Origin: a virus
Taxonomy: Duplodnaviria > Heunggongvirae > Uroviricota > Caudoviricetes
IMG/VR virus record: IMGVR_UViG_2713896908_000007
Direction: 5' to 3' (one strand)
Length of the DNA: 64,000 nt
Both the position numbers and the translations under genes were made by a program. Below the pieces are notes generated by a model that ran no database searches, was not told the origin of the DNA, and saw only the letters and a list, made by a program, of their open reading frames with translations. How positions within the stretch are numbered: the first letter of the stretch is position 1; each line of letters starts with the position of its first letter. Below are positions 1 through 64,000 of this stretch, piece after piece.

Positions 1-10378: not shown

Positions 10379-11521
10379 TTATCCAAACCAATTTTCTAGA
10401 ACATTTTCAAATTTATGGGTAACTTGCCACCATAAATAGTTCTCTAATACATATTTCTTTCCGTTATTTGCAATTTGTTCTAATTTTTCGGAGTGTAATG
10501 TTTCATATATATCACTAGCTAAACTTTCTGGCAACATTGGTTCATTTATATGAAATCCTGTATGGTTATTTTTTACAAATTCAACCATTCCACCTCGAGT
10601 GCTAACTAAAACGGGTTTTCCTGCCCCCATAGCTTCTATAGCAACCATGCAGAACGGTTCTTGAAACTGAGATGGGATTACAACTAGATCGGCTATAGGA
10701 TAGTAACGGTACATATCATCTGGTTTTACCCCGCCAACAAGATGACAACGCGAACCAATAGTTCCAGCAAGTTCCCTTACTTGTTTTTGATATGCAGCTT
10801 TTTCTCCTTTATCTTTATTATTGTAGTCACCAACAACTACAAGTTCTATATTGTCACATGATTTTATCAATTTTTTAAACGCTTGTAATAGTAAAACAGT
10901 CCCTTTTTCAGGGGAGATCCTTCCCGCATAAAAGATAACTTTTTTCTCAGAGGGAATGCCTAAATCTTGTTTTGTTAGCGGGGGTAGCCCTTTATCTAGA
11001 TTGTGTGGTTCTGTACCATTAGGAACTATACAAATTTCAGCGTCAGGAAGATGTTTTTCATAAAAATCCTTTAAATACTGACTTGGAACAAGCATTTTCA
11101 CATTGCTATCTAGCCCTTTCGGTGTAAAGGCATTATGCATATGCATTATCATTTTTGCGTCAGGAGCTTTCTCTCTAATTTGACGATAAAGTTTCATGCT
11201 GTTATGAACAATAATAATGCTATCGTTTGTGATATTGAAATCTTTAGCAATGTTTAACACTCGTTGTGAATATGGAATAGGATCTATTCTGCTCCATTTT
11301 TGAAATATCCGTTTATAAAGACGGCTAAACCCTATTCTATGGATAGAGCATCGCTCATTAACAATATCTTTTTCTGAGAAACCATCCTCTCGAATGCATG
11401 CTATACGATTTGGTATTCTTGTTCTCTTTGCGACTTGATATATCCAAGTTTCAACAGCTGCTGCGCCACGAGGTGGTATTGAAAATATTGGTGTAACTGT
11501 AAATATTAATTTGTCAATCAT
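10379..11521 (-). CDS. Glycosyltransferase, GT4/GT1-fold (380 aa)
   Basis: EPFCMVAIEAMGAGKPVLVSTRGG motif typical of GT4 enzymes; ATG 11521 with AAGAGGA 9 nt upstream; AT-rich. Confidence 0.85.
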   Translation of the reverse strand: MIDKLIFTVTPIFSIPPRGAAAVETWIYQVAKRTRIPNRIACIREDGFSEKDIVNERCSIHRIGFSRLYKRIFQKWSRIDPIPYSQRVLNIAKDFNITNDSIIIVHNSMKLYRQIREKAPDAKMIMHMHNAFTPKGLDSNVKMLVPSQYLKDFYEKHLPDAEICIVPNGTEPHNLDKGLPPLTKQDLGIPSEKKVIFYAGRISPEKGTVLLLQAFKKLIKSCDNIELVVVGDYNNKDKGEKAAYQKQVRELAGTIGSRCHLVGGVKPDDMYRYYPIADLVVIPSQFQEPFCMVAIEAMGAGKPVLVSTRGGMVEFVKNNHTGFHINEPMLPESLASDIYETLHSEKLEQIANNGKKYVLENYLWWQVTHKFENVLENWFG

Positions 11522-12065
11522 GAGCAACTATCCTCTTATAATCTTTTTCCTTTAAATGTTTTTTTGGGGTTGCGGGAGAGCCCGCATACATTGTATTAGC
11601 AGGAACATCAGTATTTACAACGCTATTTGCAGCTATAACACTATTGTCTCCTATTTTTACACCTGGTAGCACAGTTGTATTTGCCCCAATCCAAACATTA
11701 CGGCCTATTTTTATTGGAGCGCAAATTGTTTCTTTGGGACGTTTGCTTGGTGTTAGTGGATGCGTGACAGTTGTTAATACAACGTTGGGGCCAATGGCAG
11801 AGTTACATCCAATATCTATTGTTTTTGCATCGAGAAAAACACAATTTGCGTTAATGAAGACCTTTTTATCAATAATTATATTGCCATTCTCAAAATAAAA
11901 TGGAGCTGTTATTGTTGAGTCTTCACTTACTTTAACTCCTGTTTTTTTTAATGTGATTAATTTTTTTCTTTTTGAGATCAAGGTATAATTAAATATATGT
12001 CTTGCTTTCTTTGCTTTCTTTTTTTGAAAAATTATATAGAAATAATATGTTAGCAAATCAAACAT
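11514..12065 (-). CDS. Hexapeptide-repeat O-acetyltransferase (WbbJ/LacA-like, 183 aa)
   Basis: Left-handed beta-helix hexapeptide repeats (IGRNVWIGANTTVLPGVKIGDNSVIAANSVV); stop overlaps glycosyltransferase start in ATGATTGA. Confidence 0.8.
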   Translation of the reverse strand: MFDLLTYYFYIIFQKKKAKKARHIFNYTLISKRKKLITLKKTGVKVSEDSTITAPFYFENGNIIIDKKVFINANCVFLDAKTIDIGCNSAIGPNVVLTTVTHPLTPSKRPKETICAPIKIGRNVWIGANTTVLPGVKIGDNSVIAANSVVNTDVPANTMYAGSPATPKKHLKEKDYKRIVAHD

Positions 12066-12089
12066 TGTTGTTTTACTTCCATTTAAAAT

Positions 12090-12356
12090 TTAACTATCAA
12101 ATGTGGCTCCTATTTCTCGCATTTTGTTAAGTATGATGTTTATTTCATTGCTACCGAGAGAAGTTTGGGCAGCTATGAAAAAAAGTATGTGCAATGACAT
12201 AGATCTGTTATTTTCTTTGTTTATATATTTTCTCCACTGGCTATCGCTGCTGACCCCGGCTAGTTCTGCCATTTGATTCCCTGTATACCCAAGCGTTTCT
12301 TTGAATTGACGCAAATCTTGTGATTTGGGGGGGGTGTAGTTGTTTATTAACCTCAT
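12090..12356 (-). CDS. Small HTH-like protein (88 aa from ATG 12356; track ORF extends to TTG 12419)
   Basis: Segment LGYTGNQMAELAGVSSDSQWRKY resembles an XRE-type helix-turn-helix; AT-rich; start uncertain. Confidence 0.35.
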   Translation of the reverse strand: MRLINNYTPPKSQDLRQFKETLGYTGNQMAELAGVSSDSQWRKYINKENNRSMSLHILFFIAAQTSLGSNEINIILNKMREIGATFDS

Positions 12357-12494
12357 ATTAAACCCATTATTGGTAAGCTTTCGTTGGTGTAATGGTAGCA
12401 CCAATGGGGCTGCTGTCAAGCGTCTTTTCTTTATAAATATAGGGAGCCATCAAAATCTGACATTAATTATCTATCGAAATATTTTGAATGACTG

Positions 12495-12520
12495 GTGAGA
12501 AGTTACTTTGCATACCATTA
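12495..12520 (+). promoter_or_regulatory. Candidate late-promoter motif (GAGAAGTTACTTTGCATACCATTACC) upstream of lydA
   Basis: Recurrent AGTTACTTTGCAT-type motif, also upstream of lyz. Confidence 0.35.
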
Positions 12521-12546
12521 CCTCCTGACAACGTAGGAGGGAACTT

Positions 12547-12876
12547 GTGCTTGACACACAGGAATTAGCTCCAGTTGCTATTGCGCTCCTGCTTTCAGTA
12601 ATTGGTGGGATAGGCACGTTCCTGATGGATGTCCGAGACGGTCGCCAGTCTGGCAATTTGTTGGGATTGGTTACGGAGATCTTTGTTGCAGTGACAGCTG
12701 GCGCGGTGGCGTACCTATTGGGGCAACACGAGGGCTGGGAGTTATCAATTACGTACTTAATGGTAACGATAGCCAGCAATAACGGTCATGAGGTGATTTC
12801 AGGGATGAAACGAGTGAATATCGATAGCATTCTGAATGTTCTTACAAGTTTGGTGAAAAAGGGAGGCGGGAAATGA
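12547..12876 (+). CDS. lydA: Holin LydA-like (109 aa, GTG start)
   Basis: AGGAGG 6 nt upstream of GTG 12547; hydrophobic helices (VAIALLLSVIGGIGTFLM, IFVAVTAGAVAYLLG); heads the lydAB-darA operon. Confidence 0.7.
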   Translation: MLDTQELAPVAIALLLSVIGGIGTFLMDVRDGRQSGNLLGLVTEIFVAVTAGAVAYLLGQHEGWELSITYLMVTIASNNGHEVISGMKRVNIDSILNVLTSLVKKGGGK

Positions 12877-13316
12877 TTGGCTGGGGTGTATGCGCTCTTG
12901 CGGCAGCCTTAGCTGATCGCTATTTGCTAAAACGCAAGGACATCACGAATTTAGAGCTTGGTGATGTGGAAATTAAACCGGGATTTATCCGGGTGCCGTT
13001 CAAATATCGGTCTAAATTCCCGTTTTTGCGCGGTGCAACGGTCAGATATTGGCTCCGTGATGTTCAGAAGCCGACGACAGTGATTGAAGGCGAACAACGT
13101 TGCCTGACGTCGGCTGAACAGGGCGAAAACAGTGAATGGTTGTACATACCCACTGAATATATGGGTAAAGGAGAACGACTGTGGCATTTCAACGTCATGG
13201 TTACGCACGGCGACTCGTTCATTAACCCGTTGTATCGGATTTTCCCTGTTACTCAGCAAATCCGCAGAAGTTACGTAATAAATCTCGCACAGGATGTGTC
13301 AGATGACGAAAAATAA
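12873..13316 (+). CDS. lydB: LydB-like holin antagonist (147 aa)
   Basis: ATGA overlap with lydA stop; position between lydA and hdf/darA. Confidence 0.6.
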   Translation: MIGWGVCALAAALADRYLLKRKDITNLELGDVEIKPGFIRVPFKYRSKFPFLRGATVRYWLRDVQKPTTVIEGEQRCLTSAEQGENSEWLYIPTEYMGKGERLWHFNVMVTHGDSFINPLYRIFPVTQQIRRSYVINLAQDVSDDEK

Positions 13317-13905
13317 GTATGCAACGGTCGATTTTGACCAGGTTAATGAAAAGGGGCTTAAATCCCTTATCACGGCGATCAATAAAACCGGTGTTACGGT
13401 AATTGAGGTTGACTCCAGCAACCGCGCAACTACGAAAGATGGCGTTAAAGTTAAAACCGCAAAGTTGGTTCTTAACGACGGACAAATTCTTGCTATACAG
13501 GTAAATGATACTGGCGATATATCGTCTGTGAAACTGAATGGAAAAGCTATTCCTAATGCTCAATCGCCAGATATCAAGACGCTTGGTACCGTCATGGGGC
13601 AAGCGGCCCACAAAAACGCTGCAAAATTCCAGAAATCACTGATCGCCAAAGCTAAACGTGTTGCCAATCCGGTAGACAAGAAACCGGCAGTTAAATCCAA
13701 CTTTCAGCGCCTGCAAGAGGCAAAACAGCGGAATGCTCAGGTGGTTGCCGCTTATAAATCCGCGCAGAACTCGGTGTCTTTCAATCAACAGCAGATCACT
13801 GATTTGCGGGCGAAGCTGGATAAGGAGACAGGTCGACTCAATAACGAAAAGGCCAGGAATGGCGAACTCAAACGCCGTCTTAAGCAACTGAAAGCAGGAA
13901 ATTAA
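13303..13905 (+). CDS. hdf: Hdf-like protein (homologue of a DarA fragment, 200 aa)
   Basis: ATG 13303 with AGGA 8 nt upstream; DGQILAIQVN and KNAAKFQK segments parallel DGQTISILFH and KNSAKFQR of the adjacent DarA-like protein. Confidence 0.7.
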   Translation: MTKNKYATVDFDQVNEKGLKSLITAINKTGVTVIEVDSSNRATTKDGVKVKTAKLVLNDGQILAIQVNDTGDISSVKLNGKAIPNAQSPDIKTLGTVMGQAAHKNAAKFQKSLIAKAKRVANPVDKKPAVKSNFQRLQEAKQRNAQVVAAYKSAQNSVSFNQQQITDLRAKLDKETGRLNNEKARNGELKRRLKQLKAGN

Positions 13906-13906
13906 C

Positions 13907-15826
13907 ATGGAACAGTTCAATATCAATAAAGGGGTGACGATCAAACCTGGGCTTGACGTGCTTCCCCCGCCAGTGACTGATGATGAATATCGCGCATTAA
14001 TGGCCGGTGAGGACCGCTATCTGATGACGGAATCCAACACCCTGGAGGAAATCGAGGCTACGTTCTTCTATGACAAGCCGATCCACTGGTGTGCTACGGA
14101 TTTACTGGAGGCGATTAGTTCTACTCGTTTGCAGTTACACCGGACCATGCAGGCATTTGTCCGGGCATTGAACCAGAAGCTGAATGGTACCGGAATCTCT
14201 GCGGGGAGTGATAAAACGGGGGATGTGGCCCAGAGCGGCGCGCGCGCGATCGGCGGCGCTGAAATTGGTCGGGCACGTAACGTTAACGGGCTGCCGGTCC
14301 TGCCAGCCATTATTCCGCTCAGTGATGGTCAGACTATCAGCATTTTGTTTCATAGCCCGACAGCGGAAAACCGGATCACCAATAGCGATACGCTGGTTGC
14401 TTTCCAGTTCTTACTGAATAAAAAAGACGTTACTCACACCGTTGCTCCGATGAGTGGACGTGATATGACGCTGGCGCAGGTCACCATGAAACTTGCCAAC
14501 CTTGCAGAGAAAAACTCGGCAAAATTCCAGCGTGCGCAGAAGAAGAAAAAAGCCCTGGTTGATGAAATAACCCAACTACAGGCTGACAGTGACCAGAAAG
14601 AGGATGCCATGAGCGACCTCGCGGATCAGGTGGCAGCGGTAGAAGGCCAGAAGGCAGATCTGGAGCAGAAAATTAACGCGGTTGCTTCGGAAGCGGATTC
14701 TCTTTATCAAGAAAATGAGCGTTTGCAGGCGGAGATTGAGCAGCTCAATCGCACTGGTGGGCGCGATACCATTGCTCCAACGGGGATGACTGGTGGGCAC
14801 TCTCGCGCGCTGACGGATCGCCTTGCCAGTATCAAAAATCGTATGCATATGGACGGGGAAGCGACGCTCAGTAATGGTGCATCAATGAAGCAATTCATTG
14901 GGGACGGCAAAGGGTATGTCCAGTTAACCGATCCGGATGGCAGCGTGTACATGATCAAGGCTAAATCCATACAGGGTGTGGACATGGCAGATGCGATCGG
15001 CAAGCTGTTTAAAGCCTATAAAGCGGGTAACGTATCGGAATATCTGGTCCAACCAGAAGAGCCTAAACCGGAAAACGTCGAACCTGAACCAGCGGAAGAT
15101 ACCGGTAGCTCTTCGCCTGAACCAGAAGTCTCTGTAGGTGCATATCGATATGCCCTGCAAATGCGTCCGGCGGCCCCAGGCGCGATACCTGAAGGTAACA
15201 AAGCAATTCTGCCGTGCCCTGATGAAGGTGACCCGTATTATGAATATGCGCGCTACGGCATTGTTACTTACGATACCCCGCTTTCTGATCAGCAAATGAG
15301 TGAGTACGACCTGAAGTTATTGCCTCGCGAGGATTCTTTCGACTTCCTGGCGAAGACACTTACTAATGGTCCGTTTGGCAAATATGCACAAAAAGCTCTG
15401 GAGCTGGCCACCAGCTCACCAGACGAGTTCCGCGTAATGCTGAAAACTCAGTTTCAAAAAACTTTCCCCAATATTGCGTTTCCGGGGGGCGCAGGCACCG
15501 AGAAAATGGTGCAGAGCATGATCAATGCATTGCAGGCCGAAGTCGGTGAGATTACTCAACCAGAATCGGCCCCGGAACAGCATGATGAAAAGGTTAGCGA
15601 AGCAGATGCAGAGGCTAATAAAGCCATTGAATATCTCAATAACGTGATGGATATGCAAAGCACTGACATGGCGGAGATCCGCAACGCCAGGGGCAATGTC
15701 AGGGAAGCGATTGCTGCCCTTCAGGCTGCCGGACGTTTTGATGAAAACGAAGAGCTGGTTAACGGCGCAGCTCGCCACCTGGCTGATCTGCTGGTAGCAA
15801 TCCAGAAAGCGGGAGGAGCGGCATGA
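13907..15826 (+). CDS. darA: DarA-like antirestriction/capsid-internal protein (639 aa)
   Basis: Large ORF after hdf in the lydAB operon; internal coiled-coil; synteny with P1 darA operon. Confidence 0.75.
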   Translation: MEQFNINKGVTIKPGLDVLPPPVTDDEYRALMAGEDRYLMTESNTLEEIEATFFYDKPIHWCATDLLEAISSTRLQLHRTMQAFVRALNQKLNGTGISAGSDKTGDVAQSGARAIGGAEIGRARNVNGLPVLPAIIPLSDGQTISILFHSPTAENRITNSDTLVAFQFLLNKKDVTHTVAPMSGRDMTLAQVTMKLANLAEKNSAKFQRAQKKKKALVDEITQLQADSDQKEDAMSDLADQVAAVEGQKADLEQKINAVASEADSLYQENERLQAEIEQLNRTGGRDTIAPTGMTGGHSRALTDRLASIKNRMHMDGEATLSNGASMKQFIGDGKGYVQLTDPDGSVYMIKAKSIQGVDMADAIGKLFKAYKAGNVSEYLVQPEEPKPENVEPEPAEDTGSSSPEPEVSVGAYRYALQMRPAAPGAIPEGNKAILPCPDEGDPYYEYARYGIVTYDTPLSDQQMSEYDLKLLPREDSFDFLAKTLTNGPFGKYAQKALELATSSPDEFRVMLKTQFQKTFPNIAFPGGAGTEKMVQSMINALQAEVGEITQPESAPEQHDEKVSEADAEANKAIEYLNNVMDMQSTDMAEIRNARGNVREAIAALQAAGRFDENEELVNGAARHLADLLVAIQKAGGAA

Positions 15827-16209
15827 CACTATCAGCTATTGAGTTAATGGACCTCAGCGATAAGTTGGATGCTCTGATGTCCAAAGCTGCTACCGCGAGT
15901 GGCATGGAGTTGCTGGATATCAGCGATGAAATTGACCAGATCATGCAACAGATGGGGTACGGCGCGTCCGGCGGCGGTAGTGGCGAGGAAAAACAACCTT
16001 CAGTACATGATGGTGTGCCAAAACTGGTTGCTGATTTCCTGGCTGATAAATTCGTCGATCAGAGCACCGATGCATTTATCGGCACCTTGCAGGACTTGAG
16101 TCAATATGTTGGCACATACATCGACCTGGACCAGGTTAAACAGCACACGGCGGCATGGATAGCCGCCAACATTAAAGAGGCTTCAGGTGTTCGCAGCAAC
16201 TCTACATGA
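15823..16209 (+). CDS. ddrA: DdrA-like protein (128 aa)
   Basis: ATGA overlap with darA stop; followed by an intrinsic terminator. Confidence 0.6.
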   Translation: MTLSAIELMDLSDKLDALMSKAATASGMELLDISDEIDQIMQQMGYGASGGGSGEEKQPSVHDGVPKLVADFLADKFVDQSTDAFIGTLQDLSQYVGTYIDLDQVKQHTAAWIAANIKEASGVRSNST

Positions 16210-16270
16210 GCTGTAGTTTTCGAAGATTCTCACAAGTTCATTTCGCGTAGGTATTTATTTAACCATTAAA

Positions 16271-16308
16271 GCCGAATGCGGCGGGCACACCACATTCGGC
16301 AATTTTTT
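16271..16308 (+). terminator. Rho-independent terminator (GCCGAATG..CATTCGGC + TTTTTT)
   Basis: 8-bp stem 16271..16300 followed by AATTTTTT; between convergent ddrA and gldA. Confidence 0.7.
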
Positions 16309-16342
16309 GAAAACTATCAATGAATTAAATAATCAGAGGGGC

Positions 16343-17446
16343 TTATTCCCACTCTTGCAGGAAACGCTGACCGTACTGGTCGGCTACCAGCAGTGCAGCA
16401 TAAACCTGATCTGGCGTTGCGCCGCCAGGCATGTTGTGGATGGTTTCACCTTCTGCACATGCCGCTTCTGCGACAATCCGCATTTTCGCCGGGATATCTT
16501 CTTTAATATCCAGTTGTGCCAGGGTAATTGGCAGGCCGACAGCATGGCACAGCGCAGCTACGGTTTCGATTTCTTCAACTGGTGCGTTTTCCAGAACCAG
16601 TTGCGTCAGCGTACCGAATGCCACTTTCTCACCGTGATAATAGTGATGCGCATCCGGAATGGCCGTCAGGCCATTGTGCACCGCGTGCGCCGCCGCCAGG
16701 CCGCCGCTTTCAAAGCCCACGCCGCTCAAATAGGTGTTAGCTTCAATCACACGTTCCAGCGCCGGAGTCACCACATGCTGTTCAGCGGCAAGCATCGCTT
16801 TTTCGCCTTCTTCCAGCAGGGTGTTGTAGCACAGTTCAGCCAGAGCCAGTGCTGCCTGAGTACATTTACCGCCCGCCATCGTGGTTGCGCCGCTGCGGGA
16901 ACAGGCACGTGCTTCAAACCAGGTTGCCAACGCATCGCCAATACCCGCCGCTAACAGACGTGCAGGTGCGCCAGCAACAATTTTGGTATCCACAATGACG
17001 CGTTCCGGGTTGTTTGGCAGCATCAGATAACGTTCAAACTCACCATCATCGGTGTAGATAACGGAAAGGGCGCTGCAAGGTGCGTCGGTTGAGGCAATGG
17101 TTGGGGCAACTGCAACAGGAACGCCCATAAAGTGTGCCAGTGCTTTGGCTGTATCGAGGGTTTTACCTCCGCCGATTCCCAGAATTGCGCTACACTGAGC
17201 ATTCTCTGCAATACCCCGCAGACGATCGATTTCATTTTGCGAACATTCACCGCCGAACGGGGCAATTTCTACCTCTATTCCAGCATCTTTAAAACTTTTC
17301 TCAATATTAGTTTGAGCAAAACCTAACACAAATTTGTCACCTACCACCAACCAATGTTCTGCCAGCGGTTTCAGGTATTCACCCAGGCGATTAATGACAT
17401 CTGCGCCTTGGATGTATTTACCCGGTGATTGAATGATGCGGTCCAT
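16343..17446 (-). CDS. gldA: Glycerol dehydrogenase (GldA/DhaD family, 367 aa)
   Basis: Full-length iron-containing alcohol dehydrogenase fold; N-terminus [30 protein letters not shown] and [14 protein letters not shown] motif; AAGGAG 5 nt upstream of ATG. Confidence 0.9.
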
Positions 17447-17517
17447 AATTGCTCCTTTAGAGATGAGTTATGCTAAATGTTTTGTTATTCCCGGATGACC
17501 TTCTGTATATATCTTAA

Positions 17518-17536
17518 GTCAACATTATAAGTTGAC
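17518..17536. promoter_or_regulatory. Inverted repeat GTCAAC-N7-GTTGAC in gldA upstream region
   Basis: Perfect 6-bp arms in the divergent intergenic region between gldA and the 562-aa gene. Confidence 0.3.
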
Positions 17537-17749
17537 GCCAATATTCCGTAGAAGAGATGTTACTTCGCGAGCAGTATGACTCCATAGGTTTCTGAGACGT
17601 TACTTTGCATATGATATTGCTGAGGCAAATACATTCAATGCCGCATTTTTGTGAGATTTTAAGCCAATCTACATCACCATTAGGTAAGAGTATCTTTTTT
17701 TGGTGGTGATGGCGCAATGTATCAGTGGACAGCATAAGGTGTAACAGGG

Positions 17750-19438
17750 ATGTGTTTGAACGATCATACAGTTATGGCCACCAGCAGCGGCTACATCGGT
17801 GTGGCACCGTATACCCGCTTGCTATTACATCAGGCATCCGGCATCAAAGATATTATTCACCTGATCAGGCTGCTTTCCCGTACAGATCCCCAGGATGAAC
17901 AGCTTGTTCAAGTGCTTGCGCATTTTGTCCGAATGCCTGTTGCCGACGTGAAAAAATGGTGCCGATTATTCGGTATCAGCAATTCGTTACTTCGCGGATT
18001 GTTAAATCACGCATCCTCCCTTGGGCGCGACGGATTTGATGAGATAGCGCAGGCGATAAAAAACGGAGATATGCCACCAGCTATTGACTGGTTTTCCATT
18101 CGCCCAACCAGGGTGAAAGCATTCCTTAGTGCGGCGCAATCAGCATCACCATTGGCAGAAATGGTTCAGAGGTTGTCGCTCATATTCACAGATCATACCG
18201 CGTTCGGTGATCTGGCTCTGGACGAGATGAAAGAAGCCTCCATTCAGTGGGCCGCTCAACAAAATGAGGTTAACTCAGACTTCTTGCCAGCATTCAGGAA
18301 GGCCGTTAGTAAAGCGGATGATGCCCGTGGAATTCTGAAGGCATTTAAGGCATTGCAAAGTCGGGTTAATAAACATGTCGGTGATATCGATGGGGTAACG
18401 GCGGAAGGCAGGGATATCCTTAAAGAGCACGGCATAACGCCAGAGTTTATTGATGAGATCAGGACGGATATGCAGCGTGAGGTCGTATCGTCCCTGCAAA
18501 TTGTAGCCAGAGCGTTGGCGGATGCTAATCCGAAGAGTGCGGCCATTGTTAACCGGGTTATTGGTGATATTGAAGCATCGGAGGGCATGGGGGCGCTGAA
18601 ACTCTTCCTTTCGCGAGCGTTTAATCCTAACGGCAATATTCTCCCTGGCATTATTGGTGAGGCTAAAAGGTATGTCAGTGAAGAAGAACTTGAGCAGCTT
18701 GACCAACTACTTAAGCGATTCTCATATAACCCGCAGACACGCTGGCAAATGAATCAGCGAAGTATGGGTTCGGTCCACGAGAAAGTGTTATCTGCCATGA
18801 ACAGTGCGATCGCAAACTCATCCGTATCTGAAGAAAAAGCTCTTGAGTGGGCCGACTCTTTTATCACGGAAGAAGTGGAAGAAGCCCGCGCTGGACAGAA
18901 TGGTGGGATAGACCTGCGCAAGGAACTTGCTGATATTTATCGCCTGACCGGCGGTAAAATTTCGACCCTATCAAAGATAATTCACCACCAGGGAAGGGCA
19001 TATGCAAATCTTAATGGTATTGTTGCTGTCAATTTGAACGATGAAAATGCAAGCGCACTGTGGCACGAGCTTGGTCATCATCTTGAGTACAGTAACCCTG
19101 GTCTGTTAGAGAAAGCCAGGTCATTCCTGAAGGCCAATGTTGAAGGGGATAAGCCATCTTTCGTTAATATCGGTGGGCGTGGTAAACCTGAATGGTGCTT
19201 CAGATCTCGATTGAGTAATATTTATATGGCGAAGGTATACCCGCCAGCCTCAGTGAGTAACTCCGGGAAAATTCGGCAGAAAGCACCGACTATTTCCAAA
19301 ACGTCAGCAACGGAAGTATTCTCTATGGCTCTTCAGTTGTATCATGACAAAGAGGCCGCTGCCGCATCACTGATGAATGGTGACGGATTGCTGGAACTGT
19401 TATTAGGTGTGGCAAAGGAGCTAAATAATGCAGATTAA
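17750..19438 (+). CDS. Hypothetical protein with C-terminal zincin-like HExxH motif (562 aa)
   Basis: WHELGHHLEY motif near residue 440; AAGGTG 8 nt upstream of ATG; no other recognised domain. Confidence 0.7.
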   Translation: MCLNDHTVMATSSGYIGVAPYTRLLLHQASGIKDIIHLIRLLSRTDPQDEQLVQVLAHFVRMPVADVKKWCRLFGISNSLLRGLLNHASSLGRDGFDEIAQAIKNGDMPPAIDWFSIRPTRVKAFLSAAQSASPLAEMVQRLSLIFTDHTAFGDLALDEMKEASIQWAAQQNEVNSDFLPAFRKAVSKADDARGILKAFKALQSRVNKHVGDIDGVTAEGRDILKEHGITPEFIDEIRTDMQREVVSSLQIVARALADANPKSAAIVNRVIGDIEASEGMGALKLFLSRAFNPNGNILPGIIGEAKRYVSEEELEQLDQLLKRFSYNPQTRWQMNQRSMGSVHEKVLSAMNSAIANSSVSEEKALEWADSFITEEVEEARAGQNGGIDLRKELADIYRLTGGKISTLSKIIHHQGRAYANLNGIVAVNLNDENASALWHELGHHLEYSNPGLLEKARSFLKANVEGDKPSFVNIGGRGKPEWCFRSRLSNIYMAKVYPPASVSNSGKIRQKAPTISKTSATEVFSMALQLYHDKEAAAASLMNGDGLLELLLGVAKELNNAD

Positions 19439-19733
19439 AATCGCAGCGCCATTAGGCGGAGATGCAATTATCGAATTTGATGATAATGAAGAAGTTTCCG
19501 GGCGTTTAAGCATTATCTCCGGTGACATTACCGAGGACATGATCGCTGAAGCCATAGCTGGAGCAAATCCCAATAGCTATATGGGATTCGTTAACTCCCT
19601 TGATGCTCCCGCAAGCGATGTTCTCCGAACGCTGCATCTTTACGCTGGCTGGTTTGTTGATTGGCCAGCAGTAGAGGGTGGCGATGAGGACGACGATGAT
19701 TTCGGTGATAATATTAATCAGATTATATTTTAA
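19428..19733 (+). CDS. Small acidic protein (101 aa), translationally coupled to upstream gene
   Basis: ATG 19428 with AAGGAG 7 nt upstream, overlapping upstream stop by 11 nt; acidic C-terminus EGGDEDDDDFGDN. Confidence 0.6.
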   Translation: MQIKIAAPLGGDAIIEFDDNEEVSGRLSIISGDITEDMIAEAIAGANPNSYMGFVNSLDAPASDVLRTLHLYAGWFVDWPAVEGGDEDDDDFGDNINQIIF

Positions 19734-19892
19734 CCCATATGAGATATAATCGTTCTAATGGCATAAAGTTAGATTGTTCTTATATTCGACTTTGTGCCAT
19801 CATTAGGACTAATCATTTAGGGGTTCTTTTAGGTAGAAATTTAGCAATACATGTTTAGTATGGCAATATTTTCTAAAGGAGTTAGGTAAAAA

Positions 19893-20771
19893 GTGAAAAG
19901 AATTATTCCTGATAAAAAATGGTTAAAAGAAGAAAGCAGTAAGCGACAAGTGCCATCAGAATGTCCCTATGCAAATTCATATCGATGTCCTAGATATCAC
20001 GAAAGTGTTATTTTGTTCTCACAGATGCAAATGATTGATGGCATGTCATATAATAAAGAGAAGGAGTTGAAACAGTTCTGGGAGAGAACCGACCTCTCTT
20101 CTTTATGTAATGGAGAAACCCCGTTGGTCTCAAAAAATGATAAAGGCGGGATTTTCTCTATAGATAATTTCTGTCCAGAAATATCGTTTAGATATTTAGG
20201 TTACTATGCAGACTATATGCTGAGATACATTGATGAAGATGCTCACACTATAGGGTATGGCATAGCTAAAAGAGATCAGAAAGAAAATGATTGGAAGTAT
20301 GATTGGTCCGAGGTCAATGCTGTTTTCTATGAGGATTGTTACCTCTTTGAGAGAGTTAAACAATTCAATAAAGAACTTCATGATAGTTTCTTTAAAAGAC
20401 TACATCCGAATATTGTAATGCAAATAAGTAGAATGGATAAGTGTTTGGACTCAAATGACCCAACCGGTGTTTTGCATGCGGCATCTAATATTCTAGAAAC
20501 AATGGCTAAAGAAATATTAGATGATCCAAATGTATTAAATAAATCGTTTGGCTCTTTTTTTGAGAAGTTTAAAAAAGAGTCAAAGTTGCCGTTAGGGTTT
20601 ATTAATGCAGTTAAAGATATTTATGACTTACGTAATAAAATACCTACTGCTGGTCATGGGGGGGTGGGGATGCCTGGGTTATCTTTATCTGATGCCATAA
20701 TGATTGCTGCATCAACAAAGGCTATTGTAGAGATTGAGTACAGAAACATTGATGTGGCTGCTATTGATTGA
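19893..20771 (+). CDS. AT-rich hypothetical protein, possible abortive-infection-type protein (292 aa)
   Basis: Low-GC Lys-rich ORF with own upstream AT-rich region and AAGGAG; C-terminal DIYDLRNKIPTAGHGG resembles Abi/HEPN-type R..H motifs (weak). Confidence 0.55.
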   Translation: MKRIIPDKKWLKEESSKRQVPSECPYANSYRCPRYHESVILFSQMQMIDGMSYNKEKELKQFWERTDLSSLCNGETPLVSKNDKGGIFSIDNFCPEISFRYLGYYADYMLRYIDEDAHTIGYGIAKRDQKENDWKYDWSEVNAVFYEDCYLFERVKQFNKELHDSFFKRLHPNIVMQISRMDKCLDSNDPTGVLHAASNILETMAKEILDDPNVLNKSFGSFFEKFKKESKLPLGFINAVKDIYDLRNKIPTAGHGGVGMPGLSLSDAIMIAASTKAIVEIEYRNIDVAAID

Positions 20772-20811
20772 GCTAATATAGCGAGGTTCCTTTTTGTATC
20801 GTTCGAATTAT

Positions 20812-20829
20812 CCCCGCCTGTCGGCGGGG
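20812..20829. terminator. GC hairpin CCCCGCC-tgtc-GGCGGGG between convergent genes (no clear U-run)
   Basis: Perfect 7-bp stem; separates 292-aa gene from 260-aa gene. Confidence 0.35.
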
Positions 20830-20835
20830 TATAAC

Positions 20836-21618
20836 TTAATCACTTTCTACCTCTTCCGTTGAGTTTTCCAATGCTGCGCGACACAATTTCCTGGCATTGG
20901 TTATAGCCACACTTTTTACCTCATCCGTCATTGTACAGGTAATGTACTGATCGAGTTCTTCAGCTCGGATGATGCTTTTCCCAATCATAAACTCTATTTG
21001 CCAGAGCAGATCGGCATCCATCGTCAGTATTTCAGCCTGGCCTTCTGGGCCTGCGGGGAAGCAAACATAAGACTGTTTGCCCAGGCCGATAACTCGACAA
21101 CTTGCTTCAAGAATTGCACGCTTGAGGTCTGACTTTGTAACTGAAACAGGTTGATTTTCACCTGTGATTACGCCGTTGGCATGGACGTGGAAGGGCATGT
21201 AGCTTGAAATTCGCTCTACTTTCCATACGCCAGCAAGCGATCCTTCATGCAGCACAATGGGGGTAACCGCGAGTTTCATCTCACCATATAACTGCTGGCA
21301 GATAGCTGGATTGCTGAATACATCCAAAGGTTCACACTCAAACAGCGGTGCAATCTGCATGAGGTCCATCATGGTCATACCAGGGGTACGAGCAGTAATG
21401 AATCTGCGCATTCCAGTATCCATTGTGCGCCAGATAGCTACACCATGCTTTTTGCTCACTTCTTCAGTAAAGCCAAGGTGGCACATGATGGTTTTTTCGA
21501 TAGCCAGATCAGAGATAGAAACCTTTTCGCCTGGCACGCCATCATTATTGATGGTCACTTCGACACTCTGGCCATTACGTAGGCGGTATTGAATGGTTTT
21601 AGTATTTTGTGCTGTCAT
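20836..21618 (-). CDS. Hypothetical protein (260 aa)
   Basis: Long ORF with no recognised motif; lies in accessory island between ssb and gldA. Confidence 0.55.
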   Translation of the reverse strand: MTAQNTKTIQYRLRNGQSVEVTINNDGVPGEKVSISDLAIEKTIMCHLGFTEEVSKKHGVAIWRTMDTGMRRFITARTPGMTMMDLMQIAPLFECEPLDVFSNPAICQQLYGEMKLAVTPIVLHEGSLAGVWKVERISSYMPFHVHANGVITGENQPVSVTKSDLKRAILEASCRVIGLGKQSYVCFPAGPEGQAEILTMDADLLWQIEFMIGKSIIRAEELDQYITCTMTDEVKSVAITNARKLCRAALENSTEEVESD

Positions 21619-21815
21619 AGTCTTTTCTCTGCTTAAAAACTGATGTATTGCGCCTTCAGGTTGGTTAGGAATGTTTTCCCACCAGCGAAAGCAATATCTC
21701 GGGGTGTTCTATTCGTTAAAATCGCGTGCCATTGCCAACTTTGGCGTTTTTTAGCGAGTTCGTGCTTTTGTTGGCGCCTGGACCACCGCTTTTCTTTCAG
21801 TCGTTTTTTACACAT

Positions 21816-22304
21816 TCAAAACGGAATATCGTCGTCAAAGTCCATTGGAGGTTCGTTATTGGCATTGCTCTGAGGTTTACCGCCACCGCTGTATTGCTGG
21901 TGGTTTTGAGGTTGGTTCGATTGCCCCCAGCCATTTGAGGACTGCGAATCGTCACGGCGAGTGCCAATCATTTGCATGGTGCCACCCTGGCTGACGATAA
22001 TTTCCGTCGTATAACGTTCTACACCGACGTCATCTGTCCACTTACGGGTTTTAAGTTTCCCTTCGATGTAGACCTGAGAACCTTTTCGTAAATACTCACT
22101 CGCAATTTCAGCAAGTTTTCCGAACAAAACGACTTTATGCCATTCTGTTTGCTCTTTCTGTTGGCCCGTTTGCTTGTCGCGCCATGATTCATTCGTTGCG
22201 ATGCTGAGTCTTCCGACTGCGCCGCCATTTGGTATATATCTGATCTCCGGGTCTTGTCCCAGGGTACCAATCAGGATGACTTTGTTTACACCGCGTTGTG
22301 CCAC
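21816..22304 (-). CDS. ssb: Single-stranded DNA-binding protein (162 aa, GTG start)
   Basis: OB-fold SSB N-terminus, Gly/Gln-rich linker and acidic tail DFDDDIPF. Confidence 0.95.
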
Positions 22305-22323
22305 TTATCTTACCTAATAAAAT

Positions 22324-22340
22324 AAATTAATTAGAGCAAT
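22324..22340 (-). promoter_or_regulatory. C1 operator-like site (16/17 match to ATTGCTCTAATAAATTT)
   Basis: AAATTAATTAGAGCAAT about 20 bp upstream of ssb start, in ssb/lyz divergent region. Confidence 0.7.
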
Positions 22341-22367
22341 AATGTATATCTTTGAAACGTAGCTAAC

Positions 22368-22385
22368 AAGTGATTTGCATTATCC
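22368..22385 (+). promoter_or_regulatory. Candidate late-promoter motif (AAGTGATTTGCATTATCC) upstream of lyz
   Basis: Resembles the motif upstream of lydA. Confidence 0.3.
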
Positions 22386-22472
22386 TGTGCCTTCTAAAGG
22401 GATCGAGTCAGTCGGTATTGGCTGTGAATGGGTGTTTGTCCTGGAGCGTAAAATTTCGCTTATGAGGTCTTT

Positions 22473-23030
22473 ATGAAGGGAAAAACAGCCGCAGGAGGCG
22501 GTGCAATTTGCGCTATCGCGGTGATGATTACCATCGTGATGGGTAATGGCAATGTGCGAACCAACCAGGCGGGGCTTGAGCTGATTGGTAACGCTGAAGG
22601 TTGCCGACGTGATCCATACATGTGCCCGGCAGGGGTATGGACTGACGGGATCGGTAATACACACGGGGTAACGCCGGGTGTGCGAAAAACAGACCAGCAA
22701 ATCGCCGCTGATTGGGAAAAGAATATCCTGATCGCTGAACGCTGTATTAATCAGCACTTCCGGGGCAAAGACATGCCCGATAATGCCTTCAGTGCAATGA
22801 CAAGCGCGGCATTCAATATGGGATGCAATAGCTTACGGACCTACTACAGCAAAGCGCGAGGCATGCGAGTAGAAACATCCATCCACAAGTGGGCGCAGAA
22901 AGGGGAATGGGTGAATATGTGTAACCATCTCCCTGATTTCGTGAACAGTAACGGCGTGCCCTTGCGAGGTTTAAAGATTCGCCGTGAAAAAGAACGCCAG
23001 CTTTGCCTGACTGGGCTGGTCAATGAATAA
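22473..23030 (+). CDS. lyz: SAR endolysin, T4-lysozyme family (185 aa)
   Basis: N-terminal signal-arrest-release segment GGGAICAIAVMITIVMG followed by lysozyme domain; GAGG 5 nt upstream. Confidence 0.9.
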   Translation: MKGKTAAGGGAICAIAVMITIVMGNGNVRTNQAGLELIGNAEGCRRDPYMCPAGVWTDGIGNTHGVTPGVRKTDQQIAADWEKNILIAERCINQHFRGKDMPDNAFSAMTSAAFNMGCNSLRTYYSKARGMRVETSIHKWAQKGEWVNMCNHLPDFVNSNGVPLRGLKIRREKERQLCLTGLVNE

Positions 23031-23277
23031 ACTCCGGCAGCTCCGCCGACTTTCGACAATGAAGTTATCGCTGGCGGCGATAGTTTTTGACTCGATTTTC
23101 ATGGCGGTATATGTGCTCAATGAGACGTGGCCACTGGAACCGCTATTATATGCCGGGCTTCGGCTGTGCCTGACATTTTTGAGCATGGCTGCAAGATTGA
23201 TGCAGCAGAAAGAAACCGCTTCAGATTGTCCACGCCGTGCGGTGCGCAAATATATGGCACGCAGGCGAAAGCGATAA
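23023..23277 (+). CDS. Small membrane protein with basic C-terminus (84 aa)
   Basis: ATG overlaps lyz 3' end (ATGAATAA); one predicted TM helix LSLAAIVFDSIFMAVYVL; C-terminus RKYMARRRKR. Confidence 0.5.
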   Translation: MNKLRQLRRLSTMKLSLAAIVFDSIFMAVYVLNETWPLEPLLYAGLRLCLTFLSMAARLMQQKETASDCPRRAVRKYMARRRKR

Positions 23278-23288
23278 TAGTTAACGAG

Positions 23289-23316
23289 AACCCCGGCAGC
23301 CGCCGGGGTTATTTTT
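23289..23316 (+). terminator. Rho-independent terminator (AACCCCGGC-agc-GCCGGGGTT + ATTTTT)
   Basis: 9-bp GC stem then T-run; between lyz operon and convergent pro gene. Confidence 0.7.
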
Positions 23317-23321
23317 GGTGG

Positions 23322-24341
23322 TTATTTAAATGGATTGATTGAATTATTAAACGTGATGATGCTTGTCTCACACGGTGCCTGGACGTTAGCCGCTTGCGGA
23401 ACCTCCTTAATTTTCTTGGTGACAGGCAAGTTGCGTGCTCCAACTTTGATCAGAGATTCGAAAAGTGTGGCAACGATTTTTGCATCACCAGGTTCTTTGA
23501 GGCGGAATGCGTCTTTTTGGGCGGCGGAGACGAAGATTGGGAGGTTATCCAGTTCGTCTTGCATCGCTGCCAGCACATCATCGCGGATACCCGCTGTTTC
23601 CTCCAGCAAAGCGATTCGCGCTTCAGCATCTGCGATCTTGGCCATTGCTTCGAGGTGGCGGCCCTGGCTTTCGAGTAGTGCAGTTTCCAGTTCTGCCGTA
23701 CGCTCTGTCGCCTCCACCATCATTTCCAGTTCAGCCATTTTGCCGTAATGGGATATAACGGCCTGCACTGACTCGTCGGAGTACCCATGCGCCGCCAGGG
23801 ACTCTGCCAGTAAGGATTTAGAATCCGCGCTTTCAAACATTCCGGCGCTGGCAGGATGATCCAGGCTGATATAGTTCGGCGTTGTCACATAATCCACACC
23901 ATGGAAGCTGGTGGTTACAGCGATTTTCCCGGACTCACGCCCGCCAGTGGCCCAGCTCCAGCCACCAGCTCGGCTTTCGATCATCGCGGCGACAATTTTA
24001 CCCGGCTCTGTGTTAAGAATTTCCTGTGTATGGGTAACGATTCCGTTGTCGTCAACAGATATAGCCACTGTGCGGCACGCTGGAACATTGTCGATTACGA
24101 CCGGGCGACCTTCCACCATGATCACGCTGGTTTCTGGTACTTCCAGTTTGCCGGTCAGCTGTCGGCGACCGTGACCGTAATAGCCGAAAAGCTCACCAAG
24201 GCGTAAACCTTCCTGAGTTTCCTTGCTTTCAAGCATGGTCTTAACCGCGCTTAATACATACTGTCGCCCGTTCTGGCGACCTTTTCGAGCATTGCTATAG
24301 AGACAAAAGCGGTCAGTGACCGTTTTCAAAACATCAGTCAT
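23322..24341 (-). CDS. Putative prohead protease/scaffold (Pro-like, 339 aa)
   Basis: GGAGGG 7 nt upstream; C-terminal coiled coil; assigned by position next to portal-like gene. Confidence 0.55.
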   Translation of the reverse strand: MTDVLKTVTDRFCLYSNARKGRQNGRQYVLSAVKTMLESKETQEGLRLGELFGYYGHGRRQLTGKLEVPETSVIMVEGRPVVIDNVPACRTVAISVDDNGIVTHTQEILNTEPGKIVAAMIESRAGGWSWATGGRESGKIAVTTSFHGVDYVTTPNYISLDHPASAGMFESADSKSLLAESLAAHGYSDESVQAVISHYGKMAELEMMVEATERTAELETALLESQGRHLEAMAKIADAEARIALLEETAGIRDDVLAAMQDELDNLPIFVSAAQKDAFRLKEPGDAKIVATLFESLIKVGARNLPVTKKIKEVPQAANVQAPCETSIITFNNSINPFK

Positions 24342-24399
24342 TATATTGCCCTCCAGCTACCTTACCTAATGTCTGTTGGTATATTGGCTTTGATAACAT

Positions 24400-25616
24400 T
24401 TTCGTCCGTGTATTCATTTATATACTCATTAGTTTCAATGTATTATATAGAACATGAAGCGTGCCTATAAATATCGATTCTATCCAACTCCCGAACAAAC
24501 CGAGCTATTAGCCCGGACTTTTGGGTGTGTGCGTTTTGTCTATAACAGCCTCCTTCGCTGGCGTACCGATGCATACTACGCACGCCATGAGAGGGTCGGC
24601 TATGCACAAGCCAGCGCCAAATTAACGGCACTGAAAAAAGAACCAGAATTCGCTTGGCTGAATGACGTTTCCTGCGTCCCCCTCCAGCAGTCTCTGCGCC
24701 ACCAACAAACGGCTTTTGCTAACTTTTTCGCCGGGCGTGCTGCATACCCAGTTTTTAAGAGCAAGCGGCATAAACAGGCCGCAGAACTAACTGCCAGCGC
24801 ATTTAAATACCGTGACGGCAAGCTGTACATGGCAAAGAGCAAAGAGCCGTTAGATGTTCGCTGGAGCCGTCCGTTGCCGTCTGCTCCATCCACTGTCACT
24901 ATCACCAGGGATGCTGCCGGACGATATTTTGTATCCTGTCTCTGCGAGTTTGAGCCTGTATCACTGCCGATCACCGTTTCCACGGTCGGCATTGATATTG
25001 GTTTAAAAGATTTGTTCGTCACCGATACCGGTTTCAAAACTGGCAATCCTCGACACAACGCTAAATACGCGAAGCGATTAGCAGTGTTACAGCGCAGATT
25101 GAGCAAGAAACAAAAAGGCTCAAAGAACCGCGCCAAAGCACGTTTAAAGGTTGCCCGCCTCCACGCGAGAATAGTCGATTGTCGGATGGATAACCTGCAT
25201 AAGTTGTCCCGCAAACTGATTAACGAAAACCAAGTTGTTTGCGTCGAATCCCTTAAAGTGAAAAACATGATCCGTAACCCGAAGCTGTCTAAAGCAATAG
25301 CTGACGCAGGCTGGAGCGAACTTGTACGCCAACTCCAGTACAAAGGAGAATGGGGTGGACGTAGCATTGTCGCTATCGACCAGTATTTCCCTTCTTCCAA
25401 ACGTTGCAGCAGTTGCGGCTTCACCATGCAAAAAATGCCTCTTAATATTCGTAAATGGCACTGCCCGGAATGTGGCGCAGAGCATGATCGTGATATTAAC
25501 GCGGCCCGTAATATAAAAGCTGCCGGGCTGGCAGTGTTAGCCCTTGGAGAGTCTGTAATTCCTAAGCCGCTTCATGTGGTTTAGGTCGGACTCTGTGAAT
25601 TGGGAATGTTTGCCGT
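24400..25616 (+). mobile_element. TnpB-only IS200/IS605-family insertion between pro and prt (ends not defined)
   Basis: tnpB ORF fills the pro-prt intergenic space; no terminal hairpins recognised. Confidence 0.4.
24454..25584 (+). CDS. tnpB: TnpB (IS200/IS605 OrfB, RuvC-like RNA-guided nuclease family, 376 aa)
   Basis: N-terminus MKRAYKYRFYPT; RuvC-like motifs IGIDIGL, VCVESL, HDRDINAARNI; CxxC..CxxC zinc finger. Confidence 0.9.
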   Translation: MKRAYKYRFYPTPEQTELLARTFGCVRFVYNSLLRWRTDAYYARHERVGYAQASAKLTALKKEPEFAWLNDVSCVPLQQSLRHQQTAFANFFAGRAAYPVFKSKRHKQAAELTASAFKYRDGKLYMAKSKEPLDVRWSRPLPSAPSTVTITRDAAGRYFVSCLCEFEPVSLPITVSTVGIDIGLKDLFVTDTGFKTGNPRHNAKYAKRLAVLQRRLSKKQKGSKNRAKARLKVARLHARIVDCRMDNLHKLSRKLINENQVVCVESLKVKNMIRNPKLSKAIADAGWSELVRQLQYKGEWGGRSIVAIDQYFPSSKRCSSCGFTMQKMPLNIRKWHCPECGAEHDRDINAARNIKAAGLAVLALGESVIPKPLHVV

Positions 25617-27347
<1,731 letters not shown>

Positions 27348-27384
27348 TTAATTAGAATAATTCGCATCGTGTTTTAACGGAATT

Positions 27385-27410
27385 TAACACTAGTCACTTG
27401 TTAAGGATTA
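27385..27410 (+). promoter_or_regulatory. Candidate late-promoter motif (ACACTAGTCACTTGTTAAGGATTACC) upstream of darB
   Basis: AGTCACTT core shared with pacA and tail-fibre upstream regions. Confidence 0.3.
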
Positions 27411-27413
27411 CCA

Positions 27414-30400
27414 ATGAACAAGCTATCTATGGGGGTGTTTCGCTGTTCAAGCGTCAGCGAAATATTGAAATATATTAGGGCAATAACATCTCACCGAGCG
27501 CCGATTAAATACGGCGTGGAAAAGGTGGAAGGCAAAAGCTATGACCGACTGCGCCGGGAGGCGAATCAGAAGGCGATAGATTTGCTTAATTCGCTGGTGG
27601 ACGGCGCGACACTGACAGATGAACAGCGCCAGATCCTGGCTGGGTACACCGGTGAAGGCGGCATTGGCGGGTCCGTCTCCGAATATTACACACCAAAGCC
27701 GATCGCTGAAGGTGTCTGGGAGATCATGAAGCTCTACGGCGCGGACGTAGGTAACACTCTGGAACCATCGGCGGGAACCGGCGTTTTTAATGAGACAAAA
27801 CCGGTTGGTACGGTGATGACCGCGACTGAGATCAGCAGTGTTTCCGGTCGTATAAACCAGTTGTTACACCCGGAAGACAGCGTACAGATTTCCCCGTTCG
27901 AACAGCTGGCTATAAGCACGCCTAACGATTCATTCGACCATGTTGTGGGTAACGTTCCGTTCGGCGGTCGTGATAACACACGCAACATCGATAAGCCTTA
28001 CGCAGAAGAAACGGACATGGGTTCTTACTTCATGCTCCGCATGCTGGACAAGATAAAGCCAGGCGGATTCATGTGCGTGATTGTGCCGCCGTCCATTGTT
28101 TCAGGTTCAAACATGAAGCGGTTACGCCTGCGCCTATCACGGAAAGCTGAATTTCTTGGTGCCCACCGCTTGCCTACCGGTACTTTTGACGCAAACGGGA
28201 CCAGTACAGTCGTTGATGTGGTGCTGATGCGCAAACATCCGGCAGAGATGGCTGAGAAAATCCCCCAGGTGGATGAAAGCACTCTTGAATCGGCAAATGT
28301 GCTTTGGCCAACGTTTATTTCAGGCAAGTGGTTTGAAAAGGACGGACGCCGGTTTGTTCATGGTGCCCAGGAAAAGGGCTTCCAGGGGCGTATTGAGGTT
28401 CGTGCCGACGGGCAGATTGATAACCAGGCTCTTAAAACGAAGCTGATTCATCGTTTCGAAAGTCGTATCGACTGGTCTTTGCTCGATATGGCTGAACCGT
28501 CACCGACCGCAGATGTTGTTGATGAAGGGGAAATGCGCCTGATTAATGGCGTATGGCAAAAATATGCTGGTGGTCGCTGGATTGAAGCTGATGCTGGTAA
28601 GGAGCTTAAGATTGATGCTGCCAGTTATGGCGCGGATAGCTGGGAGGCTCTTCAGCGTAACCTGACTACAACAGAAGGCCGTCTCGGTATGACATTTACC
28701 CAGATGGCAAATGTCCGCGATAAGTACACCACATCAATCAGCGACGATATGGTGCAGCTGGTGGACTGGATTAACAGCCAGCCTGAAAAATACCGTGAAC
28801 GCTTGTATCGCGGGGCGATGATTGGCCGGATGTTAATTGAATATCAGGACATGAAGGCCGCCGGGCATAGTGCTGAACAAATCGAACAGCAGCGCCTTTC
28901 TCTGGTATCCCGTTTGCAGGCAGAGATTGATCGCTTTGGTAATCCTGGTCGCGGTCCTATAGCGAAATTGTCGGGGAGCGGTGCGCGCGCCTGGTTTGCT
29001 TTCCGTGGTGCGATTAAGCTGGATGGCACTATTTCTGACGAGCTGACAGGAAAGCTGGTTACGCATGATTCCAGCGCCAGTTATGACTCCACCAGCTATC
29101 AGGACACCCTGCGTTATCTCTATAGCGATCTTACCCGCGATCCAATCCAGCTCGATGATTTCCGCCTTGCGTTTACCGGCGAACTGCCAGCCAGTGATGA
29201 AGAGTTGCTTAATTTATTGGCCAGCACCCCTGGTATTGCGGTTTCACCGTATGGCGGGATTGTTCCGTTCGCCCGCGCCACCAGCGGCGACATTAACGAG
29301 ATAGTGGCTCCAAAACAGGAATTTCTTGCCACACTCCCCGACGGTCCAGTAAAGAACAACGTCCTTAATCAGCTGGCAGCGATCGAAGAGAAGCGCATCA
29401 AGACGCCAGCAGAGAATATCCGGTTTAAGCTCAATAGCCGTTGGTTTGACCGTTCCGTCATTCTGGAATTTTTGCAGGAAAACGGCTATCCGGATCTGCG
29501 CTATGTGCAGTCAGTGCAGCTGGAAGGCGACGAAATGGTTTCTGACACCTATCACGGTGGTGATGGTCTGTTCGTCGGGCACCGATACGGTGTCGTCCAG
29601 CGCAAGGATAAAGAAACAGGCGAGATCCGCTACGAGTGGGACCGTAAATCAGGTGAAAACGCGACCGGGTTCCCGGCACAGCTGGAAAAGTATCTCAATG
29701 GTGCGCGTATCGGTGGCAAAGATAGCGCGACGGCGAACGGCTACCGCGAGCAGATGGCACTGCTTGAGGACCAGTTCAATAAGTGGATCAAGACGCACGA
29801 TCGCTACGATGAACTGGTTGCCAAATACAACGATGTGTTCAATAGCAATATCCCGTATGAACACTCTGGCGATCCGCTTGGGTTGAAGGGATTAAGCGGT
29901 AAGCGCCAGCCATTTGATTACCAGAATAGCGAGGTGCGCCGACTGTCCGAAGATGGGCGCGGCATCTTGGGCTTCGGCACCGGGCTGGGTAAAACCACGA
30001 CCGCGCTGGCGCTTGAGGCGTTCAACTATGAGAACGGTCGCTCCACCCGTACTGCTTATGTAGTGCCTAAATCAGTGCTGGAAAACTGGTATTACGAAGC
30101 AAAAGAGTTCCTGAGTGAAGAGGCATTCAGTAACTACCTGTTCGTTGGTCTTGATGTGCTGATGGATGGCGATCAGATTCGCCAGGTGCCGGTGCTCGAC
30201 GAGAACGGTAAACCTGTCCTTGGCGCTGATGGCGCTCCCGTTATGCGCGATGCTCTTAAACTGGCAGATGAAGCCACTATCACAGCAAGGATGAACGCGA
30301 TTCCGCACTCAAATTACCGTGCAGTCGTGTTTACCAAAGAACAATACGCCCGCATTCCGCTACGTGATGACACCGTAGATGAGCATGCACAAGACATGCT

Positions 30401-33188
30401 TTATGACTTCGTTGCTGCCGGACGTGTGGCCAGCGCAATGGATTCCGACTCCCACCGCAAAGAGGCGGCGCGTCGCCGGGTATTGTCGGAGTATTCAGAT
30501 ACCGGTACCGAAAAAGCAGAGAAGTATCCGTACTTTGAGGATATGGGCTTCGACAGCGTGATTGCTGACGAAGGCCACAACTACCGCAATAGCTATAAAA
30601 ATGGTCGCGAAGCGTCACAGCTGGCCTATCTGCCCACCAGCGCGGTGGCGCAATCGGCGCGAGATATGGCAATCAAAAACGCGTACCTGATGAAAAAGAA
30701 TGGCGGGCGCGGGCCGGTTCTCCTGAGTGCAACGCCAGTCGTTAACACCCCGATCGATGCATACAACATGCTTTCTCATGTTCTGCCGAAGGAATACTGG
30801 CAGAAGATGGGGATCTACGGTCCTGATGACTTCGTTAAATTCTTCGGCAAGACCAGGCTGGAAACGGTACAGAAAATCAGCGGTGAAGTTGAAGAAAAAA
30901 TGGCGCTGGTGGGCTTTGAAAACCTTGATGCGCTGCGCGGCATATTCCATCGCTGGACAACGCTTAAAACAGCGGAAGACGTTAAGGATACCGTGGAGAT
31001 CCCGGAGCTGGACGAGCACCAGCAGGATGCACCACTTACTGAAGAACAACTGGCGGCGTATGAAGAATTGCGTCAGCAGGCGGAAGCGGCGGCCAAAGCC
31101 AACAATGGCGTAACGACCTCGGTCAATGAAGACGGCGTGATTGAGCACGAGAAAGCCCGTCCGATCTTCTCAATAATCAGGGATATGGACCGCGTATGTA
31201 CTGACATGGACCTGTACTATCGCCGGATCACCTATCGTTTCCTGCCGGAGTACGCCGATGCGGTGCAGCAGCTGGCGGACAGTTTGCCTAAACAAGCCAC
31301 CAGCGAAGACGACGACAGTGATGATTCAATCACGCAGCAATCGCAATACTCCCTGATAGATAAGGGCGAGTTTATTCAGTTGCAGGTTCCGGAAGCGTTC
31401 GAGCAGGAAGTGAATAAGCGCCTGGCCAGGTTTGGCATTGACGAACAGACCGTAACTCACCCCGTTACGCCCAAATACGCGAAGCTGATTGCCACGCTGA
31501 AGGAGTTTTTCCCGGAAGGTAAGCAAATCATCTTCACCGATGAAAAAACGCAGCACCAGAAGCTCAAGCGCATTATCTGCAATGCTCTTAACCTTGAACC
31601 TTCAAAGGTGGGGATACTGAATGCTCAGACGGTTGCCGAGGCAGGTAAAACCGGTAAGAAACTGAAAGCGGTTAAACCGCCGAAAGAGTTACCGGATGAA
31701 CCAACAGATGCACAGATAGCGAAATACAACGAGCAAATGGCTCTGTATGACGCCTATATCGCGCAGCAAAATGAAATGTCGCTGGGCGGGCTGGAAAAGA
31801 TTGCTGCCGACTTCCAGGAGGGCCGGACTCCGATCATCATCTGCAACAAAAAGGCAGAGGTGGGTATCAACCTGCATCGAGGAACGACTGACATCCATCA
31901 TCTGACGTTGCCATGGACACCAGCCAGTATCGCACAGCGTAACGGTCGCGGTGCCCGAGTTGGCTCCAACCGTGCAAGCGTTCGCGTTCACTACTACTGC
32001 GGCAAGGGTTCTTTCGATGAATACCGACTGAAGACGCTGAAGCGTAAAGCAGGCTGGATCTCCGATATCCTCCGTTCAGATAAGTCAGAAATGGAGAACG
32101 CCGACGCCAACGATATGATCGAAATGCAGATGTATACCGCTAAGGATGATGGCGAACGTCTGGCAATGATGCAGGTTCAAATGGATAAGGCGAAAGCCGC
32201 GCAACGCGCTCGCCAGAAAGAACAGGCTACTATCGACCTTCAGAACTACATCAAGGCGCAGCACGCAGCTGGTGAGGATGTGGAGGTGCTTACCGCTGAA
32301 TTAGAGCGAAGCAAAGCGGAACTTGAAAAGACCACCGCCGACGTCGCCAAATTCAAACAGGCGGTAATGGCCAAAGCAGCTGATAACGCAGACTGGAAAG
32401 CCCGCTGGGGTAGCGTCCATCACACAGACCGTACGTTGTTAGCACAGTATCGCGCGTCGTTGAAAAGCGCCATTCAGCGCAAGGCTAATATCTCTCAAGC
32501 CATCTCCCGCTATGAGAAATTATTGAACCGTACTCAGAAGGCCGCGACGGATATCAAACGCCTGCGCCCGCTGGTGGAGGATGCAATAAATAAAGGCATT
32601 ATGGATGTTGATCCTGACTTGGTTAACCATGCGAGTGAGTTCCTTGTTATCGGCGATCGCTCATGGCGTGTAGGCCAATACTACGATTGTGCCGGTGATA
32701 TCGTTCGCATTAAGTCGCTGGACTTCGACAGCCAGCGCGCAGACGTGGAGATTATCTTTACCTTCAAAGGTACCAAATCGGGTAACTGGGATGTGAAGAC
32801 GCTGGATAAACAGGTTGATGTAACTCCCGATGAAGATGCTGTTATGCAGAAAATCAGTGGTGGCGTCTCCATCGCCGGGATTAACGACATCATTTCCTGT
32901 GACGATTTCTACCGTTTCCAGCAGCGCGGCATGATCAAAATCACTGACTCATACGGCGTTCAGACTACAGAGTCAGGCTATAGCATTGATTTTGTTGGTA
33001 CCTATACGGACCCACTGAAGCATGCGGTTTACCCGGATCGCCGTGACGGCGCGCTGAAGTCGTCAATTGCAAAATGGGTGCTTGGTATGATGTCGGAAGG
33101 GAATAACCGCCAGATCCGTTCGGCAGAAACATTCCTGGTTGAACTGTTTGGCTCCAATTATGGCGATGGGAGATACGCTATCCCCTGA
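27414..33188 (+). CDS. darB: DarB-like antirestriction protein, N6-adenine methyltransferase plus helicase domains (1924 aa)
   Basis: MTase motifs LEPSAGTGVF and VVGNVPFGG; helicase motifs GFGTGLGKTT and VIADEGHNYRN. Confidence 0.8.
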   Translation: MNKLSMGVFRCSSVSEILKYIRAITSHRAPIKYGVEKVEGKSYDRLRREANQKAIDLLNSLVDGATLTDEQRQILAGYTGEGGIGGSVSEYYTPKPIAEGVWEIMKLYGADVGNTLEPSAGTGVFNETKPVGTVMTATEISSVSGRINQLLHPEDSVQISPFEQLAISTPNDSFDHVVGNVPFGGRDNTRNIDKPYAEETDMGSYFMLRMLDKIKPGGFMCVIVPPSIVSGSNMKRLRLRLSRKAEFLGAHRLPTGTFDANGTSTVVDVVLMRKHPAEMAEKIPQVDESTLESANVLWPTFISGKWFEKDGRRFVHGAQEKGFQGRIEVRADGQIDNQALKTKLIHRFESRIDWSLLDMAEPSPTADVVDEGEMRLINGVWQKYAGGRWIEADAGKELKIDAASYGADSWEALQRNLTTTEGRLGMTFTQMANVRDKYTTSISDDMVQLVDWINSQPEKYRERLYRGAMIGRMLIEYQDMKAAGHSAEQIEQQRLSLVSRLQAEIDRFGNPGRGPIAKLSGSGARAWFAFRGAIKLDGTISDELTGKLVTHDSSASYDSTSYQDTLRYLYSDLTRDPIQLDDFRLAFTGELPASDEELLNLLASTPGIAVSPYGGIVPFARATSGDINEIVAPKQEFLATLPDGPVKNNVLNQLAAIEEKRIKTPAENIRFKLNSRWFDRSVILEFLQENGYPDLRYVQSVQLEGDEMVSDTYHGGDGLFVGHRYGVVQRKDKETGEIRYEWDRKSGENATGFPAQLEKYLNGARIGGKDSATANGYREQMALLEDQFNKWIKTHDRYDELVAKYNDVFNSNIPYEHSGDPLGLKGLSGKRQPFDYQNSEVRRLSEDGRGILGFGTGLGKTTTALALEAFNYENGRSTRTAYVVPKSVLENWYYEAKEFLSEEAFSNYLFVGLDVLMDGDQIRQVPVLDENGKPVLGADGAPVMRDALKLADEATITARMNAIPHSNYRAVVFTKEQYARIPLRDDTVDEHAQDMLYDFVAAGRVASAMDSDSHRKEAARRRVLSEYSDTGTEKAEKYPYFEDMGFDSVIADEGHNYRNSYKNGREASQLAYLPTSAVAQSARDMAIKNAYLMKKNGGRGPVLLSATPVVNTPIDAYNMLSHVLPKEYWQKMGIYGPDDFVKFFGKTRLETVQKISGEVEEKMALVGFENLDALRGIFHRWTTLKTAEDVKDTVEIPELDEHQQDAPLTEEQLAAYEELRQQAEAAAKANNGVTTSVNEDGVIEHEKARPIFSIIRDMDRVCTDMDLYYRRITYRFLPEYADAVQQLADSLPKQATSEDDDSDDSITQQSQYSLIDKGEFIQLQVPEAFEQEVNKRLARFGIDEQTVTHPVTPKYAKLIATLKEFFPEGKQIIFTDEKTQHQKLKRIICNALNLEPSKVGILNAQTVAEAGKTGKKLKAVKPPKELPDEPTDAQIAKYNEQMALYDAYIAQQNEMSLGGLEKIAADFQEGRTPIIICNKKAEVGINLHRGTTDIHHLTLPWTPASIAQRNGRGARVGSNRASVRVHYYCGKGSFDEYRLKTLKRKAGWISDILRSDKSEMENADANDMIEMQMYTAKDDGERLAMMQVQMDKAKAAQRARQKEQATIDLQNYIKAQHAAGEDVEVLTAELERSKAELEKTTADVAKFKQAVMAKAADNADWKARWGSVHHTDRTLLAQYRASLKSAIQRKANISQAISRYEKLLNRTQKAATDIKRLRPLVEDAINKGIMDVDPDLVNHASEFLVIGDRSWRVGQYYDCAGDIVRIKSLDFDSQRADVEIIFTFKGTKSGNWDVKTLDKQVDVTPDEDAVMQKISGGVSIAGINDIISCDDFYRFQQRGMIKITDSYGVQTTESGYSIDFVGTYTDPLKHAVYPDRRDGALKSSIAKWVLGMMSEGNNRQIRSAETFLVELFGSNYGDGRYAIP

Positions 33189-34167
33189 AGCAATTCAGGA
33201 GAAAATAGCGGATGCGATCGCCAGAATGCCGGAAAAAACAAACCAGGGGGCTACTCGTAACGGGGATTCTGAACTTGAAGTCACCAATGCCATTTTCGGT
33301 ACCAATGAGTTCCGGGCGTCAGATTATGAGATCACCACAGCACAGTTTGGCACCATTGGCATTTACAGCAATAAAGACGAGATCAAGCAGGCAATGGACG
33401 CAGCAAGTGCGCGCATTGCAGCAGAACGGAAAGCCAATCTGAATCATGCAGTCGCCGCGCTGACTCAATCGTGGGTAACAGCAATCAGGGAGGCCGCCAC
33501 CACAGGAAAAATCACACCGGCAATTGCGGATGTCGTAAACGACGGCTCTAAATTTATGGATGCCTATCAAATGGATGCGGTGCAGTTGCCATCAGCCTAT
33601 GGCCAACTCAGCTATCGCATGACCTACAACCTGGTATCAATGTTTTCCGACCTTGCCATCCTTGGGCTGGTGGACCTTAACGAGGTTACGCCGGAATTGC
33701 TCAGCATGCGCAAGAACCATGTGGAGATATTGCACAGAATTAACACGGTACTTTCCGGGCGCACCGATGAAGAGAAACAGGCAGACGCTGATCGGATAAA
33801 CCTAGCCCTTGGCAACATCACGGAGGAAGAAATTGCCGCCAGAAACGAGAAACAAGAAGAGTTATCATCAATACAGGGTGATGCCACCAGCATAGCTCAG
33901 TCTCTTGGTCTGAATTATCGCGTATCCACCGCCGACCTGAAGATGATGTACGCACCAAAATTCGCCGCTGGCGAGGTATTTGGGCTTCAGGAAGCCTCAG
34001 GCATGAAAGGCGTTCTTTTCCGTGCGAAAGACGCAATCAAGGCGAAATTCGGCGCTCGCTGGCTGCCAGCGAAGGCGAAGAACAGCGATTTCCCGGGTAA
34101 CTGGTGGATTATCGAGACAAAACACAACGTGGCGGACGTTCTGGCCGTCATCCAACAATACGCATAA
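33160..34167 (+). CDS. Hypothetical protein in darB operon (335 aa; start uncertain)
   Basis: First in-frame ATG 33160 overlaps darB 3' end; track ORF starts at TTG 33139. Confidence 0.5.
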   Translation: MAMGDTLSPEAIQEKIADAIARMPEKTNQGATRNGDSELEVTNAIFGTNEFRASDYEITTAQFGTIGIYSNKDEIKQAMDAASARIAAERKANLNHAVAALTQSWVTAIREAATTGKITPAIADVVNDGSKFMDAYQMDAVQLPSAYGQLSYRMTYNLVSMFSDLAILGLVDLNEVTPELLSMRKNHVEILHRINTVLSGRTDEEKQADADRINLALGNITEEEIAARNEKQEELSSIQGDATSIAQSLGLNYRVSTADLKMMYAPKFAAGEVFGLQEASGMKGVLFRAKDAIKAKFGARWLPAKAKNSDFPGNWWIIETKHNVADVLAVIQQYA

Positions 34168-34200
34168 CAGGAGCGCCCGGTTCGCCGGGTGTCGCATAAT

Positions 34201-34641
34201 ATGGCCACACTATCTGATACAATAAAACCGAATAAAACATATCTTGAGGCGGTACTCCGTACAGCGTTGTTAGGAAAGACAGAAGACGAATACGTTGATT
34301 TCTTCCTGTCAGGGCTACGCGGGCGATTACTGAAAAATCCCCGCCTGTACCGCAGCTATGGTCCATACTGGCCGGAAATTAAAAAATTATTACTGGAGCG
34401 CGGTTATGGTAATTTCGGTCGTCTCGTTGACCGTGACGTTCGCAAAATTTACCGTTATGACCGCCCGGCGCTAACACTCATAGCCGCGACGCTCTACAGC
34501 CAGGAGCGTTTTGATAATGGTCAGATATACTCAGCCTGGCATTTACTGCCAGTGCCTGAAGAAGTTGACGACCAGGACTATGAGTTTGAGTCTTACGATT
34601 TGGAAGTTGAAGCCTTGGCACAGGCTGGAGAGAAAACTTGA
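34201..34641 (+). CDS. Ulx-like protein (146 aa)
   Basis: ORF immediately upstream of lxc/bof-like gene; track ORF starts at GTG 34189. Confidence 0.5.
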   Translation: MATLSDTIKPNKTYLEAVLRTALLGKTEDEYVDFFLSGLRGRLLKNPRLYRSYGPYWPEIKKLLLERGYGNFGRLVDRDVRKIYRYDRPALTLIAATLYSQERFDNGQIYSAWHLLPVPEEVDDQDYEFESYDLEVEALAQAGEKT

Positions 34642-34886
34642 AAAAGCGATACTACACAGTAAAGCATGGGACGCTACGAGCATTACAAGAGTTTGCTGAC
34701 AAGCATAACGTTGAGGTGCGCAGGGAAGGGGGAAGTAAAGCTCTGCGCATGTACCGTCCTGACGGAAAATGGCGGACGGTCGTCGATTTCAAAACTAACA
34801 GCGTTCCCCAGGGCGTCCGCGACCGGGCATTCGAAGAATGGGAGCAGATCATCATAGATAATGCATTGCTTCTGAATGCTGATTAA
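34638..34886 (+). CDS. lxc: Lxc/Bof-like C1 co-repressor (82 aa, TTG start)
   Basis: GGAG 7 nt upstream of TTG overlapping upstream stop; size and TTG start agree with what I recall for P1 bof. Confidence 0.5.
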   Translation: MKKRYYTVKHGTLRALQEFADKHNVEVRREGGSKALRMYRPDGKWRTVVDFKTNSVPQGVRDRAFEEWEQIIIDNALLLNAD

Positions 34887-34894
34887 TGGTTTTG

Positions 34895-34930
34895 TTTCCC
34901 GGTATCGTATTATACCGGGAAATATCTTTT
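34895..34930 (+). terminator. Rho-independent terminator (TTTCCCGGTAT..ATACCGGGAAA + T-run)
   Basis: Perfect 11-bp stem 34895..34922 followed by TATCTTTTT. Confidence 0.75.
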
Positions 34931-34934
34931 TATA

Positions 34935-35333
34935 TTAACCCGCGGCTGCAATTAGTGCTGACCCAACCGCCAGTGTGGTGACAAGGCCTATAATGACCAC
35001 TGTCGCTGTTACCCCTCCTGCAACAGCAGCTCCAGTCTTTGTTTTGGATAACTCTTTCTTTTCTAGAGAAATGATTTCACCCATAGGAATAGACTGGTTG
35101 TTAATACCATTGATATATTGTGGGGTAACTTTCGATACTGTCATTTCACCTTCGCTACCTGATTTTAACTTGTATTTAATTAGGTCACCAGCATATATCG
35201 GCGGCTCCGTTAAATAATAGGTACTTCTTTCAAGATTTTTCTGCTGTATGTTAACTCCCTGATAAGACTGACATCCACATAACACAAGCGATAAAATTAG
35301 CGTTGTCAGTAATTTTCTTTTGTTTTTTATCAT
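34935..35333 (-). CDS. Lipoprotein with C-terminal glycine-zipper membrane segment (132 aa)
   Basis: AAGGAG 8 nt upstream of ATG 35333; lipobox-like LSLVLCGC; C-terminus GAAVAGGVTATVVIIGLVTTLAVGSALIAAAG; AT-rich. Confidence 0.65.
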   Translation of the reverse strand: MIKNKRKLLTTLILSLVLCGCQSYQGVNIQQKNLERSTYYLTEPPIYAGDLIKYKLKSGSEGEMTVSKVTPQYINGINNQSIPMGEIISLEKKELSKTKTGAAVAGGVTATVVIIGLVTTLAVGSALIAAAG

Positions 35334-35467
35334 TGCCAGCACTCCTTCTCCTTTTCTTTGTATAGCTAAAACACATTATTTATTCTTGTCAAATAGTTTT
35401 GAGTTTGAGAGTGAGGTTTGCGTGACGACGCTCTAAAAGTTGCAGATAGCGGTAAAGATAATTTTAT

Positions 35468-36109
35468 TTACAATATGTTACCTTTTCCGGTAAGTATGCC
35501 TTGCGGTACTTTACTTTCCCCCATTAGTTGAGTGGCATGAATGATATTAATAAATGACATTAGTTGTGATGAACTCTTATTAACATTTATCTCTCCTGCC
35601 ATTGCCCTAATGTAGTCGGCGCTTGCAACGTTGTTATATTCCGTTGCGAAGCAGCATAACAACGTCAGAACGTGCTCTGTCGTTATTTCGCTCCAGTTGA
35701 TGTTGAAAAATTCATCGCCTTTTTTGTCATGTTCGGAATCGAAGATGCTTTGGTGGAGGATGTATTTGCCGGATTCCTTGCGCGGTAACTTGATCGCTTT
35801 CTGGCGTTCCAATTCCTTGTAAATCTGCATTGCTTCAATCAGTACCGGCCTGCCGTTCATGAAGGGATCGCGCAACCTTACACGCTGGCCAACTCGACCA
35901 GTAATAAAGCTGTTTTCCTCTTCCACCAGCACGATAAAACCCTTTTCCTCTTTTTCTCGCAATTCGCGCAGCAGCTGGAGTTCCATATCGCGGCGGCGTT
36001 CAGGGTAGCTGGTCCGCTCAGCCATTATCAGCTCGTTATTGATCCATGCAGCAGTCATTGACGCCGGTTTGCCGACGTTCATCGAAACAACGCATATTTT
36101 CTTATCCAT
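35468..36109 (-). CDS. Hypothetical protein (213 aa)
   Basis: ATG 36109 with AGGGGG upstream; starts MDKKICVVSMNVGKPA; track ORF extends upstream without support. Confidence 0.55.
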   Translation of the reverse strand: MDKKICVVSMNVGKPASMTAAWINNELIMAERTSYPERRRDMELQLLRELREKEEKGFIVLVEEENSFITGRVGQRVRLRDPFMNGRPVLIEAMQIYKELERQKAIKLPRKESGKYILHQSIFDSEHDKKGDEFFNINWSEITTEHVLTLLCCFATEYNNVASADYIRAMAGEINVNKSSSQLMSFINIIHATQLMGESKVPQGILTGKGNIL

Positions 36110-36298
36110 AGCGCCCCCTACAAAAAAGAAAAGCCACCAGCGGCGGCTTAGCAATACAACTGAAGGTAGCGCCCGGTACTCAGACTGTGCCGTCCATGGA
36201 ATATTTGAAAAGGGATCCATCCGTACCGGGCGTGTGATGATTCTGACTGAAGTCACTTGTCAGTTGTCAATCATTTATTATTAAAAATAATATATTTA

Positions 36299-36859
36299 TT
36301 AGTGCATGACGTTTGCCATCTCGTAAGCGTCAGCCAGCAACTCCATCTCTGACTTGTTCAGCAAGGTGAATTCTTTCTTGCCTCCAACCACACCATCGGC
36401 ATGAACAGGGACCAGCCAGGGGTATTTTGCTCTTACTTCAGCCGGTGCTGCATGCTGGTGGTGCCATCTACAAAGAGGCAATTGCTTTTTATGACAACCC
36501 GGCGCGGTACGACCGGCGATATGGTGCAGAGACACCTCATTAGATATTACTCCATGCATATAGCAGGCAATGCAGGGGAGAGCGCCAAGAGCATTGGCGA
36601 TGCGCCGTTCCTCCGCCGTTGGTGTTCTCCCCTTCAAGCCACGAGATTTTATTTTTACCGCGCTTTTCCGCGTTTTGCTGGCTGGTGGGCGTTCTTTCTG
36701 TTTAGCGATACGGCGGTCGATAGTATCCCGCATTTTCTGATATTGAGATTCTCGCCAGACCGGATCAGCCAACTTCTCCCGTTGCCGAGCGATCGCTCGT
36801 TCTCTGGCTGCCTTCTGCCACTTACGGTGCTGTTCAATTTTTTGTTCGATTGTTTTCAT
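36299..36859 (-). CDS. ref: Ref recombination enhancement HNH endonuclease (186 aa)
   Basis: HNH/zinc motifs CIACYMHG..HH..CHKKQLPLCRWHH; located downstream of cre-cra. Confidence 0.9.
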   Translation of the reverse strand: MKTIEQKIEQHRKWQKAARERAIARQREKLADPVWRESQYQKMRDTIDRRIAKQKERPPASKTRKSAVKIKSRGLKGRTPTAEERRIANALGALPCIACYMHGVISNEVSLHHIAGRTAPGCHKKQLPLCRWHHQHAAPAEVRAKYPWLVPVHADGVVGGKKEFTLLNKSEMELLADAYEMANVMH

Positions 36860-36864
36860 AAGGT

Positions 36865-36890
36865 AAAAAAAAGGCGGCCTTTAGGCCGCC
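36865..36890 (-). terminator. Attenuator-type intrinsic terminator 5 nt upstream of ref start
   Basis: On the minus strand GGCGGCC-uaaa-GGCCGCC followed by eight U, then ACCUU-AUG of ref. Confidence 0.7.
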
Positions 36891-36957
36891 AATGATTTCA
36901 AAGGAGTAGGTAATGGCCATGTGTTCGTAGTTGACTCACGCCACCTCTAAATTATAA

Positions 36958-36974
36958 CAACAAATTAGAGCAAT
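36958..36974 (-). promoter_or_regulatory. C1 operator-like site (13/17; ATTGCTCTAAT core intact) with adjacent TTATAAT
   Basis: Minus strand reads ATTGCTCTAATTTGTTGTTATAAT upstream of ref attenuator. Confidence 0.55.
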
Positions 36975-37105
36975 GATAGCTATTTTATTTATCGCGAATC
37001 ACATTCTTTCACTTTGGCACCTATGTGCTATACTCGTTCTTGATTGATTGGATGCGGAATACAAACCCGCTTTTTTGTGCAGCCTGGCTCCTTGCCAGGC
37101 TTTTT

Positions 37106-37417
37106 TTATTTCATCATGGAAGCTGTTAACGCTTTGGACCTTGCAGAACTGATTGAGAGGGCTTTGTCAACGTGCCCCAAAAATTCTCCAAACTCAGACA
37201 TCACTTTGGCAAAACCGCGCCGTGCTTCTTCCTCGGTGGCATTCATCACGAAATGTTCAGCACTACGCATACTTTTGACAGGGAACGCAACGGATATTGA
37301 GTCAATATCAGGCATTCTATCGCTCAACTTTACAGTGACAATGACGGCTGGCGACTGAATATTAGTGCTTACAGACAGCAGTACATATTTTCCGTCGATG
37401 TTGAAATCCTTTCTCAT
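37106..37417 (-). CDS. cra: Cra-like protein (103 aa)
   Basis: ORF immediately downstream of cre, preceded by operator-like site. Confidence 0.55.
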   Translation of the reverse strand: MRKDFNIDGKYVLLSVSTNIQSPAVIVTVKLSDRMPDIDSISVAFPVKSMRSAEHFVMNATEEEARRGFAKVMSEFGEFLGHVDKALSISSARSKALTASMMK

Positions 37418-37433
37418 ATGTCACCATAAATGT

Positions 37434-37450
37434 AAAATAATTAGAGCAAT
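37434..37450 (-). promoter_or_regulatory. C1 operator-like site (15/17)
   Basis: AAAATAATTAGAGCAAT between cre stop and cra start. Confidence 0.65.
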
Positions 37451-37467
37451 TTCTTATGAATTAACGG

Positions 37468-38499
37468 CTAATCACCATCTTCCAGTAGGCGCACCATTGC
37501 CCCCGTTTCACTATCCAGGTTACGAATGTAGTTCATGACAATATTTACGTTGGTCCAGCCGCCAGCTTGCATGATCTCCGGTATAGAAACTCCGGCGCGG
37601 GCCATATCTCGCGCGGCACCGACACGGGCACTATGTCCAGACCAGGCCAGGTATCGCTGACCAGAGTCATCTTTTGCCCCGTAAATCAATCGGTGAGTTG
37701 CTTCAAAAATCCCTTCCAGGGCGCGAGTTGATAGCTGGCTGGTGGATGATGGCGCGGCAACACCATTTTTTCTGACGCGGCAAAACAGGTAGTTATTCGG
37801 ATCATCAGCTACACCAGAGACAGAAATCCATCGCTCAACCAGTTTAGTTACCCCCAGGCTAAGTGCCTTCTCTACACCAGCGGTGCTAACCAGCGTTTTC
37901 GTTCTGCCAATATGGATTAACATTCTCCCACCGTCAGTACGTGAGATATCTTTAACCCTGATCCTGGAAATTTCGGCTATACGTAACAGGGTGTTATAAG
38001 CAATCCCCAGAAATGCCAGATTACGTATATCCTGGCAGCGATCGCTATTTTCCATGAGTGAACGAACCTGGTCGAAATCAGTGCGTTCGAACGCCAGTGC
38101 CTGTTTTGCACGTTCACCGGCATCAACGTTTTCTTTTCGGATCCGTCGCATGACCAGTGAAACAGCATTGCTGTCACTTGGTCGTGGCAGACCGGACCGA
38201 CGATGAAGCATATTTAGCTGGCCCAAATGTTGCTGGATAGTTTTCACTGCCAGACCACGCGCCTGAAGATATAGAAGATAATCGCGAACATCTTCAGGTT
38301 CTGCGGGAAACCACTTCCGGTTATTCAACTTGCACCATGCCGCCCACGACCGGCAAACGGACAGAAGCATTTTCCAGGTATGCTCAGAAAACGCCTGGCG
38401 ATCCCTGAACATGTCCATCAGGTTCTTGCGAACCTCATCACTCGTTGCATCGACCGGTAATGCAGGCAAATTTTGGTGTACGGTCAGTAAATTGGACAT
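37468..38499 (-). CDS. cre: Cre tyrosine recombinase (343 aa)
   Basis: Protein begins MSNLLTVHQNLPALPVDATSDEVRKNLMDMFRDRQAFSEHTWKMLLSVCRSWAAWCKLNN and ends ..RLLEDGD; loxP lies ~420 bp upstream. Confidence 0.98.
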   Translation of the reverse strand: MSNLLTVHQNLPALPVDATSDEVRKNLMDMFRDRQAFSEHTWKMLLSVCRSWAAWCKLNNRKWFPAEPEDVRDYLLYLQARGLAVKTIQQHLGQLNMLHRRSGLPRPSDSNAVSLVMRRIRKENVDAGERAKQALAFERTDFDQVRSLMENSDRCQDIRNLAFLGIAYNTLLRIAEISRIRVKDISRTDGGRMLIHIGRTKTLVSTAGVEKALSLGVTKLVERWISVSGVADDPNNYLFCRVRKNGVAAPSSTSQLSTRALEGIFEATHRLIYGAKDDSGQRYLAWSGHSARVGAARDMARAGVSIPEIMQAGGWTNVNIVMNYIRNLDSETGAMVRLLEDGD

Positions 38500-38506
38500 T
38501 TAACAC

Positions 38507-38728
38507 TCAGATAATGGTTTTAAGTAAAGTGTACAGGATCGGCTCTGCCTTTACCTGTTTATGGTTCTCGTCATAGAAACGCCAGCGACCGCGCGTGCGT
38601 TCTATTTTCTCTTCACCGCGCGATAATGACAGTTGACAACTATCACGATCAAACCCTTTTGCCCGCCAGTAACCACGGTTTTTCTCAAGCTCAATATGAG
38701 TGGACACTTTAGCAGCTGAATATCCCAT
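38507..38728 (-). CDS. Small ORF upstream of cre (73 aa), uncertain
   Basis: ATG preceded by AGAGGTG at 4 nt; occupies the loxP-cre interval. Confidence 0.3.
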   Translation of the reverse strand: MGYSAAKVSTHIELEKNRGYWRAKGFDRDSCQLSLSRGEEKIERTRGRWRFYDENHKQVKAEPILYTLLKTII

Positions 38729-38825
38729 TTTTCACCTCTAATTGATTGGTGGTGCTAAGTGCGCTACGCAAAATCTGGAGCACTAACACTGCCAACTTTT
38801 CACAGATTTTACGTAGCGCAAACTT

Positions 38826-38898
38826 GATCAAATGATCAAGTGATCACTATTTGACCTGATAAGGTATTGAACTGTATGGATTTACAGGTAAATTGATC
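38826..38898. promoter_or_regulatory. GATC (Dam site) cluster in cre upstream region
   Basis: Four GATC within 75 bp (TTGATCAAATGATCAAGTGATCAC and TTGATCAT) next to loxP; compatible with Dam-sensitive cre promoter. Confidence 0.5.
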
Positions 38899-38917
38899 AT
38901 GTTCAATAACCCTTAAT

Positions 38918-38951
38918 ATAACTTCGTATAATGTATGCTATACGAAGTTAT
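38918..38951. other. loxP: loxP site-specific recombination site (34 bp)
   Basis: Exact ATAACTTCGTATA-ATGTATGC-TATACGAAGTTAT. Confidence 0.98.
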
Positions 38952-38994
38952 TTAGAGCGATAAGGAGTTTAATCCCGACTGCGCACAAAAATCA

Positions 38995-39011
38995 AGAATT
39001 ATTAGAGCAAT
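38995..39011 (-). promoter_or_regulatory. C1 operator-like site (15/17)
   Basis: AGAATTATTAGAGCAAT upstream of coi-c1. Confidence 0.65.
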
Positions 39012-39078
39012 GCTTTTTGAGAAGAAAATCACACTCCACCAGCCAAAAGGCTGGATTGTTTTCCTTAGTTGTTTGACA

Positions 39079-39095
39079 ATTGCTCTAATAAATTA
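39079..39095 (+). promoter_or_regulatory. C1 operator-like site (16/17) overlapping a TTGACA -35 element
   Basis: TTGACA (39073..39078) immediately followed by ATTGCTCTAATAAATTA; promoter reading toward coi/c1. Confidence 0.75.
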
Positions 39096-39333
39096 TAGCT
39101 TTGCCGCCGTTTCGTAATATGACTCTGGACTCACTCTTTTATGTGTCTTCGGCGTTGTAGAGCGGCTCAGAGGGAAATGAGCAAACAGGGAAACCTTATA
39201 CAACGGCATTACGGCTATACATTGCTCTTCTTACACACAGCGCAATGTTGATAGATAACCCCAGCATGGAACATGGGTGAAACAGTAGGTCAGAGCTTCA
39301 GGCTCTGTGTTGTCAATACAGTGAGGCATAATT

Positions 39334-39543
39334 ATGGCTTTCATTCCACCAACCATCGACGATGTTAGACATTGCTCTAACGCTTTATCTGTAGACCCCG
39401 CCGAAACCGACGCTGCTCGCGCCATTGCTGAACACTACTCAAAGATATCCAATCAGGAGTACCGCATCACCCAAGACGACCTGGATGACCTCACTGACAC
39501 AATCGAATATCTCATGGCAACTAACCAGTTAGATTCACAATAA
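39334..39543 (+). CDS. coi: Coi-like C1 inactivator (69 aa)
   Basis: Small ORF directly upstream of c1 with GTGAGG 6 nt upstream, downstream of operator pair. Confidence 0.65.
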   Translation: MAFIPPTIDDVRHCSNALSVDPAETDAARAIAEHYSKISNQEYRITQDDLDDLTDTIEYLMATNQLDSQ

Positions 39544-39653
39544 ATGCACTAATAAATCTATTATTTTTGTTTGATCCCTCTATAATATAGGTCAGTAATG
39601 ACCGGTTTTCTCAGCCGGGCGTTATTGACCATGTCAATTCTGGAGGAGGATCA

Positions 39654-40505
39654 ATGATAAATTATGTCTACGGCGAACAACTGTACCAGGAGTTCGTCAG
39701 CTTCAGGGATCTCTTTCTAAAAAAAGCTGTTGCACGCGCCCAACACGTTGATGCCGCCAGCGACGGTCGTCCTGTACGCCCGGTTGTCGTTCTACCGTTC
39801 AAAGAAACAGACAGCATTCAGGCTGAAATTGATAAATGGACTTTAATGGCGCGGGAACTGGAACAGTACCCAGACCTCAATATACCAAAGACTATTTTAT
39901 ATCCTGTGCCTAACATCCTTCGCGGTGTGCGTAAGGTTACGACCTATCAGACAGAAGCTGTAAACAGCGTCAACATGACCGCTGGCCGCATTATTCATCT
40001 GATTGATAAGGACATTCGCATCCAAAAAAGCGCGGGGTTCAATGAGCACAGTGCGAAATACATAGAGAACCTGGAAGCAACAAAAGAGCTAATGAAGCAG
40101 TACCCAGAGGATGAAAAATTCCGTATGCGCGTACACGGCTTTAGCGAAACAATGCTGCGCGTCCACTACATTTCCAGTAGCCCTAACTACAATGATGGTA
40201 AATCAGTGAGTTACCATGTGCCACTGTGTGGCGTGTTTATCTGCGATGAAACTCTCCGTGATGGAATTATCATCAACGGTGAATTCGAAAAAGCAAAATT
40301 TAGCCTTTATGACTCCATAGAACCGATCATCTGCGACCGCTGGCCGCAAGCAAAAATATATCGCCTGGCAGATATTGAAAATGTAAAAAAACAAATTGCC
40401 ATCACTCGCGAAGAGAAAAAGGTTAAGTCAGCCGCATCAGTTACGCGCAGCCGTAAAACTAAGAAGGGGCAGCCAGTAAACGACAACCCCGAAAGCGCGC
40501 AATAA
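39654..40505 (+). CDS. c1: C1 repressor of lysogeny (283 aa)
   Basis: GGAGGA upstream; size, position next to coi/loxP and the dispersed 17-mer operators fit P1 C1. Confidence 0.85.
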   Translation: MINYVYGEQLYQEFVSFRDLFLKKAVARAQHVDAASDGRPVRPVVVLPFKETDSIQAEIDKWTLMARELEQYPDLNIPKTILYPVPNILRGVRKVTTYQTEAVNSVNMTAGRIIHLIDKDIRIQKSAGFNEHSAKYIENLEATKELMKQYPEDEKFRMRVHGFSETMLRVHYISSSPNYNDGKSVSYHVPLCGVFICDETLRDGIIINGEFEKAKFSLYDSIEPIICDRWPQAKIYRLADIENVKKQIAITREEKKVKSAASVTRSRKTKKGQPVNDNPESAQ

Positions 40506-40508
40506 ATT

Positions 40509-40540
40509 ATGCCCGGCATCAACCGGGCATTCTTCCATTA
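40509..40540. terminator. Bidirectional terminator (ATGCCCGG-catcaa-CCGGGCAT)
   Basis: 8-bp stem flanked by A/T-rich runs; between convergent c1 and ant. Confidence 0.6.
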
Positions 40541-41653
40541 TTCAGCCGCCACCGGTTTTAACAAGCCAGCTTCGAGCAGTTTACGCGTCAACCACTGCTG
40601 GCCTTTCCCCGTTAATTGAGGCGTCAACCGTATCTGGTAGCCATCTTCATCATCCAGCACCACTTCTTTCACCGTGAAATACCCGGCGTTGATGTATTGC
40701 TGAAACGGTACATTTTTACGTCCACCGGACGCAATCAGGATGCCGTTCTCCCGTAACCAGGCAAACAGCGCGTTTTGCTTAAGTCCAACAACCTTTGCAA
40801 AATTTCCAATCAGGATCCCCTTGGCCACTGATACCCGGTCGGCAAAATCGACTTTGGGGGCTGCGGCCACCAGCTGCTGATTTAGCTGGTGGGCTTTCTG
40901 TTCCAGAAGTTGCTTTTGTTCAGCCAGTTCGGCAGCCAGACGCAGGGCTTCTGGAAGCGTCTGGGGGATTGCGATCGGTTGCTGTTCTTTTTGTCGGAAG
41001 TAGCTGTCTTCCAGTTTTTCAAAGAATGCCCATGCCTGATCGGTTTCGAGCATTTTAGCGTGACGGGCAGCTCCTCGTTCTGTCCACAGGATGAGAGAGC
41101 GCGCTTTGGGGGAGACTGGATTTTGTGAGTAGTTTAAAGCTACCCGCAAATTTTTCAGCTCATCGCCAATAACCTTGAAAAAGTGCTTCCCTTCAACAAA
41201 GCGTACTTTGTTCTCATGATGATTTTGACGAATACGGATTGTTTCTGTCCCATACCCTCTAGCAAGAGTCTCGGTTGTCACGACACGTACTCCCTGCCAT
41301 TCCAGAACGGGAATTTCATCCGGCTGATTCTGAACAACCACCAGTTCCGATTCCTGAACTGAAGGTGCATGAATTTTTTCTGATTTAACGTTAGTTGCTT
41401 TCATTCTGTGTGCCTCCTTGCGTGCTTCGGCTGCGACGGTTGCGTAATTCAGATGACCCTGTTCGAGCAGGTATTCACGGATATCGGTTAGCAGAATGCG
41501 GTGAACCGCGTGTTTGTCCTTTCTCCGGTAAAGTTGTTTGGTGATCATGAAGTAGTTGGCAATAACGCCCGGTATATCCCTGGTACTGATACAGGCAGTG
41601 TGCTGTTCAATTGCCTCGATCATCTCTTCACGGGTGACTAATGACGTTCTCAT
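40538..41653 (-). CDS. ant: Antirepressor (Ant1-like; ORF6N plus KilA-C type domains, 371 aa)
   Basis: C-terminal antirepressor-type sequence (LPEALRLAAELAEQKQLLEQKAHQL..LTGKGQQWLTRKLLEAG); AGGAGG 4 nt upstream; ATGA overlap with icd-like ORF. Confidence 0.7.
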   Translation of the reverse strand: MRTSLVTREEMIEAIEQHTACISTRDIPGVIANYFMITKQLYRRKDKHAVHRILLTDIREYLLEQGHLNYATVAAEARKEAHRMKATNVKSEKIHAPSVQESELVVVQNQPDEIPVLEWQGVRVVTTETLARGYGTETIRIRQNHHENKVRFVEGKHFFKVIGDELKNLRVALNYSQNPVSPKARSLILWTERGAARHAKMLETDQAWAFFEKLEDSYFRQKEQQPIAIPQTLPEALRLAAELAEQKQLLEQKAHQLNQQLVAAAPKVDFADRVSVAKGILIGNFAKVVGLKQNALFAWLRENGILIASGGRKNVPFQQYINAGYFTVKEVVLDDEDGYQIRLTPQLTGKGQQWLTRKLLEAGLLKPVAAE

Positions 41654-41871
41654 AGTCCCTCCTGAGCAGAAGCGTTAACAGGGAGGCACCAGTAACTGAG
41701 AGAATTGCGCGAATCGGTAGAAAAGCGGGCAGAGAAAATACAGGGAGCATCCGGAAGCTGAGAACGTGCCTCATCTTCTGTCGGTGCAATAACGAAGTGA
41801 TAGTGACGTTTTTGGCAGGAGTAAAAGCGCCAGATAAATTCAGGATGAGCAGGGGTAGGGATAGTAGCCAC
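41650..41871 (-). CDS. icd: Icd-like small protein (73 aa, GTG start) coupled to ant
   Basis: AAGGAGG 8 nt upstream of GTG; stop overlaps ant start; preceded by structured leader. Confidence 0.5.
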   Translation of the reverse strand: MATIPTPAHPEFIWRFYSCQKRHYHFVIAPTEDEARSQLPDAPCIFSARFSTDSRNSLSYWCLPVNASAQEGL

Positions 41872-42054
41872 AATGGCAGCCTCCTTTTGCTAATTTAAGG
41901 AGCTACCGCGTGAGGTCTCAATCTCAATGGCGGTAGCACTGACTGGGTTGAGACTACCGGCGCAAAAGGGAACCGGCCTGCCTTTCGGCAGCCCAGCCAG
42001 CACTACCATTGATCTCTGAGCTAAACGCTACGTATGGCTGTGCGATGGCATGAC

Positions 42055-42079
42055 ACAAAAAAAGACGCTTTTGGCGTCT
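42055..42079 (-). terminator. Intrinsic terminator (AGACGC-caaaa-GCGUCU + U7) downstream of pacB
   Basis: 6-bp stem 42063..42079 with A-run 42057..42063 on plus strand. Confidence 0.6.
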
Positions 42080-42190
42080 GTGTCGCCTTTTGCATTATCC
42101 GGGGTCTCAATCCCGGCACCCGTTTTACTGAGGTGCCTGATAAGCATAAACCGAAAATGCCTCAAGGCGCAAGAGGTCAGGTTCAATGTA
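42055..42190 (-). ncRNA. Candidate c4-like antisense RNA of the immI-type module
   Basis: Hairpin CCGGG-AUUGAGAC-CCCGG presents a loop complementary to GGUAGUCUCAACC in the downstream icd leader (plus 41946..41958); ends in AGACGC..GCGUCU hairpin + U7. Confidence 0.35.
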
Positions 42191-42210
42191 ACATCGGTAG
42201 TTAAAAAACA

Positions 42211-42227
42211 CAATTTATTAGAGCAAA
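42211..42227 (-). promoter_or_regulatory. C1 operator-like site (15/17)
   Basis: CAATTTATTAGAGCAAA 4 bp beyond pacB stop, upstream of c4-like/icd/ant region. Confidence 0.65.
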
Positions 42228-42230
42228 TAT

Positions 42231-43715
42231 TCATTCATTAAGCCATGCCAGAGCTTCATCAACCTGCGCTTCGTCTTCGACGCTAAGCACTTCATCCTGG
42301 GGAACATAATCCGCCAGCATAGCGAAACAATATGTATCCCAATGGTCTGGTGAGTGCAGGTTGAGTTTTTTCTTCATATCCTCCTTACTCATCACCTTCC
42401 ATTGACCTGCGGAGTTAATCCCTACAGGGATTTTCGACGCTTCCTCAATAGTTTCATTACCCTTATCCAGTCTCATACGACCAGATTTTACGGCCTCTGC
42501 GGCTTGAACGTTGGCATAAGCACGTTTATCAAAGTACAGGCTCTTATCTTCACGGCTATGCATCTTTTTACCCCAGCGTATACGCTGTACGGTAATACCA
42601 TAATACTCGTACATCAGATCCGCCGTTGCTTTACCCAGGCCATCGCCGTCTATCGCTATGGTGATATTTGGGAATCGCTCAGGATTACATTCTGCGAAAA
42701 TTTTGGCGGCAAGCTGCGTTTCTGTAACGTCTGTGTATTCCAGCATTCGATAGTTGATTACACGGCGTTTATTTCTCTGGCCGGACACCATCATGATATT
42801 GATAACGGACTTATCCCGTCCCGTACCACCAGCAACGTCCACACATGCAAGCCAGCCCCATCCTTTGGCAATCTTGACTTTCCGCCGCGTTGCACGTTCA
42901 ACCTCATCACGTCCAAGAAGGAAGCCATCCTGTGATTTAGGGAATAGGCCGCGTACCTTAATCATGTACATAGGGTTATCACGCCCGCCGTACTCCGCCA
43001 GCTTCATTTTGATAAATGCTGGCGCTACCAACGGTGATTCCTCACTGTTAAGCGTGATCGCCGTATAAACGCCATCAGGGTTACCAGGACGCTTGGCCAG
43101 TTTATGGTGAGTATCGTAGAAATAGCCGCTTGGGCGTGTAGGCTGTGACAGCAATAAGATGCGGTTATCCTGTCCGGTAAGAGCACCGGTGATGATACCG
43201 AAAGCTCTATCACTGACACCGGAGGCTTCATCGATAATATACAGAAGATGATCTGCGTGTTCACCTGCGAGAGCTTCTTCACTTCCCAGACGAAAGCCCT
43301 TCGGTACTACAGTCCATACACCTTTACCAGTAACTTCATAAAAAGCGGTTTCTGTCAGAACAAAATAATCAGCAAGCCACGGAAAACGGCTGGTGGCCGT
43401 AGCCCAGTTTATCTTGATGTACTTGAATATACCGGTCATTACCTGCTGAATTTTGTTCGCAACGATAATGGCTCGGGCACCGGGATACATGATTATGAAC
43501 AACATGATCATGATAGAAGTCATGTCTGATTTCCCGGTACCGTGACCAGACGAAACAGATGTCTTGCTACCCTGTTCCTGCACAGACTCAATAATCAGAT
43601 CCTGCTGCCAGGTAGGTGTTTTGCCGAACAAAACATCAGCGGCCGCAATCCAGTCATAACGATATAGCGCCACCAGCTCGCGCCAACGTGGATCCGTTAC
43701 GCAACTTCTGGCCAT
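42231..43715 (-). CDS. pacB: Terminase large subunit PacB (494 aa)
   Basis: Follows pacA with ATGA overlap; large terminase-size ORF. Confidence 0.8.
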
Positions 43716-44908
43716 TAATCATCATCCCCGTATAGCTTGCGGGTAACTTCTTCGTCTTCCTCCTCGTCTTCGTCCAGGTCTTGTTCCAGCCATGGGGCGT
43801 TTGATACACCTTCAGTATCAACATCTCCATAACCGCCTGTATCAACGATATCGGCGATTTCTTCCCTACGCTGCTCAATCCACAATGCGGCATCGGCGCG
43901 GCGGTTGGCGGCCCGTTCTCGCGCAACTTTGTCCAGATCTTCAAGAGAAGGGCCACCGACGGCTGTTTGCCTTTCCTCATCATCGGTATTGGTCTTAGGA
44001 GCACGCAGATCAGCTTTGATTTGCTCCAGCATCAAGGGCGGTACTTTCCCACCATGCGCCTCGATGAATTCTGCTGCCTCCAGCACTGACCAGTTATTTT
44101 CACGCTTTCGTTCGTATGCCAGCTTAACAATGCCAGCTTGCCCCATAGATAAAGCGTGCTTTTCCGCCTCCCGGCTTTCTTTTCGATAGTTATTCCGGAT
44201 GCTGTAAATGGTGTTGATCAGGCTGCTTATCTGCGCGGAACAGCTGTTTAGCATGCTCGCGATACGATATTCAGGCGGAGTCCCTTCATCATCGTCTTTT
44301 TGTTGATCGCGCATTTCCTGCACCAAGCGAATACACGTATCCCTGGCGTTCTCCAGCATAAGGAGATGAGAAAGAGACTTTTCCAGAAGGGTGGTCTCCA
44401 GAACATCAGCCCCGGACCGACGCAACATAGCGCGCGCAGCCTTCCGCGCTTCAACGTTATCTATCAGGTAATCGCCAGCTTCGAATTCAAAGCGCTCACC
44501 ATCATCATCCAGGGTGTCGCGCTCCAGGCGATCACGTAAGGTCCGGTGGGCGCGGGTGATCACGTCATGATCATCTGAACGATCTTTTATGCGCTTATTT
44601 TGGCGCTTTGCATTCTCGACTGCGACACTGACAATGGCATTAACCCTTTGTTTTTCTGCTATTTCAGCCGCAATGTGATCACCTGCATGTTGATCATTAG
44701 AGTGATCAATGATCATGCTTTTTAGTGGCTTCCTGACTGGCTTATTTGGCTTGCGGCTGTCCGCAGTCCTGGTGTCTTCTTTGAAGGCACGGAGATAACG
44801 ACGTGCGGTATTAGGGTTAAGATTAAACTCGGCGGCATACTGTGCGATGGTGTAACCACCATCTCGCGCCAGGCGAGCAAAATTCTTCTTGTGATCGTCC
44901 CAGGTCAC
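43715..44908 (-). CDS. pacA: Terminase small subunit/pac-recognition protein PacA (397 aa, GTG start)
   Basis: Contains the pac hexanucleotide cluster in its 5' part; AAGGAAG 5 nt upstream of GTG. Confidence 0.8.
44529..44715. other. pac: pac packaging site (TGATCA hexanucleotide clusters)
   Basis: Four TGATCA at 44676..44715; two TGATCA plus two CGATC at 44529..44584; all contain Dam GATC; inside pacA as in P1. Confidence 0.8.
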
Positions 44909-44939
44909 TTATGCTTCCTTTCGTAAAAACTCTTTTTGA

Positions 44940-44965
44940 CGCGAGGGTAACGAAAGTCACATGTC
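44940..44965 (-). promoter_or_regulatory. Candidate late-promoter motif upstream of pacA (minus strand GTGACTTTCGTTACCC)
   Basis: About 35 nt upstream of pacA start; same AGTCACTT/GTGACTTT core as other late-gene upstream regions. Confidence 0.35.
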
Positions 44966-45011
44966 AAAAGGCCCGGAACGGGCAAGCAATCAGCAAACAA
45001 CCGCCGAGAAC

Positions 45012-45034
45012 CCTCGCCCAATGCGGGCGGGGAG
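45012..45034 (+). repeat. Left flanking hairpin repeat of TnpB element
   Basis: CCTCGCCCAATGCGGGCGGGGAG; stem CGCCC/GGGCG. Confidence 0.8.
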
Positions 45035-45115
45035 GAAAGGCGGGAAAGCCCACAGGGCTTTAAAAAAAAATCATTACGGTGTTAGCATAAAAACCTGTAT
45101 CAATGAGCGGTGACT

Positions 45116-46291
45116 ATGTTAAGAGCGACAAAAGTACGCATCTATCCAACCACTAAACAGGCTGAGTATCTCAACGCCCAGTTCGGCGCCGTGCGTTTTG
45201 CGTACAACAAAGCTCTTCACATCAAAAAACACGCTTACCAGCGACACGGAGTGAATTTAAGTCCGCGTAAAGATTTAAAACCGTTGTTGTCTGTGGCGAA
45301 GAAGTCCCGTAAGTATGCCTGGCTTAAAGAATTTGATTCAATGGCATTGCAACAGGCGGTGATTAATCTTGATGTGGCGTTTTCCAACTTTTTTAATCCG
45401 AAGCTGAAAGCCCGGTTCCCGACGTTTAAACGTAAACATGGGAAGCAATCGAGCTACCATTGTGTCGGGATTAAAGTACTGGAGAATGCCATCAAAATTC
45501 CTAAGCTGGCACCGATAGAAGCGCGTATACACCGTGTAATGACGGGAAAAGTGACGAGCATAACAATCACTCGCAGTGCCACCGGGAAATACTACGCATC
45601 CATCCTTTGTGAAGACGGTATTCCCACACCAGCGAAACCTGCGTATCTGGAGGAAGAAAAGATTACTGGTGTGGATATGGGACTTGAGCACTATGCCATC
45701 AGGTCTGACCGGGCAAAAATTGCGAATCCCCGCCATCTCATCAATGCCAGCCGTAATCTGCGACGCAAACAAAAAGCGCTATCCCGCAAGCAAAAGGGAA
45801 GCGCGAATCGTAAAAAGGCCAGAATCCGTCTTGCGGCCATACACGAACGGGTAGCGAATGCCCGTGCTGATTTTCAACATAAACTTTCTCGTACAATTGT
45901 TGACGAAAACCAAGCGGTAATTGTCGAGACGCTGAAAACAGCCAACATGATGAAAAACCACAATCTGGCAAGAGCAATAGGTGATGCAGGCTGGCATAGC
46001 TTCATCACAAAGCTGGAGTACAAGGCAGCGGAAAAAGGCGTTCACCTGGTAAAACTCGACCAGTGGTTTGCCAGTTCGAAAACGTGCCATTGTTGTGGTT
46101 ACAAAATGCCGGAAATGCCGCTTCATAAACGCATCTGGCGATGCCCTGAATGTGAAGCAGAGCATGACCGCGATATCAATGCGGCACTCAACATCCGGCA
46201 AAAAGGGATACTGGAACTAAAGGCGGCGGGACTCGTCGTCTCTGCCCATGGAGGCCAGCGTAAATCCGTCGTACAGACGGTTGCGGCCTGA
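45116..46291 (+). CDS. tnpB: TnpB (IS200/IS605 OrfB family, 391 aa)
   Basis: N-terminus MLRATKVRIYPTTKQAEYL; RuvC-like motifs GVDMGL, VIVETL, HDRDINAALNI; zinc finger CHCCGY..CPECEAEHD. Confidence 0.9.
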   Translation: MLRATKVRIYPTTKQAEYLNAQFGAVRFAYNKALHIKKHAYQRHGVNLSPRKDLKPLLSVAKKSRKYAWLKEFDSMALQQAVINLDVAFSNFFNPKLKARFPTFKRKHGKQSSYHCVGIKVLENAIKIPKLAPIEARIHRVMTGKVTSITITRSATGKYYASILCEDGIPTPAKPAYLEEEKITGVDMGLEHYAIRSDRAKIANPRHLINASRNLRRKQKALSRKQKGSANRKKARIRLAAIHERVANARADFQHKLSRTIVDENQAVIVETLKTANMMKNHNLARAIGDAGWHSFITKLEYKAAEKGVHLVKLDQWFASSKTCHCCGYKMPEMPLHKRIWRCPECEAEHDRDINAALNIRQKGILELKAAGLVVSAHGGQRKSVVQTVAA

Positions 46292-46302
46292 GATGTGGGA
46301 AG

Positions 46303-46324
46303 CCTCGCCCAACCGGGCGGGGAG
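46303..46324 (+). repeat. Right flanking hairpin repeat of TnpB element
   Basis: CCTCGCCCAACCGGGCGGGGAG, 21/22 identical to the left copy. Confidence 0.8.
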
Positions 46325-46327
46325 CAG

Positions 46328-46780
46328 TCACATACGTGCGGATGTGGCATTACCGTAATGACGGTGCTGACGGGCCACCTTATTGAAAAGTTGACGCGCC
46401 ATTACCCAAGGCTGGTGCTCCCGGCGTTCCTTTTCGTCCTGCGTCATATAGAGTTCGTTCTGGAGTTTTTCATCAAACCGGCGCGGAGCGCGGCTACGGC
46501 GAAAGAATTCAGGATTCAGAGAGTGGATCTGAAATCTACGTGGGCGTGTACTGTCATCAATCAAAACAGACGAATACTTAGACACAGCAATAGCCTTTAA
46601 GCGCAGATAAACATCGCGCTTATCGACATCCAGATGCGGGTATTCCTTTTCAAGAATTGCTGCGAGTTCTTTCGCTGATAGAAGAGATTTAGTGCGGATC
46701 ATGTAATCCGCAATCTCGTACGATGTTATTCGTGAGTGATTTATTTCCATGAAGTGGCGTCCCTGCCAGTTAAGTAACAT
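46328..46780 (-). CDS. lpa: Late promoter activator Lpa-like (150 aa)
   Basis: AGGTGA 5 nt upstream of ATG 46780; operator-like site just upstream; position between pdcB and pacA. Confidence 0.6.
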   Translation of the reverse strand: MLLNWQGRHFMEINHSRITSYEIADYMIRTKSLLSAKELAAILEKEYPHLDVDKRDVYLRLKAIAVSKYSSVLIDDSTRPRRFQIHSLNPEFFRRSRAPRRFDEKLQNELYMTQDEKERREHQPWVMARQLFNKVARQHRHYGNATSARM

Positions 46781-46851
46781 CCTGTCACCTACTGATTAGC
46801 CCATGTCAACTAATCAACGTCGAATATAATACCCTCGATTAAAGAAATAGC

Positions 46852-46868
46852 AATACATTAGAGCAATT
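46852..46868 (-). promoter_or_regulatory. C1 operator-like site (14/17) upstream of lpa
   Basis: CAATACATTAGAGCAAT about 70 bp upstream of lpa start. Confidence 0.6.
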
Positions 46869-47912
46869 TTATCTAACGCTCGACGAATGACTTGTGATAG
46901 CGCCGACTCCAAGCGCGTAATCAAAGAACAATCGTTGATGCATCGCCAGCCTACCGTGCGTCTTCTCCCAATTATCGCGGTCACGCTCAATATCACGCTG
47001 GCATGACTGGCACAGAGGAATAGCATAAATGTCATGCGCGCATAATCGACTATGACGAACGATATAAGGCGTAATGTGAGCGCCAGCTCCCGCAGCTCCA
47101 CAGCCACAGCATGGACGGGAAGCCACAAAATCCATGTACTCGGGCAATTTTAGCAATTGAAGTTTTGGTATTTTGAAATGCGCCATGCCAGGGTCGGAGT
47201 CAACATCCACAGGGCATACTTTTGCACGCATCGGCGCGGCGCGTTCTTCCATCATCTGAACATATGCTGTAGCGCGATCGTCATACGGGCGAATATCCGC
47301 CTCTTTCAGAGGTCCGCTATCCTGCGTTGCAGCCCTCACCTTATTTATTGATATACGGCAGACTTCTTCCGGCATGAGGTGGATCATGTTGCGCATGAAA
47401 GCCCACCAGCACAGCTCCTGAATACTTAAATCATGACCATCAGAAAGGCCCATTTCCTGACGAGCGACATCCAGTATCCAGTTAACGCGATTATTATGCA
47501 GCGTTTCTTTCAGCTCATTAAAACCACGCATCCGGTAATGATTATCGTGATGCCAGCACAACAACACCGCGCTGTTGTCTCGTTCAGCGTGGACAATATG
47601 GTTGTCACACCAGCTACGATCTGCGGCCTGGCATTGCCCCTCTTTCCTGCGCAACCACGCCACCAGCGCGTCAATTCCACCAATACGGCGAAACAGTTCA
47701 TCGCTGTTAAAAAACGGCTGCAACGCCTCATTTGTTGCCATAGTTTGCTCGGAAACAACGAGGCCGTCGTCCATGTGCTCGATTAACTCACGCGGCACCG
47801 GCTCCATAATAAATTTACGGCCAGCCTCCACCAGCTTTCTGACTTCCTGATCCACTTTGAATGTGGCGACGCCAAGCTCTTTTTGTACAAAGGGAGTAAT
47901 TACGGCTTTCAC
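46869..47912 (-). CDS. PdcB-like protein (347 aa, GTG start)
   Basis: Cys-rich C-terminus [38 protein letters not shown]; downstream of doc-pdcA. Confidence 0.55.
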
Positions 47913-47939
47913 ATCACACCTTTCATCACTGATTTGGCT

Positions 47940-48140
47940 TTATCTGCTGCCCGGCATTTTCTGTTTAAGCACAACCATTTCCTGACGGCATAACACAGCA
48001 ATAGCGGTCCTGGCACCAATTTGCTTACCAACCAGGTATTGCTTTACCTTGCGGCGACTCACGCCATCAAGAAGCATCTTTAACGCTTCACGGGACAATT
48101 TGTTGTATTTGCGTGCCATTAATCTACTCCGCAGAACCAT
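47940..48140 (-). CDS. PdcA-like small protein (66 aa)
   Basis: ATG 48140 overlapping doc 3' end; basic, HTH-like. Confidence 0.45.
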
Positions 48141-48504
48141 ACAATCTACGTAACGTGTCGGCGACAGAAGATACAGATATCTCGCCAGTCGCAGCGCCTA
48201 CAGTAAGGTCTGCCAGTTCAGGTGAATCAAATACCTGCACCCCGTTACGGCGTAGAAATAGCAGCGCACTGTTTAGCGCGGTACGCTTATTGGCATCATT
48301 GAATATATGCCCTCTCGCTGTAGCCACCAGGTAGGTGGCGGAGACTTCGAAAAGGTCGGTGATCTCTTCGTAGGCAACTCTGGCCTGAACTCTCCCGATA
48401 ATGGCCTCTGCCCTACCCGGATCTGACATTCCCGGCAGGCCGCCGTAGCGGCTTATATTCGCATCATGAAGCGCAATAAGTTCTTCCGGTGATATATGCC
48501 TCAT
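48124..48504 (-). CDS. doc: Doc toxin (Fic-fold kinase, 126 aa)
   Basis: [44 protein letters not shown]; start overlaps phd stop by 1 nt. Confidence 0.95.
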
Positions 48505-48725
48505 TATCGGTTAACCAGTTCCTTGTTGGTGGAGTCCAGGGTGTCAAACAGGGATGCAAATTCAGCATCCAGCGCCGCTTTTTTGTAGGCTTCGAAAGTG
48601 GCCTTGCTGACAATTACGGCTGATTCACGGCCTCTGCGGATGATTTCAACCTCTTCCCCTGCTTCAACATTATTGAGCACTTCGCTAAGGTTGCCGCGTG
48701 CGGTACGGAAGTTAATGGATTGCAT
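48504..48725 (-). CDS. phd: Phd antitoxin (73 aa)
   Basis: [73 protein letters not shown]. Confidence 0.95.
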
Positions 48726-48729
48726 AAAC

Positions 48730-48770
48730 ACCTCGTGTACTCGTTATGTGTACACAATTATAAACTTCAC
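48730..48770 (-). promoter_or_regulatory. phd-doc promoter/operator with palindromes
   Basis: Perfect palindrome TGTGTACACA (48747..48756) and half-site GTGTAC (48735..48740) between TTATAAT -10 and phd SD. Confidence 0.6.
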
Positions 48771-48901
48771 AAGCATAAAGCACCAGCACTTTGCAGCTTA
48801 ACAAAACTCTAGGCAGGTCATTCGTTGCCTAATATCCGAACTACTAAAGCATCAGAGTTGCTGTAGAATCACCGCCAATTACATAAGCCTGAAATAAGTG
48901 G

Positions 48902-50464
48902 ATGAAAATGACAAGTATTCAACAACGTGCAGAGCTTCATCGTCAAATCTGGCAAATTGCTAACGATGTCAGGGGTTCGGTCGATGGATGGGATTTTAAG
49001 CAATACGTTCTGGGCGCACTTTTCTACCGTTTTATCAGCGAAAATTTTTCCAGTTATATGGAAAATGGTGATGACAGCATCTGTTATGCGGCACTTGATG
49101 ACGGCATTATTACTGATGACATTAAAGACGATGCCATCAGAACCAAAGGCTACTTCATCTACCCCAGTCAGCTTTTCTGCAACGTAGCGGCGAAAGCAAA
49201 TACCAATGACAGACTGAATGCAGATTTAAATAGTATCTTCGTTGCTATCGAAAGCTCTGCTTACGGTTACCCTTCAGAAGCTGACATCAAAGGTTTGTTT
49301 GCTGATTTTGATACAACCAGTAACCGCCTGGGTAACACCGTTAAGGATAAAAATGCCCGCCTGGCTGCGGTTCTGAAAGGGGTCGAAGGGTTAAACCTTG
49401 GTGACTTCAATGAACATCAGATTGACCTGTTCGGTGATGCCTATGAGTTCCTGATTTCTAACTATGCGGCAAATGCCGGTAAGTCAGGCGGTGAGTTCTT
49501 TACACCGCAGCACGTCTCCAAGCTGATTGCACAACTGGCTATGCACGGGCAGACCCACGTTAACAAAATCTACGACCCGGCCGCGGGTTCCGGTTCGCTG
49601 TTGTTGCAGGCTAAAAAGCAGTTTGATAACCATATCATTGAAGAAGGCTTTTTCGGACAGGAAATCAACCATACGACCTATAACCTGGCACGTATGAACA
49701 TGTTTTTGCACAACATCAACTACGACAAGTTTGATATCAAGCTGGGCAATACGCTGACTGAACCGCACTTCAGAGATGAAAAACCGTTTGATGCCATCGT
49801 CTCTAACCCGCCGTATTCGGTGAAATGGATTGGCAGCGATGACCCGACGCTGATTAACGATGAACGTTTTGCCCCGGCTGGCGTTCTGGCCCCCAAATCC
49901 AAAGCTGACTTTGCGTTTGTACTACATGCGCTGAACTATCTTTCGGCCAAAGGTCGCGCCGCGATTGTCTGCTTCCCGGGTATTTTTTACCGTGGCGGCG
50001 CGGAGCAGAAAATCCGTCAGTATCTGGTTGACAATAACTATGTCGAAACCGTGATTTCACTGGCACCGAACCTGTTCTTTGGCACCACCATTGCCGTAAA
50101 TATTCTGGTGCTGTCTAAACATAAAACGGATACCAAAGTTCAGTTTATTGACGCCAGCGAACTGTTCAAAAAAGAGACTAACAACAACATCCTGACCGAT
50201 GCCCATATCGAAAAAATTATGCAGGTATTTTCCAGCAAGGAAGATGTTGCTCATCTGGCGAAATCTGTCACGTTTGAGACCGTTGTCGCGAATGACTATA
50301 ACCTGTCGGTAAGCAGCTATGTGGAAGCGAAAGATAACCGCGAAATTATCGATATCGGTGAGCTGAATGCTGAGCTGAAAACCACGGTCAGCAAAATCGA
50401 CCAGTTGCGCAAAGATATTGATGCGATTGTGGCTGAAATTGAAGGCTGCGAGGTGCAGAAATGA
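48902..50464 (+). CDS. hsdM: Type I restriction-modification methyltransferase subunit HsdM (520 aa)
   Basis: Motifs [15 protein letters not shown] and [10 protein letters not shown]. Confidence 0.95.
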
Positions 50465-51681
50465 GCGAGATGAGTTATCTGGAAAAATTGCTGGATGGGG
50501 TTGAGGTTGAGTGGTTGCCATTGGGGGAAGTCTCAGCCTTAAGAAGAGGCAGAGTTATGTCAAAGGGATATTTAACTGAAAATTTTGGCCCATATCCTGT
50601 CTATAGCTCTCAAACTGCAAATAATGGGAAAATAGGTTCTATCAATACCTTCGATTTTGATGGCGAATATATAAGCTGGACAACAGATGGCGCAAATGCA
50701 GGCACTGTGTTCTATCGAACAGGTAAATTTTCAATAACTAATGTTTGCGGCCTGATTACATTAAAAAGTAAATACCCATTAATCTACAAATTTCTGTTTT
50801 ACTGGCTAACAATAGAAGCCAAAAAACATGTTTACTCAGGAATGGGAAACCCCAAGTTAATGAGTCATCAGGTTGAAAATATACCTGTACCAATCCCCTG
50901 CCCGGATAATCCGGAAAAATCCCTTGCCATCCAGTCTGAAATCGTTCGGATTCTGGATAAATTTACTGAGCTTACAGCTGAGCTTACAGCTGAGCTTACA
51001 GCTGAGCTTACCATGCGTAAAAAACAGTACAACTACTATCTTGACCAGTCGCTAAGTTTTAAAGAGGGTGAGGTCGAGTTGAAAACGTTGGGAGAGATGG
51101 GGACACTTATAAGAGGCAAACGCTTTGTGAAATCCGACATAATTCCCAAGGGAGTACCGTGTATTCACTACGGTGAAATGTATACCCATTACCGCATCTG
51201 GGCGGATAAAGCAAAATCGTATATCTCTGTTGAATTAGCGTCCAAGTTAAGAAAAGCCTCATGCGGAGATGTTGTTTTTGTCTCTGCGGGTGAAACAATT
51301 GCAGATATTGGTCGTGGAACAGCCTGGTTAGGCGATGAAGATGTTGTTATTCATGACGCATGTTTTTTCTATAAAAGTTCATTGAACCCCAAGTATGTGG
51401 CCTACTTCTCAAGAACAAATTTCTTCCACGATCAGATTAAAAAATCGATCTCTTCGGGGAAAATTTCTGCCATCAATGCCAAAGGCTTTGAAAAAGTGAT
51501 TATTCCAGTTCCTTCACCAGAAGAACAAGCACGCATCGTTGCTTTCTTGGACAAATTCGACACATTGACAAGCTCCATCACCGAAGGCTTACCCCGTGAA
51601 ATAGAACTACGCCAGAAGCAGTACGAGTACTATCGTGATTTACTGTTCAGTTTCCCAAAACCTGAAGCTGTCAGTAATTAA
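50461..51681 (+). CDS. hsdS: Type I specificity subunit HsdS, type IC-like with TAEL repeats (406 aa)
   Basis: ATGA overlap with hsdM; central [16 protein letters not shown] repeat between two target-recognition domains. Confidence 0.9.
50968..51012 (+). repeat. 12-bp tandem repeat (GAGCTTACAGCT x3 plus partial copy) in hsdS central region
   Basis: Direct reading of 50968..51012. Confidence 0.95.
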
Positions 51682-51802
51682 TTGACCATTGCTACCGACC
51701 GGGCCACCTTAACACCCGGTCAGTATATAGACTATTTTTTACACGCTGGAAGTCACCATTAACGCCCTTCCGGCCCTTGCCAGACGGCACAAAGGATACG
51801 CT

Positions 51803-54800
51803 ATGACTCATCAAACACACACCATTGCTGAATCCAATAACTTTATCGTTCTTGATAAATACATCAAAGCTGAGCAAACAGGCGACAGCTATCAGAGCGA
51901 ATCGGACCTGGAACGTGAACTGATTCAGGACCTGCAAAATCAGGGCTATGAATTTATATCCGTAAAATCACAGTCAGCGATGCTGGCCAACGTTCGGGAA
52001 CAGCTTCAGAGCCTCAATGGTGTGATGTTTAATGACAGAGAGTGGCGGCGTTTCACGGAGCAGTATCTGGACAACCCGAGCGATGGCATTCTGGATAAGA
52101 CCCGTAAAATCCATATCGACTATATTTGCGACTTTATTTTTGATGACGAGCGACTTGAGAACATCTATTTGATAGATAAAAAGAATCTCATGCGCAATAA
52201 GGTGCAGATTATCCAGCAGTTTGAACAGACGGGTTCTCATGCTAACCGTTATGACGTCACGATCCTGGTTAATGGTTTACCGCTGGTGCAAATCGAACTA
52301 AAAAAACGCGGGGTGGCGATTCGTGAGGCTTTCAACCAGATACATCGTTACAGTAAAGAGAGTTTTAACAGCGAAAATTCCCTGTTTAAGTATCTGCAAC
52401 TGTTTGTCATTTCTAACGGCACCGATACCCGTTACTTTGCCAACACCACAAAGCGCGATAAAAACAGTTTTGACTTCACAATGAACTGGGCGAAATCAGA
52501 CAACACGCTGATTAAAGACCTCAAAGACTTTACCGCTACCTTTTTCCAGAAACATACTCTGCTGAATGTTCTGGTGAACTACAGCGTTTTTGACAGTAGT
52601 CAGACGCTACTGGTGATGCGACCGTACCAGATTGCAGCTACCGAACGAATTTTATGGAAAATCAACAGTTCCTATAAAGCGAAAAACTGGTCCACTCCCG
52701 AAAGTGGTGGCTTTATCTGGCACACCACCGGTTCCGGTAAAACACTGACCAGCTTTAAAGCCGCGCGTCTGGCAACAGAACTGGACTTTATTGATAAAGT
52801 CTTCTTCGTGGTCGACAGAAAAGACCTCGATTACCAGACGATGAAGGAATATCAGCGTTTTTCGCCAGACAGCGTCAACGGCTCGGAAAATACCGCAGGA
52901 CTTAAACGAAATCTGGATAAGGACGATAACAAAATTATCGTCACCACTATTCAGAAACTCAATAACCTGATGAAAGCAGAAAGCGACCTGCCTGTATACA
53001 ATCAGCAAGTGGTGTTTATATTTGATGAATGTCACCGCAGCCAGTTTGGAGAAGCACAGAAAAACCTGAAGAAGAAATTCAAACGCTATTATCAGTTTGG
53101 TTTTACCGGCACACCTATTTTCCCGGAAAACGCCTTAGGCTCAGAAACAACCGCCAGCGTATTTGGCCGTGAATTGCATTCATATGTTATTACCGATGCG
53201 ATTCGTGACGAAAAAGTGCTCAAATTCAAGGTGGACTACAACGATGTGCGGCCACAGTTTAAGTCTTTAGAGACAGAAACTGACGAGAAAAAACTGAGTG
53301 CGGCTGAAAATCAGCAGGCGTTTCTTCATCCCATGCGTATTCAGGAAATCACGCAATATATCCTGAACAACTTCCGCCAGAAAACCCACCGTACTTTCCC
53401 TGGTTCCAAAGGTTTTAATGCCATGCTGGCAGTAAGCAGCGTGGATGCTGCAAAAGCCTATTATGCGACGTTTAAACGGTTACAAGAGGAAGCCGCTAAT
53501 AAATCTGCAACTTATAAACCGCTGCGTGTTGCGACAATCTTCTCCTTTGCCGCTAATGAAGAACAAAATGCCATTGGTGAAATTTCCGATGAAACTTTTG
53601 ATACCAGCGCAATGGACAGCAGTGCTAAAGAGTTTCTTGACGCTGCAATTCGTGAGTATAACAGCTATTTTAAAACTAACTTCAGCACCGACGGTAACGG
53701 TTTTCAGAACTACTATCGTGATTTAGCCCAACGGGTTAAAAATCAGGATATCGATCTGTTAATTGTCGTTGGGATGTTTTTAACCGGCTTCGACGCTCCA
53801 ACATTGAACACGCTATTCGTCGATAAAAACTTGCGTTTTCACGGCCTGATGCAGGCATTTTCCCGCACCAACCGTATTTATGATGCAACTAAAACCTTCG
53901 GTAATATCGTCACTTTCCGCGATCTGGAACGCTCAACCATCGATGCCATAACGCTGTTTGGTGACAAAAACACCAAAAATGTAGTGTTAGAAAAGAGTTA
54001 TGCAGAGTATATGGAAGGCTTTACTGATGCTGCTACTGGTGAAGCTAAGCGCGGCTTTATGGCAGTAGTTGCAGAACTGGAACAACGGTTCCCTGACCCT
54101 GCCAGTATTGAAAGTGAAAAAGAGAAGAAAGACTTCGTTAAACTGTTTGGTGAATACCTGCGTACCGAGAACATCCTGCAAAACTATGATGAATTTGCCA
54201 CGCTGAAAGCCCTGCAACAAATCGATCTTAGCGATCCTGTTGCAGTAGAAAAATTCAAAGCAGAACATTATGTGGATGATGAAAAGCTCGCTGAATTGCA
54301 AACAATTCGTCTCCCTGCTGATCGCAAGATTCAGGATTATCGTTCTGCCTATAACGATATTCGCGACTGGCAGCGCCGTGAGAAAGAAGCTGAGAAAAAA
54401 GAGAAATCAACCATTGACTGGGATGACGTAGTTTTTGAGGTCGATTTGCTGAAGTCTCAGGAAATAAACCTGGATTATATCCTTGGACTGATTTTCGAAC
54501 ACAACAGACAAAATAAAGGCAAGGGCGAAATGATCGAAGAGGTCAAACGCTTAATTCGTTCAAGCCTAGGGAACCGTGCTAAAGAGGGCTTGGTGGTCGA
54601 TTTTATTCAGCAAACGAACCTGGATGATTTACCAGATAAAGCCAGTATCATTGAGGCATTCTTTACGTTTGCTCAACGCGAACAGCAACGTGAAGCAGAA
54701 GCATTGATAAAAGAAGAAAATCTCAATGAAGAAGCAGCAAAACGCTATATTCGCACGTCTTTAAAACGCGAATACGCCACCGAAAATGGCACAGAATTAA

Positions 54801-54919
54801 ACGAAACATTACCAAAACTTAGTCCGTTGAATCCGCAATATAAAACGAAAAAACAGGCAGTTTTCCAGAAAATCGTCTCGTTTATTGAGAAGTTTAAAGG
54901 CGTAGGCGGAAAAATATAG
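51803..54919 (+). CDS. hsdR: Type I restriction endonuclease/translocase subunit HsdR (1038 aa)
   Basis: Walker [13 protein letters not shown]; DEAD-box-like [10 protein letters not shown]; helicase motifs; AAGGA 6 nt upstream. Confidence 0.95.
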
Positions 54920-54998
54920 CCCAATTCGTGTTTTTCTTGCGGGTTCTTAATTAAACCCGCAAGAGCTCGTGGGGTTCCAAATGGCTAATATACTCCCA

Positions 54999-55085
54999 TT
55001 ACCCATGCGCGACGATGCCGCCAAAAGTGATAGAGAACAGCCAGAAATAGATCGCGGCCATAATGATTTTGAATGCCGTGTTCAT
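54999..55085 (-). CDS. Small hydrophobic peptide ORF (28 aa), candidate membrane toxin-like peptide
   Basis: ATG with AGGAG 8 nt upstream; MNTAFKIIMAAIYFWLFSITFGGIVAHG; upstream operator-like site. Confidence 0.3.
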   Translation of the reverse strand: MNTAFKIIMAAIYFWLFSITFGGIVAHG

Positions 55086-55113
55086 ATCCTCAGCTCCTGT
55101 GATTGATTGGATA

Positions 55114-55144
55114 CATGCCGCGCCTTGCGGCATGTTTTTATTTT
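55114..55144 (+). terminator. Rho-independent terminator downstream of hsdR
   Basis: CATGCCGC-gcctt-GCGGCATG followed by TTTTTATTTT. Confidence 0.75.
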
Positions 55145-55166
55145 CACCATCTCTGTTTAAAAATCA

Positions 55167-55183
55167 AGTTTTATTAGAGCAAT
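55167..55183 (-). promoter_or_regulatory. C1 operator-like site (15/17)
   Basis: AGTTTTATTAGAGCAAT at 3' end of HAD-phosphatase gene, upstream of small peptide ORF. Confidence 0.6.
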
Positions 55184-55689
55184 TATTGTTGATAAAGAAG
55201 CGCATTTTCATACTCCCTGACCATTAACGTAAGTACGCCGTGACTCCTGAAAACACGCGCCACTTCAATCTTATCTTCCAGCGCGAACGCAATTTTACTT
55301 AGACCAATTTTCTTCAGGAGATCAATCTTTGCTGGACCGTCATTTCTGTCATCGGTGGCAGGACGCATAGATAGCAAAGGCTCAGCCCCGTTTGTTACGT
55401 GCTTCCGCAGCCAGGCTCGTGTTTTATCCCTTGCGATCTCACAGCGCCCGGTTACAAACCAGACCGTGTAAACGTTAAATAACTGGCGCACCATATCAAT
55501 AACTGGAGTTATGGGAGTATCGGTGTCACAGGCGAGATTAAACTCGTTCCAGTCCTTTGTTAATGCACCTTTACCTGGTGGCGGAAGCAAATGCAGTCTG
55601 TCTTCAGTTGCCTCTGATATTGTTCCATCAATATCAACTATGACGATATACGGACGTTCATGGTGTGCGTGTTGGTTGAAAATACTCAA
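55183..55689 (-). CDS. HAD-superfamily phosphatase-like protein (168 aa)
   Basis: DxDGT motif IVIVDIDGTI and downstream FVTGR. Confidence 0.65.
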   Translation of the reverse strand: MSIFNQHAHHERPYIVIVDIDGTISEATEDRLHLLPPPGKGALTKDWNEFNLACDTDTPITPVIDMVRQLFNVYTVWFVTGRCEIARDKTRAWLRKHVTNGAEPLLSMRPATDDRNDGPAKIDLLKKIGLSKIAFALEDKIEVARVFRSHGVLTLMVREYENALLYQQ

Positions 55690-55708
55690 ATGCCCTCCTC
55701 ATTGGACG

Positions 55709-55740
55709 AAAAAAATGCTGGTGGGCGCACTCCACCAGCA
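55709..55740 (-). terminator. Rho-independent terminator between 420-aa gene and HAD gene
   Basis: Minus strand UGCUGGUGG-agugcgc-CCACCAGCA followed by U7. Confidence 0.6.
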
Positions 55741-55761
55741 TTAAAAGTGACACTGTAACTA

Positions 55762-57024
55762 TCAGCGAACGTAAATAGTGCCGCCGTTCTCTTTTTCCCA
55801 TGCATCGCTACGTGCATAGCAAACATCGAGAAGTCTTCTTGCCGCTGTTTCCTCTAAACCCAATTCGACAACCAACTGCTCATGACGGCGGGTAACCACA
55901 TCAAACAGGGTATGCAACCCTTTAGTTGCCAGATCATCAATGAATTCCGGTTCGAACGGCAGCTCTGCATCTGCCAACATAACCTCTTGCGCCCACTCAA
56001 CTCGACGGACCAGTTCCGGGCGGCGGCTTTCCATCTCTTTACAGATCAATTCATGGAAGAACTCTACCCAACCCTCCGGCTGGAACTCGCGGAAAATGGC
56101 CAACGGCTGGAAGTTTGGCATCAACCATTCGTTGATCCGGATATCAATGGCATAGCCCATGTCGCAGCAGAACTGATAAGCAAAGTCCAGCTTAGAAACG
56201 ATATAAGGACGCTCGTTATTGAACTCTTTAGGCGATGAGATCCCATAAGCCAGGAGGCGCGGGAAGAAGGAGATTTGCCCTAACGTCGGATGAAGTTTGC
56301 TTGCAGGGAAACGGCGCTCAGTAATGCCATACATTTCCTTCTTGAGCGTCGCAAATTTGGCATTCTCATTAACCAGCGCGGTAACCTCTGCTTTTTTATT
56401 AGCAAATGCCACGCGCGCTTCGCTTGCATCTTTAATAGTTTTTTTGAGCTGTTGGTTAAGGTCGGCGACCTGCTTACGCAGTTCCTGTCGCTCGCTTTTA
56501 GCTTTGTTATAGCGTTTCTCAAGGTTAAAAGGATCAAGTTTCATGATCTCTTTATATTGAGATTTTAGCGTTGAAATCTGTGAGTTCCGCAGTTCAACCA
56601 TCGCGGTCATTTCATTGAGTTTTGTTTCCAGCTCAATGCTTATACGTTCGGCATTATCAGCACGCTGGTTGGCGTCATGCGTCGCATCGTCGATCGCGTC
56701 CTGTTGCTGGCGTTTCAAATGTTCAATTTGCAGCTGAAGCTCTTCAATTTCTTTACCCTTCAGACCGAGATCCAACTGCATATTTTCAGCTGCATCTACC
56801 AGGTCGTTATGGCTATCAGCTTCTGCGTTATAAACATCAATAAGCTGTGCATGGAGCATCTCTGCTGACTGAACCGCATTATCAAAAAAACGAGCTGTGA
56901 GGTCATCACAACTAACGCGGCGTTGCGCGGCCCGGATGTTCTGGATAATGGCCGGGATACCGGCATTCAGGACATCAGGGATAGATACATTTTCGATTGA
57001 TTGGTTTTGTGCTGAAGTGCTCAT
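55762..57024 (-). CDS. Coiled-coil hypothetical protein (420 aa)
   Basis: Long ORF with extended heptad-rich central region; downstream of paired operators. Confidence 0.6.
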   Translation of the reverse strand: MSTSAQNQSIENVSIPDVLNAGIPAIIQNIRAAQRRVSCDDLTARFFDNAVQSAEMLHAQLIDVYNAEADSHNDLVDAAENMQLDLGLKGKEIEELQLQIEHLKRQQQDAIDDATHDANQRADNAERISIELETKLNEMTAMVELRNSQISTLKSQYKEIMKLDPFNLEKRYNKAKSERQELRKQVADLNQQLKKTIKDASEARVAFANKKAEVTALVNENAKFATLKKEMYGITERRFPASKLHPTLGQISFFPRLLAYGISSPKEFNNERPYIVSKLDFAYQFCCDMGYAIDIRINEWLMPNFQPLAIFREFQPEGWVEFFHELICKEMESRRPELVRRVEWAQEVMLADAELPFEPEFIDDLATKGLHTLFDVVTRRHEQLVVELGLEETAARRLLDVCYARSDAWEKENGGTIYVR

Positions 57025-57025
57025 T

Positions 57026-57244
57026 TCAAAGTTCCGTATTAGCTTGTTCTTCGGTCATTTTTCCTAAGTATGAAGGTGGAAGGACTACGCAATTTGTATC
57101 CAGCCCCTCACCTATGGCAGCCTGTAAAATTCTGGCTAAGGTGAGCCTCTTGTTGCGATACCTGGTGATGACATGCCTGATACCGCCGGTCGGCGTAACA
57201 AAGGCGATCAGCCAGTAGTGATATTTCCGTCGGAATGGCCACAT
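57026..57244 (-). CDS. Small hypothetical protein (72 aa)
   Basis: ATG with AAGG 7 nt upstream, immediately downstream of operator 57259..57275. Confidence 0.35.
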   Translation of the reverse strand: MWPFRRKYHYWLIAFVTPTGGIRHVITRYRNKRLTLARILQAAIGEGLDTNCVVLPPSYLGKMTEEQANTEL

Positions 57245-57258
57245 AGTGTACCTTGCAG

Positions 57259-57275
57259 ATTGCTCTAATAAAAAA
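57259..57275 (+). promoter_or_regulatory. C1 operator-like site (14/17)
   Basis: ATTGCTCTAATAAAAAA. Confidence 0.6.
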
Positions 57276-57307
57276 CGTGATGAGTGTACATCACGTTTTA
57301 AAAATAT

Positions 57308-57324
57308 GGAATTATTAGAGCAAT
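57308..57324 (-). promoter_or_regulatory. C1 operator-like site (14/17), inverted relative to 57259..57275
   Basis: GGAATTATTAGAGCAAT; pair flanks palindrome ACGTGATG-agtgta-CATCACGT. Confidence 0.6.
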
Positions 57325-57325
57325 A

Positions 57326-58027
57326 TTATTCTGATTCTCGCTCAAAAAATGAGCTGATAAGGGGAAGCCAATCCTCTGACACTTCGCGAGGTCGCGGTTT
57401 GCCGTGGAAAAAGATTATTCGGCAGTCTTTTGGTAATGCCCCATTCCCCCTGGAGTAACGCGCGCTCGCATATTTTGAACCAGGTTCCACAACATCGGCC
57501 TTGTAACTTACAAACCATCCTGGATACAGATCCTGAAATGCTGGTGTATCATCGCCCATAACCTTCCGTAAGAACCCCTGATCACCCCAGCACTCAGTAG
57601 TGACACAACGAGAAATCCAACCTTCCGGATCTTGCCAGAATGAACTCCAGATATGCGCTTTAACACTATTTGGTATCCACAGGGCACCGCTGCCACGATA
57701 TTGTGGATGGTAAAAATCCCTAAGCATGGTGAAGCTGGTTGGTGGATGCTCTAGGATTGGGCGTATATCACCGGCAATAACCGTGTCCAAATCCAGATAG
57801 AACAGATCATCGGTTATATCCGGTCGGAACAACTCGATTTTCGCCCACCAGCCACGGCACTTTTGCCACTGGTTGATCAATGGGACAACTTTGACGCCAG
57901 GTACATGTAAACGCTTCAGGTCTGTCAGGCAAATAATTTCATAGCCTTTTGGCAGTTGATTAACCAGCCACTGCACATCGGAAGCGTTATAGTCACCACC
58001 AGAGCGAAAAACTAAAGCAATCTTCAT
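57326..58027 (-). CDS. Hypothetical protein (233 aa)
   Basis: Stop overlaps ppp region; contains [11 protein letters not shown] segment; function unknown. Confidence 0.55.
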
Positions 58028-58716
58028 GCTGCACCATCACCTTTCACTTTCATCAATGTCAGGTTTCCGCAAAATACGGCACCAGTGTCGATATACTGCT
58101 GATTCCAGAATGTCTTCGGGCTTTTCACCGGAGTGTGACCAAAGATAAAACGATCTGCGCCCGAAATTTCGCCACCAATATCATCCATCGAATCACTGAT
58201 ACGCTCGCGCGCCCAGACAACGTTGAAAAGCGGCACCTCCTTACCGAATTGGTATTCATTATCCGGATAGTCGGCATGGGCTATAACGATAGTTTCTTGC
58301 CCGGTGTTCAACTCAATGATATAGGGCAGTCGTCTTACCAACTCCACCAGCGCCCTGGCTAATATTTCCTGATCAGCGTCCAGCATGAAGAACCATTGAC
58401 CGCCATTCATTAGCCAGTTATTCACGTTGCCATCAGGACTTAACGCATCGAGCATCAACAGCTCATGGTTCCCCACTACTGCCCTGAACCAGGGCATCTG
58501 CAATAGTTCCAGACATTCGACATTTTCAGTACCGCGATCGATAAGGTCGCCGACCGATATCAGTAAATCCTGCGCCGGGTCAAAATCCACACGATGGAGT
58601 TCGGACATCAGTCTGGTGTAGCAACCATGCAGATCACCAACAACCCAGACATTCCTGTATTTGGTACCGTCGATACGGTGATAAATTGTGGGTGCCATCA
58701 TGTATTCTTCAGCCAT
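58024..58716 (-). CDS. ppp: Ser/Thr protein phosphatase, lambda PPase-like metallophosphoesterase (230 aa)
   Basis: Motifs [20 protein letters not shown]. Confidence 0.9.
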
Positions 58717-59324
58717 TCTTTAAGAGTCATCTGCGGAATACCTCCCATTTTCCCGCATGAAACAACGTCAATCCGTTCACGCGCAGACTGGAATAACAAA
58801 GGCAGGTGACTTAGATTTTTTGGCGTGCCGCCGGAGTGAACGCGTGGTTCTTGTGTAGCGTCAACGCCCACCAGGGCGACATGTTTGAATCCGATATGGA
58901 AAGCCAGGTTCAGAGCACCATATGCACTATTGCCGCTGGCAATTTCATTCTCATCTTCGCAAAGGCCGAAATGTGCGGACCAGCGCCACGCCCACCACTC
59001 GGGAGAATTCGTATTTTTTGGCTCCGTGCCGCGTTCAGCCACACGACGGAAGCACAGAACGCCATCTCTGACTTCACGTTCTTTAACATCGGGTAGTGCC
59101 ATGCAATAACAAACACCACGGCGACGGCGGCCACGACCAACGCGCCGCATATTGTCTGGGGATGGATCAAGGGTGAAAAAATAAGAAGCGCGGTTAAGCC
59201 AGTCGATGGCCCCATTGACCGCTATAATCGGCACTCCGCGCGGCGCAACAAAGTTTGCGGCGCTTGGGCCACTGCCGACGATAATAACGCGATCACTGCC
59301 TCTAAATTTATTCTTGGGAAACAT
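58698..59324 (-). CDS. Hypothetical protein with N-terminal GSGPS motif (208 aa)
   Basis: [27 protein letters not shown]; paralogous to adjacent upstream gene. Confidence 0.55.
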
Positions 59325-59884
59325 TGAATTGCACTGCTCCTACTTGCATTCAAAATATGTAAATCTGCGTGTTTTTTGCGGGTATCCAGGAACTGCTGTT
59401 GCCATTTTGAAATAGACACCTGCGTTGGATTCCGTAGGGCTTGAGGGTGCGCACCATGCCAATGGAGGCCGTTTTGCAGAGAACAGTCATAACCGACTAA
59501 TACAACTACTTCAGCCCCTGACTCTGCCGCCAGACTGATAGCCTGCGCGCCGCTATTTACCCCTTCAGCTGGTCCACAGTATCGCCTGTACTCCAACGAA
59601 AATGATTTCGCCGCCGCCAGGTTGGCTGTCACTTTGCGGAATCTCCCTTCCGGTATGATGGATCCGTATTGCTTCCACCATGACAAATCACCTGCGTATA
59701 AGGCATAAATGTCATCGAACATCTGCCAGGAATTGTTGACCGCGATGATTGAACAGCCAGTTTTTTCTATAGCAGCACAGTCCTCACGAGTGAGTGACGG
59801 ACCGCTACCGATACAAAAAACCGTCTTAGTCGCCCGGGGCGGTATGTTCATTCTCAGCTGCAAATTCGGCCTCCAGGCGAGCAT
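59222..59884 (-). CDS. Hypothetical protein with N-terminal GSGPS motif (220 aa), paralogue of 58698..59324
   Basis: VFCIGSGPSLTREDCAAIEKTGCSIIAVNNS; 3' end overlaps downstream paralogue by ~100 nt. Confidence 0.5.
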   Translation of the reverse strand: MLAWRPNLQLRMNIPPRATKTVFCIGSGPSLTREDCAAIEKTGCSIIAVNNSWQMFDDIYALYAGDLSWWKQYGSIIPEGRFRKVTANLAAAKSFSLEYRRYCGPAEGVNSGAQAISLAAESGAEVVVLVGYDCSLQNGLHWHGAHPQALRNPTQVSISKWQQQFLDTRKKHADLHILNASRSSAIQCFPRINLEAVIALLSSAVAQAPQTLLRRAECRL

Positions 59885-60047
59885 TCATTTCAGCGATTAC
59901 CGGGTCCACTACAGCATCTGTTTCCTGTTCATTACGCGGCATGACCGATGCCAGCGATTCATAATTAACCTTGGATGACACGATTATTCTCCCGATGTTA
60001 AGGTGCGCTACCTCAAAGGACGGCAATGCACTAATTAATTTATTATT

Positions 60048-64000: not shown

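Follow-up and report, generated by a model that had tools for sequence, protein, structure and literature searches.

The window, by which we mean the whole 64,000-nucleotide stretch of viral DNA that was analyzed, is 100% identical to the E. albertii plasmid pEA16-1_1. Between its pacB and c1 genes lies a self-contained cassette of ~1.7 kb, comprising a C1 operator, promoters, a leader, the C4 RNA gene, icd, ant1/ant2 and a terminator. This region is best read as a complete and probably functional immI-type cassette, present as a second copy in a P1-like plasmid. The features, in window coordinates, are as follows.

42211..42227, minus strand: C1-repressor operator-like site TTTGCTCTAATAAATTG, equivalent to P1 Oc4/Op51 (15/17 consensus match; aligned with the annotated P1 Oc4)
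42185..42213, minus strand: putative C1-controlled upstream promoter, equivalent to P1 P2c4/P51a (alignment position against the annotated P1 promoter)
42143..42172, minus strand: putative constitutive promoter (-35 TTGCGC, -10 TATGCT), equivalent to P1 P1c4/P51b (-10 aligned with the P1c4 -10)
42058..42136, minus strand: IsrK-type leader RNA carrying a1 and b1 and ending in an intrinsic terminator (Rfam RF01394 isrK, terminator scan and fold)
41926..42013, minus strand: C4 antisense RNA gene (full-length match to Rfam RF01695, model positions 1-87 of 87; 75 bits, gathering score 45)
41890..42009: PGAP 'ash family protein' CDS, overlapping the C4 gene
41880..41927, minus strand: part of the icd-ant mRNA that C4 would target (perfect complements of a' and b'; geometry as in the annotated P1 a2/b2)
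41650..41871, minus strand: icd-like gene starting with GTG, 73 aa (73% identity with P1 Icd; NCBIfam phage_ICD_like, 49.8 bits against a cut-off of 25)
40538..41653, minus strand: antirepressor Ant1, 371 aa (Pfam ORF6N and KilAC (ANT) domains)
40509..40530, minus strand: terminator-like hairpin AUGCCCGG-loop-CCGGGCAU followed by AAUUUAUU, read from the sequence; it forms the right end of the cassette and abuts the c1 stop codon

Sites that match the 17-bp C1 operator consensus number 13 in the window, where chance would give 0.37. The site at 42211..42227, which a preliminary description of this DNA had picked out as operator-like, is borne out by its consensus match, and this predicted operator overlaps a putative promoter 5' of c4: the -35 hexamer of the upstream promoter (TTGTGT, 42213..42208) overlaps the operator and is separated by a 17-nt spacer from the -10 hexamer (TACATT, 42190..42185). 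The hexamers of the putative downstream promoter are weak. Neither cassette promoter was found at its expected place by a consensus promoter scan, both being weak consensus matches, and both are placed by homology with P1 only. The predicted transcription start lies near 42136, which is also where the Rfam isrK model begins, 7 nt 3' of the downstream promoter.

The leader matches RF01394 with 58.2 bits (gathering score 50) over all 77 model positions, terminator hairpin and U-tail included. Its a1 box, UUGAGAC (42110..42104), lies in a hairpin loop; b1 is GCAAAAGG (42093..42086), and the intrinsic terminator found by the terminator scan consists of a stem (42079..42063) and a U-run. The upstream hairpin with an 8-nt loop that had been noticed earlier appears in the minimum-energy fold as GGG-AUUGAGAC-CCC. 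The same leader position is occupied in P1 by Rfam c4-a1b1, and at other loci the isrK and c4-a1b1 matches overlap. Copies of the C4 targets are found upstream of C4, as in immI, here in an element recognized by the isrK model and not by c4-a1b1. P1 has a weaker hairpin and U-run at the spot where the cassette carries its stronger terminator, 3' of b1, and we dropped the notion that a terminator is exclusive to IsrK-type leaders. A small RNA spanning 42055..42190 had been suggested, which is too long, as Rfam and the terminator scan give 42136..42058. An RNA from this area is probably made, and by analogy with IsrK of Gifsy-1 it would act on ant expression as an activator, not as a repressor.

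The C4 RNA is predicted to extend in its mature form from ~42007 to 41929 (~79 nt), with ends transferred from the annotated P1 c4. Its b' box, CCUUUUGC (41969..41962), sits in the hairpin 2 loop, and the single strand that follows contains a', GUCUCAA (41954..41948). The fold has an energy of -46.4 kcal/mol (z = -5.6), and the minimum-energy structure equals the family structure with its long closing stem and two internal hairpins; 14 of the 26 consensus pairs show compensatory changes among 17 homologues. In P1 and P7 the trans action and processing of C4 are established, and in P1 RNase P cuts an RNA of ~77 nt from a longer transcript, which then represses in trans. The overlapping short ORF lacks a strong Shine-Dalgarno sequence and stops 19 nt before icd, and a protein family search with it gave no match. 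Annotation passes over the RNA genes of the cassette and mistakes the C4 gene for an "ash family protein" CDS.

The target region displays the exact complements of both boxes, over 7 nt for a'/a2 and 8 nt for b'/b2. The a2 box, UUGAGAC, is found at 41921..41915 with a wobble copy at 41927..41921, and b2, GCAAAAGG, at 41890..41883, where it overlaps the icd Shine-Dalgarno sequence AAGGAGG (41886..41880). In every parsed leader, b2 ends 10-11 nt before the start codon. A second leader hairpin (41902..41937) does show the target sequence in its loop, UUGAGAUUGAGAC, as previously proposed. The complementarity of the upstream loop to GUCUCAA was likewise confirmed: UUGAGAC occurs at 42110 and 41921, and GUCUCAA a single time in the region, starting at 41954. 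Among 20,000 shuffled leaders, 39 contained a 7-mer flanked on either side by a complementary copy and 3 contained an 8-mer triple; the real sequence has both. That GUCUCAA sits inside an RF01695 gene had been overlooked in the preliminary description, as had the second pair, b' CCUUUUGC with GCAAAAGG at 42093 and 41890.

The 73-codon icd frame starts with GTG, 8 nt after AAGGAGG, and runs into the 371-aa antirepressor frame through ATGA, in which the TGA stop and the next ATG overlap, so that two further claims of the earlier reading, a GTG start with a strong Shine-Dalgarno sequence and a stop/start overlap, hold. Most relatives start icd with ATG. Nested in frame within ant1 is a conserved Ant2 start, M84 (ATG 41404..41402), preceded by AAGGAGG; icd, the stop/start overlap and ant1/ant2 thus follow one another as in immI. 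Over its full length the cassette Ant1 shares 55% identity with P1 Ant1. Conservation covers the N-terminal 84 residues, together with M84, and the C-terminal part (~90% identity), whereas the middle of the protein is replaced by an ORF6N domain. Because this middle domain differs from that of P1 Ant, it is not assured that C1 is the target of the cassette Ant. The PLSDB gene table of pEA16-1_1 contains no ant CDS, yet the ORF is intact in the window, as are all other ORFs of the cassette.

The resemblance to immI of P1 and P7 (Oc4/Op51, P51a/b, a1 b1, c4, a2 b2, icd, ant1/ant2) extends over the whole length: the order of parts is identical, and a base-for-base alignment of the leader with P1 immI runs from operator to icd. 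Shared features include the C1 operator over the upstream promoter, the C4 fold, the position of b2 over the icd Shine-Dalgarno sequence, the ATGA coupling of icd to ant and the nested Ant2 start at codon 84. The immI logic of P1 that had been suspected here (an operator, a small RNA with its targets, icd-ant coupling and an Ant related to P1 Ant1/Ant2) is therefore supported. The cassette differs from both P1 and P7 in its a' and b' boxes, its GTG start of icd, a spacer between leader and C4 that is ~20 nt longer, and its position as an extra copy between pacB and c1 and not beside sim, kilA and repL. The place beside sim and kilA-repL is occupied by another module.

Junction alignment against P1 puts the boundaries of the insertion exactly between the pacB stop codon and the c1 stop codon, where the 24-bp spacer of P1 is replaced by the cassette with its own operator. 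The canonical C4-icd-ant-kilA-repL region is also kept by pEA16-1_1, outside the window. The module beside c1 is consequently an extra insertion, and not the relocated immI that it was first taken for. The cassette is found in 289 plasmids and in 279 of 5,426 complete E. coli genomes. Phage RCS47 carries it at the same site, 92.7% identical over 1,851 bp, with a different b specificity (b' CCUUUGAC, b1/b2 GUCAAAGG). The insertion of ant at the pacB-c1 site of RCS47 and of plasmid pTZ20_1P has been mentioned before (Venturini et al. 2019, PMC6906374), and the cassette, a common one, is already on record at the gene level; published descriptions and annotations of the two elements include only ant and hypothetical ORFs, without the RNAs, the operator or icd. 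In the P1-related phage D6, the leader and C4 region shares 97% identity with the window and precedes icd and an Ant. Its context, by contrast, is ref ... icd, ant, pmgF, simB, and its Ant is of the Rha/Roi/KilA type and of different length.

To follow the pairing boxes across loci, we used the C4 structure to pinpoint a' and b' and then searched the flanks, with a non-cognate control alongside. A MAFFT alignment of whole leaders placed a' one column off between P1-type and IsrK-type rows and left the b boxes unaligned; pair counting was therefore kept off this alignment. Among 58 unique modules with 19 a'/b' types, a' and b' each always match both an upstream (a1/b1) and a downstream (a2/b2) site, whereas a non-cognate a' had complementary sites on both sides in 9 of 348 pairings. 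At the pacB-c1 site there are at least five specificity combinations, each with exact matching changes at all three positions. Unconstrained duplex energies separated cognate from non-cognate pairs only roughly, short oligomers finding alternative sites, and we therefore relied on base-by-base complementarity. As a sequence pattern, three-way covariation of this kind strongly supports P1-type antisense control. A search of the IMG/VR loci for sim genes upstream of P1-type modules found none.

Modelled on the P1/P7 and Gifsy-1 paradigms, the switch would operate in the following way. C1 bound to the operator would shut the upstream promoter, while the weaker downstream promoter would still transcribe from ~42136. 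Most transcripts would end at the intrinsic terminator, giving an IsrK-like RNA of ~80 nt with a1 and b1, and those that read through would carry C4, icd and ant. C4 (~79 nt) would be cut out of the read-through transcript, as it is by RNase P in P1, and its a' and b' boxes would pair with a2 and b2 of the mRNA. With b2 covering the Shine-Dalgarno sequence, icd would remain untranslated, and the AUGA coupling of ant to icd would then prevent synthesis of both Ant1 and Ant2. An excess of leader RNA may compete for a' and b' and release translation, upon which Ant would inactivate the C1 repressor.

A close counterpart is the isrK-orf45-anrP locus of the Salmonella prophage Gifsy-1 (Hershko-Shalev et al. 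2016, PMC4825925), where IsrK supplied in trans raises anrP translation ~140-fold. Accumulation of the short RNA, Hfq binding and trans activation of antirepressor translation are shown only for Gifsy-1 (PMC4825925). In both loci the leader matches one and the same Rfam model, shows a1 in its hairpin 2 loop and has a leaky terminator; a segment with the C4 fold comes next, a2/b2 stand before the antirepressor gene, and an upstream ORF is AUGA-coupled to the antirepressor. Gifsy-1 differs in having no icd, the anrP-coupled 'orf45' overlapping the C4 segment itself, and no C1 operator, and its antirepressor comes from a lambdoid prophage. Mutations of a1 in cis increase basal anrP translation and do not lower it (Table 1D of PMC4825925), which a pure decoy role does not predict; the leader may therefore also act in cis.

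The mutational and probing data from Gifsy-1 were interpreted as a cis structural switch, and an orf45-SPA fusion protein was detected (PMC4825925). Carried over to the cassette, such a switch would dispense with a trans-acting C4: pairing of a1/b1 with a'/b' would keep the long transcript inactive, the short leader RNA would open it in trans, and the short ORF at 41890..42009 would be translated. The minimum-energy fold of the whole 281-nt leader does pair a1/b1 with a'/b'. The region nevertheless matches C4, which is trans-acting and processed in P1 and P7, and a' and b' covary with a2 and b2 too, a pattern that is not needed by a cis model with two partners. In Gifsy-1, moreover, a1/a' double mutants did not regain repression (224 and 327 units against 4 in the wild type; PMC4825925), as is expected if a third partner, a2, matters. 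The short ORF of the window, with no strong Shine-Dalgarno sequence or family match and with its end 19 nt before icd, speaks against this model as well, and we regard it as unlikely to account for the cassette.

The preliminary description had assigned the antisense role to the upstream hairpin: a c4-like repressor RNA from 42055..42190 would pair with GUCUCAA and block icd and ant, the whole of immI having moved beside c1. The hairpin and the complementarity are genuine, and the isrK match and terminator make a small RNA from the upstream region probable. The C4 covariance model, however, matches 41926..42013 and not the upstream hairpin, whose homologue in P1 is the a1/b1 target region; the roles are swapped, GUCUCAA sitting inside C4 and the UUGAGAC loop being the target copy a1. 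GUCUCAA also lies 77 nt 5' of the start codon, away from the ribosome-binding site, the equivalent RNA of Gifsy-1 activates the antirepressor and does not repress it (PMC4825925), and the plasmid still contains its canonical immI. This reading is already largely refuted, and there is very little chance that it is correct. It is just as improbable that recombination between P1-like elements left the cassette behind as a remnant without present function: its functions do duplicate those of the canonical immI, its promoters match the consensus weakly and ant is absent from the PLSDB table, but its ORFs are intact, it is kept in hundreds of plasmids and E. coli genomes, and its boxes have diversified with exact compensation at three positions each, which requires that RNA pairing be under selection.

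Returning to antisense control with three partners, we propose that IsrK-type sRNAs, instead of forming a class of their own, are the a1/b1 leader of C4-type antirepressor switches and that 'orf45' of Gifsy-1 is a C4 RNA. Both would belong to one widespread device consisting of a leader (a1/b1) that serves as decoy or cis-lock, an antisense RNA (a'/b') and an mRNA target (a2/b2). Its two short recognition boxes would serve as a code of immunity specificity, changing by reassortment and diversification. P1-like plasmids would carry a pair of such devices, orthogonal to each other and with one located beside c1, and so broaden the range of relatives that they exclude or induce. We consider this general proposal about equally likely to stand or fall. 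It is based on the Gifsy-1 sequence taken from S7 Fig of PMC4825925, used with 13 other enterobacterial loci; that study describes neither C4 nor P1. A blastn search of the phage collection with the Rfam isrK consensus, meant to find the Gifsy-1 locus, yielded no Salmonella, and an exact 23-nt pattern searched in one genome per species returned none either. If the proposal is true, the IsrK and C4 literatures describe a single device, with the work on P1 having covered the repressor half and that on Gifsy-1 the hitherto unexplained a1/b1 half. The natural three-way covariation would at the same time offer ready-made orthogonal RNA pairs.

P1-like phage-plasmids are frequent carriers of resistance genes, and a second switch matters when one predicts superinfection immunity, plasmid coexistence or whether incoming relatives cause induction. 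About half of the E. coli elements examined carry, beside c1, a second antirepressor switch with an RNA specificity of its own. Of the two layouts common among P1-like elements, the P1 reference genome represents just one. In pEA16-1_1 the cassette has a' GUCUCAA and b' CCUUUUGC, against a' CUGCUAA and b' CACUAAC in the canonical immI of the same plasmid. Because the C4 specificities differ, the two switches should work independently and widen the range of immunity and anti-immunity. Such differences between co-resident modules at separate loci are seen in all eight multi-module IMG/VR genome bins, as well as in pEA16-1_1.

P1-type control, as in immI, the P1/P7 region where the C4 RNA governs icd and ant, is the best-supported reading of the 1.7-kb cassette on the minus strand between pacB and c1. 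The parts are those of immI and pair by the same logic: boxes a' and b' of C4 face target copies a1/b1 in the leader RNA and a2/b2 in the icd-ant mRNA. The immI logic recognized in the preliminary description stands, but its two RNAs exchange roles and its relocated region proves to be an additional one. The features are as follows (window coordinates).

42211..42227, minus strand: operator-like site TTTGCTCTAATAAATTG
42058..42136, minus strand: isrK (Rfam RF01394), 58.2 bits, above gathering score
42110..42104, minus strand: a1, complementary to a'
42093..42086, minus strand: b1, complementary to b'
42079..42063, minus strand: stem of the intrinsic terminator closing the leader, then a U-run
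41926..42013, minus strand: C4 antisense RNA (Rfam RF01695), 75 bits, above gathering score
41969..41962, minus strand: b' CCUUUUGC
41954..41948, minus strand: a' GUCUCAA
41921..41915, minus strand: a2, complementary to a'
41902..41937, minus strand: second hairpin, showing UUGAGAUUGAGAC
41890..41883, minus strand: b2, complementary to b' and overlapping the icd Shine-Dalgarno sequence
41890..42009, minus strand: "ash family protein" CDS, 39 codons, called by PGAP over the C4 gene

All of the features named at first reading were found on the minus strand. Of the 17 positions of the operator-like site, 15 fit the C1 operator consensus; it is one of 13 such sites in the window, where 0.37 would be expected. 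The minimum-energy folds include both hairpins, the second and the one with loop AUUGAGAC, and the region has a single GUCUCAA, which starts at 41954. The RNA of the upstream hairpin had been regarded as c4-like; that hairpin belongs to the upstream leader, and the RF01695 match covers the segment with GUCUCAA, which is therefore the true C4 gene. A 7-mer with complementary copies on either side arose in 39 of 20,000 leader shuffles, and an 8-mer triple in 3 of 20,000; both are present in the real leader. When aligned with the richly annotated P1 immI, the cassette is homologous at the operator, both promoters, a1/b1, c4 and a2/b2, and on into icd. The P1 boxes are a' (CUGUCAA), the partner of a1 and a2 (UUGACAG), and b' (UCACUAAC), the partner of b1 and b2 (GUUAGUGA). 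Where the IsrK terminator would lie, the P1 immI leader (L002:1278-1320) has a weak hairpin (CCGCA...UGCGG) and then UAUUUUUGUGU, and given this hairpin a short a1/b1 leader RNA may be made by P1 too. The "ash family protein" CDS, also found in pEA16-1_1 and many other plasmids, lies over the C4 RNA gene and lacks an NCBIfam match, and for these reasons is probably a mis-annotated RNA gene; its positional equivalent in Gifsy-1 is orf45.

The covariation sample comprised 80 viral contigs collected via Icd, 13 chromosomal loci collected by leader pattern, and P1, P7, RCS47 and the Gifsy-1 sequence. Boxes a' and b' were set from the C4 structure and the flanks then searched for complementary sites, allowing one G-U wobble per site. 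Every one of the 58 unique modules, representing 19 a'/b' combinations, has complementary sites for both boxes upstream and downstream; among 348 pairings with a non-cognate a', 9 do so. The C4 fold is itself maintained, 14 of its 26 pairs showing compensatory changes, and b2 ends 10-11 nt ahead of the start codon in every leader parsed. The pacB-c1 site alone displays five a/b combinations (a = GAGAC, GGAAC or GGCCU; b = GCAAAAGG, GUCAAAGG or GUCUAAGG). In each of the eight multi-module IMG/VR genome bins, and in pEA16-1_1, modules at different loci have different specificities, the sole exception being an apparent tandem duplicate inside one locus. Across loci, a and b boxes reassort freely. 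The 42-kb contig L012 (IMGVR_UViG_2698536372_000019) carries modules of identical specificity at 1362 and 2928, ~1.57 kb apart in tandem, which may reflect tandem duplication or chimeric assembly, besides two more P1-type modules. Two neighbouring, divergently oriented P1-type modules on another contig (L069 and L079, IMGVR_UViG_651053023_000001) have a common a' (CUGCUAA) and different b' boxes.

The 73-codon ORF has the GTG start described, 8 nt after AAGGAGG, and in ATGA its stop codon overlaps the start codon of the 371-aa ORF. The former is Icd, with 73% identity to P1 Icd and a match to NCBIfam phage_ICD_like; the latter, Ant, has ORF6N and KilAC domains. Compared with P1 Ant1 it is a mosaic, in which residues 1-84 are conserved, the middle is replaced and the C-terminal part is ~90% identical; the P1 Ant2 start is conserved as M84 with its own AAGGAGG.

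From these parts we infer transcription, processing, repression, the direction of the leader effect and the Ant target. The upstream promoter would be shut by C1, while a weak constitutive promoter would yield mainly terminated leader RNA and some read-through transcript. C4, cut out of the latter, would block the icd ribosome-binding site via a'/a2 and b'/b2, and ant, coupled to icd, would be silent when icd is untranslated. The a1/b1 leader might lock C4 in cis or compete for it; in the fold of the full leader, a1/b1 are paired with a'/b'. Competition would relieve repression, like IsrK in trans in Gifsy-1, where the relief is ~140-fold (PMC4825925). In Gifsy-1, mutating a1 in cis raises basal expression (PMC4825925), a misfit to a pure decoy, and the leader may therefore also act in cis.

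IsrK and C4 thus far appear apart in the literature: a 2025 review gives them as unrelated, in an APSE phage paper they are annotated as two distinct sRNAs, and Hershko-Shalev et al. 2016 (PMC4825925) make no mention of P1, C4 or RNase P. The Rfam C4 clan does not include isrK. Rfam isrK (RF01394) and c4-a1b1 (RF03163) match overlapping sequence in 5 of the 13 chromosomal loci (prophage loci L086, L090, L091, L092 and L093), and C4 lies ~25-30 nt downstream in all 13. The Gifsy-1 sequence, taken as printed from S7 Fig of Hershko-Shalev et al., is alignable with C4 modules: IsrK contains a1 (UUGGCGU) and b1 (UCACCG), the C4 fold fits the "orf45" segment, where b' (CGGUGA) and a' (ACGCCAA) lie, and anrP is preceded by a2 and b2. 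The verified IsrK-orf45 pairs G28-C162 and G31-C159 (PMC4825925) would join a1 to a', provided that one base between 121 and 158 was lost from the machine-read S7 text; the Cs as printed are at positions 158 and 161. Double a1/a' mutants stay derepressed (224 and 327 units versus 4 in wild type; PMC4825925), as would be expected if the third partner, a2, is also needed.

The ORFs flanking the cassette are the phage P1 set (Cre, C1, Coi, PacB and PacA), and 1,851 bp across it are 100% identical to pEA16-1_1 (NZ_CP117651.1), a 99-kb P1-like phage-plasmid of Escherichia albertii BIA_16-1. Junction alignment with P1 places the left end directly after the pacB stop codon and the right end just ahead of the c1 stop; the cassette carries its own operator and stands in place of the 24-bp spacer of P1. 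It is an extra copy of immI rather than one relocated beside c1, since pEA16-1_1 keeps a canonical immI outside the window, with Rfam c4-a1b1 and C4 followed by icd, ant, an IS (between ant and kilA), kilA and repL. The canonical C4 (L004:5572-5657 in our plasmid coordinates) is recombinant: its a' (CUGCUAA) is that of P7 and its b' (CACUAAC) that of P1.

The pacB-c1 arrangement occurs in 289 PLSDB plasmids (coverage at least 80%) and in phages RCS47, JL22 and vB_EcoM-673R5; 279 of 5,426 complete E. coli genomes have the cassette and 309 an empty P1-type junction. Venturini et al. 2019 (PMC6906374) had reported that pTZ20_1P, like RCS47, carries an insertion of two short ORFs plus ant between pacB and c1. 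The cassette belongs to a known family, is common and had been noticed earlier at the gene level, so the finding itself is ordinary. Its modest interest lies in the hitherto unannotated RNA layer (the RNAs are absent from all annotation tables retrieved for records with the pacB-c1 cassette), in a combinatorial, triple-compensated specificity code, and in uniting IsrK with the C4 system. Some P1-type modules are followed by c1 but not preceded by pacB, so the c1-adjacent site can hold other arrangements. Directly upstream of pacA, the window contains a 393-aa IS200/IS605-type TnpB ORF (RNA-guided endonuclease family; 45110..46291, plus strand), missing at that position in reference P1. Between its methyltransferase gene and dnaB, outside the window, pEA16-1_1 carries two tRNA genes (L004:29917-29989 and 31427-31499) and an STnc100-family sRNA match (30565-30680).

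Follow-up and report, generated by a model that had tools for sequence, protein, structure and literature searches.

The analysed window is a 64,000-nucleotide stretch of Caudoviricetes DNA (IMG/VR record IMGVR_UViG_2713896908_000007), and it contains three consecutive genes of a type I restriction–modification system (Table 1). According to the ORF map, the genes are arranged in the order hsdM-hsdS-hsdR and are all located on the plus strand. The hsdM stop codon overlaps the hsdS start by 4 nt, while hsdS and hsdR are separated by a gap of 121 bp. The initial annotation had identified the middle gene as hsdS, and the two Methylase_S stretches found in this ORF agree with this. A scan for promoters and terminators gave weak consensus matches only, and promoter-like sites were no commoner than in shuffled sequences.

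Table 1. Features of the hsdMSR locus; positions are numbered from the first letter of the window.
Feature	Position	Strand	Basis
hsdM, type IC methyltransferase subunit, 520 aa, intact	48902..50464	+	Pfam N6_Mtase 9e-122, HsdM_N
hsdS, specificity subunit, 406 aa, intact	50461..51681	+	Pfam Methylase_S, two stretches
HsdS N-terminal conserved region, residues ~1–24	50461..50532	+	identical to EcoR124 HsdS; boundary approximate
HsdS TRD1, residues ~25–143	50533..50889	+	without meaningful similarity to EcoR124 TRD1
HsdS central conserved region, coiled-coil helix D1, residues ~144–214, holds the repeat	50890..51102	+	conserved with EcoR124 HsdS
12-bp tandem array, GAGCTTACAGCT x3 + GAGCTTAC	50966..51011	+	sequence, TRF, translation
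HsdS TRD2, residues ~215–347	51103..51501	+	variable vs EcoR124
HsdS distal conserved region, helix D2, residues ~348–406	51502..51678	+	conserved with EcoR124
hsdR, restriction/translocase subunit, 1038 aa, intact	51803..54919	+	Pfam HSDR_N, SWI2_SNF2, T1R_D3-like, EcoR124_C
Terminator-like hairpin, 10-bp stem and T run, 3' of hsdR	55113..55135	+	consensus match only

The gene content of the window identified it as a P1-like (Punavirus) phage-plasmid. The genes c1, ant, icd, pacB, pacA, lpa, pdcB, doc and phd are located upstream of hsdMSR, and a gene for a PNKP-type phosphatase and pmgS are located downstream; cre, darA and a darB-like gene were also found. The closest record, the E. albertii plasmid pEA16-1_1, has 3 mismatches to the window over 6,055 bp. 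The same hsdS, apart from 1 nt, is found on the E. coli plasmid pET6.1-IncY, whose backbone is 2–3% diverged from that of the window. Compared with this plasmid, the window has 52 substitutions in hsdM, the last at position 50188, and 62 in hsdR, the first at position 52149; the 1.96-kb segment lying between these positions (50189–52148, namely the end of hsdM, hsdS and the start of hsdR) contains just two or three. Recombination in the conserved flanks seems to have carried the hsdS allele, as a cassette, between P1-like backbones that have diverged from each other.

Some other features of the element are worth describing. Two ORFs encoding IS605-family TnpB proteins (OrfB/Cas12f-like TNB) were found at positions 24454–25584 and 45110–46291, both on the plus strand. 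The latter lies within a 1.33-kb segment (44993–46324) between pacA and lpa, and since the related plasmids L001 and L003–L007 lack this segment, it is an insertion specific to the window element or its lineage. The anti-restriction genes of P1 are represented by the gene for DarA (13907–15826, plus strand; Pfam DarA_N and DarA_C) and the gene for a 1924-aa methylase-helicase, presumably DarB-like (27414–33188, plus strand). In the published gene map of P1, the type III res and mod genes sit between cre and darB. In the window, the interval from cre (37468–38499, minus strand) to the darB-like gene is only about 4.3 kb long (33189–37467), which is too short for res and mod. Therefore, EcoP1I is probably replaced in this element by the type IC system, which occupies another site, adjoining phd-doc. 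A literature search for type I systems in P1-like phage-plasmids gave nothing relevant.

The locus had been related by the initial annotation to type IC systems of the EcoR124 family, and a comparison with proteins of known structure bore this out. The window HsdM is identical to the EcoR124 M protein (7bst_D) at 508 of 520 positions (97.7%; 12 substitutions, ungapped), and HsdR aligned with EcoR124 HsdR (2w00_A) over residues 1–1038 of both proteins, ungapped and with a score of 2259 bits. The best PDB match of HsdS was EcoR124 HsdS (7bst_A), over its full length; the N-terminal, central and C-terminal blocks of the two proteins are near-identical, but both target recognition domains (TRDs) are dissimilar. 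Such families were first defined by complementation, hybridisation and antibody cross-reaction. At the level of sequence, the kinship of HsdM and HsdR, the M-S-R gene order, the layout of HsdS and a TAEL repeat were all found in the window. Based on the HsdM and HsdR matches, the gene order and the conserved regions of HsdS, the system was assigned to type IC, EcoR124 family. Note that a tandem repeat of a four-residue motif (TAEL or similar) within the central conserved region is itself a type IC criterion (PMC10030836, PMC3874165).

Such a repeat had been reported in the initial annotation as a perfect 12-bp tandem repeat with three full copies and a partial one, located between the two TRDs at positions 50968–51012 and encoding 16 residues. 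Both the sequence and the TRF tool indicate that the repeat is real and perfect, and the alignment to EcoR124 HsdS places it in the central conserved region, between the TRDs. Three copies of GAGCTTACAGCT follow each other head-to-tail at positions 50968–51003, and GAGCTTAC follows at positions 51004–51011. The reported start is thus correct, but base 51012 is C instead of the A of the unit, so the perfect repeat stops at 51011, one base earlier than reported. The CT at positions 50966–50967, just upstream of the three-copy block, fits the 12-bp unit too, and TRF called an array of 46 bp from 50966 to 51011 with a period of 12, 3.8 copies, 100% matches and 0 indels. Read in codon register, the array is ACTGAGCTTACA GCTGAGCTTACA GCTGAGCTTACA GCTGAGCTTACC, that is, four units with a single off-unit base at each outer end. 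It is in frame with hsdS and encodes TEL-(TAEL)x3-T (residues 169–184), which matches the 16-residue product reported earlier.

Two arrays in the window had a TRF score of at least 50, and the hsdS array was the sole perfect one. A perfect 46-bp array with a period of 12 would be expected by chance about 4e-16 times in 64 kb, according to a rough estimate. An imperfect tandem repeat with a 30-bp unit (2.6 copies, 69% matches) was found at positions 8488–8566, within a 1172-aa ORF (5337–8855). In the ORF map of the window, no opposite-strand ORF of at least 80 aa overlaps the hsdS array, and an explanation of the array by an antisense ORF was dropped for this reason.

The distance between the LDKF and R(K/Q)KQY motifs is 17 residues in both D1 and D2 of the window HsdS; therefore, the three-copy form is the symmetric one, with D1 equal in length to D2. 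This symmetry agrees with the remark in a review that three repeats appear to be optimal (PMC3874165). The central block is four residues longer than that of EcoR124I. As for the TRDs, the TRD1 cluster of the window was also found in the type IC alleles L010, L011 and L083, and a relative of TRD1 is present in an HsdS of Suttonella (L110). Among the sampled loci, the TRD2 cluster was found with the window allele only. No TRD relatives of known specificity were found in the PDB: the matches, namely EcoR124 HsdS and a Thermoanaerobacter HsdS, ran through the conserved regions only, and prediction of the target from the TRDs was therefore abandoned. A search for a paper giving a motif for this allele found none. 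The exact HsdS sequence was absent from a collection of 15 billion proteins, in which the nearest entry was a two-copy form, P0001. The window hsdS is thus a previously uncharacterised allele of the EcoR124 family with a new TRD pair.

The role of the repeat in this family has been described for the enzymes EcoR124I, which contains the 12-bp D1 sequence twice and recognises GAA N6 RTCG, and EcoR124II, which contains it three times and recognises GAA N7 RTCG (PMC3874165). An extra TAEL increases the distance between the DNA-binding domains by about 0.34 nm and turns them by about 36 degrees (PMC3874165), and the change in copy number between the two enzymes was attributed to unequal crossing-over (Loenen et al. 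2014, PMC3874165). What the initial annotation had said of the EcoR124 family in general, that copy number sets the spacer length and can change by unequal crossing-over, is therefore established in the literature. The window has in common with EcoR124I/II its HsdM, HsdR, gene order, HsdS conserved regions and the position of TAEL. With its three TAEL, the window allele equals EcoR124II in repeat length, and a natural two-copy sister of this allele mirrors EcoR124I. However, both TRDs are unrelated to those of EcoR124, so the half-sites recognised must differ. The carriers differ too: EcoR124I/II are encoded on the conjugative plasmid R124, whereas the window system is located on a P1-like phage-plasmid. 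In addition, the residue ahead of the array is E in the window (TEL) and A in EcoR124 (TAL), and this E extends the perfect DNA repeat of the window to 46 bp. The codons of the unit are GCTGAGCTTACA in the window, in contrast to GCTGAGCTTACC in the variant that is commonest among the sampled loci and has the EcoR124-type TAL...N flanks.

Other type IC systems were also considered. EcoDXXI (TCA N7 RTTC) and EcoprrI (CCA N7 RTGC) have the same number of repeats as the window, but their TRDs and carriers are their own. In both enzymes, three repeats go with methylated adenines that are 8 nt apart, and EcoR124/EcoDXXI hybrids with two or three repeats had spacers exactly as predicted (PMC3874165). 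An HsdS record annotated as EcoprrI matched about 37% of the window query, which is approximately the proportion of the gene that does not encode the two TRDs; no prrC-like gene was found embedded in the window operon using the ORF map. The NgoAV system of N. gonorrhoeae, also type IC, similarly contains a central repeat of four amino acids (LEAT/EATL) whose copy number varies naturally, and this variation tracks N6/N7 motifs in PacBio methylomes (PMC6789123). It differs from the window system in species and in the phase and sequence of the repeat; moreover, the specificity of NgoAV is also tied to a frameshift that truncates HsdS, while the window hsdS is full length.

The protein P0001 (402 aa), the best protein match, corresponds to the window HsdS minus one TAEL and with the substitution A403T. 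It is encoded on seven contigs that were read, and six of them, originating from six samples, were fetched. All have the same c1-ant-pacAB-lpa-doc-phd-hsdMSR context with P1-like synteny, and each contains exactly one 12-bp unit fewer than the window, with identical flanks. The three-copy form of the window allele is represented by the window, L001 and L002, and the two-copy form by P0001 and L003–L008. Three copies were found in the window, CP043218 and CP117651, which are complete records independent of each other. Over 17,166 bp, the three-copy plasmid pET6.1-IncY (L001) and the two-copy GCA_020417445.1 (L003) differ by 1 mismatch and one 12-bp gap. Thus, the window allele exists with two repeat numbers, its TRDs and the rest of the gene being the same, and because plasmids with 1 SNP in 17 kb differ by one unit, the comparison shows a recent change of the repeat number of this allele in nature. 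An invariant copy number had been named in the initial annotation as an observation that would speak against switching; instead, the same hsdS was found with 2 and 3 units in near-isogenic P1-like plasmids.

To extend the comparison beyond the window allele, 80 loci with HsdM were retrieved from IMG/VR, and a recognisable type IC hsdS was present in 55 of them. Two TAEL were found in 36 of these genes and three in 19; none of the 55 had one or four. This restriction to two forms is what would be expected if the repeat were a fixed piece of the coiled coil with a stable copy number, and if the two- and three-copy genes were old alleles inherited separately. Such a static repeat is nevertheless improbable. 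It does not fit the near-isogenic plasmids, which are one unit apart with 1 SNP over 17.2 kb, nor a second pair with the same TRDs, the phage contigs L040 and L041, with 0 substitutions in hsdS and one 12-bp gap. In a third pair of phage contigs with two and three copies and the same TRDs (L014 and L034), 3 aa substitutions and a 4-aa gap were found. In addition, the units within alleles are homogenised: they are identical at synonymous sites within one allele and differ between alleles (GCTGAGCTTACC, GCAGAGCTTACA, GCCGAGCTGACA and others). Repeated loss and regeneration of units would produce such a pattern, which indicates ongoing turnover. As a separate observation, the two TRD-coding halves of the L040/L041 hsdS have a DNA sequence identity of 80%, which implies that the predicted target of this HsdS is nearly palindromic.

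The presence of one-copy and five-copy arrays in E. coli also argues against a static repeat. The DNA of the central region (50890–51102) matched 1332 E. coli records of complete genomes, and 60 of them, evenly spaced, were sampled, with copy number being determined from the length of the query span versus that of the record span. The three-copy length was found in approximately 23 records and the two-copy length in approximately 30; two records had the one-copy length, and another two the five-copy length (24 bp longer). Three of the 60 records were fetched and the copy-number reading was upheld. A single TAEL was found in an intact 419-aa hsdS on the plasmid p98210 (L124). Five-TAEL arrays were found in the chromosomes of JA0266 (L122) and ETEC1717 (L123), at locus positions of about 1580–1660, and both hsdS genes are truncated by IS elements, namely ISEc45 in JA0266 and IS3 in ETEC1717. 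These two cases hint that the array drifts under relaxed selection and is held at two or three copies in working genes. Among the protein matches, P0027, P0046 and P0070 have the one-copy length, and no four-copy alleles were found in the top 120 of these matches.

Arrays of at least four TAEL units were searched for with degenerate codons. Two stretches were found in viral contigs, neither confirmed as part of a complete hsdS, and 30 in species-representative genomes, with no Enterobacteriaceae among the latter. About 24 HsdS-like ORFs from many phyla in the species-representative genomes (L092–L121) contain 4–10 consecutive TAEL at the same position, IVRILDxFTEL-(TAEL)n-TARKKQY; examples are the arrays of L110 (5554–5648), L115 (7618–7712) and L099 (3177–3223). 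The partner helix D2 was 17 residues long in the 11 long-array ORFs examined (20 residues in two of them). In Suttonella ornithocola, a full-length HsdS of 415 aa contains 9 units, and its TRD1 is clearly related to that of the window.

It could also be assumed that copy number does change but that one of the forms is inactive or relaxed, so that a change would mean loss or attenuation of activity and not a clean switch between N6 and N7. A change of D1 without a change of D2 must shift the register of the coiled coil (PMC3874165), and the location of both inspected five-copy E. coli arrays in IS-disrupted pseudogenes suggests selection against unusual lengths. However, both lengths were active with the predicted specificity in EcoR124I/II and in the EcoR124/EcoDXXI hybrids (PMC3874165), and both are common in intact E. 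coli hsdS genes located beside intact hsdM and hsdR, which makes an inactive or relaxed form quite improbable. Finally, although tandem repeats are prone to mis-assembly and the two-copy records are short-read or metagenome assemblies, it is very hard to believe that the differences are assembly or sequencing artefacts, given that the 46-bp array is shorter than the reads and k-mers (contig names k141, k119), that two copies were found in six independent samples with several assemblers and three copies in three independent complete records, and that the difference is always exactly one in-frame unit.

Taken with a probability of roughly 0.85, the preferred explanation is that the array is the spacer-setting TAEL repeat of D1 in a type IC HsdS, present at the three-TAEL length and carried by a P1-like phage-plasmid. 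By analogy with the EcoR124 enzymes, the three-copy window allele would recognise a bipartite target with methylated adenines 8 nt apart (N7), and in the target of the two-copy sister, the same half-sites would lie one base closer together (N6). Unequal crossing-over between the perfect units, or slippage between them during replication, would shift the copy number in 12-bp steps, and each unit gained or lost would add or remove about one helical turn of D1, with the two TRDs being shifted and rotated. Both the effect on the spacer length of the target of the window enzyme and the molecular route of the change are inferred from this analogy. The near-isogenic differences between two and three copies are changes between isolates and should be set apart from the frequency of phase variation within a culture; the evidence for switching consists of between-isolate polymorphism only. 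Thus, of the built-in route to switch specificity that the initial annotation had proposed for this locus, the change in copy number is supported by the near-isogenic pairs, while its effect on the target would follow from what is known of the family.

The TAEL spacer mechanism is already established, and its presence in the window hsdS is not surprising. Work by Price in 1989 is said to be a source for this mechanism as established biology, beside that of Loenen in 2014. The present analysis adds a natural two-copy sister of the window allele, found in a near-isogenic phage-plasmid, and the copy-number survey, as well as an EcoR124-family hsdS with a new pair of TRDs, carried by a P1-like phage-plasmid of E. 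coli and E. albertii. The three pairs with the same TRDs and two or three copies, one of them with 1 SNP in 17 kb, are clean natural evidence of very recent change. With such natural strain pairs, methylomes could be used to test the N6/N7 rule beyond the classical plasmids.

The finding bears on how phage-plasmids diversify their defence specificity. Near-isogenic wild elements are one unit apart in at least three independent hsdS alleles, and a tentative further proposal is that the TAEL array serves P1-like phage-plasmids as a working switch of specificity that operates recurrently. Its corollary, put forward just as tentatively, is that the family tolerates or exploits larger helix mismatches: arrays of 4–10 units in other phyla, combined with a D2 of 17 residues, suggest that it may do so beyond the paradigm of two and three copies. 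If the array is indeed a recurrent switch, lysogen populations would be mixtures of N6 and N7 restriction types, and this would shape superinfection and the exchange of plasmids and phages among E. coli and E. albertii.

Follow-up and report, generated by a model that had tools for sequence, protein, structure and literature searches.

A small open reading frame behind the C1 operator Op88 of P1-like phage-plasmids probably encodes an early, single-helix membrane peptide

Introduction

Does a reading frame of 28 codons, lying next to a restriction-modification cassette in a P1-like phage-plasmid, encode a functional protein, and if so, what kind of protein would it be? The question arises from a 64,000-nucleotide stretch of Caudoviricetes DNA, hereafter the window, in which the small ORF (54999..55085, minus strand; 28 codons plus TAA) lies between the pap gene and a convergent hsdR gene. 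The original prediction, drawn from the letters of the window, described its product as a hydrophobic peptide consisting essentially of one transmembrane helix, encoded behind an operator-like site and antisense to the terminator region of hsdR, and proposed that it could be a toxin-like or lysis-timing factor. A 28-codon ORF with a Shine-Dalgarno (SD) sequence is by itself unremarkable in 64 kb, and it is comparative evidence that raises this one above chance.

Eight highly variable regions are known in P1-like phage-plasmids, and the segment from pmgT to humD is among them (PMC9603915); pmgT, pmgU and pmgV are non-essential (PMC10695390). The small ORF sits at the edge of this cargo-swapping region, where the window carries a convergent type IC hsd cassette.

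Results

The window is that of a P1-like phage-plasmid: the region around the small ORF is 97-98% identical to phage-plasmids of the P1 group (P1, P7, SJ46, RCS47 and others), two phage records match the full length of the query with the hsd genes included, and a 341-bp segment across the junction finds its best plasmid match, at 100%, in a plasmid of Escherichia albertii. The element encodes its own c1 repressor (39654..40505, plus strand; 98.6% identical to the annotated c1 of phage RCS47), the trans-acting regulator cognate to the operator described below, and judging from ORF size and from the Phd/Doc genes that flank the hsd cassette in a near-identical phage, doc is present as well. The cassette spans 48902..54919 on the plus strand and has the gene sizes of a type IC system, with hsdM (48902..50464, 520 aa), hsdS (50461..51681, 406 aa) and hsdR (51803..54919, 1038 aa), the last convergent with the small ORF. 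On the other side, and on the same minus strand as the small ORF, lies its upstream neighbour pap (55183..55689; 3'-phosphatase/polynucleotide kinase-type), whose stop codon abuts the operator, followed by pmgS (55762..57024) and then the pmgR, pmgQ and ppp block. Alignment locates the junction between P1 backbone and hsd cargo directly past the stop codon of the small ORF (54991..54998); homology to P1 and P7 starts at about 54995, a few bases beyond that stop, and runs through the ORF, the hairpin, the promoter, the operator and pap. The alignment thus assigns the small ORF, its leader and the plus-strand terminator to the P1 backbone, with hsd cargo only to the left.

The small ORF runs from ATG to TAA, encodes the 28-residue product MNTAFKIIMAAIYFWLFSITFGGIVAHG, and forms the inner portion of a longer listed ORF (54999..55133, minus strand). 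The good SD that had been claimed for it is present (AGGAG, 55094..55098, 8 nt before the ATG), and its GGAG core is kept in all lineages examined. Phage P1 carries the same ORF at 84392..84478 of NC_005856, between pap and pmgT, with a protein that is 100% identical and with no annotation; there the stop codon is followed by GGGGGATGCATG, which carries the SD and start of pmgT. P7 encodes an identical product, with one synonymous change in the gene and upf86.8 as the next gene, and its record is likewise without annotation. Longer, 44-aa versions have been annotated in SJ46 (J46_0098, "membrane protein") and in RefSeq (WP_029399105.1, hypothetical protein). We rejected this 44-aa reading, which would start at 55133: its ATG lies inside the hairpin, has no SD, and has no in-frame counterpart in other lineages. 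Since the upstream ATG lacks an SD and is not conserved, the comparison identifies the 28-codon ATG as the correct start. The predicted product is already recorded, as hypothetical or membrane protein entries in some databases; what is new is a small phage-encoded membrane protein absent from the P1 and P7 reference annotation. We found neither the peptide sequence MNTAFKIIMAAIYFWLFSITFGGIVAHG nor P1 ribosome-profiling data in the searchable literature, and the published P1 transcriptome papers do not resolve the interval of the small ORF.

Within the P1 lineage the ORF and its flanks are alike about 97-98% identical, which makes close relatives uninformative, and we therefore sought distant homologues. 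A tblastn search with the peptide matched 19 phage and 873 plasmid records. A weak match among these, in a Salmonella plasmid, led to a diverged P1-like element (PmgS 69% identical). Directly past pmgS this plasmid has the same operator (ATTGCTCTAATAAATAT), then TTGATT, a 17-nt spacer and AAGAAT. A GC-rich hairpin follows, its sequence unlike that of the window, and after it come the leader ATCAATCAATCA, GGAG and a 46-codon ORF encoding MHTVFKLAMAAFYIWIFTIVFTGIAKATPVNASEVGVRTIYCDLGE, with the next gene starting 5 nt past its stop. Protein searches, one of them with an alignment of two sequences as the query, recovered two further alleles of the Salmonella-plasmid type and a third lineage (L015), in which a product of 48 aa, MNTAFKLAMAAFYFWIFCIAFNGLVKAAPTLQ..., is encoded in the same setting and the stop codon overlaps the next start as TGATG. 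Each diverged lineage has the operator, the -35 and -10 elements, a hairpin, the leader, the SD, the ORF and an abutting next gene, and across the three lineages the ATG, a GGAG at 5-8 nt and the reading frame are kept. The peptide thus recurs at the same position in the relatives searched, as an identical product in P1 and P7 and as syntenic homologues in two diverged lineages.

A profile search of 1.84 billion representatives recovered known members of the family and one further lineage, with no remote relatives beyond them. We also inspected the DNA after distant homologues of pmgS, at 20-24% identity, in Pantoea, Citrobacter and a divergent E. coli plasmid, and it contained neither a C1-type operator nor a small hydrophobic ORF. 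Some P1-like plasmids may lack the small ORF, to judge from rough counts: it occurs in 873 records, of which about 330 contain the IncF remnant described below, and PmgS at at least 90% identity occurs in 677.

The diverged lineages bear directly on whether the frame is translated into something that matters. Three observations would fit conservation at the DNA or RNA level, as a promoter-proximal segment, an hsdR 3' UTR and terminator or a recombination boundary, with the frame incidental: the ORF is unannotated in the P1 and P7 reference records, its flanks are equally conserved (about 97-98%) within the P1 lineage, and a truncated remnant of the segment has accompanied hsd cassettes into IncF plasmids. 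Between lineages, however, nucleotide identity of the small ORF falls to 61-73% and third-position changes dominate (differences at codon positions 1/2/3 of 9/5/15, 7/3/14 and 4/5/11 in the three pairs), while frame, start and hydrophobic helix are preserved. Over the first 25 codons of the three lineage pairs, the full sample for these selection statistics, pS is 0.63-0.84 against a pN of 0.17-0.26; the resulting pN/pS of about 0.24-0.31 equals that of pmgS in the same genomes (pS 0.77-0.78, pN 0.15-0.20). Compared with the Salmonella-lineage homologue, 29 of 75 nucleotides differ, and random mutation leaves at least 14 of 25 residues identical in 6e-4 of trials and reaches the observed BLOSUM62 score in 0 of 200,000. 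None of the other five frames is conserved, as they have stops or keep fewer residues. Alleles of the Salmonella lineage barely differ in the first 27 codons, and their C-terminal tail varies freely. An incidental frame is therefore very improbable. A translation signal and a frame conserved in three lineages, together with substitutions of the coding type, indicate that the small ORF is a genuine protein-coding gene, with the N-terminal helix as the functional part of its product, and the substitution pattern indicates purifying selection on the peptide at the same strength as on PmgS.

The description of the predicted peptide as a hydrophobic product with essentially one transmembrane helix is borne out. 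Residues 7-25 form the most hydrophobic 19-residue stretch (mean hydropathy 2.1), with one lysine at position 6, and a single transmembrane helix is predicted. An AlphaFold2 model of the 46-aa relative shows a helix over residues 2-27; pLDDT is 85-92 for the first 20 residues, and confidence in the tail is low. Thirteen positions are invariant across the three lineages (M1, T3, F5, K6, M9, A10, A11, Y13, W15, F17, I19, F21 and G23), and elsewhere one hydrophobic residue is exchanged conservatively for another. Lysine flanks the helix on both sides in the longer homologues, which leaves the membrane topology ambiguous. Searches of Pfam, NCBIfam and PADLOC gave no family match at E up to 10, and PHROG gave chance-level matches to families of unknown function. 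The peptide would presumably insert into the membrane, and any target would presumably lie there.

Upstream of the gene, the operator-like site that had been noted about 80 bp away corresponds to a known regulatory element. The sequence ATTGCTCTAATAAAACT (55167..55183, minus strand) fits the 17-bp, asymmetric C1 operator type of P1 with two mismatches to the consensus ATTGCTCTAATAAATTT, and aligns base for base, with one position different, to the annotated P1 operator OpmgT (formerly Op88; Op(hea) in the naming of the P7 annotators). Its 3' end is 82 nt from the ATG, it overlaps the predicted -35 element and the final base of the stop codon of pap, and it is conserved in all three lineages. 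The predicted sigma-70 promoter (55140..55167, minus strand), orthologous to P1pmgT by P1 annotation and alignment, has a -35 of TTGATT (55162..55167), a 16-nt spacer and a -10 of GAAAAT (55140..55145); in the P1 record, too, the operator overlaps the -35 boxes of two predicted promoters, P1pmgT and P2pmgT. The promoter matches the consensus at 8 of 12 positions, below the threshold of our consensus scan, and its hexamers, with 17-nt spacing, are kept in the diverged elements L007 and L015, while the spacer sequence varies. From the conserved -10, transcription would start at about 55133, where the hairpin begins. On this arrangement of signals the small ORF is the predicted first cistron of a C1-repressed early accessory operon, the Op88/pmgT operon in P1 and "hea" in P7. 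With a conserved gene, one predicted helix and both operator and c1 on the same element, the notion of a repressor-controlled small membrane peptide stands, and we infer that C1 represses the promoter in this particular element as well.

The transcript that would result begins with structure and then opens. The GC-rich hairpin (55113..55145 including a T-run at 55136..55145 on the plus strand; stem 55114..55134) is predicted to form the 5'-terminal stem-loop of the peptide mRNA on the minus strand, and is followed by a conserved, CA-rich leader predicted to be unpaired (55099..55113, minus strand), TATCCAATCAATCAC in the window and ATCAATCAATCA in other lineages. In the other lineages this position is taken by a hairpin of another type, and the opposite strand lacks the T-run. 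Each type is predicted to fold stably at the extreme 5' end, with leader and SD unpaired in the centroid structures. The two types are not alignable, which limits the claim to a hairpin at the same position and does not extend it to covariation. As a whole the peptide mRNA is no more structured than shuffled controls (z of -0.99 and -0.06). Stem-loops at the 5' terminus protect E. coli mRNAs, such as ompA, from 5'-end-dependent decay. No Rfam family reached threshold in this segment, with weak GcvB and isrK matches on the plus strand over the hairpin falling far under the gathering scores. We rejected a role for the hairpin in ending pap transcripts on the sense strand, as no U-run follows it on the minus strand.

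Read on the plus strand, the same hairpin (55113..55135; 10 pairs, 6 of them G-C) is followed by TTTTATTTT and resembles an intrinsic terminator. It is the sole strong plus-strand terminator candidate between the hsdR stop (54919) and pap, 194 nt past that stop. An intrinsic terminator of hsdR had been placed over the leader on the opposite strand, and this holds insofar as a terminator-like site (55113..55145) does overlie the leader, but the site belongs to the P1 backbone and is not hsdR's own. It does not travel with the hsd cassette, being present in the backbone of P1 and P7, which have no hsd there, and replaced by IS1 in the IncF copies. Its T-run derives from an A-run between the -10 element and the hairpin that is confined to the P1 lineage; other lineages have GTTTTC in its place, and no opposite-strand terminator is called in them. 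Inside the cassette, just past hsdR, lies a second hairpin, CTTGCGGGTT/AACCCGCAAG (54936..54963), which is conserved in the IncF copies, has no T-run on either strand and was not called a terminator. In the 258 plasmids that share the complete hsdR-ORF-operator-pap arrangement of the window, the backbone site would be well placed to stop hsdR transcripts, and the last approximately 190 nt of hsdR mRNA would be antisense to the whole peptide gene, SD included. Such overlap arises from a single type of cargo and is not a conserved feature of the gene.

The overlap matters for the view of the peptide as a type I-toxin-like or lysis-timing factor, which would depolarise or permeabilise the inner membrane on derepression, with the antisense 3' end of hsdR adding silencing at the RNA level. 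Size and hydrophobicity are indeed typical of type I toxins, operator orthology points to tight repression of transcription by C1, and in the window an hsdR transcript would have to traverse the ORF and its SD in antisense to reach the one good terminator. The rest of the evidence runs the other way. At E up to 10, the peptide matched none of Hok/Gef, Ldr, TisB and Ibs, no other family of Pfam, NCBIfam or PHROG, and no holin; no promoter-like site occurs on the opposite strand of the conserved segment in the window, L007 or L015; the opposite-strand T-run is missing outside the P1 lineage; the mRNA is no more structured than its shuffles, and its SD is predicted to be open. Of four testable features of type I toxin-antitoxin systems, the small hydrophobic ORF is thus present, and the antisense RNA gene, the fold that sequesters the ribosome-binding site and the family homology are absent. 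Moreover, the P1-type peptide has no charged or amphipathic tail, and in most relatives the ORF is co-directional with ordinary early genes and abuts them. As for lysis timing, the lysis genes of P1 are late genes under late promoters, and the annotated late promoters of P1 (for example LPhot) are a class apart from the sigma-70, C1-controlled early promoter found here. The suggestion of a toxin-like or lysis-timing factor is unsupported, and we regard it as improbable.

Transcription in the opposite sense raises a separate point. No minus-strand terminator was found after the small ORF, so derepressed transcription may enter hsdR in antisense unless Rho stops it; antisense transcription into hsdR on derepression is speculation.

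Downstream cargo includes pmgTUV, Ead/Ea22-type genes, methyltransferases and the reversed type IC restriction system, and junctions cluster within about 7 nt of the stop codon, with the helix always kept and the exact C-terminus not. Normally the next gene abuts or overlaps the stop codon of the small ORF, starting 0-9 nt after it (TGATG in L015; TAA plus 5 nt in L007; TAA-GGGGGATGCATG in P1). In other P1-like elements, Ead/Ea22- and DUF4752-type genes are joined at GGGTA|T, which destroys the stop codon and adds 10 residues, and further variants extend the peptide by 9-37 residues at cargo junctions. Because variants with a stop codon destroyed by a cargo junction persist, the exact C-terminus, or in some elements the gene itself, appears from the sequences to be dispensable. 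In the window the hsd cassette replaces the usual downstream genes of the operon, and the peptide is the sole product left of its transcription unit.

These arrangements invite the reading that the act of translation is what matters, through coupling to the next cargo gene or exclusion of Rho, and that the peptide itself has no function. The ORF is always the first after the promoter, the next gene lies 0-9 nt past its stop or overlaps it, and the cargo junctions cluster at its stop codon, all of which would fit a leader peptide. Mere translation, however, does not require amino acids to be conserved while synonymous sites approach saturation, nor an N-terminal helix far more constrained than the tail; the ORF is also intact in the 258 plasmids that have no co-directional gene after it, and the folds contained no attenuator-type alternative structures. 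We consider a functionless leader peptide unlikely.

In a further group of about 330 plasmids, mostly conjugative or mobilizable, the hsd cassette comes with a remnant of the ORF limited to nt 9-87. The IncF example that we inspected has an IS1 end adjoining this remnant; IS1 cuts after nt 8 and thereby removes promoter and operator. A note in the P1 record has the match to R124/3 begin at nt 8 of the ORF, which implies the same IS1-type junction. We had considered the IS1 truncation as evidence of toxicity and dropped it, since all copies share one junction and hence reflect a single ancestral event; we read the IncF remnant as one ancestral capture that is uninformative on toxicity.

Discussion

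Taken together, these results indicate that the small ORF is probably an unnamed protein-coding gene of the P1 backbone, the first C1-repressed cistron behind Op88, whose 28-aa peptide with one transmembrane helix has an early accessory role at the membrane. We infer an early, non-essential, membrane-acting accessory protein. In a lysogen, C1 would sit on the operator and keep the promoter off; upon induction or infection, sigma-70 RNA polymerase would start near 55133, a stable stem-loop at the start of the mRNA would protect the message, and the open, CA-rich leader and SD would permit early synthesis of the peptide. The product would then insert into the inner membrane, where its conserved helix may contact a membrane component of host or phage, in an accessory host-takeover or exclusion-type role and not in an essential step. 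In variants that carry hsd, the backbone hairpin and its A/T-run would double as a terminator of convergent hsdR transcripts. Three of these elements go beyond the original prediction, which had not noted that the ORF is part of the P1 backbone and 100% identical in P1, that it usually comes first in a multi-gene operon, or that the terminator is itself backbone.

A more specific proposal is that the peptide is an early effector acting on a particular inner-membrane protein of the host, that the derepressed promoter sends antisense transcription into hsdR, or both. Such an effector may block superinfection, block a membrane-anchored defence, or alter a transporter or protease, and may be kept as the fixed "first gene" heading a cargo-swapping hotspot. 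The antisense part would concern P1-like plasmids with a convergent type IC hsd cassette, by a rough figure about half of them all, and, if true, would amount to a C1-gated lowering of restriction while phage DNA replicates. We hold this proposal improbable in its specific form, and keep to the broader reading of an early accessory membrane peptide.

P1 is a heavily used and well annotated phage, and its reference records nevertheless omit a conserved gene behind the annotated Op88. Our analysis revises the Op88 operon, whose fixed part would be a small membrane peptide and whose downstream genes would all be exchangeable cargo, and the 28-codon start corrects the 44-aa start of some automatic annotations. 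It also accounts for the match to P1 of sequence "downstream of hsdR" in EcoR124 and EcoDXXI. The small ORF offers a cheap and concrete target for work on small proteins; should the peptide have no phenotype, that would be an ordinary result.

Comparison with known systems places the gene more closely. P1, P7 and SJ46 carry the same ORF, with an identical 28-aa product, operator, promoter, hairpin and position; in P1 and P7 co-directional genes follow it, whereas in the window a convergent hsd cassette does. Diverged P1-like plasmids of Salmonella and relatives (P0001, P0008, P0009 and P0024; e.g. NZ_CP077703) have syntenic homologues of 46-48 aa behind the same C1-type operator, 56-68% identical over the first 25 residues and with conservative replacements; they differ in an extra, variable C-terminal tail of 18-20 aa, in having no pap upstream, in a different 5' hairpin and in the absence of an opposite-strand terminator. 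In the type IC systems EcoR124 and EcoDXXI, the P1 GenBank record notes 96-98% identity between a P1 segment and the DNA downstream of hsdR in R124/3 and downstream of hsd in EcoDXXI. EcoDXXI has the full arrangement, like the window; plasmids of the IncF/R124 type have the ORF cut by IS1 after nt 8, with loss of promoter and operator. As the ORF is truncated and its promoter and operator are gone in these plasmids, it is not part of restriction-modification function.

Among small membrane proteins, the type I toxins (Hok/Gef, TisB, Ldr, Ibs, ShoB and DinQ) are likewise small, hydrophobic peptides of one helix that are kept off at rest. They differ from the small ORF, which has no family match, no antisense RNA gene and no translation-blocking fold, and whose control lies with a repressor protein at the promoter. 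A second point of comparison is given by MgrB, MgtS, AcrZ, KdpF, PmrR and SafA, small inner-membrane modulators of E. coli and Salmonella with fewer than 50 residues and one transmembrane helix. The peptide is likewise shorter than 50 aa, with one predicted transmembrane helix that is conserved and an extramembrane part that is minimal or variable, and this combination suggests that it may act by helix-helix contact. It shares no homology with these modulators, and its gene differs from theirs in being phage-borne and repressor-controlled.

Exchange of cargo at the stop codon of the small ORF

The small ORF (54999..55085, minus strand; 28 codons) ends where the P1 backbone meets variable cargo. 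At least three unrelated cargo sets, namely pmgT/upf86.8, a type IC hsd cassette, and Ead/Ea22 together with DUF4752 genes, join the backbone within ~7 nt of its stop codon, with backbone/cargo junctions at 54991..55001 in the window, at 3080..3120 in L016, and at about 2990..3005 in L001, the latter two being further loci that we compared. One cargo junction interrupts the stop codon itself, and the peptide is 10 aa longer there; other alleles carry extensions of 9-37 aa, one of them a fusion to a DUF551 protein. At the opposite end, automatic annotations (SJ46 J46_0098; RefSeq WP_029399105.1) begin the ORF at an ATG inside a hairpin (55131..55133), giving a 44-aa product. This start is probably an over-extension, as the ATG lacks an SD and is not kept in other lineages.

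Sequences upstream of the small ORF

The promoter spacer (55146..55161) is 16 nt long compared to 17 nt in P1 and P7, because a deletion has shortened the A-run TTTTTAAAAC by 1 nt, and the operator (55167..55183, minus strand) carries a single-base difference from P1 Op88. Window positions 55183..55760, which include the neighboring pap gene (55183..55689, minus strand), were compared with the loci of two diverged non-P1 lineages, L007, from a Salmonella plasmid, and L015. Both lineages lack pap, and in both the C1 operator directly follows pmgS (3834..3915 in each locus); pap therefore looks like an insertion in the P1 lineage, placed between the pmgS terminator and the C1 operator. A strong terminator-like hairpin with a T-run lies on the minus strand between pmgS and pap (55714..55742), which suggests that pap does not merely share a transcript with pmgR and pmgS.

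Placement and spread of the hsd cassette

In the window, the P1 segment from pmgT to humD is wholly replaced by the hsd cassette (48725..54995), which is flanked by phd/doc on one side and by the small ORF on the other. A 10-bp hairpin (CTTGCGGGTT / AACCCGCAAG; 54936..54963) lies 17 nt past the hsdR stop; on the plus strand a T-run precedes it and none follows, so neither orientation gives a canonical terminator. This hairpin is kept in IncF copies of the cassette. In IncF/R124-type plasmids the hsd IC cassette retains just nt 9-87 of the small ORF, abutting an IS1 end (4950..5085 in L005, the locus of IncF plasmid NZ_CP020496), and the truncated ORF and cassette occur together in ~330 plasmid records. 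A note on R124/3 in the P1 record implies an identical junction, and this shared junction indicates that the cassette in these plasmids derives from a single IS1-mediated capture from a P1-like plasmid. Among phages, vB_EcoM-673R5 has the same layout as the window, with its hsdM and hsdR annotated as fragments.
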